Of a stretch of DNA of 44,546 nucleotides, positions 1 to 44,546 are shown piece after piece. Positions within the stretch are counted from its first letter, which is position 1. The number at the start of each line of letters is the position of its first letter. The position numbers and the translations under genes are program-made. The stretch spans positions 1 to 44,546 of the forward strand of contig CAYRYQ010000005.1 in assembly GCA_964428505.1 (NCBI GenBank). The letters are read 5' to 3'. This stretch comes from an uncultured Eubacteriales bacterium (GTDB taxonomy: Bacteria; Bacillota; Clostridia; Oscillospirales; QAKW01). The notes below the pieces were generated by a model, which did no database searches, had not been told where the DNA came from, and saw only the letters and a program-made list of their open reading frames with translations.

Positions 1-132
1 CGCGTTGCTTCGCCGGTTGATGACGCTGCCTGTGGCGGGTGTCATATCCACCCAGTCCTCCGAGGAATCCTTGCCGTCAGAGCAGCCGCTCAGCAGCAAC
101 AGCGCCGCCAGAAGGGCAAAAATACGTTTCAT
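1..132 (-). CDS. Lipoprotein, N-terminal 44 codons only (continues past the left edge)
   Basis: Reverse-strand ATG at 132-130 reads MKRIFALLAALLLLSGCSDGKDSSEDWVDM..., with lipobox LLSGC. GGAGGT lies at 137-142 (rc). High GC. Absent from the ORF track only because the window truncates it. Confidence 0.6.
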   Translation of the reverse strand, partial: MKRIFALLAALLLLSGCSDGKDSSEDWVDMTPATGSVINRRSNA

Positions 133-145
133 GGTGACCTCCTTT

Positions 146-1429
146 TTATTGATAAGGACAAAAAGTTACCATGATTGCCGGAAATTCATAGTAATCAATC
201 ACATCCCAAGCAATATATCTTGGACTTTGGTTCCATCCGTCTGTCACTTTTACAAATTTAAAGGTCGCCTTGCTACCAAAGGTATCTGTATTCATAACCG
301 TGTATCCAAACGCTACAACAGCGTGCCCGACATAATCAAAATTCCCACCAAGTTCTGCTGGCTCAAAACTTACAATAACCGGCCAAGAATAACTACCGAT
401 ATAATTTGTTAAAAAGCTCCAACTGTTTTGCGCTGTATAGGTCTTTCCCACATATCCATAGGCTGAATTCACCTCACGTAACACCCTGGAGGCACTTCCA
501 GAAAAATAGCTATGGGAATTCGTGGTGGTCGCAAAAGAAGGATCAAAATAGTCTAACTCATCAGATTTTTGGCATAAACTCTTGAATAAAACATCGTAAT
601 CAGATGGGTATGCAGGACAACAAATTGGTCTCCAATATCTCATGACGTTTGCCATTGCCGTAATAACACAATGATCCAGGTTATACAATCGATACCCATC
701 TGGAAGCCCTTTATACCCTAATCCTGGATCATAAGAATACATCAAATTCATAGCGCCAGAATTTCTCATTCCATCTTCTATTGTTCCATATGTTGAGCAC
801 GTTGCGCTTAAATAGCCCAAGCTTCTTAGCCAATCAATGGGACTTTGCTCAAATACTGCTATTCCCCCATTCGTAGTGGGAACAGAACCGGCTGTTATTA
901 AATCTCTAAAATCATTGTTACTTTCTTTGTTTCCACAAATTCGTTCACCGACAACATCTTTTTTTGACACAATTTGATCTTCATGATAATATTTTTCTGG
1001 GCTTCTTCTTGTTTCTTTTTCTTTTTCAAAAACAGAAAACGGCGTATAATAAATTGTTTCTCTTCCATCTAATGATTGTTTATAATAATCAGATGCCCCC
1101 TCATATGAAAATTCTGGGCAAAGTGCATAAGATGTGTCAGTGCTAATTAACACATATCCTTTTTCTGCGGTTTCATTAAAAAAATCAACACAGTAATATG
1201 TTATATTCCCCATTTCATCATATAAAGGTGTAATATTATAAGAATCAATGTTGATCTCACTTTGTGCATTCCCATAAAAATATAGAATTGCCATAGACAT
1301 TGCCTCATCCTGCGTAACAACCGTGTTTTCAGGCTCTGCAAATGTGATCATTTGGCAAAATGAAAATGCCATTATAACAGAGACCATTAAAAAAACAACT
1401 CTTTTACACTTAAAATAAAATTTCATCAT
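146..1429 (-). CDS. Secreted papain-fold cysteine peptidase, streptopain (C10)-like, with an N-terminal Spi/I69-like prodomain
   Basis: Signal peptide MMKFYFKCKRVVFLMVSVIMAFSFCQMITFA|EP. Catalytic-Cys context DHCVITAMANVMRYW resembles SpeB GCVATATAQIMKYH. His context VGHAVVAFGY resembles GGHAFVIDG, followed by DGWNQ (SpeB NWGWGG). Gene is about 33% GC against roughly 58% flanks. Confidence 0.6.
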   Translation of the reverse strand: MMKFYFKCKRVVFLMVSVIMAFSFCQMITFAEPENTVVTQDEAMSMAILYFYGNAQSEINIDSYNITPLYDEMGNITYYCVDFFNETAEKGYVLISTDTSYALCPEFSYEGASDYYKQSLDGRETIYYTPFSVFEKEKETRRSPEKYYHEDQIVSKKDVVGERICGNKESNNDFRDLITAGSVPTTNGGIAVFEQSPIDWLRSLGYLSATCSTYGTIEDGMRNSGAMNLMYSYDPGLGYKGLPDGYRLYNLDHCVITAMANVMRYWRPICCPAYPSDYDVLFKSLCQKSDELDYFDPSFATTTNSHSYFSGSASRVLREVNSAYGYVGKTYTAQNSWSFLTNYIGSYSWPVIVSFEPAELGGNFDYVGHAVVAFGYTVMNTDTFGSKATFKFVKVTDGWNQSPRYIAWDVIDYYEFPAIMVTFCPYQ

Positions 1430-1453
1430 TACGTCCTCTTATTATTTAACTAT

Positions 1454-1481
1454 ATTATATCGCATTTTATATTTATGTCAA
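1454..1481 (-). promoter_or_regulatory. Sigma-A type promoter for the peptidase gene
   Basis: On the reverse strand: TTGACA (1481-1476), 16-nt spacer, TATAAT (1459-1454), about 25 nt upstream of the start codon. Confidence 0.45.
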
Positions 1482-1642
1482 CACTTTTTAATAATGATAT
1501 AATTGATTTTGATATAAATAGTCATAAAAACAATCAAATAGGCCTAAGCATTTAAGTTTAACAGTGATCTGTTGTTAATCCCGCTTTGAATTTTCTATGT
1601 TAAATTCACTTTATATACCCATGCTCCCCCGACTACATCCTT

Positions 1643-2108
1643 TTATAATGTTACTGTTTTGGTGGCAATGTTGCGGCAAAAGACCGCATCGTGCTCCACG
1701 AAGACCATGGTTGGCCGGTACTCCAGCAGCAGCTCCTCCAGCTGCAGCCTGGAAAAAACGTCCACATAATTGAGCGGCTCGTCCCAGAGATAAAGATGGG
1801 CTCGCTCACACAGCCCCGCTGCCACAAGAATCTTTTTGCACTGTCCGTCGCTAAGTGCCTCCAGAGGCAGGGAAAACTGTTCCTGGAAAAGTCCAGCTTA
1901 CGAAGAATCGTTTTAAACTGGCTTTCCCCCAAGTCTCCTCAATTGCCTTCTCCACTCGTTTTTCCATATTTTTAGTTCGCTTCATTACTTTGGCCGCCTG
2001 ATGCCCCACATATCCGCGATCCGGGTGCAGACCGGCGGAAGTTTTTCCTTTTTTCTCTTTTTCCGCATGGGCGGACCAGCGCGCTGCTTCCTTGGACGCA
2101 TCCTCCAA
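1643..2108 (-). pseudogene. Decayed ABC-F (Lsa/Vga-type ribosomal-protection-like) ATPase remnant: inter-domain linker plus the C-terminal end of NBD2
   Basis: Three reading-frame pieces. (1) KEAARWSAHAEKEKKGKTSAGLHPDRGYVGHQAAKVMKRTKNMEKRVEKAIEE, an ABC-F linker. (2) GESQFKTILRKLDFSRNSF. (3) (LSDGQCKKILV)AAGLCERAHLYLWDEPLNYVDVFSRLQLEELLLEYRPTMVFVEHD, the signature / Walker B / H-loop region. NBD1 and the NBD2 Walker A are missing. Confidence 0.7.
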
Positions 2109-2127
2109 AACGTCGGGCTTTTTTTAC

Positions 2128-2156
2128 TTGACAAGTGCTTCCTTCTCCTCTATACT
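2128..2156 (+). promoter_or_regulatory. Near-consensus sigma-A promoter of the Fur-family/metal-uptake operon
   Basis: TTGACA (2128-2133), 17-nt spacer, TATACT (2151-2156). Confidence 0.6.
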
Positions 2157-2164
2157 GATAAATA

Positions 2165-2179
2165 TGAGAATAGCTCTCA
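2165..2179. promoter_or_regulatory. Candidate Fur-family (Zur) operator, 7-1-7 inverted repeat
   Basis: TGAGAAT-A-GCTCTCA sits immediately downstream of the -10. The left half matches the Fur-box half-site TGATAAT at 6 of 7 positions. The core TGAGA/TCTCA is a perfect inverted repeat. Confidence 0.35.
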
Positions 2180-2198
2180 AATCAGAGGAGTGGTGAAA

Positions 2199-2639
2199 AT
2201 GTCTTATCAAACCAAAGCGCGCAAGTTGCTTTTGGATTTTCTGAGCAGCCATCCTGACAACAGCTATACGGCTGACGAACTGGCGGAATTGCTGGCCTTG
2301 GAATATGGCGCCGGGGCTGCGCCGGGCAAAAGCACGGTCTACCGGCTGGTTGCCCGTCTGGTGGAGGAAGCGCTGATCAAGCGATTTTCCAAAGAAGGCT
2401 CCCGCCAGGCTTTTTATCAAATTGCAGGCTGCAGCGGGGCTCCTCATCTGCATTTAAAATGCATGGAATGCGGACGGCTGATTCATATGGAGGAAAGCGT
2501 CTCCGACCGCCTGCTGAACGATATTTTAAAAAGCGATCATTTTTCAGTGGATGAACATCAGACGGTTCTTTTCGGCCGCTGCAGCGGATGCCGGAAACAG
2601 CCTCAAAAAGGCGCATCACACCATGGAAACCATTCATAA
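2199..2639 (+). CDS. Fur-family metalloregulator, probably Zur-like
   Basis: Start MSYQTKARKLLLDFLSSHPD with GAGGAG at 2185-2190. Winged-helix region plus paired CxxC motifs (CMECG ... CSGC). Lies directly upstream of the metal ABC importer. The track ORF start at 2001 is rejected because it has no RBS and would overlap the promoter. Confidence 0.8.
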   Translation: MSYQTKARKLLLDFLSSHPDNSYTADELAELLALEYGAGAAPGKSTVYRLVARLVEEALIKRFSKEGSRQAFYQIAGCSGAPHLHLKCMECGRLIHMEESVSDRLLNDILKSDHFSVDEHQTVLFGRCSGCRKQPQKGASHHGNHS

Positions 2640-2919
2640 ATTTCACCGGACGCGCCTTTCAGTCCTGGGCGGCCTGCTCATCCTCCTGCTTTTGCTTTCC
2701 GCGTTTTTTCTGGTGCGGATCAAAGTGCATTCCTGCACCGGGAACGACTGTGTGATCTGTATGCTGCTGAACAGCTGCGGGGATCAAGGACCGGCGCCTT
2801 CCGGTGCGCTATTTATTCTTTTGGCAATCCCTACCGTCGCGCTGCCGCTTTTGTGCCCGTTATCCGACGCACCGCCGCGCTGCACGCCGATACGCCTAAG
2901 GGATGAGCTGAACATCTGA
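2623..2919 (+). CDS. Small (98 aa) two-TM, Cys-rich membrane protein of unknown function
   Basis: METIHKFHRTRLSVLGGLLILLLLLSAFFLV...HSCTGNDCVICMLLNSC...ALFILLAIPTVALPLL. Fills the 328-nt gap between the regulator and the binding-protein gene and overlaps the regulator stop by 17 nt. RBS is weak. Confidence 0.4.
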   Translation: METIHKFHRTRLSVLGGLLILLLLLSAFFLVRIKVHSCTGNDCVICMLLNSCGDQGPAPSGALFILLAIPTVALPLLCPLSDAPPRCTPIRLRDELNI

Positions 2920-2967
2920 GCTAAACCAACTCTTTTGTAACCCCTATAGAAACGAGGATCATCATTC

Positions 2968-3900
2968 ATGAAAAAAATAGCAGGACTTTCTGTTCTGGTC
3001 ATCCTGCTCGGCTGTCTTAGCGGCTGCGCGGTCAGGAAACAGACAGAAAAGCTGCAAATTGTATGCACCATCTTTCCGGCCTACGACTGGGTGAAAAGCC
3101 TTGTGGGCGAAGACGAGGATGTATCCGTCACTCTTTTGATCGACGGCGGCACCGATTTACATCGCTATCAGCCCAGCGCGGCTGATCTGATTCAAATCTC
3201 CGCCTGCGATCTGCTGGTTTATGTGGGCGGTCCCTCCGATCAATGGGTCAAAGAGGCGCTTGAAAGCAGCCAAAATCCGAGCCGAAAAACCCTTGCGCTG
3301 ATGGACCTTGCGCCAAAGGAGGAAACAGGCGGGGAAGTGGATCGGTCCACCGCCGATCCGCTGACGCAGGACGAGCATATCTGGCTTTCGATCACCGCGG
3401 CGCAGGCATCCGCCGCGGCGATCGAGGAGCAGCTGTGTCAGCTGGACCCGGCCCATCAGGCGCAATTTCAGGCAAGCGGCGCGCAATATCAAAACGCCCT
3501 TTCTTCCCTGCAGCAGCAATATCTGCAAGCCATGAATACGTCTTCCCGCAAAACGCTTCTGTTTGCTGACCGTTTTCCCTTTTATTATTTGGCAAAAGAT
3601 TATCATCTGCAGTATTTCGCCGCCTTTTTAGGATGCTCCACAGCCACTGCAGCCGATTTTCAGGCCATCTCCTTTCTGTCCCAGAAGGTGGATGAGCTAA
3701 GGCTGCCGGTGGTTTTGGTTCTGGAGGATTCTGATCAGGCCATTGCCCATACAGTCATTGCGAATACCCGCGCAAAAAATCAGAAAATTTTAGTGATGAA
3801 TGCAATGCAGACGGTCACGCCGGAAGACATTGCGGCGGGTGAAAGTTATCTGAATATTATGAAAGAAAATCTCGCAGCCCTGACATCGGCGCTGCATTGA
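2968..3900 (+). CDS. Metal ABC transporter substrate-binding lipoprotein (TroA/ZnuA cluster A-I)
   Basis: Lipobox LLGCLSGC. Family-typical motifs: DLHRYQPS, DEHIWLS, FPFYYLAKDY. Confidence 0.85.
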   Translation: MKKIAGLSVLVILLGCLSGCAVRKQTEKLQIVCTIFPAYDWVKSLVGEDEDVSVTLLIDGGTDLHRYQPSAADLIQISACDLLVYVGGPSDQWVKEALESSQNPSRKTLALMDLAPKEETGGEVDRSTADPLTQDEHIWLSITAAQASAAAIEEQLCQLDPAHQAQFQASGAQYQNALSSLQQQYLQAMNTSSRKTLLFADRFPFYYLAKDYHLQYFAAFLGCSTATAADFQAISFLSQKVDELRLPVVLVLEDSDQAIAHTVIANTRAKNQKILVMNAMQTVTPEDIAAGESYLNIMKENLAALTSALH

Positions 3901-3916
3901 GAAAGGAGTCCATTTC

Positions 3917-4627
3917 ATGGCACAACTGATCTGTGAGGATCTGAGCTTGGGATACGACGGAAAGACTGTGGTGGAAGACCTGAATTTTTCCGTTTCCAAA
4001 GGAGATTACCTTTGCATTGTGGGGGAAAACGGGAGCGGAAAAAGCACGCTCATGAAAACCCTGCTGCATTTAAAGAAGCCCCTGGGGGGCGCCATCCGGT
4101 TCGGGGAAGGACTGACGCAGAAAAAAATCGGCTACCTGCCGCAGCAAACGGTCGTTCAGCGGGATTTCCCCGCTTCTGTGAAAGAAATCGTTCGCTCCGG
4201 GTGTATTAATCAGGGCGGCATCACGCCATTCTACACCAAAAAAGAAAAGGCGCTGGTGCAAAAGAACATGGAAATGATGGGGATCCTGCCCTTGCAAAAC
4301 CGCTGCTACCGGGAGCTTTCCGGCGGCCAGCAGCAGCGTGTGCTGCTGGCCCGGGCGCTGACCGCCACCCAGGAAATGCTGGTGCTGGATGAGCCGGGGG
4401 CCGGGCTGGATCCTAAGGTGACGCAGGAAATGTATGACCTGATCCAAACGCTGAATCAGAAGATGGGAATCACCATCGTTATGGTCTCCCATGATGTCGG
4501 CGCGGCGGTGCACTATGCCAGCCATATTCTGCATGTCAGCCAAAAGCCCCTCTTTTTCGGAACGAAAGAAGACTACTTGAATACCGCCGTCGGAAAGGCG
4601 TTTGCCTCTTTGGGAGGTGATGCATAA
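3917..4627 (+). CDS. Metal ABC transporter ATP-binding protein (ZnuC-like)
   Basis: Walker A GENGSGKST, signature LSGGQQQR, Walker B LVLDEP, H-loop VSHD. RBS AAGGAG. Confidence 0.9.
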   Translation: MAQLICEDLSLGYDGKTVVEDLNFSVSKGDYLCIVGENGSGKSTLMKTLLHLKKPLGGAIRFGEGLTQKKIGYLPQQTVVQRDFPASVKEIVRSGCINQGGITPFYTKKEKALVQKNMEMMGILPLQNRCYRELSGGQQQRVLLARALTATQEMLVLDEPGAGLDPKVTQEMYDLIQTLNQKMGITIVMVSHDVGAAVHYASHILHVSQKPLFFGTKEDYLNTAVGKAFASLGGDA

Positions 4628-5481
4628 TGGCCGATCTGTTTTTTCAGCTGCAGCGCTATATCCAATATCCCTTTGTGCGCTATGCCATTGTTGCCACCGT
4701 GCTCATTGCCCTTTGCTCGTCTTTACTGGGCGTCACTCTGGTTTTAAAACGCTTTTCTTTCATTGGCGATGGCCTTTCCCATGTAGCCTTCGGCGCCATG
4801 GCCATTGCCATGGTGTTGAAGCTCACCAATCAGACGCTGCTGATCCTTCCAATCACCATCTTGACCGCCATTTTATTGCTGCGAACAGGGCAAAACACCA
4901 AAATCAAAGGGGACGCTTCGCTGGCGATGCTGTCGGTGGGGGCGCTGGCGTTTGGCTATCTGTTTATCAATCTCTTTTCCAAATCCGCCAATATATCAGG
5001 GGATGTCTGCTCCACCCTGTTTGGTTCTCAATCCATTCTGACCCTGTCGGTGACCGATGTGTGGATCTGCGTGGGCATGTCTGTGCTGGTGCTGGTGCTT
5101 TATTTTCTGTTTTACCGGCAGATCTTTGCCATTACCTTTGACGAAAATTTCGCTTATGCCACCGGAGTTCGGGCGGATCTCTACAATCTGCTCATTGCCG
5201 TGATCACAGCCATGATCATCGTATTGGCCATGAATTTGGTGGGATCGCTGCTGATTTCCGCTTTGGTCATCTTCCCCTCCCTTTCTGCCATGCGGGTCTT
5301 CAAGAGCTTTCGCGCGGTAATGATCTGCTCCATGATCGTTTCTGTCTTTACCAGCGCCTTGGGGCTGCTGGTCTCCATCTTAGGCTCTACGCCGGTCGGC
5401 GCGACCATTGTCGGCGTTGAGATACTGGTTTTCCTGTTTTTCACCATCATCGGCATTTGGAAAATGGGGATCAAAACATGA
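4627..5481 (+). CDS. Metal ABC transporter permease (ZnuB-like)
   Basis: Multi-TM protein of the ABC-3 family. ATG overlaps the upstream stop (TAATG). Confidence 0.85.
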   Translation: MADLFFQLQRYIQYPFVRYAIVATVLIALCSSLLGVTLVLKRFSFIGDGLSHVAFGAMAIAMVLKLTNQTLLILPITILTAILLLRTGQNTKIKGDASLAMLSVGALAFGYLFINLFSKSANISGDVCSTLFGSQSILTLSVTDVWICVGMSVLVLVLYFLFYRQIFAITFDENFAYATGVRADLYNLLIAVITAMIIVLAMNLVGSLLISALVIFPSLSAMRVFKSFRAVMICSMIVSVFTSALGLLVSILGSTPVGATIVGVEILVFLFFTIIGIWKMGIKT

Positions 5482-5936
5482 AAAGAAGAATGGCCTTTTT
5501 GACGCTTCTCTGTCTGTTTGCAACTTTAATTTTCGGTTGCAGCTCCGCCCAGAAAGCAGTAGACACGTCTTCTGTGGTAGACGTGGATCTTTCCACCATG
5601 AGCGCCACCATGGTCTATTCCTATGTTTACGACATGATGCGCTCCCCTGAAAACTTTGAGGGAAAAACCATCCGTGCGGAGGGAAAGATGTATCGAACCG
5701 ATCCGGACCCGGACACCGGCGCGGTTTACTATTATCTGATCATTTCCGACGCCACCGCCTGCTGTCAGCAGGGCCTGGAATTCATCTATAACAATAATAA
5801 AGATCCCTATCCGGAGGATAATTCCACGGTTCTGGTATCCGGCGTTTTTTCGCACTATGTGGAAGAAGATCTTCCTTATTATTACATTAAAGCCGATGCC
5901 ATGACGCTGATCTCCCCGCCTGACACAGACTCTTAA
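5478..5936 (+). CDS. Lipoprotein of unknown function, last gene of the metal-uptake operon
   Basis: MKRRMAFLTLLCLFATLIFGCSS (lipobox). ATGA overlap with the permease stop. Contains a vicinal Cys pair, DATACCQQGLEF. Confidence 0.6.
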   Translation: MKRRMAFLTLLCLFATLIFGCSSAQKAVDTSSVVDVDLSTMSATMVYSYVYDMMRSPENFEGKTIRAEGKMYRTDPDPDTGAVYYYLIISDATACCQQGLEFIYNNNKDPYPEDNSTVLVSGVFSHYVEEDLPYYYIKADAMTLISPPDTDS

Positions 5937-6739
5937 TGCTTTTTTCGGTATTCCCGGGGCGTTAAACCAATCCGTTTGCGGAAAACCGCGGAAAAATAAT
6001 GCTCATCGGCAAATTGAAGCTGCTGTGCAATTTCTTTCACCAGCAGGCTGGTGTGCGTTAAAAGAATGCAGGCACGCTGCATTTTACGTTCCAAGATATA
6101 ATCATAGGGTGTTTGTCCGTATGCGGTTCTGAAAATCCGGATGGTCTGAGAGGGAGAATGAAAAATCAGCTGGGCCAGCTCCTCCATGGTAAAGCGCTTT
6201 TCAATATGCTCATCAATATATTTTTTAAGTAAATGCGCTTTTTCCGGTGCCGCTGCCACAGGTGACGGCAGACATCTGGCAATGGCGCGGATCAGACGGT
6301 GAAACCCGTCTGCCCCTTCGTTCAGAATATCCGCAACCGTCAGATTCTCCTGGCTCAGAAAGCGTAAATACCGAATAAATTCCTCTTCCAGCCATGCCCC
6401 GCTCAGGTGATAGGTCTGATCCAATCCGTAGATCTTTGTCAAACCATCCACCAGGGTGCCGGATACATTGAACCATATTTTTTCAAAAGGGCATGCGGGA
6501 TCACTGAAATATTCATGCCGCTGCCAAGCCGGCAGAATATAAACATCGCCGGCCTTTACCGAAAATTCATCGCCGCTGATCCGTACGATCCCGCGGCCTG
6601 CACGCACCGATTCAAACACCCAAAGATCGGTTTTTTCGCGATTGATATAATAATTCCGGTCGGGATAGGTAATGCCTGCCATGATCACATTAAAAACAGG
6701 GCTTTCCTGCACCGGAAGCCGCACCAGTTTTTCCCGCAT
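5933..6739 (-). CDS. AraC-family transcriptional regulator (cupin sensor plus HTH)
   Basis: N-terminal cupin-like region (GDVYILPAWQRHEY) and C-terminal AraC HTH (LAQLIFHSPSQTIRIFRTAYGQTPYDYIL...FRKRIGLTPREYR). Confidence 0.85.
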   Translation of the reverse strand: MREKLVRLPVQESPVFNVIMAGITYPDRNYYINREKTDLWVFESVRAGRGIVRISGDEFSVKAGDVYILPAWQRHEYFSDPACPFEKIWFNVSGTLVDGLTKIYGLDQTYHLSGAWLEEEFIRYLRFLSQENLTVADILNEGADGFHRLIRAIARCLPSPVAAAPEKAHLLKKYIDEHIEKRFTMEELAQLIFHSPSQTIRIFRTAYGQTPYDYILERKMQRACILLTHTSLLVKEIAQQLQFADEHYFSAVFRKRIGLTPREYRKKH

Positions 6740-6927
6740 GCCTTTTCTCTCCCTTAAAATTTCATTTATTATGGCTTCAGTATATCATTGATTTCTCGCC
6801 TCGTAAAGAGAAAATGCAGTTTACAAGCTGCTTTTTTTATTGTATAATGTCAATATCAGGAAATGAAGTAAATCAACAAAAAATAAAATTCAAAGGCTTT
6901 CTATCAAAAAGAAAGGTTGTGTTTTTC

Positions 6928-7521
6928 ATGTCTCTTCCTATTATTACAATTGGCCGTTCCTTCGGCTCTGGCGGCAGAATTATCGGAGAAAAGGCGGCCA
7001 CGATGCTGGGAATCCCCCTTTATGATAAAGAACTGGTGCAGATTACTGCTGAAAAAAGCAATTTTTGCGCCGCGGTGGTGGAGCAAATGCAGCAAAAAAA
7101 GCCGGCCAGCCTGCTTTATACGCTTTCCGGATCGATGATGGAATTTCCGCTGCAGGATCAGGTGTTTTTTGCCCAGTCGGCCGTAATCCGGGAACTGGCC
7201 CCAAAAGGGCCCTGCGTCATTGTCGGGCGATGTGCCGACAGTATTCTGGAGGAAGAAGGCATCCGGCTTCTGAAGGTATTTGTTCATGCGCCGGACCACG
7301 AGCGGGCAAAACGGGCAAAAGAGACCTACCACGTTGAAGCCAAAGACATCGGCGACTATATTCGCAAAATGGATAAAAAGCGCAAAGCATATTATGATTA
7401 TTTCGCCCATCGCACGTGGGGAAAATCCGAAAATTATCATCTGTGTATCAACAGCACAATCGGGCTGGATATGGCGGCAGATCTGATTGTAAGGCTTGCG
7501 CGGGAATTTCCGGAAGCTTAG
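6928..7521 (+). CDS. Cytidylate-kinase-like family P-loop protein
   Basis: MSLPIITIGRSFGSGGRIIGEKAA..., a family-typical N-terminus. The ORF-track start at 6814 is trimmed to this ATG. Confidence 0.6.
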   Translation: MSLPIITIGRSFGSGGRIIGEKAATMLGIPLYDKELVQITAEKSNFCAAVVEQMQQKKPASLLYTLSGSMMEFPLQDQVFFAQSAVIRELAPKGPCVIVGRCADSILEEEGIRLLKVFVHAPDHERAKRAKETYHVEAKDIGDYIRKMDKKRKAYYDYFAHRTWGKSENYHLCINSTIGLDMAADLIVRLAREFPEA

Positions 7522-7544
7522 TTCGACAGACCGCAAGAAATGGA

Positions 7545-7573
7545 TTGACAAGAAAAGTGCAATCTGCTATAAT
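7545..7573 (+). promoter_or_regulatory. Consensus sigma-A promoter upstream of gltB
   Basis: TTGACA (7545-7550), 17-nt spacer, TATAAT (7568-7573). Confidence 0.65.
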
Positions 7574-7593
7574 AGTTCAACCAGATGAGCAAA

Positions 7594-7639
7594 GGCGTTC
7601 ATCTTCAAGGTAGGTCCTTGGGGATGTGCGCCCTTTTTT
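7594..7639 (+). terminator. Terminator-like hairpin plus U-tract inside the gltB 5' leader (candidate attenuator)
   Basis: GGCGttCATC (7594-7603) pairs with GATGtgCGCC (7623-7632) around an inner CAAGG/CCTTG hairpin, followed by CTTTTTT. An upstream AGATGA...TCATCT helix (7583-7604) competes for the same TTCATC segment. Confidence 0.4.
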
Positions 7640-7658
7640 AATGATGTAGGAAAGGATT

Positions 7659-10600
7659 ATGACTATGCAAGGATTATATGAGCGGCAATTTGAGCATGAT
7701 GCCTGTGGAATCGGCGCGATTGTGAGCATCCAGGGAGTAAAAACGCACAAAATCGTGGATCAGGCGCTTCAGGTCGTTGAAAAGCTGGAGCATCGTGCCG
7801 GCAAGGATGCAGACGGAAAAACCGGCGACGGCGTTGGCATCCTGACTCAAATTCCTCACCGCTTTTTTGAAAAAGCCGCCAAGGAGCTTGGCCTGATGTT
7901 AGGCGGAGAGCGGGATTATGGCATCGGCATGTTTTTCTTCCCCGCCAATACATTGGAGCGGCGGCAGGCGCAAAAAATGTTTGAAGTTATTGCTGATAAA
8001 GAGGGGGTTCCCTTTTTGGGCTGGCGCAAAGTGCCGGTGAAAAGCAGTATTTTGGGCAAAAAAGCGCTGGATTGTCAGCCGTGTATTATGCAATGCTTTT
8101 TGAAGCGCCCCGCACAGATTCAAAAGGGGCTGGCTTTTGACCGGAAGCTTTATTGCATCCGGCGGGTTTTTGAGCAAAGCAGTGCCAATACATATGTATG
8201 TTCCCTTTCCTCCCGTACGATCGTGTATAAAGGAATGTTTTTAGTGGATCAGCTCCGGAAGTTTTATGCCGACCTGGAGGATCCTCTTTTTGAGAGCGCC
8301 ATTGCACTGGTGCACTCCCGCTTTTCCACCAATACCAATCCGAGCTGGGAACGGGCGCATCCGAACCGCCTGATTTTGCATAATGGTGAAATCAACACCA
8401 TCCGCGGCAATGCGGACCGGATGCTGGCGCGGGAAGAAACCATGAAAAGCCCGGTGATGGATCAGAATATGGATAAAATCCTGCCGGTCATCAACCATGA
8501 GGGCAGTGACTCCGCCATGCTGGATAACACGCTGGAGTTTTTAACCATGAACGGGCTTCCGCTGCCGCTGGCGGTTATGATCACCATTCCGGAGCCTTGG
8601 CGGAACCATAAGTTCATGAGCCGTGAGAAAAAGGATTTCTATCATTATTATTCGACCATGATGGAGCCTTGGGACGGGCCCGCCGCCATTCTGTTTTCCG
8701 ACGGTGACACGGTTGGCGCGGTGCTGGACCGCAACGGACTGCGGCCCGCACGCTATTACATTACCGATGATGACATGCTGATTCTGGCCTCGGAAGTAGG
8801 CGTGCTGGAGCTGGCACCGGAGCACGTTCTGCAAAAGAGCCGGCTGGAGCCGGGCAAGATGCTGCTGGTAGACACTGTGCAGAAGCGTCTGGTTTCAGAC
8901 GAAGAGTGCAAAGAGTTTTACGCTTCCCGCAAGCCTTACGGGGAATGGCTGGATCAGAATTTAGTCGAGCTTTTCGACCTGAGCGTGCCCAATCAGCGGG
9001 TGGATTCTTATGATCAGCTGACCCGGGACCGGCTCTATAAAGCCTTTGGCTACACTTATGAAGACGTTAAAAACGTGATTATTCCCTTGGCCAAAATCGG
9101 TGCGGAACCCACCGCCTCGATGGGAACCGATATTCCCCTTGCCGTCCTTTCCGAAAAACATCAGCCGCTGTTTAATTACTTTAAGCAATTGTTTGCGCAG
9201 GTAACCAACCCGCCCATCGACGCCATTCGGGAAGAGGTGGTTACCGATACGCATGTTTATGTGGGCTCCGACGGCAACCTGCTGGAAGAGAACGCCGCCA
9301 ACTGCAACGTTCTGGAGATCAAAAATCCCATTATCACAACGCAGGACCTGATGAAGATCCGGGCCATCAAACGGCCGGGCTTCCGGGTGGAGACCGTCTC
9401 TCTTCTCTATTATAAAAATACGCCGCTGAACCGGGCGCTGGAGCAGATGTTTGTGCACTGTGACCGGGCATGGCGGGCAGGCGCCAATATTATCATCCTT
9501 TCCGACCGGGGCGTGGATGAAAACCATGTGGCAATTCCCTCGCTGCTGGCGGTTTCCGCCATGGAGCAGCATTTGGTGCGCACCAAACGGCGGACAGCCA
9601 TTTCCATTATTCTGGAAAGCGGCGAACCCCGTGACGTCCATCATTTTGCCACCCTTCTGGGATACGGCGCCCGGGCGATCAACCCCTATCTTGCGCAGGA
9701 ATGCATTATGGAGCTCATCGACCGCAGCATGCTGGACAAAGATCCCCATGCCGCCATTGACGACTACAATAATGCGATTTTACACGGAATCGTGAAAATC
9801 GCTTCCAAAATGGGCATTTCCACCCTGCAGTCTTATCAATCCTCCCAGATCTTTGAAGCGGTGGGCATCTGTCAGGAAGTCATCGACCGCTATTTCACCA
9901 AAACGGTCAGCCGGGTGGGCGGAATTGGTCTGGATGAAATCAACGAGGGCGTAGAGTGGCGCCATAACCATGCCTTTGATCCGTTGGGTCTTGGTGTGGA
10001 TACCACGCTGGACAGCTTTGGCGCCCACAAATTGCGCGCCGGGGCAGACAAAGAAGACCACATGTATAATCCCGAAACGGTGATCGCCCTCCGGGAGGCC
10101 ACCCAACACGGGAATTATAAGCGGTTCAAGGAATACACCGCCATGGTGGACGATGAGCGCCGCCCCCACACCCTGCGCGGACTGATGGACTTCCATTTTG
10201 CGGAAAACGGCGGAATTCCCCTGTCGGAAGTGGAGCCTGCCGGCGAAATTGTCAAACGGTTCAAAACCGGCGCGATGTCCTACGGTTCCATTTCGCAGGA
10301 GGCCCATGAATGTATGGCGATCGCCATGAACCGTCTGGGCGGCAAATCCAATTCCGGGGAGGGCGGTGAAGTGCCGTCCCGGCTGGGCACCGAAAAGAAC
10401 AGTGCGATCAAGCAGGTAGCCAGCGGCCGTTTCGGTGTGACCAGCGAATATCTGGTCAGCGCCAAAGAAGTGCAGATCAAGATGGCGCAGGGCGCAAAGC
10501 CCGGCGAAGGCGGGCATCTGCCCGGTAAAAAAGTTTATCCGTGGGTGGCGAAAACCCGTCATTCCACCACGGGCGTTTCTTTGATCTCTCCCCCGCCCCA

Positions 10601-12182
10601 TCACGATATCTACTCCATTGAAGATCTGGCCCAGCTGATTTACGATCTAAAAAACGCCAGCCCCAAAGCGCGGATTTCGGTGAAGCTGGTATCCGAAGCG
10701 GGCGTTGGCACCGTAGCGGCCGGCGTGGCAAAAGCCGGCGCGCAGGTCGTGCTGATCTCCGGGTATGACGGCGGAACCGGCGCGGCGCCAATGAGTTCCA
10801 TTTCCGGCGCCGGGCTGCCTTGGGAACTGGGGCTTTCGGAAGCGCACCAGACGCTGATCCAAAACGGTCTGCGCTCCCGCGTGCTGCTGGAAACCGATGG
10901 CAAGCTGATGACCGGAAGAGATGTCGCCATTGCCGCCCTGCTGGGTGCCGATGAATTCGGCTTTGCCACCGCGCCCCTGATCACGATGGGCTGCGTGATG
11001 ATGCGGGTCTGCAATCTGGACACCTGCCCGGTGGGTGTGGCAACCCAGAACCCCACCTTACGCAAACGTTTTTGCGGAAAGCCCGAATATGTGATGAACT
11101 TCATGCTTTATGTGGCGGAAGAGCTTCGGGAGATTATGGCCCGCCTTGGCTTTCGCCGTCTGGATGACATGGTCGGCCACGCCGACCTGCTGACCCCCCG
11201 TGAACACCGGGTTACCTCCCGGGCAGCCTCGTTGGATCTATCCCGGATCCTGGCCTATGACCCTGCGGTTTCGGATGAGGAACGGCATTTTAATCCGGAG
11301 CGGATTTACGATTTCAAGCTGGAAGAGACCATTGATGAGCGGCAGCTGCTGCCCCGTTTCCAACAGGCGGAACAGCACGGACTTCCCGCCCGGATGTCGG
11401 TGGAGTTATCCAGCACCAACCGTACCTTTGGCACCATTCTGGGTGCATATATCACGGAACGCTATAAAAGCAGCCTTGCGGCAGACTCCTTTACGGTGGA
11501 TTGCCGCGGCGGCGGCGGGCAGTCTTTCGGCGCCTTCATTCCGGTAGGGCTCACTCTACGGCTGACCGGCGACAGCAACGACTATTTCGGCAAGGGTCTT
11601 TCCGGCGGCAAGCTGGTGGTCTGCCCGCCGGAAAAAAGCCGGTTCCGTCCGCACGATAATATCATCATCGGCAATGTGGCGCTCTATGGCGCCACCTCCG
11701 GCGAGGCCTATATCAACGGGGTTGCCGGGGAACGCTTTGCGGTGCGCAATTCGGGCGCGACCGCGGTGGTGGAAGGCGTGGGAGACCACGGATGCGAATA
11801 CATGACCGGCGGCCGGATTGTCATTTTAGGCCGCACCGGCAAAAATTTCGCGGCCGGCATGAGCGGCGGCATCGCCTATGTGCTGGACGAAGACCATACC
11901 CTTTATCTCCGCCTCAACAAAGAGCTGGTATCGATGACCGCCGTTACGGAGAAGCATGACGCGGAAGAGCTGCGCCGGATGATCAGCGCCCATGTGGCCG
12001 TCACCGGCTCAGCCATCGGCAAAAAGATTCTGGAGGATTTTGCACAGTATCTGCCCTCCTTTAAGAAAATTATGCCCAACGATTATAACCGGATGCTTTC
12101 TGCGATCGGCCGGATGGAAGAAAAAGGGCTGACCCATGAGCAGGCAGAGCTGGAAGCCTTCATGGAAATCCAGAAAGCATAA
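7659..12182 (+). CDS. gltB: Glutamate synthase large subunit
   Basis: 1507 aa. N-terminal amidotransferase HDACGIGAIV, FMN and 3Fe-4S region (CNLDTCPVGVATQ), and a C-terminal GXGXG beta-helix domain. Confidence 0.97.
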   Translation: MTMQGLYERQFEHDACGIGAIVSIQGVKTHKIVDQALQVVEKLEHRAGKDADGKTGDGVGILTQIPHRFFEKAAKELGLMLGGERDYGIGMFFFPANTLERRQAQKMFEVIADKEGVPFLGWRKVPVKSSILGKKALDCQPCIMQCFLKRPAQIQKGLAFDRKLYCIRRVFEQSSANTYVCSLSSRTIVYKGMFLVDQLRKFYADLEDPLFESAIALVHSRFSTNTNPSWERAHPNRLILHNGEINTIRGNADRMLAREETMKSPVMDQNMDKILPVINHEGSDSAMLDNTLEFLTMNGLPLPLAVMITIPEPWRNHKFMSREKKDFYHYYSTMMEPWDGPAAILFSDGDTVGAVLDRNGLRPARYYITDDDMLILASEVGVLELAPEHVLQKSRLEPGKMLLVDTVQKRLVSDEECKEFYASRKPYGEWLDQNLVELFDLSVPNQRVDSYDQLTRDRLYKAFGYTYEDVKNVIIPLAKIGAEPTASMGTDIPLAVLSEKHQPLFNYFKQLFAQVTNPPIDAIREEVVTDTHVYVGSDGNLLEENAANCNVLEIKNPIITTQDLMKIRAIKRPGFRVETVSLLYYKNTPLNRALEQMFVHCDRAWRAGANIIILSDRGVDENHVAIPSLLAVSAMEQHLVRTKRRTAISIILESGEPRDVHHFATLLGYGARAINPYLAQECIMELIDRSMLDKDPHAAIDDYNNAILHGIVKIASKMGISTLQSYQSSQIFEAVGICQEVIDRYFTKTVSRVGGIGLDEINEGVEWRHNHAFDPLGLGVDTTLDSFGAHKLRAGADKEDHMYNPETVIALREATQHGNYKRFKEYTAMVDDERRPHTLRGLMDFHFAENGGIPLSEVEPAGEIVKRFKTGAMSYGSISQEAHECMAIAMNRLGGKSNSGEGGEVPSRLGTEKNSAIKQVASGRFGVTSEYLVSAKEVQIKMAQGAKPGEGGHLPGKKVYPWVAKTRHSTTGVSLISPPPHHDIYSIEDLAQLIYDLKNASPKARISVKLVSEAGVGTVAAGVAKAGAQVVLISGYDGGTGAAPMSSISGAGLPWELGLSEAHQTLIQNGLRSRVLLETDGKLMTGRDVAIAALLGADEFGFATAPLITMGCVMMRVCNLDTCPVGVATQNPTLRKRFCGKPEYVMNFMLYVAEELREIMARLGFRRLDDMVGHADLLTPREHRVTSRAASLDLSRILAYDPAVSDEERHFNPERIYDFKLEETIDERQLLPRFQQAEQHGLPARMSVELSSTNRTFGTILGAYITERYKSSLAADSFTVDCRGGGGQSFGAFIPVGLTLRLTGDSNDYFGKGLSGGKLVVCPPEKSRFRPHDNIIIGNVALYGATSGEAYINGVAGERFAVRNSGATAVVEGVGDHGCEYMTGGRIVILGRTGKNFAAGMSGGIAYVLDEDHTLYLRLNKELVSMTAVTEKHDAEELRRMISAHVAVTGSAIGKKILEDFAQYLPSFKKIMPNDYNRMLSAIGRMEEKGLTHEQAELEAFMEIQKA

Positions 12183-12200
12183 CGTTAGGAGGAGCGAAAA

Positions 12201-13682
12201 ATGGGAAAACCAACCGGATTTTTAGATTACAGCCGGCAAAACAACCCGGCAATTCCGCCGGAAGAGCGGATTAAGAACTTCAATGAATTTCATCCTCCCA
12301 TCAATGAGGAAGAGCGGCGCGCACAGGGCGCCCGCTGCATGAACTGCGGCGTGCCCTTCTGCCAGTCGGCCATGACGCTCGGCGGCATGGTCAGCGGCTG
12401 TCCGCTGCATAACCTGATTCCCGAATGGAACGACGAAATCTATCTGAACAATTGGGAGCAGGCGCTTCACCGTCTGCTGAAAACGGATAATTTTCCGGAA
12501 TTTACCGGACGGGTATGCCCTGCTCTGTGCGAGGCCGCCTGCACCTGCGGGATGAACGACCTTCCGGTTACCATCCGGGAAAATGAGCAGGCGATCATTG
12601 AGCGCGGTTATCTGAACGGGTGGGTAACTCCCCGCCCGCCCAAGGTGCGTAGCGGCAAGCAGGTGGCGGTGGTCGGCAGCGGCCCCGCCGGTCTTGCGGT
12701 AGCAGACCAGCTGAACCATCGGGGGCATCTGGTGACGGTGTATGAAAAAGAAGACCGGATCGGCGGCCTGCTGATGTATGGCATTCCAAACATGAAGCTG
12801 GAAAAGCAGATTGTGGATCGCCGGGTCAAGCTGATGCAGGAAGAGGGCGTGCGGTTTATGACCGGAACACAGATCGGCAAGGATCTTCCCGCCGAAGAGC
12901 TGCTCAAACAATATGACGCGGTGGTGCTTTGCTGCGGCAGCGGCACGCCCCGGGATCTGCCAGCAGAAGGGCGCGACGCCAAAAATCTCTACTTTGCTGT
13001 GGACTTTCTGAAGAATGTTACCAAAAGCCTGCTGGATCCCGCCGAAAAAGAAAAAGGGATCAGCGCGAAGGGAAAGCGGGTCGTTGTGGTGGGCGGCGGC
13101 GATACCGGGAACGACTGCGTGGGTACCTGCATCCGCCAGGGCGCAAAATCGGTTACCCAGCTGGAAATGATGCCGAAGCCGCCGGAGAAACGCGCGGCAA
13201 ACAATCCTTGGCCGCAATGGCCCCGGGTGCTCAAAACCGATTACGGTCAGGAGGAGGCCATCGCTTGCTTTGGCAAAGACCCCCGCGTGTTTGAAACCAC
13301 TGTCACCAAGTTTTTAAAAGACAGCAAGGGTGCTCTGTGCGGGGTGGAGACCGTATGCCTGCAAATGGAGACCGACAAGGAAGGTCGCCGGAAAATGACG
13401 CCGGTTCCCGGTTCCGAGCAAACACTGAAAGCAGACCTGCTGCTGATTGCCGCCGGATTCTTAGGGCCGGATGCCGATACGCTGAAGGCGTTTGGCGTGG
13501 AAACCAACCCCCGCGGTAACGCAGTCACCAAAGAAGGCCGATATGCCACACCGGTGGAGAAGGTCTTTGCGGCGGGCGATACCCGGCGCGGCCAGTCACT
13601 GGTGGTGTGGGCCATTGCCGAAGGGCGGGCCGCCGCCCGGGAAGTGGACGAATTCCTGATGGGCTACACCAATATGATCTGA
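12201..13682 (+). CDS. gltD: Glutamate synthase small subunit (NADPH)
   Basis: Fe-S cysteines (CMNCGVPFCQ), two dinucleotide folds (VAVVGSGPAGLA; VVVVGGGDTGNDC). RBS AGGAGG. Confidence 0.95.
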   Translation: MGKPTGFLDYSRQNNPAIPPEERIKNFNEFHPPINEEERRAQGARCMNCGVPFCQSAMTLGGMVSGCPLHNLIPEWNDEIYLNNWEQALHRLLKTDNFPEFTGRVCPALCEAACTCGMNDLPVTIRENEQAIIERGYLNGWVTPRPPKVRSGKQVAVVGSGPAGLAVADQLNHRGHLVTVYEKEDRIGGLLMYGIPNMKLEKQIVDRRVKLMQEEGVRFMTGTQIGKDLPAEELLKQYDAVVLCCGSGTPRDLPAEGRDAKNLYFAVDFLKNVTKSLLDPAEKEKGISAKGKRVVVVGGGDTGNDCVGTCIRQGAKSVTQLEMMPKPPEKRAANNPWPQWPRVLKTDYGQEEAIACFGKDPRVFETTVTKFLKDSKGALCGVETVCLQMETDKEGRRKMTPVPGSEQTLKADLLLIAAGFLGPDADTLKAFGVETNPRGNAVTKEGRYATPVEKVFAAGDTRRGQSLVVWAIAEGRAAAREVDEFLMGYTNMI

Positions 13683-13684
13683 AT

Positions 13685-13723
13685 AAAAATTGCGCTGACG
13701 TTTTTCACGTCAGCGCAATTTTT
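13685..13723. terminator. Bidirectional rho-independent terminator between gltD and the convergent membrane-protein gene
   Basis: AAAAATTGCGCTGACG ... CGTCAGCGCAATTTTT: a perfect 12-bp stem flanked by A and T runs. Confidence 0.8.
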
Positions 13724-14450
13724 GTTCCAGAAAAGAAAAACGGACCGGATAAGTAAAGAAGCGGTCCAGCAACCGCCCCGCGGCACCGATCAGCGGCCCG
13801 TTCACCGCCGCCGCGATAATTGTGCCGATGCCGATTCCCTCAAAAATATTGCCCTCCAGCAGGGCCTGTCCCAAAGCGGGGAAAGAAAAGTGTTCAAAAA
13901 GGCCGAACCCAAAAAAGGAGACTGACAAAATCAGGGCCAACAGCAGGCTTCCCCCATCGTAAATCCATTTCATCCGATGAACCGGCAGGCCGGTTTTGGC
14001 CGCCATTTCCTTCACGAACAGCTCATAGACCTCCGTGGGCAGATAGGTGCGGAAAAAAAACGCGACCGAAAAAGCGATCAGCAAGGATCCGCCGACAAAA
14101 TAAAGGGTGCGCAGCCAGAGCGCCCCGGTTGGCAGGTCGCCGGTGCAAAATCGTGCAAAATCAAACAGATAGCCATAAATCACCGCTGTGCCGAAAGAGA
14201 GCAGATACCGCAGCTGAAACCGCTGCAGCAGCACACAGAGAAGCAGCAGTATCATGGCCTGCATGAGATATTCGGCGGTGCCGAAGCTGAGCAAGCCACC
14301 CACTTTTATAAAAACGCAGAAGGTCGGCGCCACAATCATGGAATAGCCGAACGAAGAAAGCCCCACAAACGATACGCCGAAGGCCATCAGAACAAGCCCA
14401 AGCACCCAGCACTCTTCGTTGGAAAGCGCGATCCGGTTGCCTTGTTTCAT
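13710..14450 (-). CDS. Polytopic membrane protein, YczE/DUF6198-like
   Basis: Six or more hydrophobic helices. Start trimmed to MKQGNRIALS (G-rich RBS upstream) so that it does not overlap the upstream gene. Confidence 0.45.
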   Translation of the reverse strand: MKQGNRIALSNEECWVLGLVLMAFGVSFVGLSSFGYSMIVAPTFCVFIKVGGLLSFGTAEYLMQAMILLLLCVLLQRFQLRYLLSFGTAVIYGYLFDFARFCTGDLPTGALWLRTLYFVGGSLLIAFSVAFFFRTYLPTEVYELFVKEMAAKTGLPVHRMKWIYDGGSLLLALILSVSFFGFGLFEHFSFPALGQALLEGNIFEGIGIGTIIAAAVNGPLIGAAGRLLDRFFTYPVRFSFLEQKLR

Positions 14451-14464
14451 GGATAAGCCCCCCC

Positions 14465-15586
14465 TTATGCGCGGAAATACTGATAAAACTGACATTCGAT
14501 CATCCCGTTATAGAGCTTGCGCCGCTTATCCGCCCGACGGCCGAAGAACTGCTCAAAATCCTTCTCCGGCGATATCACATAATAGCGCCAGCCCGGCTGC
14601 TTCAGAAAGACCCTGCCCATCACCTGAATCAGCGCGCGCGCCTGCTGCTGATCCAGCAGCCGCTCTCCATAGGGCGGATTGGTGACCAGCATGCCGCGTG
14701 GGGTTTGCAGCTGAAAATCCTTCACGTCCTGCACCTGAAACGAAAGGCAGTCGGCAACGCCGGCCAGCCTGGCGTGCTCCTTTGCCGCTTTCACCATGTG
14801 CGGATCAATATCACTTCCCACTCCGCGAAACGGAATTTCCTTGGTTTCTCGCGCTTTGGCCGCGCTTCGCCGCTCCTGCCAAAGCGCTTTCGGGAACTGC
14901 GCCCAGCCTTCTGCCGCAAAGCCCCGCAACAGCCCCGGCGCCATTTGCCGGGCCAGCATCGCGCCTTCGATCAGCAGCGTTCCGCTGCCCACGAAAGGAT
15001 CATAAAGCACCGTATCAGGATAGGGCCTTGCCAGCATGACCAACGCCGCGCCCAGGGTTTCCCTGATTGGCGCTGCCTGCGTATCCGGGCGCCAGCCCCG
15101 TTTATGAAGCGCGTTCCCCGAAGTATCGATCATCAGCACCGCCTGATCCTTTAAAATGGCAAAGCGCACACTGTATAGAGCGCCGGTTTCAGGGAAAACA
15201 GAGCGTTTATAACAGCTCTCCAGCCTGCGGGCGATTGCCTTTTTCACAATAGACTGGCAATCGGGCACAGAATGAAGCTGAGAATTCAGGGCGTGCCCCT
15301 TCACCGGAAACCGCCCCTCCTCCGGGATCCACTGTTCCCAAGGCAGCGCACGCACCCCTTCAAACAGCTGATCAAAGGTTTTTGCCTCAAAAGCACCCAG
15401 AACGATCTCCACCCGCTGGCCGCAGCGCAGCCACAAATTGGCGTCCACAATCGTTTCTTTGCTTCCTTCAAAAAACACCCGCCCATTTTCCGCCTGCACC
15501 GACTCCGCGCCAATTTTTTTCAGTTCTTCGGCCACCAAGCCCTCCAGCCCAAACAGGCAGGGCACCAACCCTTTTATCCTTTGCAT
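14465..15586 (-). CDS. THUMP-domain class I SAM-dependent RNA methyltransferase (RlmL/YpsC-like)
   Basis: Motif I DPFVGSGTLLIEGA, motif IV VTNPPYGERL, N-terminal THUMP region. Start set at MQRIKGLVPCLFGLEG, preceded by AGAGGAA. Confidence 0.8.
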   Translation of the reverse strand: MQRIKGLVPCLFGLEGLVAEELKKIGAESVQAENGRVFFEGSKETIVDANLWLRCGQRVEIVLGAFEAKTFDQLFEGVRALPWEQWIPEEGRFPVKGHALNSQLHSVPDCQSIVKKAIARRLESCYKRSVFPETGALYSVRFAILKDQAVLMIDTSGNALHKRGWRPDTQAAPIRETLGAALVMLARPYPDTVLYDPFVGSGTLLIEGAMLARQMAPGLLRGFAAEGWAQFPKALWQERRSAAKARETKEIPFRGVGSDIDPHMVKAAKEHARLAGVADCLSFQVQDVKDFQLQTPRGMLVTNPPYGERLLDQQQARALIQVMGRVFLKQPGWRYYVISPEKDFEQFFGRRADKRRKLYNGMIECQFYQYFRA

Positions 15587-15738
15587 CTGTTTCCTCTTTC
15601 TTTGTTGCCAATTCATTTTTGTTATGCTATACTGGGATGCATTCAGGGCGCTATGCGCCGGTCTGAAAGGCGCCCCGCCGCACCATAACCGCAATGCGGT
15701 TATTATACCACCCTTTCGGCAAAAAGGAAACTGTTTTT

Positions 15739-16611
15739 ATGAAACTTTACTGCTTTTCCGATTACTGCCGATCTGTTTTCGGCGAAAAACTATATAAGCT
15801 TTCCTTAGACGGCGGCTTTACCTGCCCCAATCGCGACGGCGCGGTTTCGTTTGGCGGCTGCTCTTTTTGTGATGGCGGAAGCGGCTATTTCACCGCGCCC
15901 GGCACCATTGAGCAACAGATTGAGCAGCAAAAAAAGCAGCTTTCCAAAAAATATAAGGGTGGCCGTTATATTGCCTATTTTCAAAGCTACAGCGCCACTT
16001 ACCGGCCTGTTTCAGAGCTGGAATGCCTTTATTCCATTCCGCTGAATCGGCCCGAGATCGCGGCTTTGGCGATTGCCACAAGGCCAGACTGTCTGCCGCC
16101 GGAAACGCTGCGGCTGTTGGGCGCCATCAGCCATGTCAAACCATTGATTGTGGAGCTGGGTCTGCAGACCATTCACCAGCAAACCGCCGACGGATTTCAC
16201 CGCGGCTACAAAACGGCCGTTTTCGATCAGGCGGTGCGCGCGCTGAAGGGCGAGCCGATCCATGTGGTAGCGCACCTGATGATCGGGCTGCCCGGCGAGG
16301 GAAAAGAGCAGCTGCTGGCATCTGTCCGCCATCTGAACCGCTTAGGGGTTCACGGCGTGAAATTTCATCTGCTGCATATTTTAAAGGATACAGCCTACGA
16401 AAAAGCCTATGAACAAGGCACCCTGTCGGTTTTATCCATGGAGGAATACGGGGATCTGCTGTGCGCGGCTCTGGCGGTTCTGGACCCCGGGATCGTGGTG
16501 CACCGCATAACCGGCGACGGACCCAAAGACCGCCTGATTGCGCCGCTTTGGAGCACGGATAAAAAAAGAGTTCTGCAATATCTGCGGGACAGGATTTCTG
16601 CCATCGATTGA
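15739..16611 (+). CDS. TIGR01212-family radical SAM protein
   Basis: MKLYCFSDYC...GGFTCPNRDG...GGCSFCDGGSGYF, typical of the YtqA/TIGR01212 family. RBS AAGGAAA. Confidence 0.8.
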   Translation: MKLYCFSDYCRSVFGEKLYKLSLDGGFTCPNRDGAVSFGGCSFCDGGSGYFTAPGTIEQQIEQQKKQLSKKYKGGRYIAYFQSYSATYRPVSELECLYSIPLNRPEIAALAIATRPDCLPPETLRLLGAISHVKPLIVELGLQTIHQQTADGFHRGYKTAVFDQAVRALKGEPIHVVAHLMIGLPGEGKEQLLASVRHLNRLGVHGVKFHLLHILKDTAYEKAYEQGTLSVLSMEEYGDLLCAALAVLDPGIVVHRITGDGPKDRLIAPLWSTDKKRVLQYLRDRISAID

Positions 16612-16693
16612 ATGCGGTGCATCCCCTACAGATCGGCCCTGTTATTTAGGGCCTTCCCTCTTCTCTCCGGCTGCTTTTTGAACTCAATCATGC

Positions 16694-16737
16694 AAAAATC
16701 CCTTGCCCCGGTTTGCAACCCGGGCAAGGGATTTTTT
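16694..16737. terminator. Bidirectional terminator between the radical-SAM gene and glpK
   Basis: AAAAATCCCTTGCCCCGG ... CCCGGGCAAGGGATTTTTT. Confidence 0.75.
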
Positions 16738-16742
16738 AAAAT

Positions 16743-18221
16743 TTAAAAGGCTCTGGCGGCAGCGACCGCCCGATGCCAGCGGGCCATATTGGCTTCCGCC
16801 TGCTGCGGATCAATCTTCGGCACAAAGCGGCTACAGATACTGATTTTTTCCTTTAACGCTTCGCCGGACGGCCAAAATCCGGCTGCCAGCCCCGCCAAAA
16901 AGGCGGCGCCCATTGCGGTCGTCTCACTGATCGTCGGCCGCTCCACCGCCGCCTGCAGCAGATCCGCCTGCACCTGCATCAGCAAAGGATTGGCCGTTGC
17001 GCCCCCATCTACCCGCAGGGTCTGAATTTTCAGCCCGGAATCCCGAAACATGGTTTGCAACACATCGGTGGTCTGGTAAGCAATGGCTTCCAGACAGGCG
17101 CGGATCAGATGATTGCGGCCTGTTCCACGGGTCAGGCCGAAAATCGCGCCCCGGACATCCGGATCCCAATAGGGAGCGCCCATCCCGGAAAAGGCCGGGA
17201 CAACGATCACACCGCCGCTGTCTTGCACCTTTGCCGCAAAATAAGCGCTGTCTGATGATTCCTGCAAAAAGCCCAGTTCGTCCCGCAGCCATTGCACTAC
17301 TGCCCCGCCCACAAACACGCTGCCTTCCAGACAATAGCAGGGATCCCTCGCTAACGTGGCGCCAAGTGTCACAATCAGGCTGCCCGCTTCTTTCGGCGGC
17401 AGCTGCCCCATATTCATCAGCGCAAAACAGCCGGTGCCGTAGGTGGCCTTCAGACTGCCAGGCTCAAACCCACAGTGGCCGAACAGGGCTGCTTGCTGGT
17501 CGCCGGCGATTCCCATGACCGGCACCCTTGCGCCCATCAGCTCCGCCTCTCCAAAAAAGCCACTGGACGGACGCACCTCCGGCAGCATGGATGCGGGAAT
17601 ATCGAACAGCTCCAGCAAATGGGAATCCCAGCATTTGCGGTGAATATCATACAGCATGGTTCTGGAAGCATTGGTATAATCTGTCGCGTGTACCATTCCG
17701 CCGGTCAGCTTCCACAAAAGATAGGTGTCGACTGTGCCGAAAAGCAGCTCCCCGCGCTCTGCGCGCTCTTTGGCCCCCTCCACATGATTTAAAATCCAAT
17801 GAAGCTTGGTCGCGGAAAAATAGGGATCCACTACCAGCCCGGTATGCTCTTTGATATAGGCGCCCTGTTCCTTTTCCAGCTCCCGGCAGAAATCCGCGGT
17901 TCTGCGACATTGCCAAACAATCGCGTTCCAGACCGGCTCTCCGGTGATGCGGTCCCAAACGATCGTGGTTTCCCGCTGATTGGTCATGCCGATGGCCGCG
18001 ACCTGCTCCGGCTTGATATTGGCCGAAAGCAGCGCTTCCATCAGCACCCCGTATTGGGTCACATATAAATCCATCGGGCGCTGTTCCACCCAGCCCGGCT
18101 GCGGGTAAAAAAGCGGTACCTCCTTCTGCGCCACGGACAGCACCATCAGGTCGCGATCAAAAATCATGCAGCGGGAGCTGGTGGTTCCCTGATCCAGCGC
18201 AACCACATATTGAGGTTCCAT
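16743..18221 (-). CDS. glpK: Glycerol kinase
   Basis: MEPQYVVALDQGTTSSRCMIFD..., FGGY-family motifs throughout, 492 aa. Confidence 0.95.
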   Translation of the reverse strand: MEPQYVVALDQGTTSSRCMIFDRDLMVLSVAQKEVPLFYPQPGWVEQRPMDLYVTQYGVLMEALLSANIKPEQVAAIGMTNQRETTIVWDRITGEPVWNAIVWQCRRTADFCRELEKEQGAYIKEHTGLVVDPYFSATKLHWILNHVEGAKERAERGELLFGTVDTYLLWKLTGGMVHATDYTNASRTMLYDIHRKCWDSHLLELFDIPASMLPEVRPSSGFFGEAELMGARVPVMGIAGDQQAALFGHCGFEPGSLKATYGTGCFALMNMGQLPPKEAGSLIVTLGATLARDPCYCLEGSVFVGGAVVQWLRDELGFLQESSDSAYFAAKVQDSGGVIVVPAFSGMGAPYWDPDVRGAIFGLTRGTGRNHLIRACLEAIAYQTTDVLQTMFRDSGLKIQTLRVDGGATANPLLMQVQADLLQAAVERPTISETTAMGAAFLAGLAAGFWPSGEALKEKISICSRFVPKIDPQQAEANMARWHRAVAAARAF

Positions 18222-18241
18222 TTTTCACACCACCATTCAAT

Positions 18242-21200
18242 CTAATTGGCATACAAAGCGGTATAAACCGTCTGATACACGCCGGTTCTGCGGTTTTGCA
18301 GCACCAGATATCCACGGTAATAGCGGTAACCGGCGGGCGCGCTGAAACGGGCTGTTTTCGCCAAAGATGCATCGGTGAAGGCCACCGTTATGGTGCCGTC
18401 GGCTCCTTCCAGCAGCAGCTGCTGCTGCGTCTGGTTGCTGGCCAATACCCCCGCGCCCAGCAAGGTCCAATCCCCCTCCACACGACGCTGGAAGACCGTC
18501 CCGTCGGTTCTTGCGATCATTTGCAGCGCGGCCGGCTGGTAAAGAGCCTGCAGCGTCAGATCCTGATCCATCACCACCGCATAATGCGCTTTTGTGGTCA
18601 GCAGGGTTTCCCCATCCAGGCTCCAGCCATAAAACTGCGTGCCTTCCGGCGCCTCGTCCGGCGTCAGAACCACTGCATCCCCATAAGCGTATGGCCCCGC
18701 ATGGTCTGCCGTACCATTCAGGAGCGTCAGCTGGCAGGGCGCCCCTGCCGTATAGCATGGCCGCACCAGCAAATCCTGCTGCACATTCAAAAGGCTGTGA
18801 TCCCAACCGGCAAAAAGAAGCTTTTCGTTTGATGTTGTAATCAACGGGGACTGTGCGTTTTGCCCTAAGTCAAGCAACCGCGCGGATAGGATCCGGTGAT
18901 CCTGATCCAAAAAAGTCACGGTCGCTTTCCCGGGTGTCTGAAATACACCGGTCAGTGTTGTATTTTTAGACAAGCGAAAAGTATAGGCAGGGGCCTCTGA
19001 AACTATTGTCCCGGTCTCGTCTTTCCAATACAAAAATGTTCCGGCATCCGCGGTCAGGGTAAACTCCGTCCCGCACCATGCGGTTTGCTGCGCTCCATTT
19101 TCAACCGAAGCCTGATTACAGGTGATGCTTCCGCTGCCGGAAGTCGCGGTGGTCAGCGTAAATAAGCCCTCCTGATAAAGCACCGCATTGACATTCAGAT
19201 CGCCGGTCACCGCCTCAAAACCGGTGTCCCAGCCGGTCATAACCTTGCCGCTGGGAACTGCATAGACAGGTGCTGCTGCGTTCTCGCCATATGCCACTGT
19301 CTGGGTATCCAGAAGCTGCCCATCCCCAAAAAACCGCACTGTAAAAGTGCGCGCCCGCATCAACGCCTGATAGGTCCAGATATCCCCGTTTTCTGTTTTG
19401 TTCCAATGATCCAACACCGTTGACGCCGTATCCGGCGAATAGCTTCCGCCTTCGGATGCCGGCAGGTAATCCTGATAAAGAAGCCCCCCCGCTTCATCCA
19501 GATAGATCATCTGGTAAACGCGTTCGCCCCGCGGTAATAGAACCGCTTTGCCGTTTTCTAATCCGAAAACGGCGTCAGAGATGTTTTGATTGAGCAAATA
19601 GACGGCCTGTGCGGCAGAAGTGCCTTGGCCCGCCTGGCTCTGCCCGGCATTCAGGCCGCTGCTTTTGCCGCTTAAATAATAACCTTGCAGAAAACCGCGG
19701 TTAACACCGGCCAAGGCGCCGCCATAGAGGGCGGCCGAACCGCCGTTTTCCGCGTAACAGCCTTCTAATGCACCTCCGTTGACCCCAACAATACCGCCGG
19801 AGGCGCTTTGCAGCTGTGTTTCCATGTAAATACCGTAATGGTCGGAAGGCGGGCAAACTTTGCCGCTGCTATCTGTGTAGGTATCCAGCAGCACCTTGTA
19901 ATAAGAAGTGGTGGTCAGCGTCTTGGAACCGAAGCAGAAATCGATCCGGGCCGAAGGCGTTACGTTAAAGCCGTTAATGGTATTCGAATTGTTGGTCGCG
20001 TCCACCGTTGCCTGCAGCGCCAGATCCGCGCTCCAGCCGGCAATCATATTATAGGGAATGCTGCCAGGGCTCATATTATAGTCTGCCGTGATATAAAACG
20101 GTGTGGTGTCTCCGCAAAGCGCCGCAATCCGATTCTGCAGCAGCGCGGCAGACTGGATTCGGGAATTCTCGTCCAGCGGGAAATGGGTATTAAAGTAATA
20201 AAATACCTCTCCGGTTGTTTTTACCTGCAGCTTTGCCCAGGTCACTGTTCGGTTCATGGTCTCGTTGAAGCAGTAGGAAGGCGTGTCCGGCGTAGCAGAC
20301 AGCCAGAAAACACCGTTGCTCAGTAAGTTGACTTTACTGGTCTTATAAAAAATCGGCGTGGCCTCAAACCCTTTGGTCGTATTGTCGCTGCCCACCCCAC
20401 GCCAGGTCCAAAGATAGCTGTATCCGCTGAAGTCTGTTGGCAAATAGGTCTTCCAGGTAGCGTCGGCCTCCTGAAAACCGATGAGATCCGGATCCTGCGC
20501 CAAAAGAACATTCTTGACCGGAATATGCCGGTCTGCCACGCCGTGAAGATCGCCGCTGGAATTGACCCGCAGATTCTGGCCAATGATTTTTACAGTGGTT
20601 GCCGTGGAGGAAACATTGCCCGTAAAGAGGCAATCCTCCATCAGCCCTCCTAAATTATTGCCCGCAATTCCGCCTGCCACATTCCCGGAAACGGTGCCGC
20701 TCACCTGCAGGTGCGTAAGACTGCCGCTGCGGCCCAACACGCCGACAAGCCCCGCAACCGGCAGCCCGGATTGGGAAAGATTCCGGATCTGATAGCCGGC
20801 GCCGTCAAAAATCCCTTCAAACGGAGTGCTGAACGCATTTCCGATCGGTGCAAAGGATACCCCAGTCAGATCAATATCCGCACCCAGCACAACACCTTTA
20901 TTCGTCATGCGGTCTCCGCCATTGACCATGTTGGCCAATGCGACCAGCTGGCTTGCAGTGGTGATGGTATACGTGATCGGTACAAAACGGGCATAAAACA
21001 CCTCATCTGTCCGGCTTCCTGCCGGAATAGAGAGGACCCTTTCAGCCGAAAAATCCGCCTTGCGATACCAGCCGGCAAACAGCTGGCCGTCTTTTTTCAG
21101 CGCATGCAGACCGGGCAGCTGAACGGTGTCGGCAACCGTATAGGTTTCGGCGGGCTGAGCGGTAAACGTCCCGCCGTTCACCACATAAGAGAGCGAATAC

Positions 21201-24073
21201 TGAATGGCGATGGCGCTACCGGTCAGGGTCAGATCCTGAGAAAAGGCCAGCTTGTCCAGCAATTGCTCTGCGCCGGAAACTGTCACAGTCGTATAAATAT
21301 ATCCGGGCTGATTGAAATAAACCGGCATTCTCGATACGCCATAACAAGTATAAGTGCCGGACGGATTTGCGCTTTGCAGCACCGCGCGGAATACCGTTTC
21401 CCCGCAATCGGGAAACACCGGCTGCTTGTTGCGCACCGCAAAACCGCAGGTCCAGGCCGCGGCAAACGGGGCGCTTTTCTCAAACGAGGTGGCGTAGGGG
21501 TCCGTACCATCGCCGGTATAAAAACAATTTACAATCTTACCGCTGAGGTCGGTTCCGCCGGAATACAGCCCCATCGGATAACTTGCAGGGCCGCTCAGCG
21601 CGCCGAGGTTCACGCAGCGGTCCAAAACCGCGCTGCTCTGCCCCCAGGCCATGATGCCGCAGGCCCGGCTGTTCACGGTCGTTACAGCGCCATAATTGAT
21701 GCACTGCACCAGGCGGGAATAATAGGTTTTGCTGTCATACGGGCTCTTGGCTGAGCGCGCCTGAGAAACAATGCCGCCAATTCCGTTGCTGCCGTCCAAA
21801 GCGCTCACAGCCGCCTGATTGGAGCAGCGCTCAAACAGAGTGCCGTCGCCAAAACCGGCGATCCCGCCGACCTTGTCCAATCCGGTGACGCTGCCCGTGC
21901 CGATCCTCAAATCCCGGATCACCGCGCAGGAGGTGCGGCCAAACAGCCCTACCCCCACCTTGGTCGGCTCATTGATCACAAAATGCCGGATGGTATGGCC
22001 GTTTCCTTCCAGCGTTCCGTAGAAAGCGGGAAGATTCGGCACATCGGTGCCTGAAAATGCACCCCCGATTGGCGCAATCGTTTCCTGATTAAAATCCAGA
22101 TCCGCCAGCAGAGCAACGGTGCAGCCGTAAAACGGCACCCCCGCGTTCACCTGCGCCGCCAGCTGCTTCCAGTCGGCGGTATCGGCGATCTGAAAGCGCT
22201 TCAGATCAGAAAACAGCGCATAATCCTTCAATGGCGCCGACGCGGTGGTCGTGTAGGCCAATGCGCTTTTCAGCCGGCTCAGCTGCGTTATCGCCGCGCT
22301 GCAGTCCTGCCCTGCCTGAAAAGCGGTTTTCAGCGCATCCAGCGCCGTTTGATACGCCGAAAGACTTGCGGCGGTATAGCACCCGGAGGCAACCCGGCTG
22401 TTTCCTTCCGCAATGGCCGCCGCAGCCGCCCCAAGGGCAGAACGGACAATGACGTTCAGCGAATAGGCGGCAGTGGCTTTGCCGTCATAAGAGAGCACCT
22501 CCAACGTCATGGAATTGTTGCCCTCCACGCAAGGAACAGCAGACAAATCGCTGTTGCCGTTTACCTTCAGCGTTGTCCCGATCGGGGCGGAAATCCCGAA
22601 ATCAGCAAGATTCAGGGTTGTTTGATCCGTATAAACCGTAATGGACTGCGCATTCTTCGAGACCGCGGAGGCGAGCAAAACCAGGGGCGGCACCGTAGCG
22701 CTGGAAATCGTGCAGGCCGCATCGATCCAATAGAAACCGGCGTTGTACCCGGTGCCCATAGTCGGCGCCTTTCCCAAAACGCTCTGATAATCCGCAAGAG
22801 AATCGGTAAAGAAATTATCCCGGATATTCAGGGTCGTAACCGCATTGACCTGCCGCTGGAATTTTGTAAATCCCACAAAACGGTTCTGTGAGATCGTGAC
22901 CCGATCGGATAGATTTGTATTGGATACATCTGCCGCTGTCAGATAGTCTGAATAGGTCTTATCATAAGTAATATTCCAGTAAAAAGGATCCGACGCGGTC
23001 AGCGTGGAGGAAAGAAAGGTATTGCCCTGCACCAAGATCTGGTAGCCCTTTTTGACAAAAAGAGATAAAACATAATCCGCGCAGTCCCCTGAAAAAATAT
23101 TATTTGTAAACTGAATCAAACAGGCGCCGTTATATTTGTTCAGCCCCTCCATCGTCATGAAGAATCCTTTTCCTTCAGTAGAAAGGAACTGGTCGAAGTA
23201 GCAGTTCTTCACTGTAAAAGACGCATTCTGAAAATAACGCCGCCATTGGGGAAATCCAAAATAGGTGGTGGTTCCGGCGACCGTCACCAAACCATCCACC
23301 GAATAAACCGGCGGAATAGAATTGCTGCTGATCCGGCTGCTGGTCAGCGTTTCCAGCCGACAATTTTTGAGGGCAAAGCTGTCCTTGTTCCCGGCTCCGC
23401 TCTCCGCGGTATTAGCGCTGTTGGCATTGGCAAGATTAAAAACCCAGGTTCCGGTGGAAACGCCGCTCTTCTGCCGCACAATGATGTTTTCCAGCGTAAT
23501 GCCGGTTGCCACCGAACTGATCGCGCGGGCGGTATCCTCAAAGGTTCCCTGCATGACCAGCCCGCGAACGGCCACCTCCCCGGTGGTGCCCGCCGTAACC
23601 GTAATTTTGCCGGCAACGCTTTCCAGTTCCGCCACCCGTTTCGGGTTCGCCGCCGGGCAAGCTGTGTCTCCTTCGACAATCTGATTGGGATTTTCGCGAT
23701 AATAATACCCATAGAGCTCCACCGGCCCGCTGATGGTGATATTCCCCAGCTCTCCGGAAAGCGCAAAGATCCGTGGGGTTCCCCCTAAGCGAGACGCCGC
23801 CTGATAAGCCGCCGAAAAGGTGGAAAAAATGTTTTGCCCTACCGTAAACGAGTAATCATTTCCATCCCAAAACGCGTGATACGCTTCCCCGTCTTCTTTC
23901 AGCGACACGGCAGGATCATAAGCCACCCCGCCCATTGCTGTATACGCAGAAAAATCCGGCGCCGAATCGGTGGAAGCCAGGCTCCCATCCGCCCCGGAAA
24001 CAAAAGTACAAAGGCTGAATAGCAAAATTGCCGTCATCAGTCGGGCAACTGCCGTTTCCCATTTTTTCAACAT
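18242..24073 (-). CDS. Giant (1943 aa) secreted multidomain protein: beta-helix, GLUG-motif modules, endonuclease/exonuclease/phosphatase (EEP) domain, InlB-B (Listeria-Bacteroides) repeats
   Basis: Signal peptide MLKKWETAVARLMTAILLFSLCTFVSGA. GLUG-like motifs: VGGIAGFGDG, AGGIAGNNLGGLMEDC, SGGIVGVNGGALEGC. EEP hallmarks at about 19811-20593: IGFQEA, NTHF, RIDFCF, PSDHYG. InlB-B-type repeats: LFAGWY, MTGWD, LFAGWD, FYGWS. No LPXTG or S-layer-homology (SLH) anchor seen. Confidence 0.75.
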   Translation of the reverse strand: MLKKWETAVARLMTAILLFSLCTFVSGADGSLASTDSAPDFSAYTAMGGVAYDPAVSLKEDGEAYHAFWDGNDYSFTVGQNIFSTFSAAYQAASRLGGTPRIFALSGELGNITISGPVELYGYYYRENPNQIVEGDTACPAANPKRVAELESVAGKITVTAGTTGEVAVRGLVMQGTFEDTARAISSVATGITLENIIVRQKSGVSTGTWVFNLANANSANTAESGAGNKDSFALKNCRLETLTSSRISSNSIPPVYSVDGLVTVAGTTTYFGFPQWRRYFQNASFTVKNCYFDQFLSTEGKGFFMTMEGLNKYNGACLIQFTNNIFSGDCADYVLSLFVKKGYQILVQGNTFLSSTLTASDPFYWNITYDKTYSDYLTAADVSNTNLSDRVTISQNRFVGFTKFQRQVNAVTTLNIRDNFFTDSLADYQSVLGKAPTMGTGYNAGFYWIDAACTISSATVPPLVLLASAVSKNAQSITVYTDQTTLNLADFGISAPIGTTLKVNGNSDLSAVPCVEGNNSMTLEVLSYDGKATAAYSLNVIVRSALGAAAAAIAEGNSRVASGCYTAASLSAYQTALDALKTAFQAGQDCSAAITQLSRLKSALAYTTTASAPLKDYALFSDLKRFQIADTADWKQLAAQVNAGVPFYGCTVALLADLDFNQETIAPIGGAFSGTDVPNLPAFYGTLEGNGHTIRHFVINEPTKVGVGLFGRTSCAVIRDLRIGTGSVTGLDKVGGIAGFGDGTLFERCSNQAAVSALDGSNGIGGIVSQARSAKSPYDSKTYYSRLVQCINYGAVTTVNSRACGIMAWGQSSAVLDRCVNLGALSGPASYPMGLYSGGTDLSGKIVNCFYTGDGTDPYATSFEKSAPFAAAWTCGFAVRNKQPVFPDCGETVFRAVLQSANPSGTYTCYGVSRMPVYFNQPGYIYTTVTVSGAEQLLDKLAFSQDLTLTGSAIAIQYSLSYVVNGGTFTAQPAETYTVADTVQLPGLHALKKDGQLFAGWYRKADFSAERVLSIPAGSRTDEVFYARFVPITYTITTASQLVALANMVNGGDRMTNKGVVLGADIDLTGVSFAPIGNAFSTPFEGIFDGAGYQIRNLSQSGLPVAGLVGVLGRSGSLTHLQVSGTVSGNVAGGIAGNNLGGLMEDCLFTGNVSSTATTVKIIGQNLRVNSSGDLHGVADRHIPVKNVLLAQDPDLIGFQEADATWKTYLPTDFSGYSYLWTWRGVGSDNTTKGFEATPIFYKTSKVNLLSNGVFWLSATPDTPSYCFNETMNRTVTWAKLQVKTTGEVFYYFNTHFPLDENSRIQSAALLQNRIAALCGDTTPFYITADYNMSPGSIPYNMIAGWSADLALQATVDATNNSNTINGFNVTPSARIDFCFGSKTLTTTSYYKVLLDTYTDSSGKVCPPSDHYGIYMETQLQSASGGIVGVNGGALEGCYAENGGSAALYGGALAGVNRGFLQGYYLSGKSSGLNAGQSQAGQGTSAAQAVYLLNQNISDAVFGLENGKAVLLPRGERVYQMIYLDEAGGLLYQDYLPASEGGSYSPDTASTVLDHWNKTENGDIWTYQALMRARTFTVRFFGDGQLLDTQTVAYGENAAAPVYAVPSGKVMTGWDTGFEAVTGDLNVNAVLYQEGLFTLTTATSGSGSITCNQASVENGAQQTAWCGTEFTLTADAGTFLYWKDETGTIVSEAPAYTFRLSKNTTLTGVFQTPGKATVTFLDQDHRILSARLLDLGQNAQSPLITTSNEKLLFAGWDHSLLNVQQDLLVRPCYTAGAPCQLTLLNGTADHAGPYAYGDAVVLTPDEAPEGTQFYGWSLDGETLLTTKAHYAVVMDQDLTLQALYQPAALQMIARTDGTVFQRRVEGDWTLLGAGVLASNQTQQQLLLEGADGTITVAFTDASLAKTARFSAPAGYRYYRGYLVLQNRRTGVYQTVYTALYAN

Positions 24074-24110
24074 TACAAGGTTCCTTTCCCCTTCAACATT
24101 CTATGTAATC

Positions 24111-24139
24111 ATCATACCACATTCAAACCTTTTTTTCAA
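24111..24139 (-). promoter_or_regulatory. Sigma-A promoter (extended -10) for the giant secreted-protein gene
   Basis: Reverse strand: TTGAAA (24139-24134), 17-nt spacer ending TGG, TATGAT (24116-24111). Confidence 0.5.
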
Positions 24140-24214
24140 TTATAATACTGTAAATAAAATAGGAGTCCCGCGTCTCTTCGCTTTTAAAAAATGCTATAAA
24201 AAAAGAGCCGACAT

Positions 24215-24245
24215 AACGTCAGCTTTTTTCATTCAGCAAAATGCG
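24215..24245 (-). terminator. Terminator downstream of the metallophosphoesterase gene
   Basis: Reverse strand: AGCTGAC-gttat-GTCGGCT followed by TCTTTTTTT. Confidence 0.55.
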
Positions 24246-24374
24246 GAGTCTCCTAAAAGCCGGTCAAACGCCTGCCCCGGCGCGGTTTCCGCCCCTTTTA
24301 CCGGCAAGCAAACCGATCCTGCCCGGCCTCTCCGTTCTTTGATCTCCAAACCCTGCCCAGCCTTGAAGGTATGC

Positions 24375-25094
24375 TTATTGGGCCGGAATCAATTCTACTA
24401 TCACCAGCTCGGTTTTATTAAAAAGCCTTGGGATCGGCCCCCCCGTATTGGAAAGCCCCCGGCTGACAATGAGTCGATTGTCGTAAACGCCGGAGGTGTA
24501 CTTCGGAAAGAGCCCCTGTCCCGGCGCGTAAAGCCCGCGTCCCAGAAAGCGTATTTGTCCCCCGTGTGCGTGGCCGGAAAGAATCAGGTCGACCGTGGTC
24601 TTTTTCAGATATGATTCATAATATTCGGGATGGTGGCAGAGCAAAAGCTTGAAGCCGTCCCCTTTTGAATAGGAGGATAGCCATTTGAGGTTGGGCCTTT
24701 GTTCCTTGGGAGAAACGGCGTGACGCGACCCCATTCCTCCGGACGTCAGCCCCCCGATACGAAGCCCTTTAAACTGCATTTCAGCATCGTCCAGAACCGT
24801 AATGCCCAGCTTCGTCAGCATTGCAAGATCGGCTTGCCCGATAAAACGGTCGTGGTTTCCGATGGAATAGAAGGTGGGGGCAGTCTCCGCACAAAATTTC
24901 ATAAACGCGGGTGCGTGCATAGAGGCGGCAATCGTTCCGTCGACAAGATCGCCGCAAATGGCAATAAAGTCTGGCTTTTGAGCAGCCAGCGCGCATTCAA
25001 GCGCAGAGACGGGGCGGTCGTGCAGATCCGCAATCAGCGCAATGCGGTATGCCCGGTCAATTTTCTTGGGGATCCGATATGTGATTAATTCCAT
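24375..25094 (-). CDS. Calcineurin-like metallophosphoesterase (YkuE/YaeI-like)
   Basis: Motifs IADLHD, CGDLVD, GNHD, GHAHGGQ. Confidence 0.85.
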   Translation of the reverse strand: MELITYRIPKKIDRAYRIALIADLHDRPVSALECALAAQKPDFIAICGDLVDGTIAASMHAPAFMKFCAETAPTFYSIGNHDRFIGQADLAMLTKLGITVLDDAEMQFKGLRIGGLTSGGMGSRHAVSPKEQRPNLKWLSSYSKGDGFKLLLCHHPEYYESYLKKTTVDLILSGHAHGGQIRFLGRGLYAPGQGLFPKYTSGVYDNRLIVSRGLSNTGGPIPRLFNKTELVIVELIPAQ

Positions 25095-25229
25095 TCGATT
25101 GCCCCGTGTTCTTTTCTCATTTTATTTTCCATGTGGTCATCTCCTTACCGGATATTATATCCTCTCCGGATTCTTCTTTCAAGACAGCTAAAGATCCGTC
25201 CCTGTCTTCTGTTCCCCCGGCAAAACCTT

Positions 25230-25409
25230 TTATTTTTCCTTGGTCAACCAACGGAAGTCTGGCAAAACCGCGCATCTGTTATAACTGCCGAAATACTGTT
25301 TGTTGAGAGAAGTTTCAGAAAAAGAAAACCCGATTCTACCTTCGGAAAAAGCGGTCAGAAACACAGCGTTTTCATAAGCCGGGTAATCTTTAAAATAAGT
25401 GGTAATCAT
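25230..25409 (-). CDS. Small hypothetical protein (59 aa), translationally coupled to the upstream ORF
   Basis: Found by hand; it is below the track cutoff. MITTYFKDYPAYENAVFLTAFSEGRIGFSFSETSLNKQYFGSYNRCAVLPDFRWLTKEK. Its ATG overlaps the TGA of ORF 25406-25723 (ATGA). Confidence 0.35.
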   Translation of the reverse strand: MITTYFKDYPAYENAVFLTAFSEGRIGFSFSETSLNKQYFGSYNRCAVLPDFRWLTKEK

Positions 25410-25723
25410 GCTTTCCCACGGACTCCCGTTTGTTTTTTGATCGTATTGTTTCCGGTGCCGTTCAGGGTTCGATTCAAAAATTCTGTATAGACTTCCCGTT
25501 CCGTCTCAGTTAATTCCACCCCATGGTCTTCCCCGGGAAAATAAACAATGATCGACTCCATGCGGCGATCATCGGTAATAGTCGGCAGCAAATCGCTGCT
25601 TTTATGATAAATTTCGTCATCTAGTTCGAGCCCCATCGAAATAAAAGACCGATCCGGATCTTGGGTATAGGTCTTTATTTTAATTTCCTCTTCTTCAACC
25701 GGGTGTTCCAAATCTCCGTTCAA
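25406..25723 (-). CDS. Hypothetical acidic protein (up to 105 aa; start uncertain)
   Basis: The track ORF starts at a TTG directly after an in-frame TGA. Internal ATGs (MGLELDD, MESIIVY) are alternative starts. No recognisable family. Confidence 0.35.
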   Translation of the reverse strand: MNGDLEHPVEEEEIKIKTYTQDPDRSFISMGLELDDEIYHKSSDLLPTITDDRRMESIIVYFPGEDHGVELTETEREVYTEFLNRTLNGTGNNTIKKQTGVRGKA

Positions 25724-25754
25724 TCAATGCCGTTAAATTTTGTCAACCACAGAA

Positions 25755-25794
25755 CCGTCCCCTGATTTATAAGTCGTAGGAAGACAGGGGACGG
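25755..25794. repeat. Perfect 10-bp inverted repeat (REP-like hairpin) built from two copies of the island motif
   Basis: CCGTCCCCTG (25755-25764), 20-nt loop, CAGGGGACGG (25785-25794). Confidence 0.8.
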
Positions 25795-25908
25795 CACGAT
25801 GTTTTTTGTAAGCACGGATGAACCGTCCCCCTGCGTTTCCTTTTTTGGTTTCACGCTAACCGTCCCCTGTCCTTCTTAGCACATATAACCGTTCCCTGTC
25901 TTCCCGTC

Positions 25909-26097
25909 TTATTTCTTTAAATTAATATAAATTATTATAAAACTAAATATCATATAAATCCAAAGGATAATAAGAGAACATCGTCTTAATAAACGATACC
26001 CATTGGGATGATTGAAAAGAAAAACACCTAAACATATTATGGCCACAGCCACTACAGCAGCAATTGTAATTAATAATACCATTGTACGCTTCTTCAT
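25909..26097 (-). CDS. Small two-TM protein, putative immunity protein for the orphan Rhs tip
   Basis: MKKRTMVLLITIAAVVAVAIICLGVFLF...LIILWIYMIFSFIIIYI. Starts 11 nt after the orphan stop, with AGAGAGGTG as RBS. Low GC. Confidence 0.55.
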   Translation of the reverse strand: MKKRTMVLLITIAAVVAVAIICLGVFLFNHPNGYRLLRRCSLIILWIYMIFSFIIIYINLKK

Positions 26098-26108
26098 TAT
26101 ACACCTCT

Positions 26109-27128
26109 CTATTGGCTTGCTATACGTGTAATACGTACTCCTCTTCCAAAAATGGTAAGTACATAGACTTTAATTCCCCTACCAGCAGCATTATAATACG
26201 CTAATATTCCCGCAACTGTACCAGAAAACCATGTAAACGTACCAAAGAATGCCGCTAAAAATGGGCCAACTGGAGGTGGGATAATAGCAGTAATAACCCC
26301 AGCAAAAGCAGTACTTGCACCTATGATCATTAATTTTGCAATAATTAAATTTACTGTTTTACTTGAAATATAGTACCAATATGAATATCCAGTTGGGTCG
26401 ACATACATAACTGGATCATTCCTACAATAAGTATACAAATTTGCCGCAACACCAGTATCTCCCTCATGGAAGATCGGGTCATCCTTACTGATGAATCTTC
26501 CCAATCCCGGGTCATAATAGCGGCTTTGCAGGTAATAAAGGCCAGTCTCGGTATCGTAATAATACCCTCTGTAGCGTAAGGAGTTTGCAAGCCCTAAGGT
26601 GCCCGCCTCAGGTCCGCCGATTTGAGTTAAATTGCCCCATGTATCATAAGAGTAGGTGACCAATCTGGTATGACCAAAATCAATAATTCCGGTAATATCC
26701 CCTTGCAGATTACGCTCATAAAATAATTTGACACCATTGTAAACCATGTATACCGGATTATTATTTTCATCATAAATATATTGGATTGTATTGGTACCAT
26801 CGGTTTCCCCTACAATCGTATTGCCGTCCAGTGTATAGGTCGTGGTGACGCCGTTCACGGTTTTCCCGGTGCGGATCCCATCATAGCGATAGGTATATGA
26901 CGCGGTATTCCCCAAACCGGAGTTGGTGGCCCCTGTCAGATTGCCGTTGCTCCAGCTATAGGTCCATCCGTTATACGCCGTCAGATTCCCTTCGTTGTCA
27001 TAGCTGAGAGACTGCCCGCCGCAGCCGGTCAGCTGATCCGGATCGCCGGAATTTCCGTAGGTATAGGTCTGGGTGTAAACCGCCGGTATCGAAGATAAAT
27101 CTTCCTGTCTTGTATACTTAGATTCCAA
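26109..27128 (-). CDS. Orphan Rhs C-terminal module (last YD repeats plus an alternative hydrophobic tip); probably silent as it stands
   Basis: Residues YTRQEDLSS...GVAANLY are identical to the main Rhs protein. The sequence then diverges: [16 protein letters not shown] followed by an ~87-aa Gly/Ala-rich hydrophobic tail. The only start is a TTG (MESK) with no RBS, and homology to the main gene begins at 27116. Confidence 0.75.
26440..27116 (-). repeat. Direct repeat copy A (677 bp), apparently identical to 28985-29661
   Basis: Aligned by eye, block by block, with a constant offset of 2545 bp. No mismatch noticed. Confidence 0.85.
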
Positions 27129-27221
27129 CCAATGGAACTATAGGTGTGAGAGACAGGGGACGGGACACAAGGGGACGAATCATCATTTGTGTTTGTCTTT
27201 GCCTGTCTTTCTTTTAAAACA

Positions 27222-28098
27222 TAGAACAAGGCATGGTTTAAGGATGCTGAATGGATTGCTACGCTTTTGCAGCATGGATTACTGGAGCCGTCTTTTGTCC
27301 CGGAAAGAATGATCCGGGATTTACGGGAATTTTCCCGTACCTAATAAAAATGCCGTCGGAGATAGAAGCCGATACTTGAACCGGATGGAAAAGTTTCTTC
27401 AAACGCATGGCTTTAAACTTTCCAGTGTGTTGAGTGATATTAACAGCGTCAGCGGTATAAATATTCTTTCTGTGCTTGCTGAAAAAGGCAGTCTCTCTAT
27501 TGAAGATACGTTGTCAGCACTTAAAGGAAGGCATAAGTATACCGCAGACAACATACAAAAAGCAATCTGCGGTACACTCAATGCAAACGAATGTTTCCTG
27601 CTTCAAGATTTTATGAACGAAGTCAGGCACATCCAGGAACATATTAACAGAATCCTTGAAAAAATGTAAAACATTGCCGAACCATATCGGGATGTCCTTG
27701 AAAGACTGGATTGTATCCCGGGAATTGATCAGGTAGCCGCTCTTTTGATTCTGGCTGAAATCGGAGATTGTCCGAGTAAAAATTTCCGTACCTCCCGCCA
27801 TCTTTGTTCATGGGCTGGTCTTTCGCCAAGAAATGATGAAAGTGCCGGAAAACTTAAATCGAAAAAAATACTGCCCGGAAATCCTTACGTGAAATCCATT
27901 CTTTTCCAGGTCGCTTGGGCTGCGGTTAAAAACCGAAAAACGCCTCTTGGTAATTGGTTCTGGTCTCGGCAAGGGAAAATCGGTAAAAAGAAAGCAATTA
28001 TTGCGGTGTCCCGAAAAACTCTTACACTCTGTTATGCGCTCATTTCCAACAACACTTATTACGACATTAACTACATATCCCGTCCTTTGACTGAATAA
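27222..28098 (+). mobile_element. IS110-family transposase remnant (N-terminal DEDD domain missing; one frameshift and one in-frame stop)
   Basis: (K)AWFKDAEWIATLLQHGLLEPSFVPERMIRDLREFSRT, then a frameshift near 27340. Then RYLNRMEKFLQTHGFKLSSVLSDINSVSG...ILEKM, then a TAA at about 27667. Then CIPGIDQVAALLILAEIGDC..FRTSRHLCSWAGLSPRNDESAGK...GNPYVKSILFQVAWAAV (Transposase_20 signature). Confidence 0.75.
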
Positions 28099-28256
28099 TT
28101 TTCCGTGTATATCGTATTTTTAGAAGGTTTTCCCACCGGCTTGGTTCGTTATGCCTTTTTCTTCGTTTCCCCCGGTTTTGGTTTCACGCTAACGTCCCCT
28201 GTCTTTGTGTTGCATTTCCATGCGGTATCACAAACGAATGTACTGTCCCCTTTTGT

Positions 28257-28544
28257 TCATGAATGATCTTCCGTTTGATTGCTGGCTCTTTTTTTTATTA
28301 ACACATTTTCGGCCCATACCACTATGAAGCTTGAAAGATACGGCACCCCTTGATATACAACAAGGGAAATGTCTTTAAGTTTTATCCAGAAGAAAACACT
28401 TAATAGCAAAGTTATAAACAGAATGATCGCTGTTGCTTTAGGGGAAAGTTTATAGGTCTTCAATAGTAGGAACGCCATAATCAGTGGTATAATGGCCACG
28501 AAAAAAAGAACAGATCTTTGAAACACAAAAAAGAAAAAGTTCAT
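28257..28544 (-). CDS. Small three-TM protein, putative immunity protein for the main Rhs tip
   Basis: MNFFFFVFQRSVLFFVAIIPLIMAFLLL...AIILFITLLLSVFFWI...YLSSFIVVWAENVLI. GGGAGG RBS lies directly after the Rhs TGA. The track start at 28637 is trimmed to this ATG. Confidence 0.6.
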   Translation of the reverse strand: MNFFFFVFQRSVLFFVAIIPLIMAFLLLKTYKLSPKATAIILFITLLLSVFFWIKLKDISLVVYQGVPYLSSFIVVWAENVLIKKRASNQTEDHS

Positions 28545-28554
28545 GAATCCTCCC

Positions 28555-31500
28555 TCAATAGTCTCTTGTAAAATCAAGTTTTGGTCCAAAGTGATTGGTA
28601 TCCAAATAGCCATCCCATTTTCCATCCAAGATATCAATTATATACTGGATAGTATTCCCGATTGATGAAACGATTGTTCCGATACCCGCAAGAATACCTA
28701 TTGTTCTAACTACACGATATGTAGATTCTTTGGCAAAAGCACAGTACAATCTGTCATCAAATCTTTTAAATAGACTTTTCCCTACAGCAATTAATTCATT
28801 TCCGAAAGAAACAAGTTTATTGGCAGATTTCGAAACGGTACTCCATACTTTTGAAATTGCAAATAACGTTGGTATAAGGAATATTATTAAATCAATGGTT
28901 GTACCCAACCACCTAATGTTGATTTTTATATAACCCCAAAGTTCTACATTGATGACTGGATTATTCTCGCAATACACATATAAGTTTGCCGCAACACCAG
29001 TATCTCCCTCATGGAAGATCGGGTCATCCTTACTGATGAATCTTCCCAATCCCGGGTCATAATAGCGGCTTTGCAGGTAATAAAGGCCAGTCTCGGTATC
29101 GTAATAATACCCTCTGTAGCGTAAGGAGTTTGCAAGCCCTAAGGTGCCCGCCTCAGGTCCGCCGATTTGAGTTAAATTGCCCCATGTATCATAAGAGTAG
29201 GTGACCAATCTGGTATGACCAAAATCAATAATTCCGGTAATATCCCCTTGCAGATTACGCTCATAAAATAATTTGACACCATTGTAAACCATGTATACCG
29301 GATTATTATTTTCATCATAAATATATTGGATTGTATTGGTACCATCGGTTTCCCCTACAATCGTATTGCCGTCCAGTGTATAGGTCGTGGTGACGCCGTT
29401 CACGGTTTTCCCGGTGCGGATCCCATCATAGCGATAGGTATATGACGCGGTATTCCCCAAACCGGAGTTGGTGGCCCCTGTCAGATTGCCGTTGCTCCAG
29501 CTATAGGTCCATCCGTTATACGCCGTCAGATTCCCTTCGTTGTCATAGCTGAGAGACTGCCCGCCGCAGCCGGTCAGCTGATCCGGATCGCCGGAATTTC
29601 CGTAGGTATAGGTCTGGGTGTAAACCGCCGGTATCGAAGATAAATCTTCCTGTCTTGTATAATCATAGACTTTTTTAACGGTTATATTGCCACTTTCATC
29701 GTAGGAATAACAGATGGTTTCTCCAAGCACTCCGTTATCTTCCCGCACCAGCTGATCATTTCCATCATAGGTATAATAATTCTCTGTTTCAGCATTGTTT
29801 AGTGCCGGATGATCCGAGTGAATCGTCCGGATTGTTGATACAATATTGCCGTCTACATCATAAGTATATGCATAGGTATTTTGCTCATTGGCAACTCCCA
29901 TCCCAAAGTTGACCACATTGCCGGCCGTATCATACTCATAGTTTAAATACCAATCATCTGTGTTTGTTGCAAAGACAAGCTTGCCATTAGGATCATAGCG
30001 ATATTCATGCTCGCGAACTTGGCTATATGCCGCTTTTGTTAGATTTCCACTCCTGTCATAATAAAATTCTGTTCCATCCGGCTTTTTGACTGTTTTAGTG
30101 GTTCCGTCATCATAGTACGTATACCGGTAGCCTACGGTATTGTTGGAATAGGTATCGGCAGGCATAGACGCGTTCAACCCATCGCAGAACGCGACATATT
30201 GATCGGGACCAATTTTTTGGATAAGCTGTTGGCTGGCATTATAGACATAGCGGGTCACGCCGCCATCCGGGGCGATTTCACGCAGCAGCTGGTCACCACT
30301 TCCATAGGTATAGCGGAACCCAACGCTGCTGCTGGCATAGGTATCGGTAGGAGTGGAAGCATTCAGCCCATCGTCCGCGGCGACGTATTGCTGCGGGTTA
30401 ATCTGCTGAATCAATTTCTTATTCGCATCATAGAGATACCGCGTGGTATCCCCATTGGGCGCGATTTCCCGGGCTAACGCACCAAAGCTGTTATAGGTAT
30501 ACCGGTAACCGGCCGAGGGGTTTAGGTAGGTATCTACCGGGGTGATATTATAAAGCCCGTCATCCGCTGCGTCATACTGATCGGAGCCGATTTTTTGCGC
30601 CAGCCTGCGGTTACTGTCGTAAACATAACGGGTGACTTTCCCTTGCGTGTTGGTATAGCGCAGAACGCCGCCGTATTGATTATACACATAACGTTCGCCC
30701 ACCATCGGATTGCTGTACTGATAGGAAACGGGGGTGGAATTCAGGCCATCCTGCGCCGACCGGTAACGGTCCGCGCTGATTTTTTGAAGCAGGCGCCCCG
30801 CCGCATCGTAGACATAGCGGGTATATGTGCCGTCTTGATCCTTTGTGCGCACCACTGTTCCGTTTAAGTCGTAGACATTCGTCACGGAAGTGGTGCCGAC
30901 GCTGTTGGTCACCACGGCGCTTAAATTCCAGCCGATGGCATTATAGGTGTTGACGGTGGTCTCCGTAGTAACCCCGCCCTTCACTGTCTCCGCTGTCAGC
31001 TGATTGCCATGACTGTCATAGGTGTAAGTGGTGACCGCGCCTTCCGGATCGGTTGCCGTTTCTAACATTCCATCGGAATAATACGTATATTGATTGATTG
31101 TAAACAGGGACTGATTGCACCCGGCCGTGTAATCGATGGTGGTTCCATCCTTTTGCTTTGCGACCAAAAGCGCATTCCCATAAGCATCGTTCTGATAGAA
31201 GGTCTTCATGCCGTTCCGATCCGTATAGGTGACTAAAAATCCGTTTTCATCATAGCTGTACAGCTCTGAGGTGCTGTTGGAATAAACGGCGCTGGTCACA
31301 TCACCGCGTGCATTGTATTGATACACGGTCTGATCCGCCGCGGTAAGCGTTTCCCCATATTGATTATAGGTCGTTGTTCCTGTTTCGGTTTGAACGCTTT
31401 GCAGCCGCCCTGTGGCGTCATGATTGTACCGGGTCTCATTGCCGCTGCTGTCGGTTGCAATATAAATCAGCGCTACCACCGGATCCGCATGATAAGTTAC

Positions 31501-34500
31501 CGTCTCCCCGGCGGAGTCCGTTACGGAGGTCACCTGCCCGGCAGATGAATAGGCGATGGCCTCTTTTGTATTGCCAAGTGGATCGGCAACCTGTGTTAAA
31601 CGCGTATTTGTATAAGCATAGGTGGTGGTCTGCCCCATCGGATTGGTTGCGCCGGTCAGCAAATCGCCGGTGTAACTATAAGTGACTGCGCGGCCGGCCG
31701 GATCTGTGATGGAGGTGATTTTTCCGTTGGTATACCCAATGGCATAGGACTGACCCGCAGTGGAAAGAACCGACTGCACCTGCCCGCCTGTTCCCAGCGT
31801 GATGGTGGTCGTGTTTCCGTACACATCGGCGATGGAGGCCAAATATCCGTCGGTGTTAAAATGGTACTGAACCTGATCGGCGTCGGTCAGAGTGAAGGTG
31901 CCGTTCTCATTCAGCGCCAGTGTTGCGTGGGAATCATAGGAGGTGTAAATCCCGTTATCCCATACAAACTGGAGGGATTGACCGAAAAGTGTCACCACCT
32001 TTAACGTGGGGAGCTCCCCGGTTGTCTGAACGCCGCTGTCGTTCAGATAGGTGTATTTGGAATTTTGAACGCGGCCGGAATAGCTGAACGACCAGCCTTT
32101 TCCTAAAACGCCGGTTTCGGTCTGCGCGGAATCATAATTTCTTTCGATCGTTACGCCAGAACCGACAGAGCTTCCGGTCAAATCCGTAAAGGACTCGGTA
32201 TAATTCCCGATCGCCTGCGTTGTCAGAACATGATTGACCGTCACCTTTTGAACCAGCTCTTCACCGGAAATCTTTCTTTCATAAACGGTATAAACCCCGT
32301 TTTGATTAACGGTAAACTGATCTCCGCTGAAGAATGTGCCATGATTAGAAAAATAGTCTTTGGTGTGGTCGCCGATCGCCCATTTCTGGTAGGAGGTGGG
32401 AATAATAGAACTATCGGTAACGGTTACGGTATTCGTTGCGCCCCAGGTATCCTGGGCAACCGCTTCAAAATAAACCAAATTGGTTGGAACCTTTACCTTA
32501 TTGTTATAGCCTAATCCCAACGCACCATTTTCGTTACTTCCGCAGACAGACACCATTTCATCAGATGATATAGCATAAACGGTACCATTTCCTAAAACTA
32601 CTTCATCAACATAGTCCAACCCTGGTACAGTCACAGGAGTTGTCTCTGTACTGCTGTATTGATCTCCGATTCCCAGAGCGCTTTTCCCTCTTCCCCAGGA
32701 TTTTATGCCATCCCAATTAATTGCATAAGCATAGTCATCTTTTGCCACCAATTGAGACACATTGTAAAAATTCGAGACTTGTGTGGGTATGGTCTTGTTT
32801 GAGGCATCCCCTACACCCAGTTGTCCATAAGTGTTATTTCCCCAGGAATATATACATCCTTCGGCCAACGCATAAACTGAAGTCCCGCTTACCATAATAG
32901 AACCTACATAAAAAAGGCCTATGTCCACCGGATAGTATTGCGGAGAGGGATTACCCGTTCCAAGAACGCCCTGATAATTGGATCCCCAGGCCATTATAGT
33001 TGTATGGTAACCGCTCGCATCAATAGCGAAAGCAAAGCCGTTTCCTGCAACCACGTCAACAGCGTAATTTACAGAAGTACAAACAGGAGTAGAACTACTT
33101 ACGGTGTTGCCTATCCCAAGTTCTCCATTGCCATTATACCCCCATGCAACCAAAACCCCATCATGATCGAGCAAAGCGTAAACACTGCGGGTTTGCCCGG
33201 AATCTGCCACAGCGATTTTCCGAACATCTGTCAGTCCGGATATGATTACTGGCGTTGATTGATTTTGTGTATTGCCAATACCCAATTGGCCATAATTATT
33301 TAATCCCCAAGCCTTTACGGTTCCGTCATTTAACAGGGCAAATGCACAATGATTTCCCGCGACAACTTCCTTTACATCGGATAAGTTGTTTACGGTTACA
33401 GGAGAATTATGATTGGTTGTATTGCCAATCCCCAGTTCTCCATATGTGTTTTCCCCCCAGGCCTTTACCGTTCCGTCGCGCAACACGGCATAAACGGTAT
33501 TACTCCCCGGATAACTGGATAGTGATTCCACGTTGTTAAGATTTGAAATAGTGATCGGTGTATATTGGGCAGTTTCATTTCCAATGCCCAGCTGTCCATA
33601 TTGATTGTTGCCCCAAGCCTTTACAGTCCCATCCCAAAAAAGAGCATAGGCTGATTGAGAGCCGGTCACAATCTTTTTAGTACCATATAAAGAATTTTGT
33701 GAAAAAAATGTTGATATATCAGAGATTCTGCCGATACCAAGTTGACCGAAACCATTGTCACCCCATACTTTTACACTTCCATCATTGAGAACTGCGTAAA
33801 CGCTGGCATTTGCAACCGCAATATGATTTACACCCGCAAGGTCTGGTATAATGGCAGGGGACTGCTGCAGCACAGTATCTCCCAAGCCCAGCTGATATCC
33901 AATGCTATAGCCCCATGCTGCCACCGTTCCATTATTCTTAATTGCAAAAGCACCGTAAAATCCCGCAATCAATTGATTAACTTGGCTAAGGCTTGGGATA
34001 GCTACAGGGGAAGTCTGCGTGGTCGTATCACCATTGCCAAGCTGAAAAAAGCCATTGCCGCCCCACGAACGGACCGTCCCGTCGTTCAAAAGCGCATAAG
34101 CGCAATAAGAGCCCGTAACAATCTGTTTCACATCTCCAAGACCTGAAATGTCAACCGGTAAAGTCTGTGTTTGTGTATTGCCTACACCAAGCTGACCATA
34201 ATTATTATAGCCCCATGCCTTCACTGTACTGTTATTCATTAGGGCAAAAACATAATTGTCCCCTGTAATGATTTGGTTGACCCCAGTAAGGGAAGATAGG
34301 GAAACAGGGGAAATTTGCGTTGTTGTGTTCCCAATACCAAGTTGCCCATATCCATTAATACCCCATGCTTTAACTGTTCCATCATCTATAACAGCATAAG
34401 CACAATTGGTCCCTGTTACTATTTGATCAACTCCCGTAAGATTTGATATGGAAACTGGGGATGTCCGATTCGCTGTATCCCCTAATCCAAGCTGACCATA

Positions 34501-35007
34501 ATTATTATAGCCCCATGCTTTAACGGTGCCATCATTCATCAATGCAAAAGCAAACTTGTCTCCTGCTGCTATTAAATGAACTCCTGTAAGGCCTGCAATG
34601 GTAACAGGGGATAATTGATTCGTTGTATTCCCGATACCAAGCTGCCCATAGTTGTTATTGCCCCATGCTTTAACCGTTCCATCTTCCATAAGGGCATATG
34701 CGCAGTCCGTTCCTGCTATCATGTCGTCTACATCTGTAAGGCCAGGAACAGTTACAGGCGAATACTGCAAATCCGTGTTGCCAATACCAAGCCGGCCATC
34801 CCCATTATATCCCCAGGCCATTACGGTATCATTTTCCATAAGAGCGAAGGTAGAGGACCCCGATTTGCTTGCAATGATCTGCTTCATTTTAACATGATTA
34901 TTGCTGGATGAGGAATCTGCGAATGCAATGACGCCCAAAGATTGAATGCCGATGAAAATCACCAAAAAAATTGATAAAAACCGAACCCATTTCTTTGTTC
35001 CTCGCAT
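28555..35007 (-). CDS. Sec-signal RCC1-repeat / Rhs (YD-repeat) polymorphic toxin, 2150 aa
   Basis: Signal peptide ...GVIAFA|DSS. About 16 RCC1 blades (AWGYNNYGQLGIGNT-type). Ig-like spacer. Rhs shell onset ...GVLGKGWSFSYSG. Many YD repeats. Shell end [15 protein letters not shown]...ANLYVYCENNPVINVELWGY. Then an ~126-aa hydrophobic C-terminal tip. Confidence 0.9.
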   Translation of the reverse strand: MRGTKKWVRFLSIFLVIFIGIQSLGVIAFADSSSSNNHVKMKQIIASKSGSSTFALMENDTVMAWGYNGDGRLGIGNTDLQYSPVTVPGLTDVDDMIAGTDCAYALMEDGTVKAWGNNNYGQLGIGNTTNQLSPVTIAGLTGVHLIAAGDKFAFALMNDGTVKAWGYNNYGQLGLGDTANRTSPVSISNLTGVDQIVTGTNCAYAVIDDGTVKAWGINGYGQLGIGNTTTQISPVSLSSLTGVNQIITGDNYVFALMNNSTVKAWGYNNYGQLGVGNTQTQTLPVDISGLGDVKQIVTGSYCAYALLNDGTVRSWGGNGFFQLGNGDTTTQTSPVAIPSLSQVNQLIAGFYGAFAIKNNGTVAAWGYSIGYQLGLGDTVLQQSPAIIPDLAGVNHIAVANASVYAVLNDGSVKVWGDNGFGQLGIGRISDISTFFSQNSLYGTKKIVTGSQSAYALFWDGTVKAWGNNQYGQLGIGNETAQYTPITISNLNNVESLSSYPGSNTVYAVLRDGTVKAWGENTYGELGIGNTTNHNSPVTVNNLSDVKEVVAGNHCAFALLNDGTVKAWGLNNYGQLGIGNTQNQSTPVIISGLTDVRKIAVADSGQTRSVYALLDHDGVLVAWGYNGNGELGIGNTVSSSTPVCTSVNYAVDVVAGNGFAFAIDASGYHTTIMAWGSNYQGVLGTGNPSPQYYPVDIGLFYVGSIMVSGTSVYALAEGCIYSWGNNTYGQLGVGDASNKTIPTQVSNFYNVSQLVAKDDYAYAINWDGIKSWGRGKSALGIGDQYSSTETTPVTVPGLDYVDEVVLGNGTVYAISSDEMVSVCGSNENGALGLGYNNKVKVPTNLVYFEAVAQDTWGATNTVTVTDSSIIPTSYQKWAIGDHTKDYFSNHGTFFSGDQFTVNQNGVYTVYERKISGEELVQKVTVNHVLTTQAIGNYTESFTDLTGSSVGSGVTIERNYDSAQTETGVLGKGWSFSYSGRVQNSKYTYLNDSGVQTTGELPTLKVVTLFGQSLQFVWDNGIYTSYDSHATLALNENGTFTLTDADQVQYHFNTDGYLASIADVYGNTTTITLGTGGQVQSVLSTAGQSYAIGYTNGKITSITDPAGRAVTYSYTGDLLTGATNPMGQTTTYAYTNTRLTQVADPLGNTKEAIAYSSAGQVTSVTDSAGETVTYHADPVVALIYIATDSSGNETRYNHDATGRLQSVQTETGTTTYNQYGETLTAADQTVYQYNARGDVTSAVYSNSTSELYSYDENGFLVTYTDRNGMKTFYQNDAYGNALLVAKQKDGTTIDYTAGCNQSLFTINQYTYYSDGMLETATDPEGAVTTYTYDSHGNQLTAETVKGGVTTETTVNTYNAIGWNLSAVVTNSVGTTSVTNVYDLNGTVVRTKDQDGTYTRYVYDAAGRLLQKISADRYRSAQDGLNSTPVSYQYSNPMVGERYVYNQYGGVLRYTNTQGKVTRYVYDSNRRLAQKIGSDQYDAADDGLYNITPVDTYLNPSAGYRYTYNSFGALAREIAPNGDTTRYLYDANKKLIQQINPQQYVAADDGLNASTPTDTYASSSVGFRYTYGSGDQLLREIAPDGGVTRYVYNASQQLIQKIGPDQYVAFCDGLNASMPADTYSNNTVGYRYTYYDDGTTKTVKKPDGTEFYYDRSGNLTKAAYSQVREHEYRYDPNGKLVFATNTDDWYLNYEYDTAGNVVNFGMGVANEQNTYAYTYDVDGNIVSTIRTIHSDHPALNNAETENYYTYDGNDQLVREDNGVLGETICYSYDESGNITVKKVYDYTRQEDLSSIPAVYTQTYTYGNSGDPDQLTGCGGQSLSYDNEGNLTAYNGWTYSWSNGNLTGATNSGLGNTASYTYRYDGIRTGKTVNGVTTTYTLDGNTIVGETDGTNTIQYIYDENNNPVYMVYNGVKLFYERNLQGDITGIIDFGHTRLVTYSYDTWGNLTQIGGPEAGTLGLANSLRYRGYYYDTETGLYYLQSRYYDPGLGRFISKDDPIFHEGDTGVAANLYVYCENNPVINVELWGYIKINIRWLGTTIDLIIFLIPTLFAISKVWSTVSKSANKLVSFGNELIAVGKSLFKRFDDRLYCAFAKESTYRVVRTIGILAGIGTIVSSIGNTIQYIIDILDGKWDGYLDTNHFGPKLDFTRDY
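28985..29661 (-). repeat. Direct repeat copy B (677 bp), inside the main Rhs gene
   Basis: See copy A. Encodes YTRQEDLSS...GVAANLY. Confidence 0.85.
32480..34878 (-). repeat. Tandem coding repeats of about 150-160 bp (RCC1 blades) within the Rhs gene
   Basis: Sixteen recurrences of the (A/S)WG.N..G(Q/E)LG.G(N/D)T motif, spaced about 50-52 aa apart. Confidence 0.85.
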
Positions 35008-35059
35008 TTGATACGTCCCTCCTTATTTTCCATTTTTTACAAAATGGTTTAATATAAAA

Positions 35060-35088
35060 TATATATCACTTTTCATTTAATTTGTCAA
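35060..35088 (-). promoter_or_regulatory. Candidate sigma-A promoter of the Rhs gene
   Basis: Reverse strand: TTGACA (35088-35083), 17-nt spacer, TATATA (35065-35060), in an AT-rich 250-bp spacer. Confidence 0.4.
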
Positions 35089-35202
35089 TGTTTTTTATTT
35101 AATTTATTCCATTTTTGAAATTTTATTGTACTGAATGAATTATATATTAATTAAAAAATGGAATTTCATTTTATAATATTGAAGAGAAAAAACAAATTTT
35201 TA

Positions 35203-35249
35203 AAAAAATATCCAGAGGCAAATACATTTTTTGCTTCTGGATATTTTTT
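35203..35249 (-). terminator. Terminator of the P-type ATPase operon
   Basis: Reverse strand: ATATCCAGAAGCAA ... TTGCCTCTGGATAT (one mismatch) followed by a T-run, starting 8 nt after the stop. Confidence 0.7.
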
Positions 35250-35256
35250 ATCGATA

Positions 35257-37104
35257 CTATTGAATTTTCTGCAGGGCTCTGGCCGCGTTGATAATCGCCA
35301 AAATCATCACGCCGACATCGGCAAAAACCGCAAACCACATATTGGCCAGCCCCAGGGCACCCAAAGCCAGCACCAAAGCCTTTACCCCCAGCGCAAATGT
35401 AATGTTTTCCTTCACAATCCGCATCGTTTTGCGGGCAATGCGCACGGCCAGCGCGATTTTGGAGGGCTGATCATCCATCAGCACCACATCTGCGGCCTCG
35501 ATGGCCGCGTCGCTCCCCATGGCGCCCATCGCGATGCCAAGATCCGCCCGGGAAAGCACCGGTGCGTCGTTGATGCCGTCACCCACAAAGGCAAGACTGC
35601 CGCCCTTGCGTTTTTGCTTCAACAGCCGCTCTACCGCGGCAACCTTCTGGTCGGGCAACAGCTCGGTGGCAATTTCGTCCAGCTCCAGCGCCTGCCCCAC
35701 CGCTTCCCCGACCCGGCGGATATCGCCGGTCAGCATCACGGTTTTCTCCACACCGGCTCTCTTCAGAGCGGCGATCGCCGCTTTGGCGTCTGGCTTCACT
35801 TCGTCGGCAATCACAATATGCCCGGCGTATTCCCCGTTGATCGCCACATGAATCACCGTTCCCACCTGATGACATTCATGCCACGCGGCACCGGCCTGAT
35901 CCATCAGCTTGCCGTTTCCGGCATAAACCGTTTTTCCATCAATCACCGCCCGGATCCCCCGGCCGGACAACTCCTCGGTTTCCGTAATCCGGCTCTGGTC
36001 GATATGCCCCCCGTGGGCCCGCACAATGGAGGCCGCGATCGGATGGGTGGAATAGCTTTCCGCCAGTGCCGCTATGTCCAGAAGTGCCTTTTCCGAAATT
36101 TTTTCAGGATGAACGGCAGTCACCGTGAAGGTGCCCTTTGTCAGCGTTCCGGTCTTGTCGAACACCACGGTACGGACCTTGGAAAGCACCTCCAGATAGT
36201 TGGCGCCTTTCACCAAAATTCCTTCCCGGGAAGCGCCGCCGATCCCGCCGAAAAAGGACAGCGGCACCGAAATCACCAGCGCACAGGGGCAGCTCACCAC
36301 CAGAAAGATCAGCGCCCGGTTGATCCAATCGCTCCAAGTGCCGCCAAAAAACAGCGGCGGCAACACTGCCAGCAGCAGCGCGCCGATCACCACGCACGGG
36401 GTGTAAACCCTGGCAAAGCGCGTAATAAAGTTTTCCGCCTTCGCTTTCTTCGCCGAAGCGTTTTCCACCAGATCCAGAATTTTGGAAACAGTGCTCTCCC
36501 CAAACAGACTGGTCACCCGTACCCGAATCACCCCATCCAGATTGACGGAGCCGCTCACCACGTTGTCCCCGGCGTTTTTTTCCTGCGGCAACGATTCCCC
36601 GGTCAGCGCGGCGGTGTCTATATTGGTTTTGCCGTCTGCAATCACCCCGTCCAGCGGCACCCTTTCTCCGGGCTTCACCAGAATCAGCTCCCCCACCTGC
36701 ACTTCGTCGGGGGATATCTTCTGCTCGACGCCATCCCGGATCACATTGGCATAGTCCGGCCGGATATCCATCAAGGCCGCGATCGAACGGCGGCTTTTTC
36801 CCACCGCAATGCTTTGGAACAGCTCGCCCACCTGATAAAACAGCATCACCGCCACTGCCTCCGGATATTCCCGGATTCCAAAGGCCCCCACGGTGGCCAG
36901 GGCCATCAGAAAGCTTTCATCAAACCATTCCCCATGAAAAATCCCGCGCACCGCGTTCCAAATCACATCATAGCCCACCAGCAAATAGGGCACCAGAAAA
37001 ATAGGCAGCCGGGCAATTCCCCTGACCGGCAGAAGCACCGCCGCCGCAAACAGGATCCCTGCCGCGATCAGTCGGTACAGATTGCGTTTCTGCTTTTTGT
37101 TCAT
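35257..37104 (-). CDS. P1B-type heavy-metal (Zn/Cd/Pb-class) translocating ATPase, lacking a fused HMA domain
   Basis: SCPCALVISVP (CPC), DKTGTLT, STHPIA, GDGINDAP, and FADVG in the last TM region. 615 aa. Confidence 0.9.
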   Translation of the reverse strand: MNKKQKRNLYRLIAAGILFAAAVLLPVRGIARLPIFLVPYLLVGYDVIWNAVRGIFHGEWFDESFLMALATVGAFGIREYPEAVAVMLFYQVGELFQSIAVGKSRRSIAALMDIRPDYANVIRDGVEQKISPDEVQVGELILVKPGERVPLDGVIADGKTNIDTAALTGESLPQEKNAGDNVVSGSVNLDGVIRVRVTSLFGESTVSKILDLVENASAKKAKAENFITRFARVYTPCVVIGALLLAVLPPLFFGGTWSDWINRALIFLVVSCPCALVISVPLSFFGGIGGASREGILVKGANYLEVLSKVRTVVFDKTGTLTKGTFTVTAVHPEKISEKALLDIAALAESYSTHPIAASIVRAHGGHIDQSRITETEELSGRGIRAVIDGKTVYAGNGKLMDQAGAAWHECHQVGTVIHVAINGEYAGHIVIADEVKPDAKAAIAALKRAGVEKTVMLTGDIRRVGEAVGQALELDEIATELLPDQKVAAVERLLKQKRKGGSLAFVGDGINDAPVLSRADLGIAMGAMGSDAAIEAADVVLMDDQPSKIALAVRIARKTMRIVKENITFALGVKALVLALGALGLANMWFAVFADVGVMILAIINAARALQKIQ

Positions 37105-37122
37105 CCTTCACCGCCTCTTTCG

Positions 37123-37341
37123 CTAAAAAATAATTTCACAGTCCGGTTCGATTTTTTTGCAGGCCCGGACAATCTGCTTGAGGATCTGATCCGCACCCTG
37201 ATCTTCTAGCTCCACAGCGACCTTTTGGGTCAGGAAATTCACCGTGGCGCTGCTCACGCCCTCAACCCTTCGGATCGCGTCCTCCATTTTTGCCGCGCAA
37301 TGGGCACAGTCCAGCTCTTCCACACGAAATACCTTCTTCAT
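37123..37341 (-). CDS. Stand-alone heavy-metal-associated (HMA) domain protein / metallochaperone
   Basis: MKKVFRVEELDCAHCAAKMEDAIRRVEGV... (CxxC ferredoxin-like fold). Trimmed from track ORF 37123-37614. Confidence 0.75.
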   Translation of the reverse strand: MKKVFRVEELDCAHCAAKMEDAIRRVEGVSSATVNFLTQKVAVELEDQGADQILKQIVRACKKIEPDCEIIF

Positions 37342-37691
37342 TTGCTTCTCTCCTCTGTTAAATGATCGAAACCCTGCCCGATGATCAATCGCACATGGTC
37401 GTCTGCCAACGCATAAAAAACCGTTTTTCCTTCCCTGCGGGAGCGCACCAGCTTTGCCCCGCGCAGCACCCTCAGCTGATGGGAGATCGCCGATTGCGTC
37501 ATTCCCAACAGCTCCGCAATCGCACAAACGCACAATTCCGATTCCAACAGCACGTAAAGGATTTTGATGCGCGTGGTGTCCCCGAAGACCTTGAACAAAT
37601 CGCTGAGATCGCAAAGCAGCTCATCGGCCGGAATGTCTTGCCTGAGCGCGGCGACAAGCGCGTCGTGATTATGACGATGCCGGGATTCCAT
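37338..37691 (-). CDS. ArsR/SmtB-family metalloregulator (CadC/CzrA-like)
   Basis: ELCVCAIAELLGMTQSAISHQLRVLRGAKLVRSRREGKTVFYAL. The start at 37691 (MESRHRH) is preferred because GGGGG lies 7 nt upstream. The 37709 ATG would fall within about 10 nt of the predicted transcription start. Confidence 0.8.
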   Translation of the reverse strand: MESRHRHNHDALVAALRQDIPADELLCDLSDLFKVFGDTTRIKILYVLLESELCVCAIAELLGMTQSAISHQLRVLRGAKLVRSRREGKTVFYALADDHVRLIIGQGFDHLTEERSK

Positions 37692-37703
37692 ATATGAGCC
37701 CCC

Positions 37704-37754
37704 ATTCATATGAATATTTGCTCATATAATAATCCTTTTCAATCCATTTGTCAA
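37704..37754 (-). promoter_or_regulatory. Promoter plus ArsR-type operator of the metal-efflux operon
   Basis: Reverse strand: TTGACA (37754-37749), 17-nt spacer, TATTAT (37731-37726), then TTATATGAGCAAATATTCATATGAA. That is an imperfect 12-2-12-style inverted repeat containing the perfect palindrome ATTCATATGAAT (37704-37715), and it resembles CzrA/CadC operators as I recall them. Confidence 0.5.
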
Positions 37755-37769
37755 CCCTTTATTAAAAAG

Positions 37770-37798
37770 TTGAAAAAAACGTTCCTCCATGCTATACT
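37770..37798 (+). promoter_or_regulatory. Divergent sigma-A promoter for the putative glycoside hydrolase gene
   Basis: TTGAAA (37770-37775), 17-nt spacer, TATACT (37793-37798). Confidence 0.5.
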
Positions 37799-37835
37799 GC
37801 ATTTAATAACAAATATGCAAAAGGAGCTGTTTTCC

Positions 37836-40346
37836 ATGACTGCTTTTTCATTGCCGGACCTGACCGATCAAACCGCGGAATATACCCATCTGCCCACCCG
37901 CCAGCAGCTGTTTCTCTGGCGCAACTGGGAAATGGTGGCGCCGGAACGGCTGGCGAAAGTGCTCGGCTGCCAAACGGAGCAGGTGCTGGAGCTGGCGCGT
38001 CTTTCCGGGCTGCCCACCCCGCCGCGTCTTAACCCTCTGTACCAAAGCCGCGGGTATATCACGCTGATCCGCAACAACTGGCACCTGCTACCCTACCGGC
38101 AGCTGACCATGCTTTTGGGGATCTCTGCAGAGGAGCTGGCGTTTCGATTAAAAGAAGATGATTTCCTGGCGGTGAAGCTTTGGAAAAAGCCAAATGTGGC
38201 GCCGCTCTATTATCGAGAGCTGACCGCAGAAGAGCGGCAGGCGAGCTTGGAAATCCAGCGTCTTTCCCGCCGCTTTTTTGCAAAAAGGCTTCAAAATGCC
38301 ACCGCCCGTTCATTTGATTTTTCAGATCATTATCCGGCCCGGTGCATCGCCCCCACGCCCCGTCCGGCGCTGCCGGTGGCCCTTAGCGAAGACTGGCGGG
38401 TGGACTGCAGGGGGCAAAGCGTGGCGGTGCGCCGCTATGCCGCGGATTTTCGGCGACAGCTAAAAGAGGCCTTTGGTCTTTCGCTGCACGGAACGCATCA
38501 CGCCGTCACGCTTCGGGTAACGCCGGATCCGCACGCAAAACCGGAAAGCCATACCATTGTGATTTCCGAAGAGGCAATCAGGATCACGGCGGCGGACGAT
38601 ACCGGTATTTTAAGAGCGTTGACCTTTTTGTTGGAAGAGGCGGCGCAAAACGGCGCACCGGCCTACCGGCAGGGGGAGCACCGGCGCGCTCCCCGCTTTC
38701 ACTCCCGGATTCTTTATTCCTATCAGGCGCTGTTTGGCGACGCGCTGCTGGACGGGGCAAAAAGCTCTTATCCCGATTCTCTGCTCCGGCAGTATGCCGC
38801 TCTTGGCATCAACGGAATCTGGCTGCATGCCGTGCTGTATCAGCTGGTGCCCTTCGCGCCGGAGCCCGCTCTGTCTGCCGGTTGGGAGCGGCGGCAGGAA
38901 GGGCTTCGGGATCTGATCGCCCGGGCCGCGCGTTACGGCATCGGCGTATACTTATACCTCAATGAGCCGCGCTGCATGCCCCGCTCTTTTTTTGAAACGC
39001 ATCCGGAGATGCTGGGCTATTACGAAAAGGAGACCGGCACCCTCTGCACGGAAGCCCCGGCGGTGCGGCGGCTGCTATACGAAAATGTGCGGAATCTTTG
39101 CGCGTCGGCGCCGGGCCTGCGGGGTTTTTTCACGATCACCGCGTCGGAGAACCTGACCAATTGCTATTCCCACATGCCGGAAACCCCCTGCCCCCGCTGC
39201 GCTTTGAAAACGCCCACGCAGGTGATCGGTGCGCTCAATACCCTGCTGGCAAGCGCCGCCCATTCGGTGGATCCCTCCATGGAATGCATCGCCTGGAACT
39301 GGGCCTGGGACAAAGGAAACATCGACTGGCCGCAAATGACAAAGCTTCTCCGGAAGGAACAGATGCCGCTTTTATGCACCAGTGAGGAGGGCGTGCAAAA
39401 AAACATCGGCGGCGTAACCACCGCGGTGGTGGATTATGCACTGTCGATGCCGGGACCCGGCTCCTATGCGAAAAAAATCTGGAAAATTGCCCAAAAAGAC
39501 GGCGTTGCGGCCTATGCGAAAATCCAGTGCAACAACAGCTGGGAATGCTCTGCCGTGCCGTATCTTCCGCTTTCCGGCCTGGTAGAGGGGCATCTTCAGC
39601 GGCTTGAGCGGGCTGGCGTGGAAGGGCTGCTGCTCAGTTGGTCGCTGGGCGGGTATCCGTCGATGACCTTAGGCCTTGCCGCAAAGCACTATTTTTCAGA
39701 CAGCCAGCCGGTTTCCGACTATTATCTGCGGTTTGGCCCTGCGTCGGACGCGGTGCATGCCGCCGTCACAGCCTTCGGCCGGGCCATGGGCGCCTTTCCC
39801 TTTCATCTGCGCACGCTCTACCGTGGCCCCCAGCAGCTGGGGCCGGCGAATTTGTGGTTTGCAGCGCCATCCGGCCTTCTTGCCACGATGACCGGCTTCC
39901 CCTATGACGATCTGGAGCATTGGCGGGGCCCCTTCCCGGAGGAAGTGCTGGAGCAGCAGTTCCGCAAGCTCTCCCGGGGCTTTCGCCGGGCCTTTAACCG
40001 CCTTGCGCGCGCTCTGCCGGCCGCGCCCCTTTTGGCACTGCAGGAGCTTTCAGACGTCAGCCAAAGCGCAACGCTGATCTATGAAAGCGTCTGGCGGCAA
40101 ATCCGGTTTATCCGGCTCCGGAACGCGTATCTTGCCGCGGAATCCGAAAGCCGCGCCGTTCTCCGGCGGTCGATCCTGCGCCTGATCCGCCAAGAGGAGC
40201 AGGGCGCGCTTTGCCTGCTGGATCTTGTGCTGCGCAACTCCGCCATCGGCTTTGAAGCCGCCAACCATTACTTTTTCAACCGCTACAGCCTGATGGAAAA
40301 GGTGCTGAACTGCCGGGATCTGCAGGCGCGATTCAGCGCGGAATAA
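37836..40346 (+). CDS. Large cytoplasmic protein, putative glycoside hydrolase (GH20b/GH67N-like N-domain followed by a TIM-barrel-like region)
   Basis: Start MTAFSLPDL, preceded by AAGGAG. AVTLRVTPDPHAKPESHTIVISEEAIRITAADDTGILRALTFLLE resembles the N-domains of GH20/67/115. GINGIWLH...GVYLYLNEP...FFTITASEN looks like barrel strands. No signal peptide. Family assignment is from memory only. Confidence 0.3.
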   Translation: MTAFSLPDLTDQTAEYTHLPTRQQLFLWRNWEMVAPERLAKVLGCQTEQVLELARLSGLPTPPRLNPLYQSRGYITLIRNNWHLLPYRQLTMLLGISAEELAFRLKEDDFLAVKLWKKPNVAPLYYRELTAEERQASLEIQRLSRRFFAKRLQNATARSFDFSDHYPARCIAPTPRPALPVALSEDWRVDCRGQSVAVRRYAADFRRQLKEAFGLSLHGTHHAVTLRVTPDPHAKPESHTIVISEEAIRITAADDTGILRALTFLLEEAAQNGAPAYRQGEHRRAPRFHSRILYSYQALFGDALLDGAKSSYPDSLLRQYAALGINGIWLHAVLYQLVPFAPEPALSAGWERRQEGLRDLIARAARYGIGVYLYLNEPRCMPRSFFETHPEMLGYYEKETGTLCTEAPAVRRLLYENVRNLCASAPGLRGFFTITASENLTNCYSHMPETPCPRCALKTPTQVIGALNTLLASAAHSVDPSMECIAWNWAWDKGNIDWPQMTKLLRKEQMPLLCTSEEGVQKNIGGVTTAVVDYALSMPGPGSYAKKIWKIAQKDGVAAYAKIQCNNSWECSAVPYLPLSGLVEGHLQRLERAGVEGLLLSWSLGGYPSMTLGLAAKHYFSDSQPVSDYYLRFGPASDAVHAAVTAFGRAMGAFPFHLRTLYRGPQQLGPANLWFAAPSGLLATMTGFPYDDLEHWRGPFPEEVLEQQFRKLSRGFRRAFNRLARALPAAPLLALQELSDVSQSATLIYESVWRQIRFIRLRNAYLAAESESRAVLRRSILRLIRQEEQGALCLLDLVLRNSAIGFEAANHYFFNRYSLMEKVLNCRDLQARFSAE

Positions 40347-40377
40347 CCCCGATCGGCCGATGAGCTCCGAAAGTGCT

Positions 40378-40406
40378 TGATTTTTAAAGGAAGCTATGCT
40401 AAAATG
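40378..40406 (+). promoter_or_regulatory. Promoter of the ileS T-box leader
   Basis: TTGATT (40378-40383), 17-nt spacer, TAAAAT (40401-40406). Confidence 0.55.
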
Positions 40407-40412
40407 AAAACG

Positions 40413-40672
40413 TTTAAAGATGTTGACGGAGAAAAGTAAGCGTTGTATGCCGCCAAAGCGAGCCGGGAAGGGTGAGAGCCCGGCGGTCAGGCTGCGATGC
40501 TGAAGATCACTCCCGAGTCGAGGGCTAAACGCACCGGGAAAGGGGTCAGTAAGCTTCTCCGCCGGGTCCCCCGCGTTATTGGGGCCGCAGATGGTGGTCT
40601 GCTGCAAATGGTGGTTGTGAGAGTCGTTTTATGCCCTCATCCTGTTTTGCGGGATGAGGGCGTTATTTTTTT
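40413..40672 (+). ncRNA. T-box riboswitch leader, Ile specifier (AUC)
   Basis: Stem I elements: GGAGAAAAGTA on the 5' side and GGTGAGAG in the distal region. Specifier loop GAAG-ATC-A closes on CTCC, which pairs with GGAG. T-box-like AAATGGTGGTTG. Terminator GCCCTCATCC ... GGGATGAGGGC plus T-run (40633-40672). ileS lies directly downstream. Confidence 0.75.
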
Positions 40673-40685
40673 ATAAAGGAGTTGG

Positions 40686-43600
40686 ATGCGCTTGTATCGG
40701 AATGTTTCCCCCAATGTGAATTTTGTGGAGGAAGAAAAGAAAATCGAACAGTTCTGGGAGAAGGAGCAAATTTTTGAAAAGAGCGTGGAAAGCCGCGCCA
40801 AGGGCACGCCCTACGTATTTTATGACGGACCGCCCACAGCCAACGGCAAACCGCATATCGGGCATGTGCTGACCCGCGTGATCAAGGATCTCATTCCCCG
40901 CTACCGCACCATGAAGGGCTATATGGTTCCCCGCAAGGCCGGATGGGATACCCACGGACTGCCGGTGGAGCTGGAAGTGGAGAAAAAGCTGGGGCTGGAC
41001 GGAAAAGAGCAGATCGAAGAATATGGGCTCACCCCCTTTATTGCCCACTGCAAGGAAAGCGTTTGGAAATACAAGGGCATGTGGGAGGATTTTTCCCGCA
41101 CCGTGGGTTTCTGGGCGGATATGGAGCATCCGTATGTGACCTACGACAACGATTTTATCGAATCGGAATGGTGGGCGCTGAAAAAAATCTTTGAAAAAAA
41201 GCTGCTTTATAAGGGCTTCAAGATCGTGCCCTATTGCCCCCGTTGCGGCACCCCGCTTTCCTCCCATGAGGTGGCGCAGGGGTATAAGGCCGTGAAGGAG
41301 CGCAGTGCGGTGGTGCGCTTTAAGGTTGTAGGCGAAGACGCCTATTTTCTGGCCTGGACCACCACCCCCTGGACCCTGCCCAGCAATCTGGCCCTCTGCG
41401 TAAATCCGGAGGAGGCCTATTGCAAGGTGCAGGCGGCGGATGGATATACCTATTATCTGGCCGAGGCGCTGCTGGACCGGGTGCTTGGCAAACTGGCCCA
41501 TGAGGGCGCGCCCGCCTATACGATTCTTGCCCGCATGGAAGGAACTGCACTGGAATATAAAGCGTACGAACCGCTGTTCCCCTATGTGAAGCCTCTTTGC
41601 GAGAAGCAGAACAAAAAAGCCTATTATGTTACCTGCGACCGCTATGTTACCATGACCGACGGCACCGGCATCGTGCACATCGCACCGGCTTTCGGCGAAG
41701 ACGACGCCAATGTGGGGCGGCGATATGATCTGCCCTTTATTCAGCTGGTGGACGGAAAGGGCAACCTCACAGAACCCACACCTTACGCAGGCATTTTTGT
41801 GAAAAAGGCGGATCCGCTGGTGCTCTCGGATCTCGACAAGGCGGGCCTGCTGTTTGACGCGCCCAAATTTGAACACGACTATCCCTTCTGCTGGCGCTGC
41901 GATACGCCGCTGCTCTATTATGCCAGAGAATCCTGGTTTATCAAAATGACCGCGGTGCGGGAGGATCTGATCCGCAACAACAACACGATCCACTGGATTC
42001 CGGAAAGCATCGGCAAGGGCCGCTTCGGTGACTGGCTGGAAAATGTGCAGGACTGGGGCCTTTCCCGCAACCGGTATTGGGGAACGCCGCTGAATATCTG
42101 GCAATGCGACTGCGGGCATCTGCACGCGGTCGGCAGTATCGAGGAGCTGAAGGGCCTCTCTTCCAACTGCCCCGAAAACATCGAGCTGCATCGCCCGTTC
42201 ATCGATGCGGTCACCATCCGCTGCCCCCATTGCGGCAAAGAAATGCACCGGGTGCCGGAAGTGATCGACTGCTGGTTTGATTCCGGCTCCATGCCCTTTG
42301 CCCAGCATCATTATCCCTTTGAAAACAAAGCGCTGTTTGAGTCCCAGTTTCCGGCCGACTTTATTTCGGAAGCGGTGGATCAGACCCGGGGCTGGTTCTA
42401 TTCCCTGCTGGCAATCTCCACCCTGATTTTCAATCAGGCCCCCTACCGGAACGTGATCGTTCTGGGGCATGTGCAGGATGAAAACGGCCAGAAAATGTCG
42501 AAGTCCAAAGGCAATGCAGTGGATCCCTTCGAGGCGCTGGAAAGCTATGGGGCCGACGCGATCCGCTGGTATTTCTATACCAATTCCGCTCCCTGGCTGC
42601 CCAACCGTTTTCATGGCAAGGCCGTGCTGGAAGGGCAGCGCAAATTCATGGGCACCCTCTGGAACACCTATGCTTTTTATGTGCTCTATGCCAATATCGA
42701 CCAATTTGATCCCACGAAATATACGCCGGAACAAGGCGCGCCCACGGTGATGGACCGCTGGATTCTTTCCAAGATGAATACCATGGTCCGGCTGGTGGAT
42801 CAGAACCTCAACGATTATCGGATTCCGGAGGCGGGCCGGGCACTGGAGGAATTTGTGGACGACCTCAGCAACTGGTATGTCCGCCGGGGCCGGGAGCGCT
42901 ATTGGGTGCCTGCCATGACTGCGGATAAAATCGCAGCCTATCAGACCCTTTACACCGCACTGGTGACCACCGCCAAGGCAGCGGCGCCGATGATTCCGTT
43001 TTTAGCGGAAAACATTTATCAGAATCTGGTGCGCAGTATCGACCCAAGCGCACCGGAAAGTATCCACCTATGCGATTTTCCGGCGGTAGAAGAAGCGCAG
43101 ATTGATCCCGCGCTGGAGCAATCGATGGAGCGAGTGCTCAACATCGTGGTGCTGGGCCGTGCCGCCCGCAACGGCTCCGGCCTTAAAAACCGGCAGCCGC
43201 TCTCTTGCATGTTTGTGGAAAGCCGGGAGCCGCTGGCGCCTGAATTCATTGCGATTATCCAAGACGAGCTGAATGTGAAGGACGTGCTGTTTCAGGAAAG
43301 CCTAGGTAGCTTTATCTCCTATGAATTTAAACCCCAGCTCAAAACCGTCGGGCCGAAATTCGGCCGTCAGCTGGGCGAGATCAAAGCGGCGCTCGCCGCT
43401 TTGGACGGTGAAAAGGCCAAGCAGGAGCTGGATCAGGACGGCTCTCTCCTTCTAAAGCTTCCTTCCGGAAATGTGACACTGCTGCCGGAAGATCTGCTGA
43501 TCAGCATCGCCCAGAAGGAAGGCTTCTATACCGTGAAAGACAAGGGCTATGCCGTTGCGCTGGATACCACACTGAGCGAAGAGCTGATCCGGGAAGGGCT

Positions 43601-43844
43601 GATCCGGGAGATCATCTCCAAAGTGCAGACCATGCGGAAGGAATCAGGCTTTGAGGTCATGGATCATATCCGCCTTTATGTCAGCGGCAATCCCCGCCTG
43701 CTGGCCCTGTTAAAGGAAGCCTTTCCGGAAGTATCCAAGAACACACTGGCTGACAGCCTCCTTGAAGATCAGAAAGCGCCCCAGTTCTCCAAAGAATGGG
43801 ATATTAACGGGGAAACGGTCACCTTAGGCGTGGAAAAAATCTGA
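40686..43844 (+). CDS. ileS: Isoleucine--tRNA ligase, type 2 (eukaryote-like)
   Basis: 1052 aa. YDGPPTANGKPHIGH, KMSKSKGN, CP1 editing region. Type-2 style N-terminus and length. Confidence 0.95.
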   Translation: MRLYRNVSPNVNFVEEEKKIEQFWEKEQIFEKSVESRAKGTPYVFYDGPPTANGKPHIGHVLTRVIKDLIPRYRTMKGYMVPRKAGWDTHGLPVELEVEKKLGLDGKEQIEEYGLTPFIAHCKESVWKYKGMWEDFSRTVGFWADMEHPYVTYDNDFIESEWWALKKIFEKKLLYKGFKIVPYCPRCGTPLSSHEVAQGYKAVKERSAVVRFKVVGEDAYFLAWTTTPWTLPSNLALCVNPEEAYCKVQAADGYTYYLAEALLDRVLGKLAHEGAPAYTILARMEGTALEYKAYEPLFPYVKPLCEKQNKKAYYVTCDRYVTMTDGTGIVHIAPAFGEDDANVGRRYDLPFIQLVDGKGNLTEPTPYAGIFVKKADPLVLSDLDKAGLLFDAPKFEHDYPFCWRCDTPLLYYARESWFIKMTAVREDLIRNNNTIHWIPESIGKGRFGDWLENVQDWGLSRNRYWGTPLNIWQCDCGHLHAVGSIEELKGLSSNCPENIELHRPFIDAVTIRCPHCGKEMHRVPEVIDCWFDSGSMPFAQHHYPFENKALFESQFPADFISEAVDQTRGWFYSLLAISTLIFNQAPYRNVIVLGHVQDENGQKMSKSKGNAVDPFEALESYGADAIRWYFYTNSAPWLPNRFHGKAVLEGQRKFMGTLWNTYAFYVLYANIDQFDPTKYTPEQGAPTVMDRWILSKMNTMVRLVDQNLNDYRIPEAGRALEEFVDDLSNWYVRRGRERYWVPAMTADKIAAYQTLYTALVTTAKAAAPMIPFLAENIYQNLVRSIDPSAPESIHLCDFPAVEEAQIDPALEQSMERVLNIVVLGRAARNGSGLKNRQPLSCMFVESREPLAPEFIAIIQDELNVKDVLFQESLGSFISYEFKPQLKTVGPKFGRQLGEIKAALAALDGEKAKQELDQDGSLLLKLPSGNVTLLPEDLLISIAQKEGFYTVKDKGYAVALDTTLSEELIREGLIREIISKVQTMRKESGFEVMDHIRLYVSGNPRLLALLKEAFPEVSKNTLADSLLEDQKAPQFSKEWDINGETVTLGVEKI

Positions 43845-43872
43845 ACGGCAAAACAGTGAACGGGGCTCCCGC

Positions 43873-43896
43873 AAGAAAGCGGGGCCCCGCTTTCTT
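43873..43896 (+). terminator. Hairpin downstream of ileS
   Basis: AAGAAAGCGGGG/CCCCGCTTTCTT, a perfect 24-nt palindrome. The U-tract is weak (CTTTCTTTG). Confidence 0.5.
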
Positions 43897-44000
43897 TGAT
43901 CGGCGCGCCACAGGCTCTTCTGCCCGCCCTCAAACAAATGCAGTTGCTTTTGAAAACCAATCATGCTATACTGATAAAAAAACGGGAGGCCATTCTTTTA

Positions 44001-44222
44001 ATGTATATTTTATCTTTATCCGAAGTCATTGCGCTGAAAGGCGCGGTGAAAGACGCTTTTTCAGCGGAAATCCATTTTTGCGACCGCTGCGGCGGGCAAA
44101 CCTTCGAGCTGGAGAAGGCCGACCCAGCCCTAAAGGAATTCATCTGCCGCTATCTGGAGCAGCAGAACCTGATCGCCAACTTTTCCGCAGACGGGCTTCA
44201 TTTTTATGCTTCACGCAAATAA
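44001..44222 (+). CDS. Small hypothetical protein (73 aa)
   Basis: MYILSLSEVIALKGAVKDAFSAEIHFCDRCGGQTFELEK... GGGAGG lies 11 nt upstream. Possible promoter TTGCTT, 17-nt spacer, TATACT (43944-43972). Confidence 0.45.
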   Translation: MYILSLSEVIALKGAVKDAFSAEIHFCDRCGGQTFELEKADPALKEFICRYLEQQNLIANFSADGLHFYASRK

Positions 44223-44387
44223 TTACACATTATAATTGCCAAGCGCCGCAGCCAATCTGCCCTCTTTTTTGCTTTTCGGCGCTCAGGCGGCGAGGGCGCG
44301 CTGCTTCCAGCAGGCCTATAAAAAGGAAGGTCCCGCGCATAACGCGCCCGGGCAGGTCGCAAGAAAGAGCGGCCTGCGAAGTTTTTG

Positions 44388-44416
44388 TTGCATTTTCCCA
44401 GAAACCGTGGTATACT
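44388..44416 (+). promoter_or_regulatory. Extended -10 sigma-A promoter for a gene beyond the right edge
   Basis: TTGCAT (44388-44393), 17-nt spacer ending TGG, TATACT (44411-44416). GGAGG sits at the last bases of the window. Confidence 0.5.
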
Positions 44417-44448
44417 ATTTTTTGTATTCTAAATGCTGCATTGTCTCA

Positions 44449-44502
44449 CATGATTTTTGTAAGGGATGGTTCGTTTATTGCTTACAGGGTCATGTTTTTT
44501 TT
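44449..44502 (+). terminator. Leader hairpin plus T8 (candidate attenuator or riboswitch expression platform)
   Basis: CATGA-tttt-TGTAAG ... CTTACA-ggg-TCATG followed by TTTTTTTT. Lies between the promoter and the downstream RBS. Confidence 0.4.
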
Positions 44503-44546
44503 ATGCGGTTACCGAACGCGAAAAAATGAAACGATATTTTTGGAGG

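Follow-up and report, generated by a model that had tools for sequence, protein, structure and literature searches.

Organisation of the locus

The window analysed here is one entire metagenome contig of 44,546 bp, assembled from short reads of a sludge sample, with a depth of about 5x, and assigned to an uncultured Gram-positive member of the Clostridia. It carries an rhs island in which all rhs and candidate immunity genes lie on the minus strand, in the order full-length rhs gene with tip A, immunity gene A, IS110 pseudogene, truncated rhs fragment with tip B and immunity gene B. The full-length gene (28555-35007, minus strand) encodes a protein of 2150 aa consisting of a predicted signal peptide, RCC1 beta-propellers, DUF6531, an RHS/YD-repeat shell, an Rhs-associated core and tip A. 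In Pfam the protein matched WD40_RLD/RCC1 at 2e-152, with the propellers spanning about residues 40-880, DUF6531 and, in six stretches, the RHS repeat PF05593 at 2.7e-41, whilst the Rhs-associated core TIGR03696 was recognised both in this main copy (5.1e-16) and in the orphan (2.6e-19), each above the 32.5-bit cutoff. The extreme N-terminus, MRGTKKWVRFLSIFLVIFIGIQSLGVIAFA, is probably a Sec-type signal peptide and, followed as it is by RCC1 repeats, is not the N-terminus of a T6SS-delivered Rhs; no PAAR/VgrG-type N-terminus is present in the protein and no T6SS domains were found within the 44,546-bp window. An exact-protein look-up gave no record of the protein, the closest relative of full length reaches no more than 47% identity, over part of its length only, and the best Rhs-containing relative (P0174) is 33% identical in a full-length protein search that was swamped by RCC1 proteins.

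The 3' end of the gene is cassette A (28555-28984, minus strand; GC about 33-35%), which comprises the release motif VYCENNPVINVELWGY, a hydrophobic tip of 124 aa and the stop codon. The ATG of candidate immunity gene A (28257-28544, minus strand) lies 10 nt past that stop codon with GGGAGG ahead of it; the gene would encode a membrane-spanning protein of 95 aa with two hydrophobic stretches, and its position suggests its function. The orphan ORF (26109-27128) lies 1.4 kb downstream on the same strand as the main gene, lacks an N-terminal region and has a TTG at 27128 as its sole start. Its 5'-truncated shell fragment (26440-27116, minus strand), which lacks a credible start codon and ribosome-binding site of its own, runs into cassette B (26109-26439, minus strand), consisting of its own release motif, a glycine-rich, hydrophobic tip of 91 aa and a stop codon. 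The orphan motif is the canonical VDPTGY (DPTGY versus ELWGY in the main copy) and tips A and B are unrelated past the 19-residue release-motif segment. Candidate immunity gene B (25909-26097, minus strand), encoding 62 aa with two hydrophobic helices, was assigned by position and hydrophobicity. It has its ATG 11 nt past the orphan stop codon with the ribosome-binding site AGAGGTG ahead, so that an earlier proposal, made from the letters of the window, that an orphan immunity gene directly follows tip B is borne out to the extent that a small ORF with these signals is there. Position, ribosome-binding sites and hydrophobicity all fit a role for the small ORFs as immunity genes and for the tips as toxins, and the hydrophobicity of the tips together with the membrane-spanning immunity candidates suggests that tips A and B may act on membranes.

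Neither the tips nor the two immunity candidates matched a family in Pfam, NCBIfam or PDB. When tip B alone was compared with 1.84 billion representative proteins only two marginal matches were returned, in a set clustered at 50% in which a tip variant may hide under a representative with another tip; a metagenome scan with tip B gave two matches, both to the core motif, and a scan of GTDB species representatives with the orphan gave only a 35% match in Anaeroplasma. No full-length Rhs carrying tip B was found in the databases searched, among which the short-query protein search returned only proteins of up to 261 aa, apparently because of a length filter, and is therefore blind to full-length carriers. 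There is one weak relative of cassette B (P0001, 28% over 100 aa), whose orphan module has a 61-aa two-helix ORF at the position of immunity gene B, without sequence similarity to it. Further orphan modules were sought by tblastn in the 44,546-bp window and none was found.

Between the two modules lies an IS110-family transposase pseudogene (27225-28098, plus strand), in which about the first 96 DEDD positions are missing, there is a frameshift near 27313-27341 and an in-frame stop occurs at 27667-27669. The IS110 remnant that had been proposed to lie between the repeat copies is confirmed by matches to Transposase_20 (3.8e-20), to DEDD_Tnp_IS110 (a fragment, positions 97-130 of 155, 4e-4) and to the NCBIfam IS110 model (positions 236-342 of 343, 81 bits against a cutoff of 140); an intact element with DEDD domain, Transposase_20 and element ends is not present.

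The repeat pair

The shell fragment of the orphan and the corresponding part of the main gene (28985-29661, minus strand; about the last 225 shell codons, GC 47.7%) form a direct repeat, referred to here as R. Base-by-base comparison showed that 26440-27116 and 28985-29661 are identical at 677 of 677 bases with a constant offset of 2545 bp, the only run of identity of at least 15 nt at that offset, and this identity is beyond chance. The BLASTN alignment is longer, covering 719 bp with 98.2% identity (26398-27116 versus 28943-29661), with all 13 mismatches confined to 42 bp on the tip side; the exact repeat claimed in the sequence-only reading is therefore free of scattered mismatches. On the side away from the tips similarity breaks off sharply at 27116/29661. 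Each copy reads in frame on the minus strand and corresponds to residues 1783-2010 of the protein of 2150 aa; translation agrees with the claim that the repeat covers the final YD-repeat residues of the shell as far as GVAANLY. The same reading had placed the point of divergence exactly there, and unrelated tips do follow, but identity stops 16 codons short of the canonical boundary of the tip, and each cassette consequently has a release motif of its own. The orphan thus combines a 5'-truncated, co-oriented core, identical to that of the main gene, with a distinct tip downstream.

Base composition changes at the same point. R stands at 47.7% GC and the motif, tips and immunity genes at 27-37%, with the step exactly at GVAANLY, and the rest of the shell is at 44-54%, which indicates that R belongs to the resident shell and that the cassettes came from an AT-rich pool. 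The island as a whole is lower in GC than its flanks, as had been claimed.

Phase across 677 bp is out of reach of short reads, and the assembler may therefore have merged a small number of genuine differences between the two copies; the perfect identity could in part be an assembly effect. A stronger form of this argument would have the copies similar without being identical, or the tandem order produced by a wrong path through a collapsed repeat. The low depth and short-read contigs lend themselves to such an error, and the depth of R in run X1, estimated from contig depths, is only about 1.4x that of single-copy sequence. Independent Logan contigs of the same sample run unbroken from tip B through R into the IS flank (26324-27519, run X1), but have gaps at both main-copy junctions (28775-28977 and 29662-29711). 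Against this, the flank made up of tip A, immunity gene A and the IS returns into R, so that no single linear molecule other than the one assembled would take in every segment, and the alternative arrangement of an Rhs-tip B chromosome plus a 2545-bp circle is merely the recombined state of the same locus. The 2150-aa ORF is in frame across both main junctions, and R is without variant letters in X1 or X3 except for an 82%-identical paralogue. An assembly effect of the stronger kind is accordingly considered very unlikely.

Predicted recombination between the repeat copies

A crossover between the two copies is predicted to delete 2545 bp and to leave an in-frame Rhs-tip B protein of 2117 aa with immunity gene B 11 nt downstream. 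The geometry of the proposed event, in which tip, immunity gene and IS110 remnant are lost and the full-length gene is fused to the orphan tip, is therefore right. As a one-step tip swap it holds for the in-frame fusion but is not free of cost, since immunity gene A is lost with the deleted segment; a simple deletion would be expected to be counter-selected among siblings still making tip A, an argument that follows from work on Salmonella (PMC3967940).

The reading that we favour, with a probability of roughly 75%, is that the locus is an rhs polymorphic toxin in a "displaced tip" state in a Gram-positive, uncultured Clostridia host. The Sec-exported RCC1-Rhs protein would deliver tip A and the adjacent small membrane protein would protect the producer, with tip B and its own immunity gene representing an earlier or alternative tip behind the main gene. 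The 2545-bp unit comprises R, motif A with tip A, immunity gene A, what is left of the IS110 transposase gene and an unassigned stretch of 108 bp. Its structure is the one to be expected had a cassette, circular or linear and with part of the shell on it, entered by a single homologous crossover at the end of the shell, which would duplicate R and displace tip B downstream; in the reverse step a RecA-type crossover between the copies of R could excise the unit to give Rhs-tip B with immunity gene B. Both the direction of the historical event and a useful rate of recombination are inferred by us. The absence of divergence between the copies had been taken as a sign of recent duplication or ongoing gene conversion; cores without differences are, though, the reported norm at rhs loci and are what insertion by a single crossover would be expected to leave behind (PMC2935791), so that ongoing conversion need not be invoked.

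A local origin has also to be weighed, in which no circle came in: the 3' end of the gene would have been duplicated by unequal sister-chromosome exchange or an IS110-associated rearrangement, and the tip of one copy replaced later, gene conversion keeping R identical. A decayed, 5'-truncated IS110 copy does lie 108 bp from the boundary of the orphan repeat, and the combination of an IS remnant that has acquired a frameshift and a stop with an R that is unchanged over 677 bp would fit homogenisation if the decay took place in situ. The IS may, on the other hand, have decayed before the cassette arrived, the element of about 32 nt that follows the immunity gene in both cassettes is consistent with a donor locus built along the same lines, and the single-crossover model gives an exact duplication in one step (PMC2935791). 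A local origin is thus regarded as unlikely.

It might equally be asked whether the orphan is kept for swapping at all, or for immunity B as a defence against neighbours bearing tip B, or as a stand-alone pair resembling a toxin-antitoxin (TA) system. Two reports (PMC10539506, PMC7043789) describe orphan immunity genes and rhs orphans resembling type II TA pairs, and immunity gene B has a ribosome-binding site of its own. The toxin fragment, in contrast, is without a good start codon or ribosome-binding site, and such roles are compatible with recombination whilst leaving the perfect 677-bp identity unexplained; as a replacement for the displaced-tip interpretation they seem improbable.

Distribution and border elements

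Amongst public runs the locus occurs in two samples of one study only, and it was not found in related genomes or metagenomes in the databases searched; in the nearest Clostridia genomes the whole island is missing beside IleRS. Neither the deletion joint nor a circular form was present in the contigs of public runs, a search made at contig level. Runs labelled RNA-Seq have the same size and contigs as the DNA runs and so carry no information on expression. In the second sludge sample the 677-bp block is over-represented: 89% of its words were covered, which amounts to full coverage, compared with 8% for the Rhs body of the host and 0% for tip B.

The intergenic stretches contain short repeated elements. 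The spacer at 28099-28256 has a 31-nt element (28176-28206) and a motif match at 28190; the element is 94% identical, in a 32-column BLASTN alignment, to 25843-25874 downstream of immunity gene B. The 108-bp stretch between the IS remnant and the orphan copy of R (27117-27224) has one GGGGACGG motif (27153), and the intergenic cluster at the downstream end of the island (25735-25908) has four ACAGGGGACGGTT-like motifs in both orientations and a fold z-score of -2.8. Rfam gave no match on the 44,546-bp window or on the island. The motif count in the window is nine against 0.81 expected, six of these being at cassette borders. The possibility that GGGGACGG is a genome-wide REP element was considered and rejected, since 69 kb of related genomes do not contain it and the window has hardly any copies beyond the island. 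An 878-aa ORF at 37710-40346 that equals in length the cation ATPase of a relative was similarly set aside as a coincidence.

Coverage of the block in the second sample, together with the presence of the island's GGGGACGG motif at every cassette border, would fit a further interpretation, namely that the 2545-bp unit is now, or was recently, a free tip cassette, one of a community pool in anaerobic Firmicutes whose members have the 677-bp block in common as their recombination handle. This is thought quite unlikely. To our knowledge, no free tip cassette of the episomal reservoir postulated by Jackson et al. has been caught directly so far.

Comparison with known systems

Jackson and colleagues reported in 2009 that, within a locus, the core attached to a dissociated tip is in every case identical to that of the main gene, and they proposed a circular intermediate and a single crossover leading to C-terminal displacement (PMC2935791). 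The present locus resembles those enterobacterial rhs loci in having a full-length gene followed by a co-oriented identical core with another tip and a small gene, a drop in GC at the border of core and tip, and a unit shaped as a circle inserted by one crossover (PMC2935791). It differs from them in its Gram-positive Clostridia host, in having a predicted signal peptide and RCC1 propellers instead of PAAR/VgrG/T6SS, in the presence of one orphan only with an IS110 pseudogene inside the unit, and in a stretch of identity that stops 16 codons ahead of the DPxG motif, which therefore travels with the tip. Recombination between main and orphan genes was shown experimentally by Koskiniemi and colleagues in 2014 for Salmonella Typhimurium LT2, over 522 bp at 95% identity, and the recombinants arose after a locus duplication that kept the main immunity gene (PMC3967940). 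As in LT2, recombination over a homologous stretch is predicted here to fuse the orphan tip and remove the main tip and immunity gene, the stretch being 677 bp at 100% and the system being known from sequence alone.

The Sec-dependent toxins of the WapA type in Bacillus subtilis and Streptococcus suis (PMC12704120) share a Firmicute host and a YD shell and, as predicted here, a signal peptide, a polymorphic C-terminal toxin and a downstream immunity gene, but in the present protein the N-terminal region is occupied by about 840 residues of RCC1 propellers instead of wall-binding repeats. Tse5 (RhsP1) of Pseudomonas aeruginosa is a demonstrated case of an Rhs tip that inserts into membranes and forms pores (PMC9637101). 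Like tips A and B its tip is small and hydrophobic and without an enzymatic family, and it is released by a DPxGL aspartyl protease motif; no sequence similarity between them was found, and for tips A and B an action on membranes is suggested by hydrophobicity and by the membrane-spanning immunity candidates.

The architecture is a known one, main gene plus orphan, and the locus is a clean but ordinary example of it in which the host is what is new; the current picture of polymorphic toxins is left unchanged. What it adds is an extension of the textbook rhs layout to an uncultured Gram-positive sludge anaerobe, with an unusually clean footprint of a single unit and a host protein with RCC1 propellers that is predicted to be Sec-exported. 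With a single pair of repeats, from which a single deletion and a single circle are predicted, the locus is a simple natural test bed, bearing on whether cassettes move as circles and on the cost in immunity of swapping, and both tips and their membrane immunity candidates fall outside described families.

A separate observation concerns the release motif. C-terminal autocleavage in Rhs proteins depends on a second DPxGL motif with a catalytic Asp (PMC8636562, PMC9637101). The main copy, VELWGY, has Glu at the position of the catalytic Asp, which is Asp in 97 of 98 related C-termini. With Glu in this position (PMC8636562) tip A is possibly not released in the normal way, and the substitution is a testable oddity of the locus.

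The duplicated block and the genes that carry it

The sequence-only reading described a perfect direct repeat of 677 bp at a constant offset of 2545 bp, and this stands as written. Base-by-base comparison of 26440-27116 (R-orphan) with 28985-29661 (R-main) gave identity at 677/677 positions, no other long run of identity occurs at that offset, and the pair was recovered by both BLASTN and a repeat finder. The BLASTN match reaches 719 bp at 98.2%, with all 13 mismatches lying within 42 bp on the tip-proximal side, and on the side away from the tips the similarity stops sharply at 27116/29661. The feature is real and sharply delimited, and belongs to a type already well described, here with new tips and in a new host.

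R-main encodes residues 1783-2010 of the 2150-aa product of the full-length rhs gene (28555-35007, minus strand), which comprises a signal-peptide-like N-terminus, about 840 residues of RCC1 propeller repeats, DUF6531, RHS repeats (Pfam) and the Rhs-associated core TIGR03696. Past R this protein continues with VYCENNPVINVELWGY and then tip A, which is 124 aa long and hydrophobic. R-orphan lies in a fragment of 339 aa (26109-27128, minus strand) that opens only with TTG and in which a 16-residue motif stretch past R is followed by tip B, 91 aa, glycine-rich and hydrophobic. The two tips are unrelated outside 19 residues, so that the claimed split into different tips after R is borne out. Behind each tip is a small hydrophobic immunity candidate, A of 95 aa (28257-28544, minus strand; ATG 10 nt past the stop, preceded by GGGAGG) and B of 62 aa (25909-26097, minus strand; ATG 11 nt past the stop, preceded by AGAGGTG). 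All the relevant rhs, tip and immunity ORFs are on the minus strand and only the IS110-family transposase pseudogene (27225-28098) is on the plus strand, between the two cassettes, where an IS110 remnant had been noted. Of the transposase, DEDD-domain positions 97-130 and the complete Transposase_20 domain remain, and about the first 96 codons at the 5' end are missing, as is the element's upstream non-coding sequence. A frameshift lies near 27313-27341, and 27667-27669 is an in-frame stop. A stretch of 108 bp without assignment separates the pseudogene from R-orphan.

The island has a GC content below that of its flanks (55-58%), in agreement with its earlier description as a low-GC island. 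The GC of R is 47.7%, as in the neighbouring shell (44-54%), and falls to 27-37% in the release motif, both tips and both immunity candidates, with the step positioned at GVAANLY. This composition indicates that R is duplicated resident shell sequence and that each cassette (motif, tip and immunity gene) was drawn from an AT-rich pool. R had been said to run exactly to the point at which the tips diverge; its end at GVAANLY is correct, but the identity stops 16 codons short of the canonical tip boundary, and the release motif is therefore part of the cassette.

A displaced-tip arrangement and its predicted recombination

As judged from its sequence organisation, the locus fits the main-plus-orphan layout of rhs loci with displaced tips. 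Jackson et al. reported that, inside one locus, dissociated tips always have a core region identical to the main one, and proposed that a circle carrying part of the core together with a tip and intervening genes enters by one homologous crossover, the old tip being pushed downstream (PMC2935791). The 2545-bp unit has exactly the form of such a circle, consisting of R, motif A and tip A, immunity gene A, a spacer, the IS110 remnant and the 108 bp. In a Salmonella experiment Koskiniemi et al. found that main/orphan recombination over 522 bp of 95% identity led to expression of the orphan tip (PMC3967940). Computed from the sequence, a crossover between the R copies would give an in-frame protein of 2117 aa, and immunity gene B would lie 11 nt further downstream. 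The proposed geometry, in which full-length Rhs is fused to the orphan tip with the orphan immunity gene directly behind, is thus correct and has a direct precedent. Deletion of tip A, immunity gene A and the IS110 remnant in one step likewise follows from the geometry, but the swap would carry a cost, as immunity gene A would be deleted along with tip A; the Salmonella recombinants arose after a duplication that retained the main immunity gene (PMC3967940).

The lack of divergence had also been taken to suggest recent duplication or ongoing gene conversion. The identity itself holds, but perfect core identity is both the expected mark of single-crossover insertion and usual at such rhs loci (PMC2935791), and alone is no sign of ongoing conversion; the IS remnant between the copies is decayed and R is not, which may fit either view.

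One independent Logan contig (run X1) spans tip B, R and the IS flank (26324-27519). The distal half of tip A, immunity gene A and the IS remnant are tiled by further such contigs. The R-tip A and R-Rhs body junctions (28775-28977 and 29662-29711) are without Logan contig cover; the 2150-aa ORF is in frame across both. The assembled arrangement is the sole linear path using all segments, because tip A, immunity gene A and the IS lead back into R, and the alternative pairing amounts to the recombined form together with a circle. Inside the two R copies there may be differences, against which short reads give no guarantee.

Release motif, tips and border motif

The release motif reads VELWGY in the main copy (28930-28984) versus VDPTGY in the orphan (26385-26439). 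The main copy has Glu at the Asp position of the second DPxGL motif, a position occupied by Asp in 97 of 98 related C-termini and also in the orphan. In Rhs proteins that have been studied this Asp is catalytic for tip release: in Rhs1 of P. laumondii the D1338N exchange abolishes cleavage at the C-terminus (PMC8636562), and auto-cleavage of Tse5 is abolished by D1141A and D1164A (PMC9637101). Since the orphan keeps the Asp, the predicted swap would also bring back the canonical motif. Neither tip could be assigned to an enzymatic family; both are short, hydrophobic and paired with small membrane proteins, and the nearest functional precedent is Tse5-CT, a pore-forming Rhs tip (PMC9637101). 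By that analogy the odds that tips A and B are membrane pore formers may be put at roughly even.

The cassette borders are marked by ACAGGGGACGGTT and similar motifs, of which there are 9 in the window versus 0.8 expected, six of them at the borders, with copies at 25753-25899, 27153-27165 and 28190-28202. A 32-nt element containing the motif lies downstream of both immunity genes (28176-28206 and 25843-25874; BLASTN). In 69 kb of related genomes the motif does not occur, and a search of the window and island gave no Rfam match for its region. In the low-GC stretch just past the motif cluster is an acidic ORF of 105 aa (25406-25723, minus strand) with no family match, which may be non-coding or may encode one more orphan immunity protein.

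Occurrence in samples and databases

Among the public runs searched the locus occurs in a single sludge study, in just two of its samples, both searched as low-depth contigs, in which no joint was reported within the island and the few joints elsewhere were in conserved genes common to other organisms. The host is sporadic in the second sample, S2, where words covered 8% of the Rhs body and roughly 9-12% of other parts. In run X3 from S2, words of the 677-bp block reached 89% (26461-27116 / 29006-29661) and those of tip B 0%, and the contigs stop exactly at the repeat boundary, 27116/29661. The excess of the block is about 7-fold by a Poisson estimate, which two copies per genome do not explain, and in S2 the block is probably present in additional carriers that are more abundant. 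Runs X2, X4 and X6, labelled metagenomic RNA-Seq, are near-identical in millions of letters, to within rounding, to DNA runs X1, X3 and X5, and the two checked (X2 and X4) have the same contigs and depths as the matching DNA runs; they look like one data set filed under two studies and hence give no evidence of expression.

In the databases searched the full Rhs protein has no close relative (best ≤47% identity) and tip B was not found, its one weak relative being a protein of 183 aa (P0001; 28% over 100 aa). P0001 is itself an orphan Rhs C-terminal module, and its contig has no full-length gene ahead of it. The locus (3365-4118 on L004, 2910-3663 on L005) also contains, 16 nt past the module, an ORF that encodes 61 aa in two helices and shares architecture, not sequence, with immunity candidate B.

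Host and surroundings

The window is one complete contig of 44,546 bp, and its housekeeping genes include those for glutamate synthase, IleRS and a zinc ABC transporter. IleRS shares 82-85% identity with its counterparts in uncultured Clostridia and 78% with a protein from an Acutalibacteraceae MAG, indicating that the host is a Gram-positive anaerobe without a sequenced close relative. No Rhs gene lies beside IleRS in the nearest Clostridia genomes, and the gene order from the Rhs island to IleRS (35007-40700) differs from theirs. The 878-aa ORF at 37710-40346 is without a Pfam family and unrelated to the relatives' 878-aa ATPase. There are no T6SS genes within the window, and it is a reasonable inference that the Rhs protein would use the Sec pathway for export, like Rhs proteins of the WapA type. 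A further secreted protein of 1943 aa, not an Rhs protein, is encoded 1.8 kb past the island (18242-24073, minus strand), and has an Exo_endo_phos nuclease/phosphatase domain together with Listeria-Bacteroides / InlB B-repeats.

Follow-up and report, generated by a model that had tools for sequence, protein, structure and literature searches.

A probable Sec-dependent Rhs polymorphic toxin locus with an RCC1 array and an alternative tip cassette in a Clostridia bacterium

How Rhs toxins of the WapA and bacterial teneurin-like protein (TLP) types, which are exported by the Sec pathway, enter their targets without an injection machine is treated as an open question in papers of 2025-2026. The locus described here, from gut-type Clostridia, offers a compact and self-contained test case, with a separable RCC1 front, a tip of predicted membrane type and a matching candidate immunity protein, and it further comprises a second, alternative cassette and a catalytic release residue that is naturally altered. 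Within the window, the whole stretch of 44,546 bp that was analysed, the main RCC1–Rhs gene (28555-35007, minus strand) is an intact ORF of 2150 aa, in which a signal peptide, 16 RCC1 blades, a spacer, a DUF6531 plug, a YD shell, a putative core/autoprotease plug and a 125-aa tip follow each other in this order. We propose, as the probable reading, that the locus encodes a polymorphic toxin of the Rhs type which depends on Sec and would operate through successive steps of export, caging, tip insertion, immunity and cassette switching.

By sequence reading and hydropathy, the protein starts with a Sec type-I signal (MRGTKKWVRFLSIFLVIFIGIQSLGVIAFA/DSSS at the N-terminus; residues 1-30; 34918-35007, minus strand), recognizable from a basic n-region, a core that is hydrophobic (Kyte-Doolittle 3.08) and an AFA/D site at which cleavage is predicted, in agreement with the plain AXA signal peptide claimed in the first-pass annotation of this DNA. 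A ribosome-binding site (AAGGAGGG; 35017-35024, minus strand), found by sequence reading, is located 9 nt 5' of the ATG at 35007. In the AT-rich intergenic region of 249 bp, a promoter-like site (35060-35088, minus strand) combines TTGACA (35088-35083) and TATATA (35065-35060) over a 17-nt spacer. The evidence for this site as the promoter of the Rhs gene is weak, since a consensus promoter/terminator scan omitted it from its list and gave no excess of sites compared to shuffles.

Profile searches of the main protein with Pfam and NCBIfam at E <= 0.1 returned no PAAR, LXG, VgrG, SpvB or cell-wall-binding family, confirming what had been claimed for PAAR, LXG and cell-wall-binding domains, and no SLH, LysM, LPXTG, CW_binding or other anchor family; dockerin is likewise absent. 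Pfam also detected no T6SS, T7SS or Tc genes among the main ORFs of at least 100 aa in the window, as had been stated before, and the loci of three relatives are alike in this respect, with no secretion genes within 6-10 kb of P0054, P0125 and P0246. SpvB and TcdB have no match in the main protein or the window, and EssC/Esx-type T7SS genes are absent from the window and LXG/WXG from the protein. A T7SS may be encoded elsewhere in the genome, of which this contig was covered, but the cleavable signal peptide argues against its use. The possibility of an unrecognized PAAR, LXG or Tc protein was rejected based on the lack of a profile match in combination with the cleavable signal. Rfam gave zero matches across the whole window.

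The locus fits the known class of Sec-dependent Rhs toxins of Gram-positives, to which WapA and the TLPs belong, as a rare variant. The class is not uncharted: Rhs toxins of Gram-positives with a Sec signal constitute the WapA class (PMC12704120), and two further papers describe Sec-dependent toxins or proteins of similar build (PMC3482391, PMC13018210). Similar to WapA of B. subtilis and WapA-CT1 of S. suis, the locus encodes a Sec signal, a large and presumably extracellular N-terminal region, a Rhs/YD shell and, behind the core-end motif, a polymorphic toxin at the C-terminus, followed by a (here candidate) downstream immunity gene and with no T6SS or T7SS (PMC12704120). WapA, however, has cell-wall-binding repeats, whereas here none are found and the RCC1 array takes that position, and no WapA-type srtB or secF-like partner genes are present near the main gene. 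Zhang et al. (2012) include beta-propeller and RHS repeats among the Sec-dependent (T2SS/Sec) polymorphic toxins; in their Table 1 the Sec class has a signal-peptide leader, repeats of the ALF, ankyrin, beta-propeller, RHS, Sel1, TPR and tail-fibre types and no signature neighbour genes (PMC3482391). This description fits the main locus; the survey never names the RCC1 domain, the sole 'RCC1' string being part of a virus name (PMC3482391).

The TLPs come close as well, being described as proteins with a Sec signal, adhesion modules, a propeller and a YD shell, but with 'no obvious delivery machinery' (PMC13018210). The features shared with TLPs such as BiTLP of Bacillus inaquosorum (PDB 9pt5/9ifo) are the Sec/SPI signal in Gram-positives, variable N-terminal adhesion modules, a beta-propeller, a YD shell enclosing a small polymorphic C-terminal domain (CTD) and adjacent, here candidate, immunity genes (PMC13018210). 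TLPs are nevertheless defined by the superfold of FN-plug, NHL propeller and YD shell, whereas in our protein an RCC1 propeller is located upstream of a DUF6531 plug. NHL, FN-plug/TTR and TIP were not detected in the main protein by Pfam, the similarity to 9pt5/9ifo is confined to the YD repeats (E 4e-13), and TLP membership was rejected because NHL and FN-plug are missing.

What distinguishes the protein is its front (~residues 45-835; 32503-34875, minus strand). The first-pass annotation had seen about 16 RCC1-type blades here and had named profile and structure searches as the check; both now support it. Pfam reports 14 stretches of RCC1 (E 9e-116) and three of WD40_RLD (E 2e-152), together with RCC1_2, and the motif WG-x-N-x-x-G-x-L-G, counted between ~residues 45 and 835, gives exactly 16 blades. 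In an AlphaFold2 model of residues 31-935 (pTM 0.49) the repeats reach a pLDDT of ~75-90, and the best Foldseek matches in the PDB are the 7-bladed RCC1-like propellers of UVR8, HERC2 RLD and RCC1 (E 2e-29, probability 1.0; over these matches E 1e-29 to 1e-18 and TM (target) 0.5-0.7). The 16 blades may form two propellers, a number for which the first-pass annotation had judged them sufficient. The spacer domain that follows (~residues 836-930; 32218-32502, minus strand) is marked by the motif QKWAIG..YF..G..F....NGxYTVY, conserved 5' of the plug in the clade: it is present in P0125-P0133 and occurs in three copies in P0054. The Ig fold assigned to this spacer is not established, as Pfam yields no match (only noise at E <= 1) and AlphaFold2 models the region at pLDDT <50. 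A ligand of bacterial RCC1 arrays was not found in any of the searches made here and, to our knowledge, none is known.

RCC1–Rhs fusions are rare. Three were found, with the fusion kept at 33-50% identity in two Clostridia MAGs other than this one (P0127 and P0054). This count has to be taken as a minimum rather than a full inventory, because the fusion scan, built on a junction alignment of four sequences, used only two narrow peptide patterns (0 of 51 loci were RCC1–Rhs). A whole-protein homology search was dominated by RCC1-only giants, with P0054 as the sole true RCC1–Rhs relative; P0013, P0017, P0090 and P0115, flagged for RHS_repeat, were rejected on inspection as they have no Rhs shell. 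No experimental study of any member with the RCC1–Rhs architecture was found in the literature searched. Signal-type N-termini are present on the nearest relatives (P0125, P0126, P0128, P0129, P0130, P0133 and P0054), and the N-terminal modules of the closest Rhs relatives vary between dockerin, lectin/CBM, beta-helix, Ig/fn3 and subtilase. Judged from these sequences, the N-terminal surface module is exchanged freely within this Rhs clade. RCC1 is consequently one option among many, and the earlier notion of a special delivery module is not borne out.

The array may bind a receptor on the target, the surface of the producer itself, or neither of them, and two roles were weighed. It may be a self-anchor on the wall or S-layer of the producer, with target recognition located elsewhere and killing dependent on contact, a possibility that we hold tentatively and consider somewhat unlikely. 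Indeed, the equivalent N-terminal position is occupied by producer-side anchors in relatives and analogues (a dockerin in a relative, cell-wall repeats in WapA), but P0051, of which the RCC1 array is among the closest in sequence (44% identity), bears a separate SLH anchor (Pfam), and the lectin/CBM or protease modules of other relatives are not anchors. The SLH anchor of P0051 points to RCC1 as the part that faces outward and binds, rather than as the anchor. In the second role, the RCC1 propellers would recognize the target, docking the cage on a specific surface glycopolymer or protein of competing Gram-positives and triggering release of the membrane toxin without a secretion or injection apparatus. 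This more specific proposal is doubtful, and we give it a low probability. If true, it would describe a doubly polymorphic toxin, with N-terminal modules for range and C-terminal cassettes for toxin type. The target range would be set by N-terminal shuffling, given that the clade swaps RCC1, lectin/CBM, beta-helix, dockerin and other modules, and the substitution of Glu for Asp described below could mark triggered instead of constitutive release.

Behind the spacer, the full YD/Rhs shell that had been recognized before is supported by Pfam, NCBIfam and matches to solved cages. It opens with DUF6531, the N-terminal plug (residues 932-994; 32026-32214, minus strand; Pfam E 4.6e-08), which holds the equivalent position in all clade relatives, and continues with the YD/Rhs repeats (~residues 995-1938; 29194-32025, minus strand), comprising nine stretches of RHS_repeat (Pfam E 2.7e-41), RHS_core and YD_repeat_2x. 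By sequence it matches the solved Rhs cages Tse15, 8h8a, 7q97 and Tse5 (8cp6, E 3e-17). The Rhs-associated core domain (residues 1939-2025; 28933-29193, minus strand; TIGR03696 E 3.4e-20, above cutoff) is the putative C-terminal plug and aspartyl autoprotease of the shell. Its first motif, YYDPGLGRF, has DPGLG intact; the second is deviant (VELWGY), with Glu2022 (GAA; 28942-28944, minus strand) at the catalytic-Asp position of the DPxG motif. In the comparison with relatives, this residue is Asp in 80 of 81 and Glu only in the main protein; the other carriers of the tip 1 family all keep Asp. With Glu2022 in place of the catalytic Asp, release of tip 1 may be impaired. In Rhs1 of P. laumondii, the second-motif substitution D1338N abolishes cleavage, and mutating this Asp also lowers toxicity (PMC8636562).

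Toxin tip 1 (residues 2026-2150, 125 aa; 28558-28932, minus strand) was delimited by hydropathy, exhaustive search and alignment. As claimed before, it is short and hydrophobic, with two hydrophobic helices or segments; the toxin of B. subtilis WapA, in contrast, is of the nuclease/tRNase type. The family shares the invariant motif S-x-G-x7-D-x-L-D-G-x-W-D-G and is very rare, with 15 matches in 1.84 billion (1.84e9) representatives in the exhaustive search. Most of these are Rhs C-termini, and the eight inspected at full length all follow Rhs core-ends. An AlphaFold2 model with 10 family members was unusable (pLDDT 42), and Pfam at E <= 1 gave only noise for this tip, for the second tip introduced below and for both immunity candidates. 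Membrane activity of tip 1 is putative, based on hydropathy and analogy. One analogue is the CTD of BiTLP, which is membrane-active: this Bacillus TLP CTD permeabilises cells only if exported (PMC13018210). The other is Tse5 of P. aeruginosa, which is described as a Rhs cage delivering an encapsulated pore-former, the cage being thought to shield the C-terminal fragment and to bring it to the membrane (PMC10684867). A Rhs cage with a hydrophobic, membrane-inserting C-terminal fragment would be common to both systems, the fragment being predicted in our case. Tse5, however, is loaded on a T6SS and attacks Gram-negative targets from their periplasm, whereas here there is a Sec signal and no T6SS adaptor; VIRN, a prePAAR-TMD N-terminus and the Eag/VgrG neighbours of T6SS Rhs effectors are absent from protein and window, and the two tips are unrelated in sequence.

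Downstream of tip 1 follows the gene of candidate immunity protein 1 (95 aa; 28257-28544, minus strand), with its own RBS (GGGAGG) and, by hydropathy, two broad hydrophobic stretches that provide room for two or three helices. The coupled small TM protein noted earlier is therefore present, but the start most likely is the ATG at 28544, 9 nt after the Rhs stop and behind GGGAGG, instead of that of the overlapping TTG ORF at 28637. Along its full length, the protein shares 34% identity (E 3e-14) with the product of a 91-aa gene behind P0246, a Rhs protein of the tip 1 family. At the sequence level, the tip 1 family and the adjacent downstream gene co-vary, which is the pattern expected of an immunity pair.

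Further downstream, a second cassette begins with an orphan Rhs core-end (339-aa ORF; 26109-27128, minus strand; TIGR03696 E 6e-24 and sequence reading). It copies residues ~1783-2007 of the main protein and continues with the canonical VDPTGY and a tip 2 of 91 aa, hydrophobic and Gly/Ala-rich, unlike tip 1. The ATG of candidate immunity protein 2 (62 aa, two transmembrane helices; 25909-26097, minus strand) lies 11 nt after the orphan stop. Local BLAST found no relatives of tip 2 and immunity candidate 2 among the sequences retrieved in this analysis. The orphan core-end is without a promoter and shares with the main gene a direct repeat of 719 bp, of which the copy in the core-end of the main gene (28943-29661, minus strand) is 98.2% identical to 26398-27116; 677 bp of it (28985-29661) are 100% identical and in the same frame in both copies. 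An orphan core-end is also present at the locus of a relative (L001, 16426-16737). Two ORF pieces (27376-28098, plus strand) constitute the remnant of an IS110-family transposase, with a match to the C-terminal Transposase_20 (Pfam E 2e-15 on 27745-28098) only, no DEDD domain, and no Pfam match for 27376-27669. Around the cassettes, the motif GACAGGGGACGGTT occurs in six copies (25753-25900, 27152-27165 and 28190-28203; 0.16 expected), and a 32-bp repeat is located downstream of each immunity gene. The orphan cassette, the IS110 remnant and the direct repeat did not appear in the first-pass annotation, and neither did the rarity of the tip 1 family nor the Glu in the release motif; its reading as a polymorphic toxin of the Rhs type to which a membrane protein is coupled gains strength from the orphan cassette and from the co-variation of tip and downstream gene.

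The second cassette also bears on whether the main gene is active at all. It might be a decaying or disarmed copy in which Glu blocks the release of tip 1, the locus being non-toxic or weakly toxic and regaining activity only by recombination to the orphan tip with its canonical DPTGY. We judge this unlikely. The single Glu among 81 proteins, the Asp in all other tip 1 carriers, the effect of mutating this Asp in Rhs1 and the IS remnant, which shows a disturbed locus, are in line with such decay. Against it, the 6.4-kb ORF has no interruption at all, its ribosome-binding site is strong, and the immunity gene is both intact and conserved; Glu retains the carboxylate; the published substitutions of this Asp were Asn or Ala, Glu not being among them; and one section heading of the Tse5 paper announces a 'differential requirement' of C- and N-terminal cleavage for activity (PMC10684867).

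The same cassette weighs against a role outside bacterial competition, in which the protein would be an adhesin or a host-directed effector of a gut commensal, for instance in teneurin-like cell-cell adhesion or as a toxin against eukaryotic or fungal cells, and neither small membrane protein would confer immunity. Large surface proteins that lack a toxin commonly carry RCC1 arrays, as the whole-protein homology search showed, YD-shell proteins can act in adhesion, as teneurins do (PMC13018210), and the activity of the tip is a prediction. A variable tip after a conserved core-end together with a co-varying small gene is, however, the signature of interbacterial toxin/immunity systems (PMC3482391), and the orphan cassette is linked by a perfect recombination tract, which makes the non-antibacterial explanation very improbable.

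For the Sec-dependent polymorphic toxin that we propose, the preprotein would be exported unfolded via SecYEG and lose its signal peptide. Outside the cell, the YD shell would fold around the hydrophobic tip and keep it soluble, while the RCC1 array would remain attached to the cage, as no DPV..GE-type N-terminal cleavage motif is visible in the main protein. The role of the array would be to bind outside the cell and to keep the cage on the surface of the producer, of the target, or of both; since the main protein has no known anchor (SLH, LPXTG, CW_binding, dockerin), it could also simply diffuse away from the producer, and contact-dependent inhibition, as suggested in the first-pass annotation, is putative. 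Released at the core-end motif, the tip would enter the cytoplasmic membrane of an adjacent Gram-positive cell from outside, so that no import machine would be needed, and the cognate membrane immunity protein would shield producer and kin. A recombination event between the two copies of the 719-bp repeat would remove ~2.5 kb and place tip 2, followed by immunity gene 2, in frame behind the shell, and would thereby switch the toxin type.

The wider observation, that the clade swaps its N-terminal modules no less freely than its toxin tips, may be of more use than the RCC1 fusion itself. At least one hydrophobic helix is present in 43 of the 81 tips of relatives, so that about half of the tips in the clade look membrane-active, which would fit toxins that need only the outer face of the target membrane.

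Elsewhere in the window, an 878-aa ORF (37710-40346) has no Pfam match. The putative GltB, an ORF identified through its homologues, is 78% identical to proteins of Acutalibacteraceae MAGs, and these homologues point to a Clostridia bacterium of the Oscillospirales, near Acutalibacteraceae, as the host.

On sequence comparison, the locus combines a rare N-terminal module with a putative Sec-dependent Gram-positive Rhs toxin. Its tip/immunity family is very rare, an orphan cassette accompanies the main gene, and the release site has an unusual glutamate. The main gene (28555-35007, minus strand) encodes 2150 amino acids. Within the AT-rich 249 bp upstream, AAGGAGGG forms a strong ribosome-binding site, and a promoter-like TTGACA-17-TATATA site can be read from the sequence; in the promoter consensus scan overall, matches are at chance level. 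The protein starts with a signal peptide ending in AFA/D (residues 1-30), followed by 16 RCC1 blades (residues ~45-835), a spacer with the motif QKWAIG..YF..G..F....NGxYTVY (residues ~836-930), a DUF6531 plug (residues 932-994), a YD shell (residues ~995-1938), a Rhs-associated core domain (residues 1939-2025) and a tip of 125 amino acids with two hydrophobic helices (tip 1, residues 2026-2150). The first-pass annotation had described the N-terminal repeats as RCC1-like and had seen no PAAR, VgrG, LXG or cell-wall-binding motif, and both statements are borne out. In an AF2 model of residues 31-935, based on an input alignment of 10 trimmed homologues, the RCC1 repeats are predicted with good to high confidence and the model matches UVR8, the HERC2 RLDs and RCC1 (best E 2e-29); the blade arrangement is tentative and the spacer is modeled with low confidence. 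Family searches of the protein revealed none of the PAAR, VgrG, LXG, SpvB, NHL or cell-wall-binding domains. The YD shell matches the solved Rhs cages Tse15, 8h8a, Rhs1 7q97 and Tse5 in sequence, and teneurin-like proteins (TLPs) more weakly.

Searches with the Rhs part of the main protein identified relatives with diverse N-termini. P0127, a partial protein from an Oscillospiraceae MAG (50% identity), carries RCC1, as does P0054 from a Saccharofermentanales MAG (33%), there combined with three spacer copies and fn3. P0125/P0126 from an Anaerofustis MAG (44-45%) have ~770 non-RCC1 residues lacking Pfam matches, P0128/P0129 (37-38%; P0129 from Oscillospiraceae) have a region lacking Pfam matches that looks Ig/CBM-like by eye, and P0130-P0133 (32-35%) have fn3 and an RGI-lyase Ig domain. 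The full-length nearest relatives have signal-type N-termini, the plug is common to all examined, and the spacer immediately precedes it in all examined nearest relatives except P0054. A pattern scan of species-representative genomes found RCC1 upstream at none of 51 related loci, where the modules include fn3, dockerin and beta-helix (Ruminiclostridium papyrosolvens), Big_13 Ig, NosD beta-helix, subtilase, legume lectin with CBM2, and disaggregatase repeats. The delivery module, called unusual in the first reading, is indeed so in that RCC1–Rhs is, by these comparisons, rare (three cases seen) yet conserved across 33-50% identity, but it is one of many swapped modules in a clade that exchanges its N-terminal surface module freely. 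The reported absence of secretion genes nearby extends to three relatives: P0054, P0125 and P0246 (a tip 1-family Rhs protein) are each isolated among unrelated genes, with a small gene of no Pfam family downstream and no T7SS, T6SS or Tc genes within 6-10 kb. As a separate observation, the Rhs relatives of R. papyrosolvens C7 (L004, 5684-16606) and R. hungatei (L007) are ~3,640-3,710 aa long with fn3 repeats upstream of the shell; the former also has a dockerin and beta-helix, which suggests that a cellulosome scaffold carries this Rhs toxin.

Tip 1 matched only 15 proteins when 1.84 billion representatives were searched exhaustively with HMMER; of these, P0248 was rejected as a low-complexity artefact. 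In eight of the ten matches read full-length the tip directly follows the Rhs core-end, these carriers being full-length Rhs proteins (P0246) or fragments. The motif S-x-G-x7-D-x-L-D-G-x-W-D-G is invariant in the family alignment, and the tip of P0054 is a distant member (20% identity) that keeps the terminal motif. The AF2 model of tip 1, at very low confidence, gave no usable fold. The candidate immunity gene imm1 starts with an ATG at 28544, 9 nt past the main-gene stop and behind GGGAGG; its 95-aa product has two broad hydrophobic stretches with space for two or three helices, and Pfam and NCBIfam searches assigned it to no family. P0246 (1981 aa) differs from the main protein in its N-terminus; their toxin tips are 65% identical, and the 91-aa membrane protein encoded directly behind P0246 shows 34% identity to imm1 across its whole length. 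Tip and downstream membrane gene thus co-vary, as predicted for a toxin/immunity pair. The coupled small TM protein noted earlier is real, and sequence comparison argues for its immunity role. The tip/immunity family is very rare and previously uncurated. More broadly, a crude hydropathy test finds one or more membrane-type helices in the tips of 43 of 81 relatives (P0125-P0254), many tips being Gly-zipper-like, and small membrane-active toxins appear over-represented in this signal-peptide Rhs clade.

An aspartyl autoprotease, whose catalytic Asp belongs to the second DPxG motif, frees the C-terminal toxin of Rhs proteins; P. laumondii Rhs1 is no longer cleaved when it carries D1338N (PMC8636562). 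In the main protein the second motif reads VELWGY, with Glu2022 (28942-28944, minus strand) replacing this Asp, which is present in 80 of 81 relatives with a locatable motif, in the orphan copy and in all tip 1-family carriers. Since homology to the orphan breaks at codon 2008, the change lies within the variable cassette.

The orphan cassette and an IS110 remnant, both missed by the first-pass annotation, lie downstream on the same sequence. The orphan ORF (26109-27128, minus strand as the main gene, 339 aa) has no plausible start codon of its own and repeats the main-gene core-end as a direct repeat of 719 bp (98.2% identity). A stretch of 677 bp (28985-29661) is perfectly identical, and every difference falls within the final 42 bp, adjacent to the tips. 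Past the repeat follow a canonical VDPTGY, a 91-aa Gly/Ala-rich hydrophobic tip 2 unrelated to tip 1 and with zero relatives among the sequences collected here, and a 62-aa immunity candidate (imm2) with two transmembrane helices. Main rhs gene and putative orphan cassette form the classic arrangement; recombination across the repeat would delete ~2.5 kb, fusing tip 2 in frame. The P0054 locus likewise has a downstream orphan core-end fragment (L001, 16426-17249), then a 157-aa ORF. Between the two cassettes, on the opposite strand, lies the IS110-family transposase remnant (27376-28098, plus strand), two ORF pieces with the Transposase_20 domain only, the N-terminal DEDD domain missing; an Rfam search of the window gave zero matches. 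The window contains six copies of the 14-nt motif GACAGGGGACGGTT against 0.16 expected, only at the cassette borders and beside the remnant (25753-25900, 27152-27165, 28190-28203); the motif may be a cassette boundary, IS target or REP-like element.

We propose that the main protein would be exported by Sec, that its cage would fold outside the cell around the hydrophobic tip, and that the RCC1 array would mediate surface binding. The released tip would insert from outside into the neighbour's membrane, the membrane immunity protein would protect kin, and repeat-mediated deletion would switch the toxin type. What we observe are the parts and the comparative patterns; we infer every functional step from published work on Rhs proteins, WapA, TLPs and Tse5. 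The RCC1 role is the least certain step: a relative has a dockerin at the equivalent position, which speaks for display on the producer, while a separate SLH anchor in P0051, an RCC1 protein among the most similar in sequence, points to RCC1 as an outward-facing binder.

Like WapA (PMC12704120), the locus has a Sec signal, Rhs, a polymorphic C-terminal toxin and an immunity gene; unlike WapA, it lacks the defining wall-binding domain and has no S. suis srtB/secF-like partners. In its logic it resembles TLPs, with Sec, adhesion modules, propeller, YD shell, immunity and no delivery machine, and a small hydrophobic tip comparable to the small, sometimes membrane-active TLP C-terminal domain (PMC13018210), but it lacks the FN-plug/NHL that defines them. 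Beta-propeller and RHS repeats already appear in the 'T2SS/Sec-dependent' row of Zhang et al. (2012), into which the locus fits (PMC3482391), and Tse5 (PMC10684867) is a precedent for a cage carrying a pore-former. The original observation stands, and its interpretation holds in part, since a Sec class of the WapA/TLP/Zhang type was already described.

The window comprises an entire contig of 44,546 bp. Both cassettes reside in a low-GC island (~25,000-35,100; GC 0.37-0.52 versus 0.53-0.60 in the flanks) amid housekeeping genes (Zn ABC transporter, GltB/GltD, FGGY kinase, RlmL-type methyltransferase, radical-SAM protein, ArsR/HMA/P-type ATPase, IleRS). Proteins from Acutalibacteraceae MAGs share 78% identity with this GltB, and two other matches are closer (84-85%); the host therefore belongs to the Oscillospirales Clostridia, which are Gram-positive. 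An 878-aa ORF in GC-rich DNA (37710-40346, plus strand) drew zero Pfam matches; it may encode a genuine protein of unknown type or may have arisen by chance opposite other genes. GC is low (0.37-0.42) in a second stretch, at the contig start; the 427-aa product encoded there (146-1429, minus strand) has a Peptidase_C39_2-like domain. A protein of 1943 aa at the island edge (18242-24073, minus strand) combines an Exo_endo_phos nuclease/phosphatase domain with Listeria-Bacteroides (Flg_new) repeats and is adjoined by a calcineurin-like phosphoesterase (24375-25094, minus strand); it may be a nuclease that is secreted or located at the surface.
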